From positions 1 through 27,519 of the forward strand of contig CAIVGN010000022.1 in the NCBI GenBank assembly GCA_903905455.1: a stretch of DNA of 27,519 bases, given 5' to 3'. The DNA is from an uncultured Archangium sp. (GTDB taxonomy: Bacteria > Myxococcota > Myxococcia > Myxococcales > Myxococcaceae). Below, piece by piece: positions 1-27,519 of this stretch. The notes below the pieces were generated by a model. That model was given only the letters and a program-made list of their open reading frames with translations. It did not search any database and was not told the origin of the DNA. The first letter of the stretch is position 1. Every line of letters begins with the position of its first letter. The translations under genes and the position numbers were made by a program.

Positions 1-2718
<2,718 letters not shown>

Positions 2719-2752
2719 GGCGCCGGTCTCCCAAAGGTGCCAGAGGGCGCGC

Positions 2753-3148
2753 ATGAACCTCGAGATGCTCAGCCGGCGCGGGCTGCAGGTCACCGGCGTG
2801 CTGCAGACCGTCACCGCCCTGGTCGCGGTCTTCGCCCCCGACCTCTTCGGCGCCCTGTTCCACGGGCGCCCGCTCTCCACCGACCCGCTGGTGCTGCGCC
2901 TGCACGTGATGGTGTGGCTCTTCGTGTTCGCCCTGGGCCTCGCCTGGGCCCACGCCGGCTGGAGCCCCGGCCTGCAGCGCTCGGTGCTGCTGGCGGCCGG
3001 CCTGGGCAAGGGGGTCGCGGTGGGGGTGTGGCTGGAGATGCTGGCCCAGCACCTGGGCACGCCGCTGCTGTGGGGCGCCATCAGCTTCGATGGCGCGTTG
3101 AGCGCGCTGTTCTGCGTCACCTTCGTCAAGACCTCGGGGCGGAGCTGA
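2753..3148 (+). CDS. Small hypothetical integral membrane protein (about 131 aa, 3-4 predicted TM helices)
   Basis: ATG at 2753 gives MNLEMLS.... The sequence has hydrophobic stretches (VTALVAVFAPDLFGALF, LHVMVWLFVFALGLAWA, VLLAAGLGKGVAVGVWL) and high GC3. The table ORF 2705..3148 overlaps the end of recQ, so I took the internal ATG as the start. Confidence 0.5.
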   Translation: MNLEMLSRRGLQVTGVLQTVTALVAVFAPDLFGALFHGRPLSTDPLVLRLHVMVWLFVFALGLAWAHAGWSPGLQRSVLLAAGLGKGVAVGVWLEMLAQHLGTPLLWGAISFDGALSALFCVTFVKTSGRS

Positions 3149-3160
3149 TACAGCCCGGCC

Positions 3161-3856
3161 ATGACGTCCGTGCTCTTCGTCCATGGCCTCGAGTCGGGCC
3201 CCCGCGGTAGCAAGACCCTGAACCTCGAGGCCGCCGGCTTCGAGGTGGTGGCCGGCCAGATGCCCTGCGGCCAGAAGCGCGCCCTGCAAGACCCGGTGGC
3301 GATCGCGGTGCTCGTCGCCTCGCTGGCGGCCCTCGTGGGCGGCGCGCTCAACCGCGGGGCCTCGGGCTTCGTCATCGCCGCGGTGAGCCTCGCGGTGCTG
3401 CAGCGCTTCGTGCGGCCCGCGCTCATGCGCCGCATGTTCCACCGCAGCGTCGCGGTGCAGGAGCGGCTGCTGAAGGCCCACCGGGTGGACGTGGTGGTCG
3501 GCTCGTCGTTCGGCGGCGCGGTGGCCCTCGAGCTGCTCAACCGCGGCGCGTGGAAGGGGCCCACCGTGCTGCTGTGCCCCGCGCATCGGCTGGTCGCCGC
3601 CCGCGGCTGGAGCCCCTCGCCCACCCTGCCCCCGGCGCTGGCCGCCCACGTCGTGGTGGTGCACGGCCAGCAAGACGAGACGGTGCCCCCGGCCCACTCG
3701 CGTTCGCTGATCAAGGGCACGGCCGCCGAGTTGATCGAAGTCAACGATGATCACCGGCTCTCGACCACGGCCACGCCGGAGAACCTCCGCGCGTGGATCC
3801 GCAAAGCCACGGGGACAACGGCCCAAGGAGATGCGAGCTTCCCGCCCGCCGTCTGA
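3161..3856 (+). CDS. Alpha/beta-hydrolase fold esterase (YqiA/UPF0227-like), with an unusual hydrophobic insertion
   Basis: The N-terminus reads MTSVLFVHGLESGP. A GxSxG nucleophile elbow is present (VVVGSSFGGAVALE). The C-terminal part reads VVVVHGQQDETVPPAHS...DDHRL, consistent with an acid/His region. The segment of roughly 40 aa AIAVLVASLAALVGGAL...FVIAAVSLAVL sits between the first strand and the nucleophile and is atypical. Confidence 0.7.
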   Translation: MTSVLFVHGLESGPRGSKTLNLEAAGFEVVAGQMPCGQKRALQDPVAIAVLVASLAALVGGALNRGASGFVIAAVSLAVLQRFVRPALMRRMFHRSVAVQERLLKAHRVDVVVGSSFGGAVALELLNRGAWKGPTVLLCPAHRLVAARGWSPSPTLPPALAAHVVVVHGQQDETVPPAHSRSLIKGTAAELIEVNDDHRLSTTATPENLRAWIRKATGTTAQGDASFPPAV

Positions 3857-3880
3857 CCAACGCAGTCCAAGGGGAAACGA

Positions 3881-6181
3881 ATGAACCGAATTCTGACGCT
3901 CACGGCCGTGGCGCTGACCGCCTGCGGCTCATCGGAAACGAAGCCGCAGGAATACGTACAGACCCAGACCACCAACTCCACGCAGGTCGCGGTGACGCCC
4001 ACGGGCACCATCTACCTGCGCGTGATGGACGGCTCGACGAACGGCCCGCTGGCCGGCGCGACGGTGAAGGTCCTCGGCTCGTCGAGCACCGGCGCCACCG
4101 ACGCGGACGGCGTGTTCAAGCTCGAGAAGGCCGTGGTCGCCTCGTACTACGTGTTCCTCGTCTCCAAGGACGGCTACACCTCGCTGCACACCGGCGGGAA
4201 CTCCCTGTCCGAAAGCACGGGTGGCTCGCCGCTCGCGGACCCCGTCACCAACGTCACGGCGACCCTCTACAAGCTCGACGGCGAAGTGCGCGGGCAGGTC
4301 TTCAAGCCCAGCGGCATCCCCGTGGCCGGCGCCACGGTGCTCATCGACCCGCGGAACAGCCTCGGCTCCGAGTACGAGATGGCGCCCATGGTGGCGACCA
4401 GCGCCGCCGACGGCACCTTCAAGTTCACCGGCCTGCCCACGCGGCCCGACGGCCTGCAGTTCCAGGTCAACGCGCTGTGGTTCGACGACAACGGTGACGG
4501 CAACGCCGACTACGCCACCACCACCTCGTACGTCAGCGTGTTCCCCGGCAACATCGCGCGCGTCTTCCTCACCTACAGCAACGGCCTGCAGCGCATCGTG
4601 GCGGGCAACATCCTCGACGGCGAGCTGCCCCCGGCCGAAGACATCCAGCTGACGTTCTCGATGCCGGTGCTGAGCACCAACCTCGACACCTCGCGCACCT
4701 TCATCCTCACCAACGTCACGCGCAGCACCACCATCCCCGTGGCGGCGACGTGGACGGGCACCACCCAGGTGGCCATCAAGCCGGCGGCCTTCGCCCTGCG
4801 CGAAGGGGACCGCTACAACCTCGCCGTGGCGCTGACCACCGGCGGCCAGAACACCGGCACCGGCGCCAACTTCGCCACCAACCTCGGCTTCCAGCTCCGC
4901 GCGGCCACGGTCTCGCCCTTCACTGCCCAGGCGACCGGCCTCGTGGTGACCAACAACGCGCCCCCCACGGGCAAGACGGTCAACGACTACGACTTCAACA
5001 GCACCTCGTTCCGCGTGCAGTGGAACGGCGTCGCGGGCGCGGTGAACTACTTCGTCTACGCGCGTGACTCGCAGCTCAACCCGAACTGGGTGCAGGTCGT
5101 CGGCCCCATCGGCTTCGTGGGCGCCAACACCCAGCGCTTCAGCACCGTCACGACCTTGCCCGCGACCTTCTTCACCTCGGGCCAGGGTGGTGCGCAGTAC
5201 CCGCTGGCGTTCAACAACAAGGTGACCTTCGCGGTGGTCGGCCAGGACATCTACGGCAACCTCGCCCCGCTCAGCGCGGCGCCCACGCAGCTGGTCGCCG
5301 ACAACGTGGTGCCCACGGCCTCGAGCATCAACCTGCTCAGCGCCTCGCCGGTCGACGCCATCAACGACACCACCTCGCCGACGACCATCGTGCTGCGCCT
5401 GAACTACAGCGAGCCGCTCGACCCCGCGTCGCCGCCCACGTTCTCGTTCCCCGCGGGCATCACCGCGGCCCTGGTGTGGGACGCGTACGCCACCGGCAGC
5501 TACAGCGGCACGCTGACCCTCACCATCGCGCCGGGCTCCGACGCGACGGGCGGGTGGAGCATCCGCGGCGGCAAGGACCTGGCCGGCAACACGCTGACGG
5601 GGTCCGAGTTCAACGGCTCGTTCGGCGGTCGCAAGGAGCTGGTGCAGAACGGCAACTTCGAGGACGCGAGCGGCAACTGCTCGCTGGCCAACTGGACGGG
5701 CACCAACACCGGCACCATGCCCACCCCCAGCCCCACCGGCGCCAACGCGCGCACCGGCGGCTGCTCGGCGACCATCGGCACGCCGCTGAACACCACCCCG
5801 GCCACCGGCATCTCGCGGCTGACCCAGGACGTGTCGCTGCCCACGCTGACCAACACCACCTCGTACTTCGAGGTCCGCATCCGCAACGGCTTCGCGTACT
5901 CGCTGGGCCCGGTGGTGCCGGGGTCGCTGTCGCAGGTCTGCCGCATCACCGACAGCACCAACACCCCCACGCTCCACACCTTCTTCAACACGGTGAACCA
6001 GATCGACTCGTTGTTCCAGTTCAGCTTCACGGGCAACCCGGCGCTCATGGGTGGCACCTCGGTGCGCGTGCTGTGCGAGGTCAACAACACGGGCGTCAAC
6101 GGCGTCAACGGCGCCATCTACCTGGACGACGTGAGCCTCTCGTTGGTCAAGCAGCCGGTCGGTGGCTACTACTCCTTCTGA
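3881..6181 (+). CDS. Large secreted lipoprotein with two CarboxypepD_reg-like beta-sandwich domains, Ig-like repeats and a C-terminal CBM_4_9-like domain
   Basis: A GGGGAAA Shine-Dalgarno-like string lies 5-7 nt upstream of ATG 3881. The signal peptide MNRILTLTAVALTAC carries a lipobox L-T-A-C. Two segments resemble carboxypeptidase regulatory domains: GTIYLRVMDGSTNGPLAGATVKVLG...DADGVFKL and GEVRGQVFKPSGIPVAGATVLIDP...ADGTFKF. The C-terminus reads NGNFEDASGNCSLANWTG, which is CBM-like. GC3 is very high. A hairpin plus T-tract terminator follows the gene. Confidence 0.85.
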   Translation: MNRILTLTAVALTACGSSETKPQEYVQTQTTNSTQVAVTPTGTIYLRVMDGSTNGPLAGATVKVLGSSSTGATDADGVFKLEKAVVASYYVFLVSKDGYTSLHTGGNSLSESTGGSPLADPVTNVTATLYKLDGEVRGQVFKPSGIPVAGATVLIDPRNSLGSEYEMAPMVATSAADGTFKFTGLPTRPDGLQFQVNALWFDDNGDGNADYATTTSYVSVFPGNIARVFLTYSNGLQRIVAGNILDGELPPAEDIQLTFSMPVLSTNLDTSRTFILTNVTRSTTIPVAATWTGTTQVAIKPAAFALREGDRYNLAVALTTGGQNTGTGANFATNLGFQLRAATVSPFTAQATGLVVTNNAPPTGKTVNDYDFNSTSFRVQWNGVAGAVNYFVYARDSQLNPNWVQVVGPIGFVGANTQRFSTVTTLPATFFTSGQGGAQYPLAFNNKVTFAVVGQDIYGNLAPLSAAPTQLVADNVVPTASSINLLSASPVDAINDTTSPTTIVLRLNYSEPLDPASPPTFSFPAGITAALVWDAYATGSYSGTLTLTIAPGSDATGGWSIRGGKDLAGNTLTGSEFNGSFGGRKELVQNGNFEDASGNCSLANWTGTNTGTMPTPSPTGANARTGGCSATIGTPLNTTPATGISRLTQDVSLPTLTNTTSYFEVRIRNGFAYSLGPVVPGSLSQVCRITDSTNTPTLHTFFNTVNQIDSLFQFSFTGNPALMGGTSVRVLCEVNNTGVNGVNGAIYLDDVSLSLVKQPVGGYYSF

Positions 6182-6203
6182 GCCTGTGAGTTCTCGCTGA
6201 CGC

Positions 6204-6245
6204 GGGGCCCCGGGCACAGCGCCCGGGGCCCCGTTTCGTTTCTGG
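6204..6245 (+). terminator. Rho-independent terminator after the lipoprotein gene
   Basis: A perfect 12-bp inverted repeat GGGGCCCCGGGC / GCCCGGGGCCCC with a 5-nt loop is followed by GTTTCGTTTCT. It sits about 23 nt after the stop at 6181. Convergent genes start or stop just beyond it. Confidence 0.65.
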
Positions 6246-6298
6246 TGTACAGGGGCGGCGTGTCTCTCCAACCCAAGGTCAAGTCGCCCTCGGTGCGC

Positions 6299-6478
6299 AT
6301 GTGGCTGCAGGAAGCGCGCGCCCTGTGGACGCTCAAGAAGTTCGACTCCGCAGCCGCGTCGGCGCTCAAGGCCTACCGGGCCGAGGGCCGCGAGATCTTC
6401 ACGGTGAACGACGCCCCGCTGCTCGCGGCCGCGCTGGCCCGGGCGAGCGCCGAGAAGAAGAAGAAGGCGCCGCGCTGA
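6299..6478 (+). CDS. Small hypothetical protein (about 59 aa, Lys-rich C-terminus)
   Basis: ATG at 6299 gives MWLQEARALWTLKKFDSAAASALKAYRAEGREIFTVNDAPLLAAALARASAEKKKKAPR. GC3 is high. The ORF is convergent with the zinc-ribbon ORF, and their stops overlap within TGATCA. The table ORF begins at 6245, but the 6299 ATG looks more plausible. Confidence 0.35.
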   Translation: MWLQEARALWTLKKFDSAAASALKAYRAEGREIFTVNDAPLLAAALARASAEKKKKAPR

Positions 6479-6715
6479 TCAGTCGCCGAACACCGCGTCC
6501 GTGAGGTCGACCACGTCGAGGCTCCCGGCCGGGTCGCTGGCCGGGGTACTGGCCTGCAGGAAGCCGGGCACGTGGGGCTGCGGTTGCACCTGCGGCACGC
6601 AGGCGCCGCACACCAGGCCGCGGGCCGTGGCGTGACCCCCGGTGAAGGGGGTGCGCGCCTGGCACTTCGCGCAGCAGAAGCCCCCCTGCTCGGCCGCTGC
6701 CGGCGCGTCGGGCGC
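6479..6715 (-). other. In-frame continuation of the zinc-ribbon ORF beyond its TAG: 78 sense codons with coding-like codon usage and a third Cys4 ribbon, ending at TGA 6479-6481
   Basis: The codons immediately after TAG, in the same frame, read APDAPAAAEQGGFCCAKCQARTPFTGGHATARGLVCGACVPQVQPQPHVPGFLQASTPASDPAGSLDVVDLTDAVFGD*. GC3 is roughly 95%, compared with roughly 70% in the other two frames. There is no ATG, and only internal GTG codons. Confidence 0.5.
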
Positions 6716-7081
6716 CTAGAGGCCCGCGTAGCGCTGGGCGGGCGCGGGCTGGAGCACGGCCTCGAGCCCGGGCAGGCGCAGGTCGAGCACGTCGGGCCAG
6801 TCGAGCCACACCCCGCGGCAGGCACTGCACGTCTCCACGGGGATGACGCCCGGCAGCAGCACCGGGGTCAGCGACAGGGTGCAGGTGGGGCAGCGCCGCG
6901 CCGTCTGCGCCGAGAGCGGCTCGAGGGCCACCTCGCCGCCCAGCACCTGCTCCAGCTGCAGCCACGTGAACCACGCCCCGCCGCAGGTGCAGCCGGACAA
7001 CGACCCCGCGCGCCCGGCCACCACGCAGGCGCGGCCCTCGAGCGGCAGGTCGCAGTCGGGGCAGCGCAGCGGGCTCACCAC
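6716..7081 (-). CDS. Tandem zf-TFIIB-type zinc-ribbon protein (121 aa as terminated by TAG)
   Basis: Two C-x2-C...C-x2-C-G-G-x-W modules are present: CPDCDLPLEG...CTCGGAWFTW and CPTCTLSLTP...CSACRGVWLDW. GC3 is very high. The GTG start at 7081 or 7078 overlaps the TGA of the upstream REC-EAL gene, giving a GTGA coupling. The gene ends at an in-frame TAG at 6716-6718. See the extension feature and the finding. Confidence 0.7.
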   Translation of the reverse strand: MVSPLRCPDCDLPLEGRACVVAGRAGSLSGCTCGGAWFTWLQLEQVLGGEVALEPLSAQTARRCPTCTLSLTPVLLPGVIPVETCSACRGVWLDWPDVLDLRLPGLEAVLQPAPAQRYAGL

Positions 7082-8223
7082 ACCGGCACGGCGAAGTCGG
7101 GCACCGGGCGCCCGAAGCGGTAGCCCTGGGCGAGCCCGCAGCCGAGCTCGGCGGCGACGTCGCGCTCCCCGAGGGTCTCGATGCCCTCGGCCACCACCAG
7201 CACGCCCAGGTCGCGGCACACCGACGACATCGAGGCGACCAGCTTGCGCTTGAGCGGGCTCTTGTCGACGTCGCGCACCAGCGACATGTCCAGCTTGACG
7301 ATCTCCGGCTCGAGCTGGACGAAGCTGGAGAGCCCCGCGTAGCCCGCGCCGAGGTCGTCGATGGCCACCCGGCACCCGAAGCCGCGCAGCAGGGCGATGC
7401 GCTCGGACACCCCCTTGATGGAGTCGAGCGAAGCGCGCTCGGTCAGCTCGAGCACCAGGCGCTTGCTGGACGCGGGGTGCTCCGCGAGGGTGCGGTACAG
7501 GGTGTCGTCGTTGAGGTCGTCGGGGTGGAGGTTGATGAAGAGGCTGAAGTCGCCGGGCGCAGCCTCGAGGGCGGCCAGCGAGAGGGCGCGAATGCGCTGG
7601 CCCAGGCGCGGCAGCTGCCCCAGCCGCTCGGCCGCGTCGAGCACCGCGCCGGGGTGCGGCAGCATCGGCTCGCGGCTGCGCATCAGCGCCTCGTAGCCGA
7701 ACAGCTTCCCGCCCACCTCGATGATGGGTTGAAAGGCCATCCACAACGAGTCGAGGGCCCGCTCGAAGCCGCGCTCGAGGGTGCCCCGGTCGCTGGCTTC
7801 GCCGAGGTTGGCGTTCATGGCGCTCAGGGCCTCGCGCTTGAGCCGGCCGAGGCGGTACACGTTGACCGCGCGGGTGACGCTCTCGATGAGGAGCGGCACG
7901 GGCACCGGCTTGAGCAGGCACTTCATGATGCCCAGGTCGATGGCCTGGGCCGCGGTCTCGGCGGACAGCGTGCCGGTCAGCAGCAGCACCGGGAGGTCGG
8001 CGTCCTTCGAGCGCAGCGCCCGCAGGAACTCGATGCCGTTCATGTTGGGCATGGCCACGTCGGTGGCCACCGCGTCGTAGTGGCCGTCGCGCAACAGCTC
8101 GAGGGCGAGCTGCCCGCTGAGCGCGGTGCTCACCTCGAAGCCGGCGCGGGTCAGCACCCGGGTGTAGGCCTGCAGCACCGCTTCGTCGTCGTCGACCAGC
8201 AGCACCTGTCCGTGACTCGCCAT
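7075..8223 (-). CDS. Response-regulator receiver (REC) plus EAL-domain protein (c-di-GMP phosphodiesterase)
   Basis: ATG at 8221-8223 (minus strand) gives MASHGQVLLVDDDEAVLQAYTRVLTRAGFEVSTA...DVAMPNMNGIEFLR...LLLTG (REC, with phospho-acceptor Asp). The EAL domain follows: FQPIIEV...YEALMR, ELTER, AIDDLGAGYAGL, EGIETLGE...LGCGLAQGYRFGRP. The stop is at 7075-7077. The table ORF extends upstream to 8658, but that segment is Arg/Pro-rich with no similarity to any protein family I recognise. Confidence 0.9.
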   Translation of the reverse strand: MASHGQVLLVDDDEAVLQAYTRVLTRAGFEVSTALSGQLALELLRDGHYDAVATDVAMPNMNGIEFLRALRSKDADLPVLLLTGTLSAETAAQAIDLGIMKCLLKPVPVPLLIESVTRAVNVYRLGRLKREALSAMNANLGEASDRGTLERGFERALDSLWMAFQPIIEVGGKLFGYEALMRSREPMLPHPGAVLDAAERLGQLPRLGQRIRALSLAALEAAPGDFSLFINLHPDDLNDDTLYRTLAEHPASSKRLVLELTERASLDSIKGVSERIALLRGFGCRVAIDDLGAGYAGLSSFVQLEPEIVKLDMSLVRDVDKSPLKRKLVASMSSVCRDLGVLVVAEGIETLGERDVAAELGCGLAQGYRFGRPVPDFAVPVW

Positions 8224-8335
8224 GGGTCCACCTCTTGGTGCGTCGTAGGAGAGTAGGCCGGAGCGGTCAAACGGCGCTTGGCGGAAAATGGCGCGCATCA
8301 CTTTTCGCCGCGCCCCCCCGGCAGCGCCGCACCCT

Positions 8336-8924
8336 TCAGCGCTGCTGCTCGAGCTGGGCGAAGGCGCCAACCAGCCGCTGCAGTGCCTCTGCGACGCTGG
8401 CCGAATGCATGGTGGCCAGCACCAGGTGACCGGTCTCCGCCGCGGCGAGCGTGAGGCGCATGACCTCGGGGTCGAGCAGCGCCTGCTCGAAGGACGGCGT
8501 GTCGCGGCCGACTTCGCGCTGGCGGATGAAGGACTTCCGCGGCGGGAGGGCGTACTCGACGGGGCTCTCGATGGTGATGATGTGCCGCGCTTCGCGCAGG
8601 TTGATCTCCTGCAGCAGCGCCGCGAGCGTGGAGGTCTTCCCCCCACCCGTCGGCCCACACACCAGCACCAGCCCGTGCGTGGGCTGGACCAGCCGCACCA
8701 GGTCGGGGTGCAGGTTGAGGCTCTTGAGGGTGGCGTGGGAGTTGGTCAGCAACCGAACGGCGAAGCCCACGCCGCGGCTGGTGCGCAGCACGTTGAGGCG
8801 GCAGCGGTTCCCCCTGGATCTTCAGGTTCCCCCGAATCCGGAAGGTGGCCGGGAGCCCACCTTCGAGGTGTACGTCGCTGGCGCCCTGGTCCCGCGCGCT
8901 CTCAATCAACGTCTCGATTCTCAT
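8336..8924 (-). pseudogene. pilT: Decayed PilT/PilU-family type IV pilus retraction ATPase relic (frameshifted, internally deleted, C-terminally truncated)
   Basis: The PilT N-terminus MRIETLIESARDQGASDVHLEGGLPATFRIRGNLKIQGEPLPPQ is read from ATG 8922-8924 in one frame. The core, read in a second frame (table ORF 8336..8791), gives NVLRTSRGVGFAVRLL...GLVLVCGPTGGGKTSTLAALL...HIITIESPVEY...REVGRDTPSFEQAL...LTLAAAETGHLVLATMH. The Walker A box is intact. Roughly 45 aa expected between the two pieces are missing. The Walker B/Asp-box segment (DPDIILVGEMRD in PilT) is reduced to DPEVMR. The reading frame stops roughly 100 aa short of a normal PilT C-terminus. Confidence 0.75.
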
Positions 8925-9264
8925 CCGGGGCTGGCGTGAGCAGGCGGCGTGCCTGCGGGGACTGCCTCCTGATCCCGAGGGGATGGGCGGGCCTGGGCCG
9001 TGCGGTCCGCCACGGTGGCGCTGCGCCGCAGCCGCCGGGTGACGAAGTGTCAGGAACTCCAGGACCTCGAGTGGGGTTGGTCCCCACCACTGGAAACGAA
9101 CAGGCCGGCTCGCGCTCGACCAGCAGACCTTCGTTGACCACCGCCACGCTTGAGCGGCGATGACGGCGGTGCGGCGACGGGTGGCTCCGGGACAGGGGGT
9201 GGAGCGGGGGCGAGGGCGTGCGCGGAGGCCGTTGGGGGATGGATGTGCTACTGGCTCGCGTCCG

Positions 9265-9858
9265 ATGGTCAAGAAGGATGCCGAGCTGGCGCCCCATCAA
9301 GAGGAGCTTGCGGCGTTGATGCGTCGCGCAGGCGGCCTGAAGCGCGAAGGCGACATTGCCGGCGCGCGCTCGTTGTACGAGACCGTGAGGGCGCGTGCAC
9401 CGAGCTTGCCGGAACCTGTGATCATGCTCGGGATCTTGAAGGGTGCCGAGAACGAGCACGCCGCCGCGATTCAGCTCTTCACGGAGGCTTTCCCCCTGGA
9501 AGTCGAAGGGCACAGGAGCCGCGTGCTCAACTTGCGGGCCAAGAGCTTCGTCGCCCTCGGACGACTCGACGATGCCATGAAAGACGTCGACTCGGCCCTG
9601 GCCGAGGAGAGCGGTGAGCCGGCTTCCCGCCTGCTACGCGCGCGCATCTTGACGATGGTCGGACGTCTCGACGAAGCACGAGCCATCGTCGAGGCGCTAC
9701 TCGCGTTTCAGGAGCACCCCGAGGCACTCGGGTTGCGCGCCGAGTGCAGCGAGCTGTTGGGCGACCACCAGGGAGCTGCGCGCGATCGCGCTCGCGCCGA
9801 GGAGATCGTGTCCGCGCCTGGTGGGAACTTTGCGCGGTTCTGGAAGCCGCGCGCGTGA
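9265..9858 (+). CDS. TPR-repeat protein (about 197 aa)
   Basis: ATG at 9265 gives MVKKDAELAPHQEELAALMRRAGGLKREGDIAGARSLYETV.... Helical A/L/R-rich repeats with the TPR-like periodicity (GDIAGARSLYE, LGRLDDAMKDVDSAL, VGRLDEARAIVEAL). The upstream part of the table ORF (from 9160) is Arg/Gly-rich with no similarity to any protein family I recognise. Confidence 0.6.
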   Translation: MVKKDAELAPHQEELAALMRRAGGLKREGDIAGARSLYETVRARAPSLPEPVIMLGILKGAENEHAAAIQLFTEAFPLEVEGHRSRVLNLRAKSFVALGRLDDAMKDVDSALAEESGEPASRLLRARILTMVGRLDEARAIVEALLAFQEHPEALGLRAECSELLGDHQGAARDRARAEEIVSAPGGNFARFWKPRA

Positions 9859-9980
9859 CGAGAAGGGCCGGCGAGACGGGCCGGGATGTTCTGCGAAGAA
9901 GTTGGTGAAGTCGCCACGGTGCGCCGGTAGCGTTCCCACACCGCGCTCCCCCGCACGGTCCCAACCTCCCAAGAGTCCCC

Positions 9981-11825
9981 GTGTCCCAAATGCGCTCGAT
10001 CCTTGTCCTGGTCTCCGTTCTGGCGGCCTGCAGCTCTCCCGTACCGGCCAATGACGGAGGGGCGGGCGGCGGCACCGCGGGCGGAGAGACGGGCGGCGGC
10101 ACCGCGGGCGGAGGGACGGGCGGCGGCACCACCGGCGGAGGGACGGGCGGCGGCACCACCGGCGGAGGGACGGGCGGCGGCGGAGCGACCTGTCTTCCGG
10201 ACGGCGGCGTCACGCGGGTGTGTTCCGCCACGAACCCGCTCGCCATCGTGAACCAGGACAGCTGCGGTGGGCGCACGCTCGTCGGCAACTGTGCGTCGAC
10301 GGCGCCCTGCACCGTGTTGGCTGATGCAGGGGTCGGCTGCGTGTGTCCGTTGGGCTCCAATCCTCAGCTCAAGTGTCACACCGCGGGGGCCGTCAGCGGC
10401 CCGGCGGAGACGACCCTGGGGCTCGTCAACAGCTGCGGCATGCTGTTGCCCGAGGTGGTGCAGACCTGCCTCATCGGTGAGCGCTGCTGGTACACCTTCA
10501 ACGCCGACGCAGGCATCAACCCCACGGCCAACGAGTTCTGCGCCTCGTCGATGGATCCCTCGCAGCGCATGAGCGCGTTCTACCCGCTGGCCTGCGACGA
10601 CGACCTGTACATGGCGGCGACCACGAGCCTGGAGATGGATTGCCGGTGCAACCGCGCCAACACCCTGATGCAGGAATGTCGCCCTGGATCCGACGCGTGG
10701 ACCGCGGGCCTGCGCCGCGGCGTGGGGCCGAACGCGTACGGCATCAACCTCGCCAAGTGGGGCGGCGGCTTCATTCACCAGGGCGAGCTGTACGCGGTGG
10801 TGCACTACACCAACCCGAACGTGGCGACCCTCAAGCCCGGCGCCATCTACGCGTTCAACCTCACCAACGGGAACCGTCGCGTGGTCTCGGGTTCGTATCT
10901 GGACCCGACCAGCGGTCGCGTCGACGTGGGCAGCGGCTACACGCCGCAGGGCGAAGCGTTGCCGTTCCTGGTCGACGCCAAGCTGGGCACGGATGGGAAG
11001 ATCTACACGATGGGCTCCGACACGCTGAACAACGTGGAGATCACCCGGGTCGACCCGCAGACCGGCGCGCGCACGCTGGTGTGGCGGCGACAGTCGCTCG
11101 CGGAGGCCTCGACTCCCAGCTACCCCTACGGCCAGTGCTTCGATGGTCGGGTGAGCACGTCGTATGCCAGCGGCTTCCTCCCGGTGCAGCCCGACGAGCG
11201 CGCCTTCGCGCTGGCCACCGACGGCAGCTTCTTCGTCGGCTGGAAGGCTGACGGCGTTGGGGTGATGCGCATCAGCGCGGACGGCACCACCTGCACGCAC
11301 GTCTCGCGGTGGGCGTCGAACAACACCACCCAGCCGCTGCCCAACATCGGTACCGGGCTGACGCCGCAGTACGGCACCATCAGCGGGCTGCTCCACCGCG
11401 GCGGCGTGGTCTATGCGTTCACGAACTCCACGCTGCTGGCCATCAACGACACCACCGGCAACCGGACGGCCTTCTCGACCATCTCCACCATTGGCGGCAT
11501 CGGCGAGACCAACTTCTTCGTCGACGAGAACCGACAGCTCCTCTTCGCGTGCGGCACGTCCGCGGCGCGCAAGTGCTCCGTCCACAGCCTCGCCAACGGC
11601 AACACCGCGCAGGGCCTCTTCTCGATTGGGGTGACGCAGCCCGTGTTGCCCGGGAAGTATTCGCAGCTGCAGGGCGCGAAGGGCGCGCTCGATAACAACA
11701 ACTACAATGGCTACGGCGCGGTGGCGCTCGACCCCACCAACCCCAACGTCTTGTACTTCGTCATTCTGGCAGGGCTCGTGCGGTACGAAATCGACACCGG
11801 CAACTCGTACATCATGTCGATGTAG
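9981..11825 (+). CDS. Secreted lipoprotein with an N-terminal Gly/Thr-repeat linker, a Cys-rich module and a probable beta-propeller-like C-terminal region
   Basis: The signal peptide MSQMRSILVLVSVLAAC carries a lipobox L-A-A-C. The true start may be ATG 9990. A (GGGT[A/T]GG[G/E]T)n low-complexity linker follows. At least 20 Cys lie between aa 70 and 240. The long C-terminal region is rich in G/T/N/S and beta-strand-like. GC3 is high throughout. Confidence 0.8.
   Translation: MSQMRSILVLVSVLAACSSPVPANDGGAGGGTAGGETGGGTAGGGTGGGTTGGGTGGGTTGGGTGGGGATCLPDGGVTRVCSATNPLAIVNQDSCGGRTLVGNCASTAPCTVLADAGVGCVCPLGSNPQLKCHTAGAVSGPAETTLGLVNSCGMLLPEVVQTCLIGERCWYTFNADAGINPTANEFCASSMDPSQRMSAFYPLACDDDLYMAATTSLEMDCRCNRANTLMQECRPGSDAWTAGLRRGVGPNAYGINLAKWGGGFIHQGELYAVVHYTNPNVATLKPGAIYAFNLTNGNRRVVSGSYLDPTSGRVDVGSGYTPQGEALPFLVDAKLGTDGKIYTMGSDTLNNVEITRVDPQTGARTLVWRRQSLAEASTPSYPYGQCFDGRVSTSYASGFLPVQPDERAFALATDGSFFVGWKADGVGVMRISADGTTCTHVSRWASNNTTQPLPNIGTGLTPQYGTISGLLHRGGVVYAFTNSTLLAINDTTGNRTAFSTISTIGGIGETNFFVDENRQLLFACGTSAARKCSVHSLANGNTAQGLFSIGVTQPVLPGKYSQLQGAKGALDNNNYNGYGAVALDPTNPNVLYFVILAGLVRYEIDTGNSYIMSM
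10062..10185. repeat. Roughly 4.5 tandem copies of a 27-bp unit (GGGCGGCGGCACC[A/G]C[C/G]GGCGGAG[A/G]GAC) encoding GGGT-rich nonapeptides
   Basis: The repeat is read directly from the sequence. The last two full copies are identical. It lies in frame within lipoprotein 9981..11825. Confidence 0.85.
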
Positions 11826-11840
11826 CCCTGCCAACCGACC

Positions 11841-11858
11841 GGCCGGGCCGACCCGGCC
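11841..11858 (+). terminator. Possible GC-rich stem-loop terminator after the lipoprotein gene (no U-tract)
   Basis: GGCCGGG-ccga-CCCGGCC lies 16 nt after stop 11823-11825. There is no T-run after it. Confidence 0.25.
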
Positions 11859-12247
11859 GTCACGAGCATCGCGGGCGGAGGCGTGCCGTGCCTGTCGGGA
11901 CACGCAGACCGCGAGGCGTCAGAGGCCTGAGCGAAGGCTATGGCGGTGCGTGGCCAGGGGAGAGGGCCTCGGCGGTGGCGTGGTGGGTGACGACGGCACG
12001 GACGCGGCGCCCGATGCGCTCGCCTTCGCGGTCGACGGCCACGTCGAGCTTGGCTTCGGACAGCGGAGGACGGCACGCCGAGTGGGCCACGCGGCGCTTC
12101 ACCAGGGCCACCGCCGTCAGCTCCAATGCGGACCTGGCGCGGTGAATCAACCGGGGTCGACACTGGCGGCAGGAAGGCGCGCTTATCCGCCGCGCTCACC
12201 ATTGTCGGGGAGGGCCGCCCAGCCGTGTACGGTGCGTTCACTCTCCC

Positions 12248-15187
12248 GTGCAGGACTCCACATCCACGCTGACGCAGGCCAGGCTCGCGCGCCCTGCGGG
12301 GCGTCGGCTCGCCGTGCTCGTTTCGGGGCTGGTGCTCTTCGTGGGGCTGGGCGTGACGTGGGGCGCGTGGAGCCGTTCCGATGCCGGCGAAGCAGACCGG
12401 CTGCGGACCAACTTCGAGTTCAGCGTGCAGGACGCCGAGGAGCACGTGGCGACGCGCATGGCGGCCCATGAGCAGGTGCTCCGCGGGGTGGCGGCCCTGT
12501 TCTCCGCTTCGGAGCGCGTGGACCGCCACGCGTTCCACGACTACGTCGCCGCGCTGCGCCTCGAGGAGCACTACCCGGGCATCCAGGGCGTGGGCTTCGC
12601 GCTCGTCGTCCCCGCGGCTGCGCTCGACGGTCACGTCCGCGGGCAGCAGGAGGCGGTGCCCGGCTACCAGGTCCGGCCCCCCGGGCCGCGCGAGTTCTAC
12701 ACGTCGATCACCTTCCTCGAGCCGAACTCCGGGAGGAACCTCAAGGCCATCGGCTACGACATGTACTCGGAGCCCGTGCGCCGGGAGGCCATGGCGAGGG
12801 CCCGTGACGAGGGCCGGGCGGTGCTGTCCGGCAAGGTCACGCTGGTGCAGGAGACGCAGACCGCGGTGCAGGCCGGCGTCCTGATGTACCTGCCGGTGTA
12901 CCGGAGCGGCCCAGCGCCCAGCGACGTCAGCCAACGGCGCGAGCAACTGCTGGGCTGGGCGTACATGCCCTTCCGGATGGGCGACCTCATCGCGGGCACT
13001 CTCGGGGCGCGGAGCGACGAGTTGCTCATGCGGATCCACGACGGCGATTCGACGAGCGCCGCGGTGCTGTACGAGTCCACCGGCGCCGACGGGGTTGCCC
13101 CGCTGCTCGAGACCCAGCGCACCATCACGGTCTCCGGTCACCCCTGGACCCTCTCCTTCCGGATCGGTTCGCCGCTCGCCGCCCGGCTGGCGAGCCGCAG
13201 GCCCGCGCTGGTGGCCCTGGGCGACGCCGCCTTGAGCCTCCTCATCGCTTACCTGGTCTGGGTGCTGTTCCGCCGCCGGGACCACGCCGTGGAGGCCGCG
13301 CGCGAGATGAACCGCGAGCTGCTCCAGGCGCACGCGGCGCTCTCGGAGAGCGAGCTGCGCTTCCGGTCGATGGCTGACAGCGCGCCCGTGCTCATCTGGA
13401 CCTCGGGCCTGGACAAGCGCTGCTCTTGGTTCAACAAGCCCTGGCTCGACTTCACCGGCCGCACGATGGCGCAGGAGCTGGGCAACGGCTGGACCGAGGG
13501 CGTTCACCCGGACGATCTGCAGCGGTGCCTCGACACCTACGTGGGCTCGTTCGAACGGCGCGTGCCCTTCACCATGGAGTACCGGCTCCGGCGCCACGAT
13601 GGCGCCTGGCGCTGGCTGGTGGACACAGGGACTCCCCAGCATGACGAGCAGGAGACCTTCGTCGGCTACATCGGCTCGTGCGTCGACATCACCAGCCATC
13701 GGGACGCGGAGGCGAAGATCGAGGAGAGCGAGTCGAGGCTTCGCCTGGCGCTGCGAGGGGGTCAGCTCGGGCTCTGGGACTGGGACGTTCCCTCGGGGCG
13801 GGTCACCTTCAACGAGCGCTGGGCGGAGATCCTGGGCTTCACGCTGGCCGAGGTCGCGCCGAACGTGTCGAGCTGGGAGAACCTGGTGCACCCCGATGAC
13901 CAGGCCGAGACGAACGCGGTGCTCGGCGCGCACCTGCGGGGCGAGACCGCCTCGTACGCGTGCGAGCACCGGCTCCGGCACAAGGACGGGCACTGGGTCT
14001 GGATCCTCGACTCGGGCGTGGTGATGCAACGCGCCGCCGACGGCACGCCGCTGCGCGCCGCCGGGACCCACCTCGACATCAGCGAGCGCAAGCGCACGCA
14101 GGAGGCCCTGCGCCAGAGCCAGCGATTCCTGTCCGAGCTCGTCGAGAACAGCGGCGCGCTCATCTACGCGAAGGAGCGAGACGGCCGGTACCGGCTGGTC
14201 AACGCCCGCTGGGAAGCCGCGACCGGCTTGAAGCGCGAGCACGTGCTCGGCAAGACCGACCAGGAGCTGTTTCCGGGCCCGACCGCGGCAGCCTTTCGAA
14301 GTGTCGACCTCGAGGTGATGGAGGCGGGCTCCGTGGTGGAGCGGTTGGAGAAGCTGGGAGCGGCCTCGCTCCTCTCCATCAAGTTCCCCCTGCGTGACGA
14401 CCACGACCGGGTCACCGGTTTGTGCGGCATGTCCACGGACGTCACCGCGCGCGAGCTGGCGGAGCAGCAGCTCAGGGACCTGCACGTGCGCACCGCGCGG
14501 GCCGAGCGGGTGGCCTCGCTGGGCACCCTGGCCGCGGGCATGGCCCACGAGATGAACAACCCGCTGGCCATCATCCTCGCGAACGTCAGCTTCGCGCAGG
14601 AGCAGCTCAGCGCGGCCCCGCCCCTCTCCCTGGCCGAGCTGAAGGAGGCGCTCGCTGATGCCGCTGCCGGCACGGTGCGCGTCCGTGACCTCGTGGCTGA
14701 TCTCCGGTCCTTCGCCCTGGGCCAGCACACCTCCGAGGGGACGTGCGAGCTCGCCGCGGCGCTGGACCGCGCGGCGCAGGTCGCGCGCCACGCCCGCGCC
14801 GCTGACGCCGCACTGTCGGTGGAGCTGCCTGCGACGCTGCCCCCCGTGACCGGCAGCGAGGCCGAGCTGGCCCAGCTCTTCGGCTGCCTGCTGGTCAATG
14901 CGGGCCAGGCGCAGGCCCACTCGGTGCGAATCAGCGCCGAGGTCAGTGGGCGGGTGGTCAAGGTGCGCGTCGTCGACACCGGCACCGGCATCGCCCCCGA
15001 GATCATGCCGAGGATCTTCGATCCCTTCTTCACCACCCGCGGCGTGGGAAGAGGCAAGGGCCTGGGGCTCCCGGTGGCACTGGGGATCGCGCAGGGCCTG
15101 GGCGGCGGTCTCGAGGTGCACAGCGTCGTCGGACAGGGAACGACCGCGACCGTGACGCTCCCGTTGGCTCCGATCACTCCAGGGTGA
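12248..15187 (+). CDS. Sensor histidine kinase: periplasmic CHASE domain, TM, three PAS/PAC domains, HisKA and HATPase_c; no receiver domain
   Basis: TM1 is LAVLVSGLVLFVGLGV. CHASE-like motifs are present (IGYDMYSEPVRREAMARARDEG...GVLMYLPVY). TM2 is LVALGDAALSLLIAYLVWVLF. Three PAS blocks are recognisable (LIWTSGLDKRCSWFNKPW..., LWDWDVPSGRVTFNERW..., LIYAKERDGRYRLVNARW...). The H-box is AAGMAHEMNNPLAII. The ATPase region reads VRVVDTGTGIAPEIMPRIFDPFFTTR...GKGLGL. The start is GTG 12248. The stop is at 15185-15187. Confidence 0.9.
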   Translation: MQDSTSTLTQARLARPAGRRLAVLVSGLVLFVGLGVTWGAWSRSDAGEADRLRTNFEFSVQDAEEHVATRMAAHEQVLRGVAALFSASERVDRHAFHDYVAALRLEEHYPGIQGVGFALVVPAAALDGHVRGQQEAVPGYQVRPPGPREFYTSITFLEPNSGRNLKAIGYDMYSEPVRREAMARARDEGRAVLSGKVTLVQETQTAVQAGVLMYLPVYRSGPAPSDVSQRREQLLGWAYMPFRMGDLIAGTLGARSDELLMRIHDGDSTSAAVLYESTGADGVAPLLETQRTITVSGHPWTLSFRIGSPLAARLASRRPALVALGDAALSLLIAYLVWVLFRRRDHAVEAAREMNRELLQAHAALSESELRFRSMADSAPVLIWTSGLDKRCSWFNKPWLDFTGRTMAQELGNGWTEGVHPDDLQRCLDTYVGSFERRVPFTMEYRLRRHDGAWRWLVDTGTPQHDEQETFVGYIGSCVDITSHRDAEAKIEESESRLRLALRGGQLGLWDWDVPSGRVTFNERWAEILGFTLAEVAPNVSSWENLVHPDDQAETNAVLGAHLRGETASYACEHRLRHKDGHWVWILDSGVVMQRAADGTPLRAAGTHLDISERKRTQEALRQSQRFLSELVENSGALIYAKERDGRYRLVNARWEAATGLKREHVLGKTDQELFPGPTAAAFRSVDLEVMEAGSVVERLEKLGAASLLSIKFPLRDDHDRVTGLCGMSTDVTARELAEQQLRDLHVRTARAERVASLGTLAAGMAHEMNNPLAIILANVSFAQEQLSAAPPLSLAELKEALADAAAGTVRVRDLVADLRSFALGQHTSEGTCELAAALDRAAQVARHARAADAALSVELPATLPPVTGSEAELAQLFGCLLVNAGQAQAHSVRISAEVSGRVVKVRVVDTGTGIAPEIMPRIFDPFFTTRGVGRGKGLGLPVALGIAQGLGGGLEVHSVVGQGTTATVTLPLAPITPG

Positions 15188-15551
15188 GCTTCTCGTCGAC
15201 GTCGGCCTCGCCCCGTATCGGCTGAGGCAGGGCGTCGAGCAGCGGCCGCAGCAGGTTGAGCGCGGTGCTCACCTCGAAGCCGGCGCGGGGGCGGGGGCGG
15301 CTCGTGGTCCATTCAGCCTGCCCTCGCCCGCGCTGAGGCCGACGCCCTCCTGCACGAGCCGCAGCGCAGACGCCGCTTCGCTGCGACGGGAAGTTCAGCG
15401 AGTCGTCCCACGCGCCGGCGGTGAGGGTGCCGCTGGCGCCGGGGTTGGCGGGGACGACGCTGCTGCCAGCGCCGTCGCCTGCCCCGGAGAAGCTGGAGAG
15501 TCCACAACCCAACAACGCCAGGGAACCGAGCAACCAGCGCGAAGTGCGCAT
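15174..15551 (-). pseudogene. Gene-fragment ORF: a lipoprotein signal peptide plus about 40 aa, then Arg/Pro-rich out-of-frame-like sequence, then a REC-domain fragment (RAGFEVSTAL)
   Basis: ATG at 15549-15551 gives MRTSRWLLGSLALLGCGLSSFSGAGDG...TLTAGAWDDSLNF (lipobox LLGC). The frame then reads ...GRRPQRGRGQAEWTTSRPRPRAGFEVSTALNLLRPLLDALPQ.... The RAGFEVSTAL codons are a 33-bp exact copy of codons 26-35 of the REC-EAL gene. The ORF overlaps the 3' end of the kinase gene on the opposite strand. Confidence 0.4.
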
Positions 15552-15686
15552 GCGGCCCCCCACAGCACTGCCGCGCCGGCGTCCTCCGCTCGGAAGGCCC
15601 TGCGGCCAGCGGCCGAACCGTGACAGCGATGCCCTGATCGCGATGCCCCGGTTCCCGCGGCCGTCCCTCCCTGCCCGGCCTCTCGC

Positions 15687-15968
15687 TCAGGGCTTCGGAT
15701 CAGGCGGCGTGAAGGCGTCGGTGCCGACCTCGGTGCCAGGGCCGCGGCCCACCAGGTCTTCACCTTCCCAGCGCTGCTGGCCCCCCCCGAACTCGAACGA
15801 CCAGCGCAGCCGCCACTGTTCGCTCCAGTCGACGGTGTCGATGAGCTTCTCCTCGCGGTGGTTCAGCGGCCCTTCGAGGACCTCGAGCCTGGCCGAGGTG
15901 AGCGCATGGATCTCGTAAAGGTCGCCCTCGCTCTTCTTGTGCAGTCCGCTGCCCGCGAGCTGATCCAT
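15687..15968 (-). CDS. Hypothetical small protein (94 aa), possibly a relic
   Basis: ATG at 15966-15968 (minus strand) gives MDQLAGSGLHKKSEGDLYEIHALTSARLEVLEGPLNHREEKLIDTVDWSEQWRLRWSFEFGGGQQRWEGEDLVGRGPGTEVGTDAFTPPDPKP. GC3 is roughly 86%. I recognise no domain. Its start lies only 8 bp from the start of the divergent ORF 15976. Confidence 0.35.
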   Translation of the reverse strand: MDQLAGSGLHKKSEGDLYEIHALTSARLEVLEGPLNHREEKLIDTVDWSEQWRLRWSFEFGGGQQRWEGEDLVGRGPGTEVGTDAFTPPDPKP

Positions 15969-15975
15969 CGTCAGC

Positions 15976-16560
15976 GTGGCGCCGGGTACCAGGTGGGCGG
16001 TCCAGAACACGACTGACGCCACGGGCAGCGTCATCGTGGTGAGCACCGCCAACGACGCGGACTCCGCGGGCGAGGTGCTCTCGCTCGATCCGGCGTCGAC
16101 GTTCCAGTACTGGGCGTTCCACACCCCGACCTCGACGACCACGCAGGCAAGCTGGCGGCCCGGCGGCTACCACGCGCTGGCGATCTCCCCGAGCGGCGGG
16201 ACGCTGAACCGGCGCCTCTTCGCTTCGTTCGGAAGCCTGCTCGCGGCGAACTCGTGGAGCACCAACCAGCTGGTCTGGAATCGCGCGTTCGACAGCCAGG
16301 CGTTCTGGGAGGAACACGAGGGCCCCATCGCCGGCGCGGCCCTGGCGGCGTCCTGGTCGCCCGCCGGAACCGGGCCGCTGGCGGTGCTGTGGAGTGAAGG
16401 ACGGCTCCGGGTGGGCAACGTGCTGTTGGGCCTGCGGGAGGTGCCCACGGGCCTGCAGCTGGCCGACGCGAAGATCGTCCGCTTCTCGAGCGAGGGGAGG
16501 CTGTGGATCGGCGGGCCCGGAGGGTTGTTCGTCACGCGCGTCCCCGTCGTCGTGCCGTAG
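15976..16560 (+). CDS. Hypothetical protein (194 aa; no signal peptide; may be a C-terminal fragment of a larger beta-rich protein)
   Basis: GC3 exceeds 90% over the whole ORF, which is a strong coding signal. The sequence reads ...GSVIVVSTANDADSAGEVLSLDPASTFQYWAFHTP...GRLWIGGPGGLFVTRVPVVVP. An in-frame TGA at 15961 caps the frame just upstream of the GTG start. It is convergent with the MVP gene. Confidence 0.5.
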   Translation: MAPGTRWAVQNTTDATGSVIVVSTANDADSAGEVLSLDPASTFQYWAFHTPTSTTTQASWRPGGYHALAISPSGGTLNRRLFASFGSLLAANSWSTNQLVWNRAFDSQAFWEEHEGPIAGAALAASWSPAGTGPLAVLWSEGRLRVGNVLLGLREVPTGLQLADAKIVRFSSEGRLWIGGPGGLFVTRVPVVVP

Positions 16561-16614
16561 CCTCCGTGGAAGCAGCAGGGCGATGGCCTCCGAATTCCGG
16601 CCGCCCGGTGCGCC

Positions 16615-18729
16615 TCACTTCTCCTCGCGCATCCCCGGCAGGCCGGCGAGAAGCCGCTGCGCCACGTCCGACACCGACTCTCCACCCAGGATGGCGAGGG
16701 GCGAGAGGTTCCGGGTGAGCGACGCGGCGAACTGCTGGTTGCCCAGGGACTTGAGGGTCGCCACCAGTTCGGGGTGGAGCGCGGCCATCTGTTCCTTGAA
16801 GGCGGCGGTGCGCGCCACCAGGCGCTGCGTTTCGAGGGCCACGCGCCGTTCCTTCGCCAGGCCCTCGGCGCTGGAGGTGATGGCCAGCGCCTCGGCCTCG
16901 GCGCGGGCGCGACCCAGGGCCTCGAGACGCACGGCCTCGCCATGGGCCTCCACCTGGGTGAGGTGCAGCGTGCGGCGAGCCAGCTCGAGCTCGTTCTGCA
17001 CCCCGAGCGTCTCGCGCTGCGCGGCCCAGATGGCGCGGGCCACGGCCTCGCGGGTCTCCTCGGTCTGCAGGCGCAGGTGCTCGCCCTTGCGCGCCACCTC
17101 GGCGGTGATGGCGGTGCGCTGCGCGTCGGTGAGCAACGCCTCCACGGCCTCGTCGAGGATGCGCACGTCGAGCACCTCTACGTCGGACAGCGCCATGCCG
17201 TTCTCTTCGAACTCGCGGCCGCTGCGCTTCTCGGCCTTCTTCTCGCCCAGCAGCGCGGTGCGCAGAATCTCCGCCGAGGCCGCGTGGAAGCGCTCGATGG
17301 GCGTCAGCCGCACGGCGGCGCGCACGATGCTCCCCAGGTGGTCGCACAGCAGGCCCACGTAGTTCGACACCGAGAACCAGCGCGCGTCGTCGACGCCGTC
17401 GCGGTGCACGAAGCCCACCCGGTACGAGAGGCGCACCTCGAGCTCCACGTGGTCCGCGGTGCGCACCCGCACCACGTCGCTGACCTTGTTCCCCTCCACG
17501 CGCAGGAAGCAGGTGGTCAGCAGCACCTCGTCGCGCTTGGGCGTGCCGGTGGAGAGGGCCAGCGCCTCGAGCGACTCGTCGAAGGCCAGCACGCGCACCG
17601 CCGGGCCGCGCAGCACCTCGCGGGTCTGGGTGCCGGTCACCAGCACCGCCTCGCCGGGGGGCACCACCACCGTGGGCGCCCGCGAGGCGTCCGCGCGAGA
17701 GAGGCCCCAGCGCCTCGCCGTCTCGGGGTCGAGCACCCGGCTGACGCGCTCGACCTGGGTGGGGTCGGGCAGCAGCGCCAGCGGGCCCTCCACGGTGCGC
17801 ACCGCGCCGGTGTGGAGGTCGCGCAGGTAGACCGCCTCCTTCGCGGCGAGCTGCACCGCGGCCACCTCGCCCAGCACCTCCAGGGCCTCGGAGGGGAAGA
17901 AGTAGCCCTCGCGGGCGTGCACGAAGAGCTCCTGGCCCGGCTCGTAGCGGCCCTTCGGCACGGCCTCGCCCTCCTGGGCCTCGAAGCCCTGGAGCACGCG
18001 CACGTGGAGCCCGCGGTCGCGCTTGAGGGGCCAGGCGGCGCACACCCGGGTGCCGTTCTTCACCAGGAACTCTTCCCACGCCTCGGGGAAGACCACGGCC
18101 GGCCCGCGCTCGTAGCGCCTGCGCCCCTTCGGCCCGCGGAGCACGCAGTACTGGCCGTCGAGCAGGGTGACGGCGTTGCGCACGTAGCTGCCCTTCTCGT
18201 CGGGGAGCACCTCGAGGCCGGTGGGGGGAATGAAGAAGCTCACCTCGCTGCCCTTGATGATGCGCTCGGTGCCGATGGCGGCGCTCTCCCCGTCGACCAC
18301 GTCGTAGACGCGCAGGCGCAGGTACTGGTCTTCGGAGAGCTCGTGGCCCGCGACGACGCGCGCCTTCTGGCCGGGCCAGAGGGGAAAGGTGGCCGGGCCG
18401 GGCACCACCACGCGGCGCCCCACGCGCAGCTCCACCGCCGAGTTGTTGCCCTTGACCGGCCGCATGGCCGGGTCCTTCGCGGGGTTCTCGAGCACCAGGT
18501 ACTGCGCGCTGGACGCGGTGACGAAGGGCTGGACGCCGTTGCCCTCTTCGCCGCGCATGGGGGTGAAGCGGTCGAGCTTGAGCTCCACGAGGCGCTCGGT
18601 GTTCGACAGCGAGATCTTCGTGGGGCCCACGTAGAGCACGATGTCGCCCTTGGTGAGGTCCTGGACGTAGGCGTACTCGTTCGATGCCACGAGGATGTCG
18701 CGTTCCCTGCTGCTGTCCCGGTCGGCCAT
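16615..18729 (-). CDS. Bacterial homologue of the major vault protein (MVP): N-terminal MVP repeat domains, SPFH-like shoulder and a long cap-helix coiled coil (704 aa)
   Basis: ATG at 18727-18729 gives MADRDSSRERDILVASNEYAYVQDLTKGDIVLYVGPTKISLSNTERLV, which parallels the human MVP N-terminus ([39 protein letters not shown]). The repeat region contains IIKGSEVSFFIPPTGLEV (compare MVP VVKGEKSFFLQPGEQLEQ) and GQYCVLRGP (compare HNYCVILDP). The shoulder reads ARWFSVSNYVGLLCDHLGSIVRAAVRLTPIERFHAASAEILRTALLG (compare MVP [47 protein letters not shown]). A coiled-coil segment of roughly 130 aa follows (ARKGEHLRLQTEETREAVARAIWAAQRE...LETQRLVARTAAFKEQMAALHPELVATLKSLG). The stop is at 16615-16617. The table ORF begins 22 codons upstream, but Met23 aligns with the MVP start. 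Confidence 0.85.
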   Translation of the reverse strand: MADRDSSRERDILVASNEYAYVQDLTKGDIVLYVGPTKISLSNTERLVELKLDRFTPMRGEEGNGVQPFVTASSAQYLVLENPAKDPAMRPVKGNNSAVELRVGRRVVVPGPATFPLWPGQKARVVAGHELSEDQYLRLRVYDVVDGESAAIGTERIIKGSEVSFFIPPTGLEVLPDEKGSYVRNAVTLLDGQYCVLRGPKGRRRYERGPAVVFPEAWEEFLVKNGTRVCAAWPLKRDRGLHVRVLQGFEAQEGEAVPKGRYEPGQELFVHAREGYFFPSEALEVLGEVAAVQLAAKEAVYLRDLHTGAVRTVEGPLALLPDPTQVERVSRVLDPETARRWGLSRADASRAPTVVVPPGEAVLVTGTQTREVLRGPAVRVLAFDESLEALALSTGTPKRDEVLLTTCFLRVEGNKVSDVVRVRTADHVELEVRLSYRVGFVHRDGVDDARWFSVSNYVGLLCDHLGSIVRAAVRLTPIERFHAASAEILRTALLGEKKAEKRSGREFEENGMALSDVEVLDVRILDEAVEALLTDAQRTAITAEVARKGEHLRLQTEETREAVARAIWAAQRETLGVQNELELARRTLHLTQVEAHGEAVRLEALGRARAEAEALAITSSAEGLAKERRVALETQRLVARTAAFKEQMAALHPELVATLKSLGNQQFAASLTRNLSPLAILGGESVSDVAQRLLAGLPGMREEK

Positions 18730-18863
18730 GGGGAGGCGCAGAGCCAGAGACGTGCCACGCGCAAGGCGGCGGGACGGCGCGTGAGGCTGCACCACCCTGG
18801 CCCACGGCGCACCGTGTTGGAGCCCCCATGCCCCGAAACGGGTGACATACTCTCGCGCGCTTC

Positions 18864-20624
18864 ATGGCTCCCCCGCGCGCGAAGACCGCCTTCACCCTCA
18901 CCGTCACCAAAGACGGCGCGAGCGTCATGGCCACCTTCGAGAGCGGCGCGGCGCGGCTGGGGCGGGCGCCGGAGAACGACGTGGTGATCAACGACGCGCT
19001 CGCCTCGCGCGTGCACGCCCGCATCTTCCACGAGGCCGGGCGCTTCTTCGTCGAAGACCTGCAGAGCACGGCGGGCACGCGGCTCAACGGGGGCCGGCTC
19101 GCCGCGCGGGCCGAGCTCAAGCCGGGAGATCGCCTCGCCATCGGCCAGGTCACCGTGCTCTTCACCACCGGGGTCGACCCCGCGTCGACGCTCGACGAGT
19201 CGGCGCGGCCCGCCCCCAGCGTGCTCGACCAGGCGACGACCCTCCGGCCTGCCTTCACCCCGCCTCCCCCTCCGCCTGCACAGGGCGCGGCCACCGGTCT
19301 CGACGCGTCGACGGTGCTGCGGCCGGCCTTCAGCCCGCCCCGGCCCAGCGGCACGCACAAGGCCGCGCCGGCGCCGGCGGCCACCAGCGAGAGCTTCAGC
19401 GACGTACCCACGGTGGAGCTCGTCAACCGGGGCCTGGTGAAGCCCCCCACCCCGGTCGCCACCAGCGAGAGCTTCAGCGACGTCCCCACGGTGGAGCTCG
19501 TCAACCGCGCGGTGCTCCAGGGCCCGGCCCCCGCCGGCGCCAGCGCGTGGGACGGGAAGTTCGAAGACGCGGCGACCCGGGAGTTGCTGCCGGGCGAGGC
19601 GCTCGCGAAGTCGTCAGCCGCCAAGGACCTGCTGGCCGAGCAGCCCACGCGGTCGCTGACCGAAGAGAGCAACCGGCTGCTGGCCGCCGACGTGGCCCGC
19701 GAGCGGCGGGCGCTGCAGAAGACGAGCGCCGGCCGCGCGCAGCTGTGGTGGGCGTCGGTGCCAGCGGCGTTGAAGGCCGCGCTCGCCGTGGTCCTGATGC
19801 TCACCTTCACCGCGGTGGTGTGGGTGCAGCAACCGACGGCGGCTCCGACCGGGCCCCGCATGCCCGACGAGCTGGTGCCCAACGGCGACGCGCTGGCGCT
19901 CTCGTTCGGCGCGGGCCCGGGGGCCGAGGTGCAGGTCGCCGAGTCGAAGGCCTTCTTCTTCACGCCCTTCGCCGCGACCCGGCTGGTGGGCGTGCTGCAC
20001 TTTCGCGCCCACGACTGCGGGCAGAACGAGGTGCACATCGAGCTCAACGGCGCGCCGGTGGCCTTCGTGCCCGCCGACACCGCGCAGAGTGACGTGGAGC
20101 TGGAGCATGTGTTGCCCTCGGGGCTGCTCAAGGTGGGCGCCAACAACCAGCTCACCTTCGAGAACGTGCGCCAGGGCGACGACGACGAGACCTGGCGCAT
20201 CGCCGGGCTGTGGGTGGAGCTGATTCCCCTGCCGGAGCTCACCAGCCAGCAGGCCAGCACCCGGGCGCAGGACTCCATCGACCAGGCCACCCAGCTCTAC
20301 GAGCTGAAGAAGATCGGCGCCATCAACCTGTTCCGCGCGTGGAAGAGCTACCGCGAGGCCTGGCTGGTGCTCGAGGCCACGGCCGACCACGACGCCGCCC
20401 TGCAGCAGTTCGCCCTGACGCGCATGCGCGACCTCCGGCCCGAGCTCGACCAGAAGTGCACCGCCATCCTCGTGCAGTACGAGCAGGAAATGAGTCGGCG
20501 GTACCCCAGCCTCAAGAAGGCGCGGAAAATTTTGCAGGGCGTCCCGGCGCACTTCGGCAAGGAGCACCCCTGCCTCGACATGAGCCGGCACCTGCTGCGG
20601 CAGGTGAGCGAGGACGCGAAGTAG
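18864..20624 (+). CDS. FHA-domain protein with a Pro-rich repeat linker, one TM helix and a C-terminal domain of unknown function (586 aa)
   Basis: The FHA domain reads GRAPENDVVINDALASRVHARIFHEAGRFFVEDLQSTAGTRLNGGRLAARAELKPGDRLAIGQVTV. A Pro/Ala-rich linker follows, with a 2x26-aa tandem repeat. The TM helix is LWWASVPAALKAALAVVLMLTFTAVVWV. The C-terminal domain of roughly 270 aa is probably extracytoplasmic. It is divergent from the MVP gene, with a 134-bp intergenic gap. Confidence 0.85.
   Translation: MAPPRAKTAFTLTVTKDGASVMATFESGAARLGRAPENDVVINDALASRVHARIFHEAGRFFVEDLQSTAGTRLNGGRLAARAELKPGDRLAIGQVTVLFTTGVDPASTLDESARPAPSVLDQATTLRPAFTPPPPPPAQGAATGLDASTVLRPAFSPPRPSGTHKAAPAPAATSESFSDVPTVELVNRGLVKPPTPVATSESFSDVPTVELVNRAVLQGPAPAGASAWDGKFEDAATRELLPGEALAKSSAAKDLLAEQPTRSLTEESNRLLAADVARERRALQKTSAGRAQLWWASVPAALKAALAVVLMLTFTAVVWVQQPTAAPTGPRMPDELVPNGDALALSFGAGPGAEVQVAESKAFFFTPFAATRLVGVLHFRAHDCGQNEVHIELNGAPVAFVPADTAQSDVELEHVLPSGLLKVGANNQLTFENVRQGDDDETWRIAGLWVELIPLPELTSQQASTRAQDSIDQATQLYELKKIGAINLFRAWKSYREAWLVLEATADHDAALQQFALTRMRDLRPELDQKCTAILVQYEQEMSRRYPSLKKARKILQGVPAHFGKEHPCLDMSRHLLRQVSEDAK
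19380..19535. repeat. Tandem direct repeat, 2 x 78 bp, in frame in the FHA-protein linker
   Basis: ATSESFSDVPTVELVNRGLVKPPTPV is followed by ATSESFSDVPTVELVNRAVLQGPAPA. The DNA is near-identical over about 55 bp of each unit. Confidence 0.85.
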
Positions 20625-20674
20625 GCAGAAGCGCGCTGCCGAACGCGGCTCGGATCCGCTAGCCTTCGCGGCCG

Positions 20675-21505
20675 GTGCGTCGTCCTCGAGCCAGTCGCGT
20701 AGGCAGGGTCCTCGGGGGCGCGGCGCTGCTGGGCGCGGTGCTCGGCGCGGCCCTGGGCGCGGTGAACGACCGGTCGCTGGAAGCCGCGCAGGCCGAAGTG
20801 CTCAGCGCTTCCCCGGGCGCGGCGAAGTGGGTGCTCTCGCCGCCGCGGCCTTCCCCCGAGGCGCTGGCCGCGCTGCCCCCGTTCCCCGACGCCGAGGCCC
20901 GGGCGCTCTTCTCCTCGAGCACCCTTTCGGGCACGCCGCTGGGCATCGCGTGGTTCTCCACGAAGTGGCCGGTGGAGTCGGTGCTCGCCTACTACGCGGA
21001 GTACTTCCGGCTGCTGTCGCGGCCCGCGGTGCGCCACCTCTACTCGCCGTCGTCGGGCTACGTGGCGTGGTTGGAGACGGACGCGGTGCGCAGCCCGGGG
21101 CGCGGGGCGCTGCACATGGTCTCGGCCCTGCGGCAACGCGACGAGACGGTGGTGTTCCTCTCGGTGAACGACCCGCTGGCCCTGACCCAGGCGCCGCCCG
21201 AGGCCCTGCCCGACGACGTGGCGGTGCCGCCCCGGGGTACGCCGCCGCGCGTGTTCCGCCAGCTCGACGAGGGCCGCGCGGTGCAGGTCATCGGGTTGTC
21301 GGTGCCGGCCCAGAGTCCCGAGGACGTGCTCGCCTTCTACCGGGCGCACTTCACGGACACCGGCTGGTCGCTGCAGGACGTGGAGCAGGTGGACGGGCTG
21401 CAGGTGCTGGTGGCGTCGCGCGGCAAGTCGCAGCAGACGGTGCTCGCCTCCCGGTCCGGCCCGGGCGACGTCGACGTGGTCATCTCGCGGGAGGTGCACC
21501 CGTGA
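20675..21505 (+). CDS. Hypothetical signal-anchored or secreted protein (about 276 aa; start uncertain)
   Basis: The N-terminal hydrophobic segment is VLGGAALLGAVLGAALGAV. The first 8 codons have low GC3, so the true start may lie downstream. GC3 is high from about 20700. The stop TGA 21503-21505 overlaps the GTG of the next gene (GTGA). The ORF sits 50 bp downstream of the FHA gene. Confidence 0.55.
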   Translation: MRRPRASRVGRVLGGAALLGAVLGAALGAVNDRSLEAAQAEVLSASPGAAKWVLSPPRPSPEALAALPPFPDAEARALFSSSTLSGTPLGIAWFSTKWPVESVLAYYAEYFRLLSRPAVRHLYSPSSGYVAWLETDAVRSPGRGALHMVSALRQRDETVVFLSVNDPLALTQAPPEALPDDVAVPPRGTPPRVFRQLDEGRAVQVIGLSVPAQSPEDVLAFYRAHFTDTGWSLQDVEQVDGLQVLVASRGKSQQTVLASRSGPGDVDVVISREVHP

Positions 21506-22299
21506 GGCGCCGGGGCCAGGCCGCGGTGGAGACGGCGCTGGTGATGCCGCTGTTCGTGTTCCTGGTCCTGGGCACGCTGCAGCTCTCGCTGGTGCACCAG
21601 GCGCGGTTGATGACCAAGTACGCCGCGTACAAGGCGGCGCGGGCGGGCTCCATCGGCAGCGCGGCGTGGAACGACATGGACACGGCGGCCCTGGCGGTGC
21701 TGATGCCCATGGCCAGCAGCGGGGCGGCGGGCATCGAGCGCGTGTTCCCCGCGACCACCCCCACGGAGTGGTCGCGCTCGTGGGAGAAGATCAAGGACAA
21801 CCGGCAGTCACCGCCCATCCCCTACGTGGTGGTGCAGGTGTGCAACCCCACGCTGCCCCGGCTGCGCGCCCAGGCGGCGGCGGCGGGCATCGACCTCAAC
21901 AAGGGCGTGGACTTCGACGACCCGCGGCTGCTGGGCGACGCGTGGGCCACCTACAACGTCACGCGGCTGCAGGTGCAGGTGACGTTCTACTACCGGATGC
22001 CCATCCCCTTCGCGAACGCCATGCTGTGGATGATGGCGCGCGGGGTGGAGCACGACGACGCGGTGCGCACGCTGCGCATGACGCCGGGCACGGTGCGCGA
22101 GAGCCTCAACCCCAACGGCGGCAAGCGCACCATCGAGAAGGTCCCCATCCAGGAGCGGGCCGACGCGCACGAATACATCCTCCCCATTCGCGCCTCGTGG
22201 GGCATGCGCATGCAGTCCAAGCTGTGGCCCGACCTCGAGGGCTTCGAGCTGCCGGACACCAACCTGTGCTCGGTGCCGTGGAAGAAGGAGGGCTCGTGA
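21502..22299 (+). CDS. TadE-like (Flp-pilus-assembly pseudopilin-like) N-terminal domain protein, 265 aa
   Basis: The N-terminus VRRRGQAAVETALVMPLFVFLVLGTLQLSLV matches the TadE-like family (R-G-x-A-A-V-E-F-A-L plus a hydrophobic helix). The remainder is a Cys-containing domain of about 200 aa. Starts and stops form GTGA overlaps at both ends. Confidence 0.8.
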   Translation: MRRRGQAAVETALVMPLFVFLVLGTLQLSLVHQARLMTKYAAYKAARAGSIGSAAWNDMDTAALAVLMPMASSGAAGIERVFPATTPTEWSRSWEKIKDNRQSPPIPYVVVQVCNPTLPRLRAQAAAAGIDLNKGVDFDDPRLLGDAWATYNVTRLQVQVTFYYRMPIPFANAMLWMMARGVEHDDAVRTLRMTPGTVRESLNPNGGKRTIEKVPIQERADAHEYILPIRASWGMRMQSKLWPDLEGFELPDTNLCSVPWKKEGS

Positions 22300-23939
22300 A
22301 GCACGCCCGGCGGGGACAGGTGTTGGCGCTGGCGTCGCTCTCGGTGCTCTTCATGGCGCTGACCATGGCCATGAGCTTCAGCATCTCGAGCGCCATCCAC
22401 GAGCGCATCCGGCTCCAGTCGCAGGCCGACGCGCAGGCCTTCTCGGTGGCCACCATCGAGGCCCGCGGGCTCAACGTGATGGTCTACACCAACCGCACCA
22501 TCGCGGCCCTGGTGGTGACCAACATGTCGGTGCACGCGTGGCACGCCATCGCCTCGCAGACCGAGAACATCCTCGCCTCGAGCCAGGCGGGCATGCTCCA
22601 GGTCGCGGCCCAGGAAGACGCCTGCTGCGAGCGCAGCGGCCACGGGCGCCGCAGCCCCCCCGAAGACCGCGACGCGTGCTGCAACGACGCCGACCGGGCG
22701 CGGGAGATCTCCGCCGCCTTCGGGGCCGAGGCCCAGAAGTGGGACACCCTGCTCATCGGCACCGAGCCCGCCTTCAACGAGACCGTCGACGGGCTGAACA
22801 AGGCCGCCGCGGCGATGCACGTGCTGCAGAAGCGCACCCTGGAGCGCGTGGCCACCGAGGTCAGCCAGCCCACCGTGGGCACGCTCAAGGTGCTCAAGGA
22901 GCGCAACGCCCCGCGGTCCGAGTACGTGCCCGCGCTGCACGCCGTGAACCGCACCGAGTTCTCGTGCGCCGTCGAAGGGTGGAAGGAGCCCGACGACTGC
23001 CGCACGCTGATGGGCCTGACGCTGCCGCGCCTGACGCCGCCCAAGCGCAGCGTGATCATCGAAGACGTGTCGAACGCCGCCCGCGGCTCGTTCCAGCAGT
23101 ACTGCGCCAAGGGCCAGTGCGAGGCCGTGGGCCACCCCGACTTCCAGCCGAGCTCGGCCTACCTGCTGGGCATCATGGGCGGCGAGGGCAGCGTGTGCCT
23201 GGGCTTCGACGGCAAGGCCGGGGTGACCAAGCTGGCCCACACCCTGCCCCCGCGAAACACCTTCGAGGCCGAGTCGGTGGGCGCGGAGACGGCGGGCGGG
23301 TTGATGGTGGGCTGGCGCCACGGCAAGGGCTCGGGGTCGCTGGTGAGCAACGCCTTCTCGGACGAGGCGGGGGGCGTGCACGGGCCGGGGCACAGCGGGC
23401 GCCACGACCAGTTCCGCGGCATCCAGCGCCAGGAGGTCTGCCAGCGCACCGAGTCGTGCTTCATCAACTTCCGCGGCCTCGACCCCAGCACGCGGGGCCG
23501 CACCAAGGGGGGCGACGAGGTGGCGCTCTCGCTCAAGGACAACGATCTCGGCCTGCCCAGCGCCTGGGGCGTGGTGAAGCAGGACCTGGGGCTGCTGCGC
23601 TCGGGCAAGAAGGGGCCGTGGCAGCTCAACGACGAGGGCACGGTGACGCTCAAGTGGGGGCCGCACGTGAAGGCCACGGCGCACCTCGCGCCGGGTGAAG
23701 GCGTGGCGGTGGCCAAGGCCAAGGTCTACTTCCACGAGCTGGGCAGCGACCGGGTCCCGGTGCCCAACCTCTTCGACCCGTTCTTCCGCGCGAAGCTCGA
23801 GCGCTTCCGCTGCCTGGAGCTGGTGGAGGTGCTGATGCTCGCCGGTGACGTCGAGGGCGCGACGCTGGTGCGGGAGCTGCGGGCCCCGGTGGAAGGTCAA
23901 CGACAGATGTCGGGCTGCACGGCCGAGGAGGCAGAGTGA
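22296..23939 (+). CDS. Large TadG/Tad_N-like protein, 547 aa
   Basis: The N-terminus VKHARRGQVLALASLSVLFMALTMAMSFSISSAIHERIRL matches the TadE/G-like (Tad_N) family. A Cys-rich central region follows (CCERSGHG...DACCNDADRAREI...). GC3 is high. GTGA overlaps are present at 22296-22299 and 23936-23939. Confidence 0.8.
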   Translation: MKHARRGQVLALASLSVLFMALTMAMSFSISSAIHERIRLQSQADAQAFSVATIEARGLNVMVYTNRTIAALVVTNMSVHAWHAIASQTENILASSQAGMLQVAAQEDACCERSGHGRRSPPEDRDACCNDADRAREISAAFGAEAQKWDTLLIGTEPAFNETVDGLNKAAAAMHVLQKRTLERVATEVSQPTVGTLKVLKERNAPRSEYVPALHAVNRTEFSCAVEGWKEPDDCRTLMGLTLPRLTPPKRSVIIEDVSNAARGSFQQYCAKGQCEAVGHPDFQPSSAYLLGIMGGEGSVCLGFDGKAGVTKLAHTLPPRNTFEAESVGAETAGGLMVGWRHGKGSGSLVSNAFSDEAGGVHGPGHSGRHDQFRGIQRQEVCQRTESCFINFRGLDPSTRGRTKGGDEVALSLKDNDLGLPSAWGVVKQDLGLLRSGKKGPWQLNDEGTVTLKWGPHVKATAHLAPGEGVAVAKAKVYFHELGSDRVPVPNLFDPFFRAKLERFRCLELVEVLMLAGDVEGATLVRELRAPVEGQRQMSGCTAEEAE

Positions 23940-25207
23940 GGCGAGCCCCCCGAGGCGCGGCGATGGTGGAGCTGGCGCTGCTGATGATCGTCCTGGTCCC
24001 GATGATCCTCTACACGCTCTTCCTGAGCGACCTGCTGCTCTACAACCTCGACTGGCAGGAGGCGGTGACCAGCCCGGCGTGGGACGCGGCGCCGCTCGAC
24101 TTCCCGTCGCTGTCGAGGCCGGTGGAGGCCGCGGCGCGGGTGCAGGCCATCGACCGCAAGGTGTTCTGCGACCACAGCTCGGCCTACGACTCGTTCAACA
24201 CCGCGGTGGACTGCGCCGACGACCGGCACCACCAGGCGCTGGGCGCGCACCAGTGCTGGATGGGCGGCGGCAAGCAGGTGACGTGCGGGGTGAACCCCGG
24301 GCTGGGCAACGTGGAGCAGAGCTACAACCACCGCTTCAACCGGGGCGGGCTGCTGAGCTGCACCGCGCGCTTAGGCGTGCAGAACTACCTCATCGTGCAG
24401 AAGTTCCTCTCGTGGGGGCAGGACCTGACGCGCACCAGGAAGTTCGAGGGCACCGACGTGCACGGCAACGCCAGCAGCGCGTCCACCTCGAACGCGTGGG
24501 TCTTCGGGGCGCAGGGCAGCGGCGCGAGCTCGCCGTCGGAGATCGAAGGCGAGCCGGGCACCTCGCAGACCGAGACCGAGGACCTGCCGTCGGGCACCAC
24601 GCGCAGCGACGACTTCTTCGCCGTGCTGCACGACCCGTGGGCGCTCAACCACCTCGCCACCATTCTCCCGGACGACGGGCAGCGCGAAGCGCACCCCTTC
24701 TACGCGCGCGTCGAGCACTACTACTACTCGCAGTCGCCGGTGCCCGAGGAGCGGCCGGGGGTCGACGGGGCCGAGACCTACGCGGGCAAGCTGCAGGCGA
24801 TGGGCGCCCTGGGCCCGACGGCCAACACCGAGCAGAACGAAGACGCGATGGGTGACCTGCCGCTGGTGCCCAACCTCGCCTTCAAGGCCGCGAAGGACAT
24901 CGACGGCGTGCTGGGCTTCGTCAAGCAGCCCGGCGGCGGCCGGATGATCAGCATGGGGCCCTGCTTCTCGCACGGCTGCCGCTTCGACGCGCCGCCGGTG
25001 CCGCCGCCCGACCTGGGGCTGATTCCCCCGGACCCGGACAACCCGAAGGGGGGCGAGATCCCCGGTGGAGGTGGGCCGCCGACGCCGGTGGGCGCGCCGC
25101 CGACCGCGCACGCCACGTCGGGCGCCACGCCGGCCATGACCGCCGCGGCGAACGCGCCCTCGCCGCCGCCCGCGCCGACCTCGGCCCCGCCGCGCTCGCC
25201 GTTCTGA
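23936..25207 (+). CDS. TadE-like domain protein with a Pro-rich C-terminus, 423 aa
   Basis: The N-terminus VRRAPRGAAMVELALLMIVLVPMILYTLFL matches the TadE-like family. The sequence contains conserved-looking Cys residues. The C-terminus is PPVPPPDLGLIPPDPDNPKGGEIPGGGGPPTPVGAPPTA.... The stop is at 25205-25207. Confidence 0.8.
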   Translation: MRRAPRGAAMVELALLMIVLVPMILYTLFLSDLLLYNLDWQEAVTSPAWDAAPLDFPSLSRPVEAAARVQAIDRKVFCDHSSAYDSFNTAVDCADDRHHQALGAHQCWMGGGKQVTCGVNPGLGNVEQSYNHRFNRGGLLSCTARLGVQNYLIVQKFLSWGQDLTRTRKFEGTDVHGNASSASTSNAWVFGAQGSGASSPSEIEGEPGTSQTETEDLPSGTTRSDDFFAVLHDPWALNHLATILPDDGQREAHPFYARVEHYYYSQSPVPEERPGVDGAETYAGKLQAMGALGPTANTEQNEDAMGDLPLVPNLAFKAAKDIDGVLGFVKQPGGGRMISMGPCFSHGCRFDAPPVPPPDLGLIPPDPDNPKGGEIPGGGGPPTPVGAPPTAHATSGATPAMTAAANAPSPPPAPTSAPPRSPF

Positions 25208-25663
25208 TCAGCCCGGCTTCGCGAGCCGGGCGTTCATCACCGTCAAGCGCTCGGCCAGCTCGTGGGCGAGGTTGTTGACCACCACCAGCGTGGGCACGTC
25301 GCGCGCGCGCAGCAACTCGAGGAAGCGCTGGCGCAGCAGCATCACCGCGGTCACCTGGGAGGCCGGGGTGATGGTCGCCGAGCGCGTCGCGCTCCCGCGG
25401 AACAACGACATCTCGCCGACGGTGGACCCGGGCCCGACCTCGCCGAGCAGCGCGCCGCCGCGGCTCACCTCCACGCGGCCCTCGAGCAGGACGTAGAGGG
25501 CGTCGGCCGGGTCCCCTTCGCGGTACAGCGGCGCGCCGGCGGCGAAGCCGCGCACCACGAAGTTTGAATAGAAGGAGGCGATCTCCTCTTCGCCCAGGCC
25601 GTCGCACAGCGTGGCTTTCGAGAACCAGATCAACATCGGGTTGAGGCTCATGCCCAAAGGCAT
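25208..25663 (-). CDS. Cyclic-nucleotide-binding (cNMP/CAP effector) domain protein, about 150 aa
   Basis: The sequence reads LIWFSKATLCDGLGEEEIASFYSNFVVRGFAAGAPLYREGDPADALYVLLEGRVEVS...GEMSLFRGSATRSATITPASQVTAVML. This matches the cNMP-binding beta-barrel, with the GE...R.A phosphate-binding cassette. The start may be the internal ATG (MSLNPM...), 4 codons in. The stop abuts the stop of the preceding + strand gene. Confidence 0.75.
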   Translation of the reverse strand: MPLGMSLNPMLIWFSKATLCDGLGEEEIASFYSNFVVRGFAAGAPLYREGDPADALYVLLEGRVEVSRGGALLGEVGPGSTVGEMSLFRGSATRSATITPASQVTAVMLLRQRFLELLRARDVPTLVVVNNLAHELAERLTVMNARLAKPG

Positions 25664-25693
25664 AACGGGCCCGGCACGCTTCGCTCACGATGC

Positions 25694-26617
25694 GTGCCCC
25701 GGGGCTCCGCGCCGGGTATGCGGGGCCCCATGCTGTTACTCGTCGAAGGACCCCTCGACACCGACCGCGCCGACGCCGACCGCCTGGGCCTGGTGAGCGC
25801 GGCGAAGGCCCTGGGCCACCGCGTGCACCTCATTCCCCCCGAGGCGTCGCTCGAGCCTGAGATGCCCCGACTGCCGGGCCTGGCCCGGGGCGACTTCGAG
25901 TGGGGGGTGCTCGTCTGCGACACGCCCACACCCGGGCGCTACCGGCGGTTGCACGACGAGGCGCTGGCGCTGAACATCACGCTGCTCAACGACCCGGGGC
26001 AGCACCTCGACGCGATGGAGCTGCACCGCACCGTGGCCCGCCTCGAAGACCTCACGGCGCGCACCGAGGTGGTCTGTCACCTCGCGGAGCTGCCGGTGGC
26101 CTTGAGCCGGCTCAAGCCGCCGGTGTTCATCAAGAGCACGGTGCACTCGCGCAAGTCCTACGGCTGGAAGGCCTGCGTGGCCGACGACGCGCGCGAGGCC
26201 GAGGCGCTGGTGACGAAGCTGCTGGCGATGCACACGCTGTCCCGCGACCACGTGCTGGTGCGCGAGCTGCTGCCGCTGCGGCGCACCGGCGCGGAGTACG
26301 CGGGCTTTCCCCTCTCGCGCGAGTACCGGCTCTTCGTGCTCGACGCCGACGTGGTGGCCCAGGGCTACTACTGGCCGCTGGGCGACCCCTACGGCGCGCC
26401 CTCGGAGCGCGACGACCGGGAGATGCGCGCCCTGGCCCACGAGGTGGCGCGGCGCACCCGCGTGCCGTGGCTGTGCGTGGACGTAGGGCAGCTGGAGACC
26501 GGCGAGTGGCGGGTCATCGAGACCGGAGACCCGGCGTGCAGCGGGCTGTCGACGGTGAACGCGCGGGCGCTGCTGGCGGCGCTGGCGCACGGGCTCGAGG
26601 CGCGGGCAGGCTGTTGA
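25694..26617 (+). CDS. ATP-grasp-fold protein (RimK/LysX-like superfamily; substrate unknown)
   Basis: Read from a downstream ATG, the N-terminus is MLLLVEGPLDTDRADADRLGLVSAAKALGHRVHLIPPE. This is followed by ...LNITLLNDPGQHLDAMELHRTVARLEDL...PVFIKSTVHSRKSYGWKAC...VLVRELLPL...EYRLFVLDADVV...WLCVDVGQLETGEWRVIETGD. The order of pre-ATP-grasp, ATP-grasp and C-terminal segments is consistent with the superfamily. The start is ambiguous (25694, 25718 or 25730). Confidence 0.6.
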   Translation: MPRGSAPGMRGPMLLLVEGPLDTDRADADRLGLVSAAKALGHRVHLIPPEASLEPEMPRLPGLARGDFEWGVLVCDTPTPGRYRRLHDEALALNITLLNDPGQHLDAMELHRTVARLEDLTARTEVVCHLAELPVALSRLKPPVFIKSTVHSRKSYGWKACVADDAREAEALVTKLLAMHTLSRDHVLVRELLPLRRTGAEYAGFPLSREYRLFVLDADVVAQGYYWPLGDPYGAPSERDDREMRALAHEVARRTRVPWLCVDVGQLETGEWRVIETGDPACSGLSTVNARALLAALAHGLEARAGC

Positions 26618-26774
26618 TCAGCCATCCCGGGGTCGGGCGCGCCTCGTTCGTCGCGCCGGACCCCGCTGCCTGCTGACGGAACCGGGCAGCTTCACCGGCT
26701 TCGCGCTGGCGCGCAGGTTGCTGCTGACGTGCGTCCGCGGGAGGCACCAGATGTGGCAGTCCGAAGGACTCGCG

Positions 26775-27278
26775 ATGACGTTGGGGCTCGGGCTCGTGCT
26801 CTGCGCCCCGGCCAACACCAGCGCCGCGGAGGAGGACGTCGTTTCGTACTCGGTGATGGGTACGGTGACGGTGGAGGTGGAGGTGCCCACGCGCACCGCG
26901 CCGCCGCCGCAGGACCCGGTGCGGGTGATCGTCGCCGACGGGCAGATTCACACCCTCGAGCGGGTGTTCTTCGTCAGCGGGGGCGCGGAGGTGCGGTCGC
27001 TCTCGTTGCCGACGCTGGACGCGGTGGCGGTGGTGATGATCACCGCGCCGCACATTCGAGTGCTGCGCATCGAGGCGCACACCGACACCGTGGCGGGCGA
27101 CAACCTCGGCCTGTCACAACGCCGCGCCGAGTGGGTGCGGGCGTACCTGGTGAAGAAGGGGGTGGCGGCCGAGCGGCTCGTCGCCGCGGGCTTCGGCGAC
27201 ACGCGGCCCATTGCGCCCAACGACACGGTCGAGGGGCGACAGCAGAACCGGAGGGTGGAGTTCATCATTGGGTCGTGA
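26775..27278 (+). CDS. OmpA/MotB-family peptidoglycan-binding lipoprotein or secreted protein
   Basis: The signal peptide is MTLGLGLVLCAPANTSAAEE. The C-terminal OmpA_C-like domain reads RIEAHTDTVAGDNLGLSQRRAEWVRAYLVKKGVAAERLVAAGFGDTRPIAPNDTVEGRQQNRRVEFII. Alternative in-frame starts are 26718 and 26751. Confidence 0.75.
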   Translation: MTLGLGLVLCAPANTSAAEEDVVSYSVMGTVTVEVEVPTRTAPPPQDPVRVIVADGQIHTLERVFFVSGGAEVRSLSLPTLDAVAVVMITAPHIRVLRIEAHTDTVAGDNLGLSQRRAEWVRAYLVKKGVAAERLVAAGFGDTRPIAPNDTVEGRQQNRRVEFIIGS

Positions 27279-27497
27279 AGGGGTTCGGAATCGGAATCGG
27301 TGCGGCTTCGATGGGAGGCGTGCGTCTCCTGCGATCGGCAGAGGTCGTGTGTTGGTTTGGGTGCCGGGGATCGCCCCAATCCCTTCCTTTCCCCCCGGGG
27401 AAAGGGGAGCGCTCATCTGCCGCGCGGGCGAGACGAGCGCACAGAAATACGGGGCAAGGCCTCCATTTTCAGGAACGAATCGGTGTTGCTTGATCCA

Positions 27498-27519
27498 CCG
27501 TCGGCCCTCGACGGTTTTC
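27498..27519 (+). terminator. Hairpin plus T-tract, a rho-independent-terminator-like element, at the window end
   Basis: CCGTCG-gccct-CGACGG is followed by TTTTC. A second GC hairpin (CCTTTCCC-cccg-GGGAAAGG, about 27386-27405) lies roughly 100 nt upstream. Both lie 110-220 nt downstream of the OmpA-like stop, in an otherwise ORF-free stretch. Confidence 0.45.

Follow-up and report, generated by a model that had tools for sequence, protein, structure and literature searches.

Vaults and their prokaryotic relatives

The rat vault is a hollow two-halved barrel with 39 major vault protein (MVP) copies per half, and the vault ribonucleoprotein contains, besides MVP, vault RNA, TEP1 (TROVE/WD40/NACHT), and PARP4. 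The question of what vaults do dates back to 1986 and still awaits an answer. According to Stephen et al. 2001, MVP alone self-assembles into vault shells. Homologs of MVP from bacteria, myxobacteria among them, have been described from 2013 onward (PMC3762200; bioRxiv 10.1101/872010). The described proteins, presumably long forms, include those of Saprospira grandis (H6L4P8), Microscilla marina (A1ZGE7), Plesiocystis pacifica (A6FXM1 and A6FXE2), and Enhygromyxa salina (A0A0C2D5V5); these proteins are reported to occur in Myxococcales and other gliding bacteria, to show ~25% identity to eukaryotic MVP, and to contain a Band_7-like shoulder (Daly 2013, Sokolskyi 2019). Phage MVPs and five-repeat MVPs of Asgard archaea have been published as well. 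In the literature searched, no assembly data for a bacterial MVP were found.

Here, we analyze an MVP-like gene located in a 27,519-nt stretch of DNA (the window) from a high-GC, Myxococcota-type genome. The product of this gene is a true, shortened bacterial MVP homolog of the prokaryotic type, distinct from generic SPFH proteins, and it joins the known family; the gene reveals neither a new kind of system nor a function.

Gene model, homology, and family

The complete MVP-like coding sequence (16615..18729, minus strand; stop codon, 16615-16617) encodes 704 aa. It lies within a minus-strand open reading frame (16615..18795) that would give 726 aa from a GTG codon, with an internal ATG at 18729. 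The ATG start is favored because the N-termini of 43 relatives read M-A-[D/E]-R-D and because public contigs carry an identical called protein of 704 aa (P0001); the gene model of an earlier note on this DNA, made from the sequence alone, thus holds.

The assignment of the product to MVP, also made in that note, was borne out by profile searches and alignments. The Pfam profile MVP_shoulder (PF11978) matched residues 414-526 at E=1.2e-29 and 103.2 bits (cutoff, 25 bits), with 116 of the 118 profile positions covered, and was found in all 43 relatives. All 43 of these family members likewise matched Vault_3, and 31 of them matched Vault_4; the 704-aa protein itself showed a weak match to Vault_2 (residues 73-122, E=0.013) and a match to Vault_3 (residues 367-407). 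The Pfam search returned no Band_7 (PF01145) match for this protein even at E<=1, and a single one among the 43 relatives (E=0.0037). The profile search named beforehand as a check therefore recovered MVP-specific models and not merely Band_7. No NCBIfam model matches the protein.

In a single-sequence search, the MVPs of rat and human were retrieved with an E-value of 7e-30, with residues 188-651 of the query co-linear with MVP residues 275-765. When the family profile was used, the E-value for the same proteins was 6e-53, and the alignment started at query residue 150 opposite rat residue 243. In these alignments, ~490 positions, corresponding to R5-R9, the shoulder, and the cap-helix, are co-linear. 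A profile of the N-terminal 125 residues matched only MVPs in the whole PDB. Two of the motifs that had first drawn attention to the gene were recovered in the MVP alignment, namely, the NYCVILDP-like motif ('GQYCVLRGP' versus 'RHYCVILDP') and the block of the SPFH-like shoulder ('FSVSNYVGLLC..SIVRAAV'), along with 'AEILRTALLG' versus 'ARIIRMAVFG'. The third, 'KGxxxSFF..PGExLE' (query residues 158-175), is indeed an MVP repeat motif, but it pairs with rat R5 and not with the 'KGEKSFFLQPGERLE' copy in R6, so that the same motif is shifted by one unit in register.

With clustering at 50% identity, an exhaustive search yielded 1,142 related clusters, and the proteins in most of them are ~860 aa long. 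The ~700-aa form (sequences at least 54% identical to the 704-aa protein) is a sub-clade that was recovered in 40 of 40 bootstraps; in these searches, it was found only in metagenome-assembled genomes, mainly from Myxococcota but also from Planctomycetota and Acidobacteriota. The prokaryotic MVP-like family is therefore commoner than the literature suggests, given that publications as late as 2026 speak of MVP in "few Bacteria"; the earlier description of MVP as rare or absent in most bacteria was overstated, with more than 1,100 clusters at hand and bacterial MVPs in print for over a decade.

The retrieved long forms (median, 859 aa; 35-45% identical) have every domain, including the C-terminal module described below, in common with the 704-aa protein. 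They are ~150 aa longer and carry an extra 55-100 residues after residue 342 and an extra 20-60 after residue 148. Members of the bacterial MVP family differ in repeat number in a modular fashion. The UniProt entries named above probably belong to this long group, as a mean length of 822 aa given in the literature and the domain positions of the Saprospira protein suggest.

Purifying selection acts on the MVP-like gene, with dN/dS values of 0.16-0.36 against relatives of 80-86% amino-acid identity, and its GC3 (0.95) falls within the range of the neighboring genes (0.89-0.97). These data bear on the possibility that the gene was recently acquired from a eukaryote or a phage or is a decaying, functionless relic. 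The possibility of eukaryote-to-bacterium transfer has been raised for some bacterial MVPs (Daly et al. 2013), MVPs borne by phages have been reported, and the short clade extends over several phyla and over genomes with GC content from 0.34 to 0.72. Such an origin is nevertheless hard to reconcile with the native codon composition, dN/dS well below 1, and a frame that is intact in dozens of genomes. Furthermore, 104 bacterial sequences show only 21-29% identity to rat MVP, compared with 35-89% among the bacterial forms. PADLOC and PHROG searches gave no matches, and no phage genes were found nearby, so that an origin from a defense system or a phage was rejected. The phage MVPs, which come from Caudoviricetes of the human gut (bioRxiv 10.1101/2023.11.10.566534), have the prokaryote-type architecture in common with the protein described here, but they are ~811 aa long and encoded in phage genomes, whereas the surroundings of the present gene are chromosomal. 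Recent transfer or decay is thus largely ruled out already, and we consider it extremely improbable.

Domain architecture and predicted fold

The AF2 monomer model, built from 104 sequences, had a pLDDT of 87.3, with residues 10-530 above 90; when only 43 close sequences were supplied, residues 1-185 were poorly modeled. In a Foldseek comparison of the model with the PDB, MVPs ranked first (E between 1.7e-38 and 1e-31; highest TM, 0.60), and the repeat-only crystal structure of mouse R1-R7 was matched at E=1.4e-17. SPFH structures were far behind and superposed on the shoulder and helix only. Repeats, shoulder, and cap-helix all fold in the monomer model, and the closest structures are MVPs and not proteins of the flotillin/HflK type, in agreement with the structural check proposed in the earlier note. 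The homology, domain order, and fold of the protein are established by these comparisons.

The first 413 residues comprise approximately seven repeat units, as indicated by the model's secondary structure, self-comparison (residues 58-218 resemble 175-324), and the register to rat R5-R9, with rat MVP repeat boundaries reportedly being those of Tanaka and colleagues from 2009. Repeat 1 (~residues 10-60; 18550..18702, minus strand, as for all the following domains) forms β-strands at residues 11-57 with pLDDT above 90 and is the best-conserved part of the protein (3.79 bits). Repeat 2 (~residues 61-121; 18367..18549; β-strands 66-115) is delineated by the weak Vault_2 match and by self-similarity. 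Repeat 3 (~residues 122-184; 18178..18366; β-strands 122-174) aligns with rat R5 in the profile alignment. Alignments and the model place repeat 4 (~residues 185-230; 18040..18177), which carries 'GQYCVLRGP', opposite rat R6, repeat 5 (~residues 231-290; 17860..18039) opposite R7, and repeat 6 (~residues 291-352; 17674..17859), which includes a short helix (335-340), opposite R8. Repeat 7 (~residues 353-413; 17491..17673) aligns with rat R9 and contains the Vault_3 match. Repeat 1 may possibly be equivalent to eukaryotic R1: the N-terminal profile is co-linear with rat residues 10-45, yet also with the start of R8, and a one-to-one assignment was rejected as ambiguous because R1 and R8 score alike.

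As anticipated, the repeats are fewer than the nine of eukaryotic MVP (rat Q62667 and human; PDB 4V60, 4HL8, and 9BW5), to which the protein is ~22-26% identical. Membership in the MVP family still stands, because the number of repeats varies among accepted homologs (five in Asgard). The description of the protein as a "full-length" MVP was accurate with respect to the order of repeats, shoulder, and cap-helix; two repeats are missing, however, and no similarity to the cap-ring is detectable after the helix.

The repeats are followed by the SPFH-like shoulder (residues 414-526; 17152..17490), identified by PF11978, for which an α/β fold was predicted with pLDDT above 90. Directly after it comes the cap-helix (residues 527-649; 16783..17151), a single predicted α-helix according to DSSP of the model (pLDDT, 60-80) that aligns with rat residues ~647-775. 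With 123 residues, or ~34 turns, it is close to the length of roughly 130 aa estimated earlier and shorter than the rat cap-helix (42 turns, about 150 residues). The helix is the least conserved region of the protein (2.67 bits), and neither its hydrophobicity nor its conservation shows periodicity that is significant compared with shuffles; heptad or hydrophobic periodicity was accordingly dropped as a sign of cap-helix packing.

The C-terminal module (residues 650-704; 16618..16782; 'PELVATLK..LSPLAILGGESV..RLLAGLP') is hydrophobic (mean hydropathy, +0.39), is conserved in both the short and the long bacterial forms, and is specific to bacterial MVP-like proteins. Alignments with rat MVP stop near query residue 651, short of this module, which has no detectable sequence similarity to the eukaryotic cap-ring. 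The family profile of the module had no match in PDB or Pfam at E<=10, including the MVP cap-ring, flotillin, and SPFH tails, and the idea of a flotillin-like "roof" motif was rejected on these grounds.

A rival possibility is that the protein forms a membrane-apposed single dome, like the SPFH cages (HflK/C, flotillin, stomatin, prohibitin), instead of a closed, two-halved vault. The dome itself would be made of the shoulder and the helix, with the repeats or the C-terminal module touching the membrane or a membrane protein. SPFH/Band-7 cages (HflK/C, flotillin, prohibitin, stomatin, erlin, and QmcA) are, however, membrane anchored and lack the MVP β-repeats. By contrast, the best-conserved part of the 704-aa protein consists of ~400 residues of such repeats, which are foreign to SPFH proteins. 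No signal peptide or hydrophobic N-terminus was found in the protein, and the largest hydropathy of any 19-residue window is 1.09, which indicates that there is no transmembrane segment and, hence, that the protein is soluble. Neither Band_7 nor, at the C-terminus, flotillin or any other SPFH tail was detected, and neither an NfeD-like nor an FtsH-like partner was linked to the family in 61 related loci. A membrane-apposed dome is therefore unlikely.

Genomic neighborhood and proposed assembly

An FHA gene (18864..20624) is divergent from the MVP-like gene and separated from it by 134 bp, and a TadE-like gene is found at 21502..22299; both had been noted before. As functional partners, these genes were rejected, given that none recurs beside any of the 61 relatives. 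Even next to an Archangium-type relative with 81% identity, the neighbors differ from those of the MVP-like gene. The FHA/TadE neighborhood is incidental. Across the 61 related loci, no neighbor family is conserved, and only abundant signaling genes recur, at scattered positions. A linkage with B12-radical-SAM and RtcB genes was not accepted as general because it is confined to two or three mutually related low-GC loci. Of the vault ribonucleoprotein components, vault RNA was absent from the 27,519-nt window, in which no Rfam family and no other noncoding RNA was detected. No homologs of TEP1 or PARP were found among the genes of the window, and clustering of the neighbors of the 61 relatives revealed no recurring TEP1-like or PARP-like (PARP4-like) family. 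The MVP-like gene stands alone, without a conserved partner.

Serine/threonine kinases are encoded within 10 kb at 21 of the 61 loci. Myxobacterial kinomes are very large, roughly 100-300 kinases per genome. Because of this abundance and because the positions and strands of the kinase genes are scattered, the linkage was judged to be due to chance. These kinases, together with the adjacent FHA gene, could be taken to suggest that the protein does not form a cage but is a soluble monomer or small oligomer, acting either as a scaffold in Ser/Thr-kinase and FHA signaling or as a nucleotide-binding, sequestering protein, a role speculated on in a 2019 preprint. The nucleotide-binding variant draws on repeat 7, which holds a conserved 'LSTGxPK' loop: S393 and K398 do not vary among 104 sequences, and G395 and P397 hardly do. 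K398, the lysine of 'GxPK', aligns with K506 in the human "keyhole loop." The human NAD+/ADP-ribose pocket, a basic pocket located at the shoulder, comprises R437, R504, K506, R507, P508, H509, R511, L517, D521, W545, P565, and K573, and its conservation is variable among animals (PMC12280208). In the single-sequence alignment, three of these 12 residues are identical in the bacterial protein, namely, K506 (K398), R507 (R399), and L517 (L409), whereas the other nine differ, with D521 replaced by N414. The missing coiled-coil periodicity of the cap-helix would also fit a protein that does not form a cage. Conversely, the FHA gene is found beside no relative, the kinase frequency equals the chance expectation for large kinomes, and it is hard to see why an exposed single helix of 123 residues and seven wall repeats would be kept unless the copies pack laterally. 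On balance, we consider a non-caging protein improbable.

The MVP-like protein probably forms a self-assembling, vault-like shell, by analogy with the mechanism of eukaryotic MVP and with no need for a partner protein. Many copies would pack side by side, with the long cap-helices bundling laterally into a cap, the SPFH-like shoulders forming a ring, and the seven β-repeats making up the wall of a half-shell that is soluble and cytoplasmic. The highly conserved N-terminal repeat may then join two half-shells; the product, a hollow particle, would fall short of the eukaryotic vault in length and would require no dedicated partner protein. The lack of a conserved partner in the 61 loci fits the self-assembly of MVP alone, and the top conservation of the N-terminal repeat is as expected for a homotypic interface; a stand-alone gene under purifying selection makes a minimal one-protein shell plausible. 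Several observations count against a shell: the cap-helix is non-periodic and the least conserved region, the C-terminal module has no detectable relation to the cap-ring, and most residues of the nucleotide pocket are replaced. We infer oligomerization, closure, copy number, and any cargo from the likeness to eukaryotic MVP, and sequestration or stress protection is our guess at the physiological role.

More generally, and tentatively, short-form bacterial MVPs, this one among them, might self-assemble into vault-like nanocompartments that are closed, free of RNA, and smaller than the vaults of eukaryotes, with the C-terminal module closing the cap instead of the cap-ring. If so, they would represent a so far unobserved, widespread class of bacterial compartments and a prokaryotic prototype of the vault. 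A one-protein minimal shell is testable by recombinant expression, and the bacterial homologs could provide a simpler system for the study of vault function. Asgard MVPs, compared here by their description, are likewise prokaryotic and combine a cap-helix and a shoulder with a reduced number of repeats; a closed cup of smaller size has been predicted for them (PMC12962969). They have five repeats and group partly with eukaryotes, whereas the protein described here has approximately seven and groups with the bacterial forms.

Gene model and membership in the MVP family

The open frame encoding the major vault protein (MVP) homologue occupies 16615..18795 (-) in the window (G+C ~71%) and would yield 726 aa if started at GTG; initiation at the ATG at 18729 instead produces the 704-aa protein that the earlier note had placed at 16615-18729, which confirms those coordinates. 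The ATG start is supported by the N-terminus M-A-[D/E]-R-D shared by all 43 relatives, by an identical 704-aa protein (P0001) called on public contigs (NCBI, ENA, and Logan), and by the absence from relatives of anything matching the 22 extra residues of the GTG-started frame. The frame has a GC3 of 0.95, compared with 0.89-0.97 for neighboring genes.

The protein is homologous to MVPs. In a Pfam search, MVP_shoulder matched residues 414-526 with 103 bits (cut-off 25), Vault_3 scored slightly below its cut-off (27.7 versus 28.8 bits, residues 367-407), Vault_2 reached E=0.013, and Band_7 was not matched. MVP_shoulder and Vault_3 were found in 43/43 relatives, Vault_4 in 31, and Band_7 in one. 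A PDB sequence search retrieved MVPs only (E=7e-30), with residues 188-651 co-linear with rat MVP 275-765; a profile of the 43 sequences aligned over positions 150-640 with rat MVP 243-775 (E=6e-53). Residues 1-125, which lie outside these alignments, were profiled separately against 177,635 PDB sequences, and all seven matches at E<=10 (best 0.014) were MVPs, falling on their repeat units.

AF2 modeling from close relatives was weak over residues 1-185; an alignment of 104 sequences including distant relatives gave a model with pLDDT 87.3 (>90 over residues 10-530). This model consists of seven all-β units (residues ~10-60, 61-121, 122-184, 185-230, 231-290, 291-352, and 353-413), an α/β shoulder (414-526), a single helix (527-649), and two shorter helices (653-682 and 686-695). 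The top 12 Foldseek matches in the PDB were full-length MVP chains (E=1.7e-38 to 1e-31, TM up to 0.60), followed by four repeat-only mouse R1-R7 crystal structures (E~1e-17); SPFH proteins appeared only at ~1e-6. The earlier note had named two outcomes that would speak against an MVP, namely, profile matches to the generic SPFH fold only and a flotillin/HflK top structural match without an MVP repeat fold. Neither was found: the profile searches hit MVP-specific models, and MVPs led the structure matches, with SPFH proteins ranking far lower.

Profile self-comparison revealed internal repetition with a two-unit offset (residues 58-218 versus 175-324), and, in the register of the 43-sequence profile, units 3-7 correspond to rat R5-R9, with the rat boundaries taken to be those of Tanaka et al. 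(2009). Together with the modeled units, this gives about seven repeats, in line with the previous proposal of fewer repeats than in human MVP.

Conservation and proposed assembly

The MVP gene is maintained by selection (dN/dS 0.16-0.36 against relatives 80-86% identical in amino acids); a relic of horizontal transfer is a highly improbable reading. Conservation peaks in repeat 1 (3.79 bits) and is lowest in the cap-helix (2.67 bits). A hydrophobic C-terminal module (residues 650-704; 16618-16782, -) with the pattern PxLxAALxxxGDxxL...LxPLAxLGGxSV...LLxGxP is retained in the ~700-aa (short) and ~860-aa (long) bacterial forms and had no match in PDB or Pfam profile searches.

MVP self-assembles without partners. 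By analogy, the best-supported mechanism would be a soluble homo-oligomeric vault-like shell, each half two repeats shorter than that of the eukaryotic vault; homology, fold, and selection have been demonstrated, and oligomerization, closure, and cargo are proposed on this basis. A membrane-apposed, SPFH-like dome is unlikely: no transmembrane segment was detected (maximum 19-residue hydropathy 1.09). A non-caging scaffold or nucleotide binder is likewise rather doubtful. The LSTGxPK loop, counterpart of the human "keyhole loop," is conserved, with no variation at K398 (human K506) among 104 sequences; only 3/12 of the human NAD+-pocket residues are identical. As a one-gene minimal system, the proposed vault-like shell would be testable.

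A large prokaryotic family with a short clade

The earlier note called MVP rare or absent in most bacteria, which overstates its rarity. When 1.84 billion cluster representatives were scanned exhaustively with HMMER, 1,142 clusters reached E<=1e-3, of which 878 had E<=1e-10 and 523 had E<=1e-30. Among the best 150 of these, the median length is 859 aa and identity to the query is 35-45%; several are named "major vault protein" by JGI. A word-indexed search found >525 relatives, mostly annotated "hypothetical"; JGI calls a few of them, for example, "major vault protein" or "HflC," and the named relatives derive from metagenome-assembled genomes (MAGs) of Myxococcota (often labeled Archangium sp.), Planctomycetota, and Acidobacteriota. 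Scanning the GTDB species representatives with two peptide patterns, an approach that can miss other relatives, gave 64 loci with close relatives, all of them in MAGs.

Bacterial MVP homologues ~25% identical to eukaryotic MVP, including those of the myxobacteria Corallococcus and Plesiocystis, were listed in 2013 (Daly et al., PMC3762200), and homologues from Myxococcales, Cytophagales, and Oscillatoriales were analyzed later (Sokolskyi 2019, bioRxiv 10.1101/872010). A 2023 preprint (bioRxiv 10.1101/2023.11.10.566534) reported MVPs in phages and put the mean length of bacterial ones at 822 aa, and Asgard MVPs with five repeats appeared in a 2026 paper (PMC12962969) that still describes prokaryotic homologues as known "in only a few Bacteria." Our literature search found no experimental study of bacterial MVP assembly. 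Given these published bacterial, phage, and Asgard MVPs, the query is not a new kind of system; its short clade is a new addition to a known one, and the value of the finding lies mainly in the size of the prokaryotic family, which has been under-appreciated, and in the testability of a one-gene minimal shell.

In a neighbor-joining tree rooted on a rat MVP segment from the family-profile alignment, the group at least 54% identical to the query was recovered in 40/40 bootstraps. All bacterial sequences compared share 21-29% identity with rat MVP. Relative to long forms, the query lacks 20-60 residues after residue 148 and 55-100 after residue 342. In P0121 and P0124, the long forms nearest to it, 140-214 additional residues instead follow residue 177. 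Repeat content is thus modular within the family.

Close relatives of the short form also occur at L069 (8299-10614) and at L026, L027, and L003 (~10001-12217), in MAGs labeled Methanosarcinales (38% identity), Clostridia, and Blastocatellia; locus GC is 0.34-0.39, versus 0.72 at the query locus. This points either to extensive horizontal spread or to contigs assigned to the wrong bin.

Gene neighborhoods

The window neighbors include a divergent FHA/YscD-like gene, a TadE-like cluster, a CHASE-PAS histidine kinase, a response-regulator-EAL protein, a cNMP-binding protein, an R2K ATP-grasp, and an OmpA-like protein. Gene calling at 61 related loci used a model of codon usage learned from the MVP gene of the respective locus, and the 761 proteins were clustered. 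No FHA or TadE-cluster gene recurs across these loci. Besides MVP, only Ser/Thr kinases (21/61 loci, positions -9 to +7), histidine kinases, and ECF-sigma-like proteins recur widely; these families are very numerous in myxobacteria, so this recurrence is expected by chance and was rejected as linkage. The R2K ATP-grasp lies near the MVP gene in four close relatives, reflecting synteny by descent. No Rfam family or tRNA was found in the window, and PADLOC and PHROG gave no matches; the MVP gene is effectively stand-alone.

At the low-GC loci L003 (13487-14884) and L027, a B12-binding radical-SAM gene lies two genes downstream of MVP; a 124-136-aa ORF directly follows MVP in L026 and L027, and an RtcB RNA ligase is at +3 in one low-GC locus (genes +1 to +3 noted; L005 and L027 are the same contig). 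This arrangement was not seen at the other clustered, mostly myxobacterial loci. In a Myxococcales MAG, L004 encodes a WGR and WD40 β-propeller protein (5105-6568, -) upstream of P0101, an MVP homologue. WGR domains are found in PARPs and WD40 repeats in TEP1; the adjacency, seen once, is probably coincidence.

The co-directional cluster at 18864-25207 (+) encodes FHA/YscD-like (586 aa), PF27226 AF_1845 (255 aa, precomputed annotation), and TadE-like (265 aa) proteins, along with 547-aa and 423-aa proteins without Pfam match, and appears to be a Tad-pilin-related module. A 151-aa T2SSE (PilB/GspE-type) ATPase fragment (8336-8791, -), directly upstream of and overlapping the response-regulator-EAL gene (7075-8658), may represent a gene that is truncated or has been given the wrong start. 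A single open frame at 1-2718 (+), running off the 5' end of the window, encodes the C-terminal end of Topoisom_bac (residues 5-117, profile positions 312-410 of 411) followed in-frame by a complete RecQ helicase (DEAD, Helicase_C, RecQ_Zn_bind, and HRDC); its product looks like a topoisomerase-RecQ fusion.

Follow-up and report, generated by a model that had tools for sequence, protein, structure and literature searches.

The window analyzed here is the whole 27,519-nucleotide stretch from an uncultured Archangium sp. Its second half bears six neighboring genes, one on the minus and five on the plus strand:

16615-18729, minus strand: MVP homologue, 704 aa (gene-caller start at 18729; a longer open reading frame spans 16615-18795)
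18864-20624, plus strand: FHA-TM protein, a bitopic membrane protein of 586 aa
20675-21505, plus strand: p276, 276 aa (255 aa from a later gene-caller start)
21502-22299, plus strand: KilM-like minor pilin, 265 aa
22296-23939, plus strand: KilN-like large minor pilin, 547 aa
23936-25207, plus strand: KilL-like minor pilin, 423 aa

GC3 analysis backed all six genes, with the coordinates that the preliminary description had given them: values were of the coding type in the five intact open reading frames between 18864 and 25207 (0.95-0.97, except 0.83 for a longer frame, 21666-23939, containing KilN). With the MVP homologue starting at 18729, the divergent gap to the FHA-TM start at 18864 is 134 bp, also as described earlier. 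Inspection of the sequence confirmed that stops and starts overlap as GTGA at 21502, 22296 and 23936. The gene caller places the start of the KilL-like gene 27 nt downstream of the overlapping GTG; the overlap at 23936 is probably real, since the upstream GTG is required for the prepilin motif RRAPRG↓AAMVE (the arrow marks the predicted cleavage site). In GC-rich genomes, operons commonly have stop and start codons that overlap by four bases, and the three overlaps found here indicate an operon and nothing rarer. The view of the three pilin genes, the gene preceding them and the FHA membrane protein as one operon-like block stands.

Myxobacteria kill prey with the Kil pilus, a Tad-like pilus capped by a minor-pilin complex, the Tip trio. 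According to Herrou et al. (Nat Commun 2025, PMC12075869), M. xanthus has four kilM-kilN-kilL Tip clusters, three of which (Tip1-3) are found outside kil clusters I and II, apart from the pilus machinery. Tip proteins are described as Cys-rich, KilN as large, its two long helices accompanied by a beta-scaffold without PDB homologue, and Tip genes as confined to Myxococcota. Judged by homology, the 265-, 547- and 423-aa proteins of the window are full-length homologues of KilM, KilN and KilL, and the three genes a divergent copy of this trio. They had been proposed to be Tad-type minor pilins, and both their homology to Kil Tip proteins and their prepilin motifs bear this out, with Pfam TadE being clear in the KilM-like protein only (5e-13). 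TadE is weak in the KilL-like protein (0.03), and Pfam gave no match for the KilN-like one, two of whose homologues do have PF13400 Tad. The leaders read VRRRG↓QAAVE, with Glu5, in the KilM-like protein; VKHARRG↓QVLAL, without Glu5 and with a conserved RG↓QV(L/M)xL, in the KilN-like protein; and VRRAPRG↓AAMVE, of the Glu5 type G↓XXXXE, in the KilL-like protein. This last motif is found family-wide among KilM-like homologues and in 39/45 members of the KilL-like family. In all three pilins a hydrophobic alpha1 helix comes after the cleavage Gly, and cleavage is predicted. They contain 2 (KilM-like), 13 (KilN-like) and 7 (KilL-like) cysteines, and the KilL-like protein ends in a Gly/Pro-rich tail of ~150 aa.

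Comparison with known Tip types covered Tip3-region loci and KilN4. M. xanthus proteins were represented by locus L050, which the published deletion primers for M. xanthus Tip3 and kilO mark as the Tip3/KilO region. Homologues of the KilM-like protein number 369; full-length identity is 41-45 % to those from Myxococcus, Corallococcus, Pyxidicoccus and Archangium, and 41 % to both KilM genes of L050. Identity to the proteins of Tip3-region loci is 29-30 % over the full length for KilN (E = 1e-53 to 1e-56) and 32-35 % over aa 3-266 for KilL. The AF2 model of the KilN-like protein (pLDDT 80, pTM 0.73) predicts an N-terminal helix of 110 residues, two more long helices and a beta-scaffold, and found no specific match in the PDB; the protein would thus resemble KilN in its large size and in having an additional distal domain (the two long helices and the scaffold) that lacks a PDB homologue. 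Two observations on KilN speak against a Tip: identity to Tip3-type KilN is only ~30 %, and the match to KilN4 (hhalign 99.5 %) is limited to the N-terminal 86 residues.

The closest published parallel is the Tip3 cluster (MXAN_1146-1148 plus KilO). Like it, the window has co-oriented, adjacent KilM, KilN and KilL genes in this order (21502-25207), class-III leaders, Cys-rich proteins, a large KilN and no machinery nearby; its pilins are homologous over their full length to Tip3-region proteins and share the restriction to Myxococcota. Identities of 30-41 % are on par with the 27-41 % reported between KilM paralogues in PMC12075869. There are differences too. The window lacks a KilO-like Flp, its p276 gene lies upstream of the trio whereas in Tip3-type loci the p276-like gene directly follows KilL, and it has an FHA-TM paralogue of the MXAN_4649 type, which is not found beside the Tip clusters of the four orphan loci from cultured species (L050-L053). 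The proposal of an undescribed system does not hold for the pilins, given that the same paper already describes remote KilM-KilN-KilL clusters as Tip1-3 of M. xanthus.

The FHA-TM protein (Pfam FHA 6e-17, Yop-YscD_cpl 1e-12) begins in the cytoplasm with an FHA domain, which is followed by a Pro-rich linker containing Thr-centered repeats and by a single TM helix; its periplasmic domain is conserved, a beta-sandwich plus helical bundle that ends in an EHxC motif (AF2 pLDDT 77 for the C-terminal half). A profile of the periplasmic domain retrieved 481 representative proteins, in which the domain is always C-terminal; FHA was present in 59/66 of these. Over the TM and periplasmic part, the protein is 35 % identical to a Corallococcus protein (L116; 325 aa, E = 5e-50) and 33 % to one from M. 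stipitatus (L120; 298 aa, E = 3e-42), both of them products of kil gene cluster II as described by Seef et al. (eLife 2021, PMC8460266; MXAN_4648-4661). The kilK primer placed these loci in cluster II, with 1 mismatch in L116 and none in L120. On this evidence we identify the window's protein as a paralogue of the FHA-TM protein encoded downstream of KilH in cluster II, at the position of MXAN_4649, and whose architecture, from FHA domain to EHxC, it shares. It is a paralogue rather than an orthologue because Tip genes, and not the platform genes KilG/KilH, adjoin it: KilG/KilH are not found upstream, and FHA-TM has Tip genes beside it in the window as in 41 Tip loci, with no T2SSF nearby.

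The p276 protein has an N-terminal signal-anchor and an alpha/beta module repeated twice, and no Cys. Its family corresponds to the precomputed, uncharacterized Pfam family PF27226 AF_1845, and no relative appeared in PDB or NCBIfam. It is 29-30 % identical, over its full length, to the product of the gene after KilL in Tip3-region loci L050 and L051, and its family profile matches the product of the gene after KilL4 in M. stipitatus (hmmsearch 3.7e-10; hhalign 93 %, E = 2.8e-7). The p276 protein belongs to the family that both Tip3-type loci and kil cluster II encode directly after KilL. Our literature search found no experimental work on MXAN_4649-like or p276-like proteins.

Cluster II of M. 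stipitatus and Corallococcus thus holds homologues of all five genes: KilM4/N4/L4, the p276-family gene right after KilL4, and the FHA-TM gene after KilH. It additionally has KilK (Flp), KilB (RcpC/CpaB), KilG/KilH (TadB/C) and a second FHA-TPR protein, all of them missing from the module of the window, which resembles a shortened cluster II in which the non-machinery ends alone are kept. The cluster had also been thought to form a self-contained complex. This does not fit with FHA-TM and p276 being paralogous to cluster II genes and the pilins being homologous to Tip3-region proteins: since KilM/N/L, FHA-TM and p276 all have homologues in the Kil system, the cluster would rather be an accessory of a known machine than an autonomous complex.

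The five genes are also conserved as a unit (18864-25207) that excludes the MVP gene. Among 49 related Tip loci from MAGs, KilM is found in 47/49, KilL in 47/49, p276 in 44/49 and the FHA protein in 37/49, with the KilM-KilN-KilL order kept in 47/49 and in the Tip3-region loci as well. In 44/49 MAG loci a p276 homologue lies directly 3' of KilL, and most sister loci still carry a KilO/KilK-like Flp adapter gene in the cluster, so that with respect to them the window lacks the adapter (no KilK/KilO-like gene was found in it) and has its p276 gene relocated. The nearest relative (L054) has the same five-gene order as the window and a KilN that is 56 % identical.

These departures could be read as signs that the block is a decaying, non-functional partial duplicate of kil cluster II at a rearrangement junction, a reading also favored by two features upstream: the PilT relic noted earlier is indeed a truncated T2SSE fragment of 151 aa (8336-8791, minus strand), and three short open reading frames at 15174-16560 had no homologue among the sequences compared. 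Yet the five genes are intact, with GC3 of the coding type as given above; leader motifs and invariant residues are kept; and identical proteins are encoded on 6-7 contigs from different samples. The rearranged order has moreover been maintained over considerable divergence, since it is common to a relative with a KilN just 56 % identical. We regard decay as very unlikely.

The MVP homologue is genuine (Pfam MVP_shoulder 1e-29): phmmer aligned its aa 188-651 to 275-765 of rat MVP, covering repeats, shoulder and cap-helix (E = 7e-30). Bacterial MVP homologues are known from Myxococcales, Cytophagales and Oscillatoriales, the myxobacterial ones having been reported before (Daly et al. 2013, PMC3762200; Sokolskyi 2019, bioRxiv 10.1101/872010). 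The preliminary description made this protein a member of the system, in which MVP, FHA-TM and the four coupled genes would form a new autonomous envelope-spanning assembly, independent of Tad and co-regulated from a divergent promoter. Its adjacency to FHA-TM across the 134-bp intergenic region, the recurrence of the MVP-FHA-Tip arrangement on several contigs from the same strain or nearly identical ones and the lack of Tad machinery in the window would agree with this. The synteny check proposed at the time has now been run, however, and by it the proposal is refuted. MVP lies next to 0/49 related Tip loci, and is found neither in L054 nor in the Tip/kil loci of the cultured species examined. 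Conversely, Tip, p276 or the periplasmic domain of the FHA protein occur in 0/25 MVP-homologue loci of at least 5 kb, and a set of 58 MVP loci showed no Tip/FHA genes and no conserved neighbor. Each of the remaining five genes has a homologue in the Kil system. We consider an autonomous assembly with MVP extremely improbable. The MVP gene, which aligns with that of the eukaryotic vault and is not linked to Tip/FHA genes in any conserved way, is a neighbor outside the conserved module; it would be transcribed independently.

The absence of Tad machinery is as described earlier: no CpaF/TadA, TadB/C, secretin, prepilin peptidase or Flp gene, and no Kil machinery or major pilin, was detected in the window, the search reaching 27.5 kb with every assembly ending just past the window's last gene. 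In 57 related loci, no Tad machinery gene was found within 10 kb. The lack of Kil machinery, major pilin and adapter Flp in the window is a further point against a Tip. Canonical Tad/Flp loci (Aggregatibacter, Pseudomonas, Caulobacter) share with the window the TadE/Tad_N prepilin-like N-terminal segment, but there minor pilins, the CpaF/TadA ATPase, TadB/C, secretin, Flp and prepilin peptidase come together in a complete tad operon, which the window does not show; its pilins are also much larger than canonical TadE/F/G and are associated with an FHA protein. PADLOC anti-phage models matched none of the six proteins.

A module of Tip origin could also have become independent of pilus assembly, acting as a membrane-anchored or pseudopilus, adhesin or effector-presenting complex with FHA-TM as its own signaling partner, perhaps working with the needle-less T3SS instead of the Kil platform. 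It would explain why the module includes an FHA-TM paralogue of its own, whose cytoplasmic domain is YscD/PrgH-like, but no adapter Flp, and why the distal domain of KilN is so strongly divergent; Tip1-3 activity is, according to PMC12075869, dependent on T3SS*. But KilM and KilL keep the prepilin leader and Glu5 motifs throughout their families, the KilO/KilK-like Flp adapter is retained in most sister loci, and the homologous FHA protein directly follows the platform genes KilG/KilH rather than lying in a T3SS cluster. Such independence from pilus assembly seems unlikely to us.

We consider it highly probable that 18864-25207 is a five-gene operon that provides an alternative tip to a pilus of the Kil (Tad-like) type, used in contact-dependent killing and with its machine encoded elsewhere. 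Such complexes have well-known counterparts: in T2SS (GspK-I-J) and type IVa pili (PilVWX-FimU), helix-bundle minor (pseudo)pilins prime and cap the filament. GspK is the largest and tip-most T2SS pseudopilin and has no Glu5, as KilN in the window, a likeness by analogy between different protein families and machines. TadE, TadF and TadG are likewise predicted, in PMC12075869, to assemble into tip-like dimers or trimers in which TadG is the backbone. In our model, motor, platform, secretin and major pilin would be supplied from elsewhere in the genome by an assumed partner machine, and the KilM-, KilN- and KilL-like prepilins would be cut by prepilin peptidase at the conserved Gly. The mature pilins would join through their N-terminal helices into a disulfide-stabilized heterotrimer, with the large, Glu5-less KilN giving the backbone and an exposed distal domain; this Tip would prime and cap the Flp (KilP) filament and set which prey surfaces are recognized. 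FHA-TM, bitopic, MXAN_4649-like and with a YscD/PrgH-like topology, and p276, periplasmic and membrane-anchored, would be dedicated paralogues of cluster II components that, as their linkage suggests, help load or license their own Tip on the inner-membrane platform. Ser/Thr phosphorylation may control this step, and the earlier suggestion of FHA-based signaling is reasonable as an idea.

All related loci come from Myxococcaceae/Archangiaceae. The Tip lineage of the window was seen only in uncultured MAGs of these families, with a KilN ~30 % identical to that of cultured Tips. Its novelty is modest: a divergent, MAG-only Tip lineage coupled to its own MXAN_4649-like FHA paralogue.

The GC content of the window is 71 %, and GC3 sets its real genes apart. 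The features that frame the FHA gene are the following.

Genes and junctions around the FHA gene
16615-18729 or 16615-18795, minus strand: MVP-like gene, supported by GC3 and by Pfam MVP_shoulder (1e-29)
Between the MVP-like gene and the FHA gene: divergent gap of 134 bp
18864-20624, plus strand: FHA gene, with Pfam matches to FHA (6e-17) and Yop-YscD_cpl (1e-12)
21502, 22296 and 23936: GTGA stop/start overlaps joining four genes

The window lacks genes for a Tad ATPase, platform, secretin, peptidase or Flp, and a PADLOC search for defence systems gave no match. The gene set, the divergent gap and the three overlaps of the preliminary description were thus borne out by GC3, sequence and Pfam, as was the lack of Tad machinery in the window, and as an observation it is therefore confirmed. 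The Tad-type N-termini that it gave to three of the proteins fared less evenly: TadE is clear in the 265-aa protein (5e-13) and weak in the 423-aa protein (0.03), while the 547-aa protein has no Pfam match of its own and is tied to the family by PF13400 (Tad) in two homologues.

What these three proteins are is best understood from the Tad-like killing pilus (Kil) of Myxococcus xanthus. In its account of the pilus cap, the report of Herrou et al., 2025 (PMC12075869) describes interchangeable Tip heterotrimers of KilM, KilN and KilL, disulfide-rich and encoded in four paralogous clusters (Tip1, MXAN_0354-0356; Tip2, MXAN_0738-0740; Tip3, MXAN_1146-1148; Tip4, MXAN_4658-4660), three of which lie far from the machinery clusters MXAN_3102-3108 and MXAN_4648-4661. 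KilN is presented there as a large protein with two long helices and a beta-scaffold for which the same account gives no resemblance in the PDB. Deletion primers for M. xanthus Tip1-4 found no match in the window; since the window is not M. xanthus, the comparison was made at the protein level. The KilM-like protein (265 aa) has 369 homologues, with 41-45 % full-length identity in cultured Myxococcus, Corallococcus, Pyxidicoccus and Archangium, where the loci read KilM-KilN-KilL, a gene of ~285 aa and a small Flp gene. One of these loci, in M. landrumensis, is identified as the Tip3/KilO region by the Tip3 upstream primer and the kilO primers, which find their expected places with 2-4 mismatches.

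Identity of the window proteins to those of cultured Tip loci
KilM, Tip3-region-type loci: 41 %, full length
KilN, same cultured Tip loci: 29-30 %, full length (E = 1e-53 to 1e-56)
KilL: 32-35 %, the cultured homologues aligning over aa 3-266 only
276-aa protein (p276), against the gene after KilL: 29-30 %

The G|XXXXE prepilin motif is present in the window KilM and KilL, and KilN carries a conserved RG|QV(L/M)xL without Glu5. A missing Glu5 is expected for a subunit at the extreme tip, by analogy with GspK. For these three proteins, what is established is homology, motifs, predicted fold and gene linkage. The KilL-like protein also bears a C-terminal tail of ~150 aa (24740-25207), rich in Gly, Pro, Ala and Ser and unmatched by cultured-species homologues. 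In the M. landrumensis region (CP071091, L050:10001-18432) two KilM-KilN-KilL clusters stand in tandem, the first followed by 282-aa and 67-aa genes and the second by a 59-aa KilO-like Flp, a case of local Tip-cluster duplication in a cultured species.

A KilN profile run over species-representative genomes gave 49 loci, every one from a MAG of uncultured Myxococcaceae or Archangiaceae. KilM and KilL are each present in 47 of the 49, the 276-aa protein in 44 (mostly directly downstream of KilL) and the FHA protein in 37. Unbiased clustering of the neighbouring ORFs gave a typical order of FHA, KilM, KilN, KilL, p276-like gene, in some loci a Cys-rich 74-aa gene, and a Flp gene carrying G|QAMVEY. 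The nearest relative of the window, a MAG locus whose KilN is 56 % identical, has the same order as the window itself (FHA, p276, KilM, KilN, KilL), and neither of the two has a Flp adapter gene. KilB/G/H machinery genes are absent from the window and from 57 Tip loci; within 10 kb, no related locus has machinery, the window's own assemblies ending right after the OmpA gene. In a neighbour-joining tree, KilN of two cultured Tip3-region loci (L050 and L052) groups with two MAG loci (L030 and L036), apart from the main MAG radiation that holds the window. Among the cultured-species Tip loci compared, the window lineage appears closest to Tip3-type clusters, by full-length similarity and the shared p276-like gene. 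With about 50 loci of this divergent lineage in uncultured Myxococcaceae and Archangiaceae MAGs, predatory myxobacteria appear to have a broader range of Tips than the four or five types listed from complete genomes. In twelve of the MAG loci (e.g. L008:5526-5750) the conserved 74-aa protein, with 8 Cys in CxxxC-type spacing and a signal peptide, is encoded after the p276-like gene and before the Flp adapter; further recurrent genes, of 236 aa (with a TM segment) and 554 aa, lie downstream, and all three products are without Pfam match.

The MVP-like gene had been taken to form one unit with the FHA and Tad-like genes. It matches rat MVP with E = 7e-30 across repeats, shoulder and cap-helix, and is a genuine homologue; such homologues have already been recorded in Myxococcales (PMC3762200; bioRxiv 10.1101/872010). 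The window's MVP, cNMP-binding, ATP-grasp and OmpA neighbours occur in none of the 49 Tip loci, and in the nearest relative the place upstream is taken by a gene of the metallo-beta-lactamase fold instead of MVP. The reverse test gave the same answer: 58 metagenomic MVP loci were fetched, and the 25 of at least 5 kb contained no KilM, KilN, KilL, p276 or FHA periplasmic domain, nor any conserved gene neighbour of MVP. Conserved synteny had been named as the measure of the MVP link, and without co-occurrence in either direction the link is refuted. Judged by these gene neighbourhoods, the MVP gene is a chance neighbour outside the Tip module, which removes the bacterial vault-protein homologue as a false lead for the Tip system. 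Three contigs of ~34 % GC (L065, L067 and L072) carry MVP homologues that keep 54-57 % identity to the one in the 71 % GC window, which points to strong conservation or to horizontal transfer between phyla.

The two remaining module proteins lead back to the Kil machinery loci. For the periplasmic domain of the FHA membrane protein (FHA-TM) an exhaustive profile search was needed, as a word-indexed search badly under-reported the family (12 matches). With the profile alone, 481 representative proteins were found, the domain being C-terminal in every case; FHA is present as well in 59 of the 66 that were examined. The Corallococcus member lies directly after Flp, RcpC/CpaB and two T2SSF genes, ahead of a second, FHA-TPR gene. 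In M. stipitatus the row runs KilM4, KilN4, KilL4, g258, g274, Flp, g248, g238, KilB, KilG, KilH, FHA, FHA/TPR, and the family member is the FHA directly after KilH. At the stop of the Flp gene, the published kilK 3' primer fits with 1 mismatch in Corallococcus and 0 in M. stipitatus, which identifies both loci as kil gene cluster II. The position of their family members corresponds to MXAN_4649, described in Seef et al. (PMC8460266) only as 'FHA, PrgH/EprH-like, unknown function'. Between the window protein and these two, the FHA domain is 43-44 % identical, and the TM and periplasmic part 33-35 % over ~300 aa (E = 3e-42 and 5e-50). The p276 family profile matches g258, the gene directly after KilL4 (hmmsearch 3.7e-10; hhalign 93 % probability, E = 2.8e-7); the family has no sequence relative in the PDB and no NCBIfam or local Pfam match. 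Given these matches and those of KilM, KilN and KilL, all five module genes have counterparts in cluster II, which has the KilB/G/H machinery, whereas the module does not. The module reads like the ends of cluster II outside the machinery genes, condensed into an orphan paralogue. The preliminary description had proposed an undescribed system; the finding is real, yet we identify the module not as a new system but as an orphan Kil Tip cluster of divergent sequence, accompanied by paralogues of two kil-cluster-II genes that are uncharacterised.

On the best-supported reading, the three prepilins would be processed and form a disulfide-stabilised helix-bundle trimer; that it assembles, uses the Kil machine and serves predation is carried over from the work on M. 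xanthus. This trimer would prime and cap a Kil/Flp filament whose machinery is encoded elsewhere, and prey specificity would come from the divergent distal domain of KilN. Since the FHA-TM gene (after KilH in cluster II) and the gene after KilL repeatedly accompany Tip genes without the rest of the machinery, we nominate them as Tip-handling or Tip-regulating factors, a role that is genetically testable in M. xanthus; by their linkage, they may load or license Tips at the inner membrane, possibly under phospho-regulation. The canonical FHA residues (GR, SxxH, NG) are readable in the window protein. Close members of the family (alignment A4) are enriched for the motif T-[LMVIF]-[LMV]-[KR]-x in their cytoplasmic linkers, with 23 occurrences spread over 15 of 66 proteins where shuffles give 4.0 +/- 2.0, for instance DPNATLLKPP and, in the window (linker aa ~105-290), GLDASTVLRPAF and DQATTLRPAF. 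Enrichment is confined to this narrower motif: Thr followed by a hydrophobic residue in general is unsupported (100 observed, 92 expected). The window linker also holds an exact 17-aa repeat, ATSESFSDVPTVELVNR, twice. Motifs and repeat are possible phospho-acceptor or FHA-ligand sites. A speculative and rather improbable extension is phospho-regulated tip-switching of a Tad pilus, in which each alternative Tip of this uncultured lineage would have its own MXAN_4649-like FHA-TM and p276-like copies as a loading gate, the FHA reading phospho-Thr motifs in the cytoplasm and so choosing the Tip trimer that the periplasmic domain passes to a shared Kil platform. If true, this would give a first function to the uncharacterised cluster-II genes at the MXAN_4649 and MXAN_4657 positions.

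Elsewhere in the window, the following features were recorded.

Features left of the MVP-like gene
7075-8223: response-regulator-EAL gene, given as overlapping the 3' side of the PilT fragment
8336-8791, minus strand: truncated PilT/T2SSE fragment, 151 aa (Pfam 6e-23)
15174-15563 (minus), 15687-16142 (minus) and 15976-16560 (plus): short, partly overlapping ORFs supported by GC3

The PilT relic reported earlier is indeed this T2SSE fragment. In 13 MAG loci an intact PilT paralogue stands 5-10 kb away from the Tip cluster, and the fragment shares 42 % identity with these paralogues, so PilT may be a recurrent chromosomal neighbour of the Tip lineage. The short ORFs, which may be gene fragments or lineage-specific genes, have no Pfam match and no homologue in ~120 fetched loci, and tblastx of 15150-16620 against all loci returned only low-complexity noise. 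On the right, all assemblies with the region, including 34-kb and 91-kb contigs of different samples, stop just after the OmpA-family gene (~27279-27519), so that the sequence immediately beyond probably contains a repeat or something else that breaks assemblies. On the left, an ORF at 7-2718 (plus) that runs past the window's end encodes the C-terminal part of a bacterial topoisomerase (Topoisom_bac, aa 5-117) fused to an entire RecQ helicase (DEAD, Helicase_C, RecQ_Zn, HRDC) through a linker with a tandem repeat of ~26 aa, GRPVRPLTPALSPL(P/A)QGEGGTA. Two large predicted lipoproteins or surface proteins are encoded at 9981-11825 and 3881-6181, both on the plus strand: one has 614 aa, no Pfam match and a repeat rich in Gly and Thr (GGGTAGGETGGGTAGGGTGGGT...), and the other has 766 aa and CarboxypepD_reg domains.
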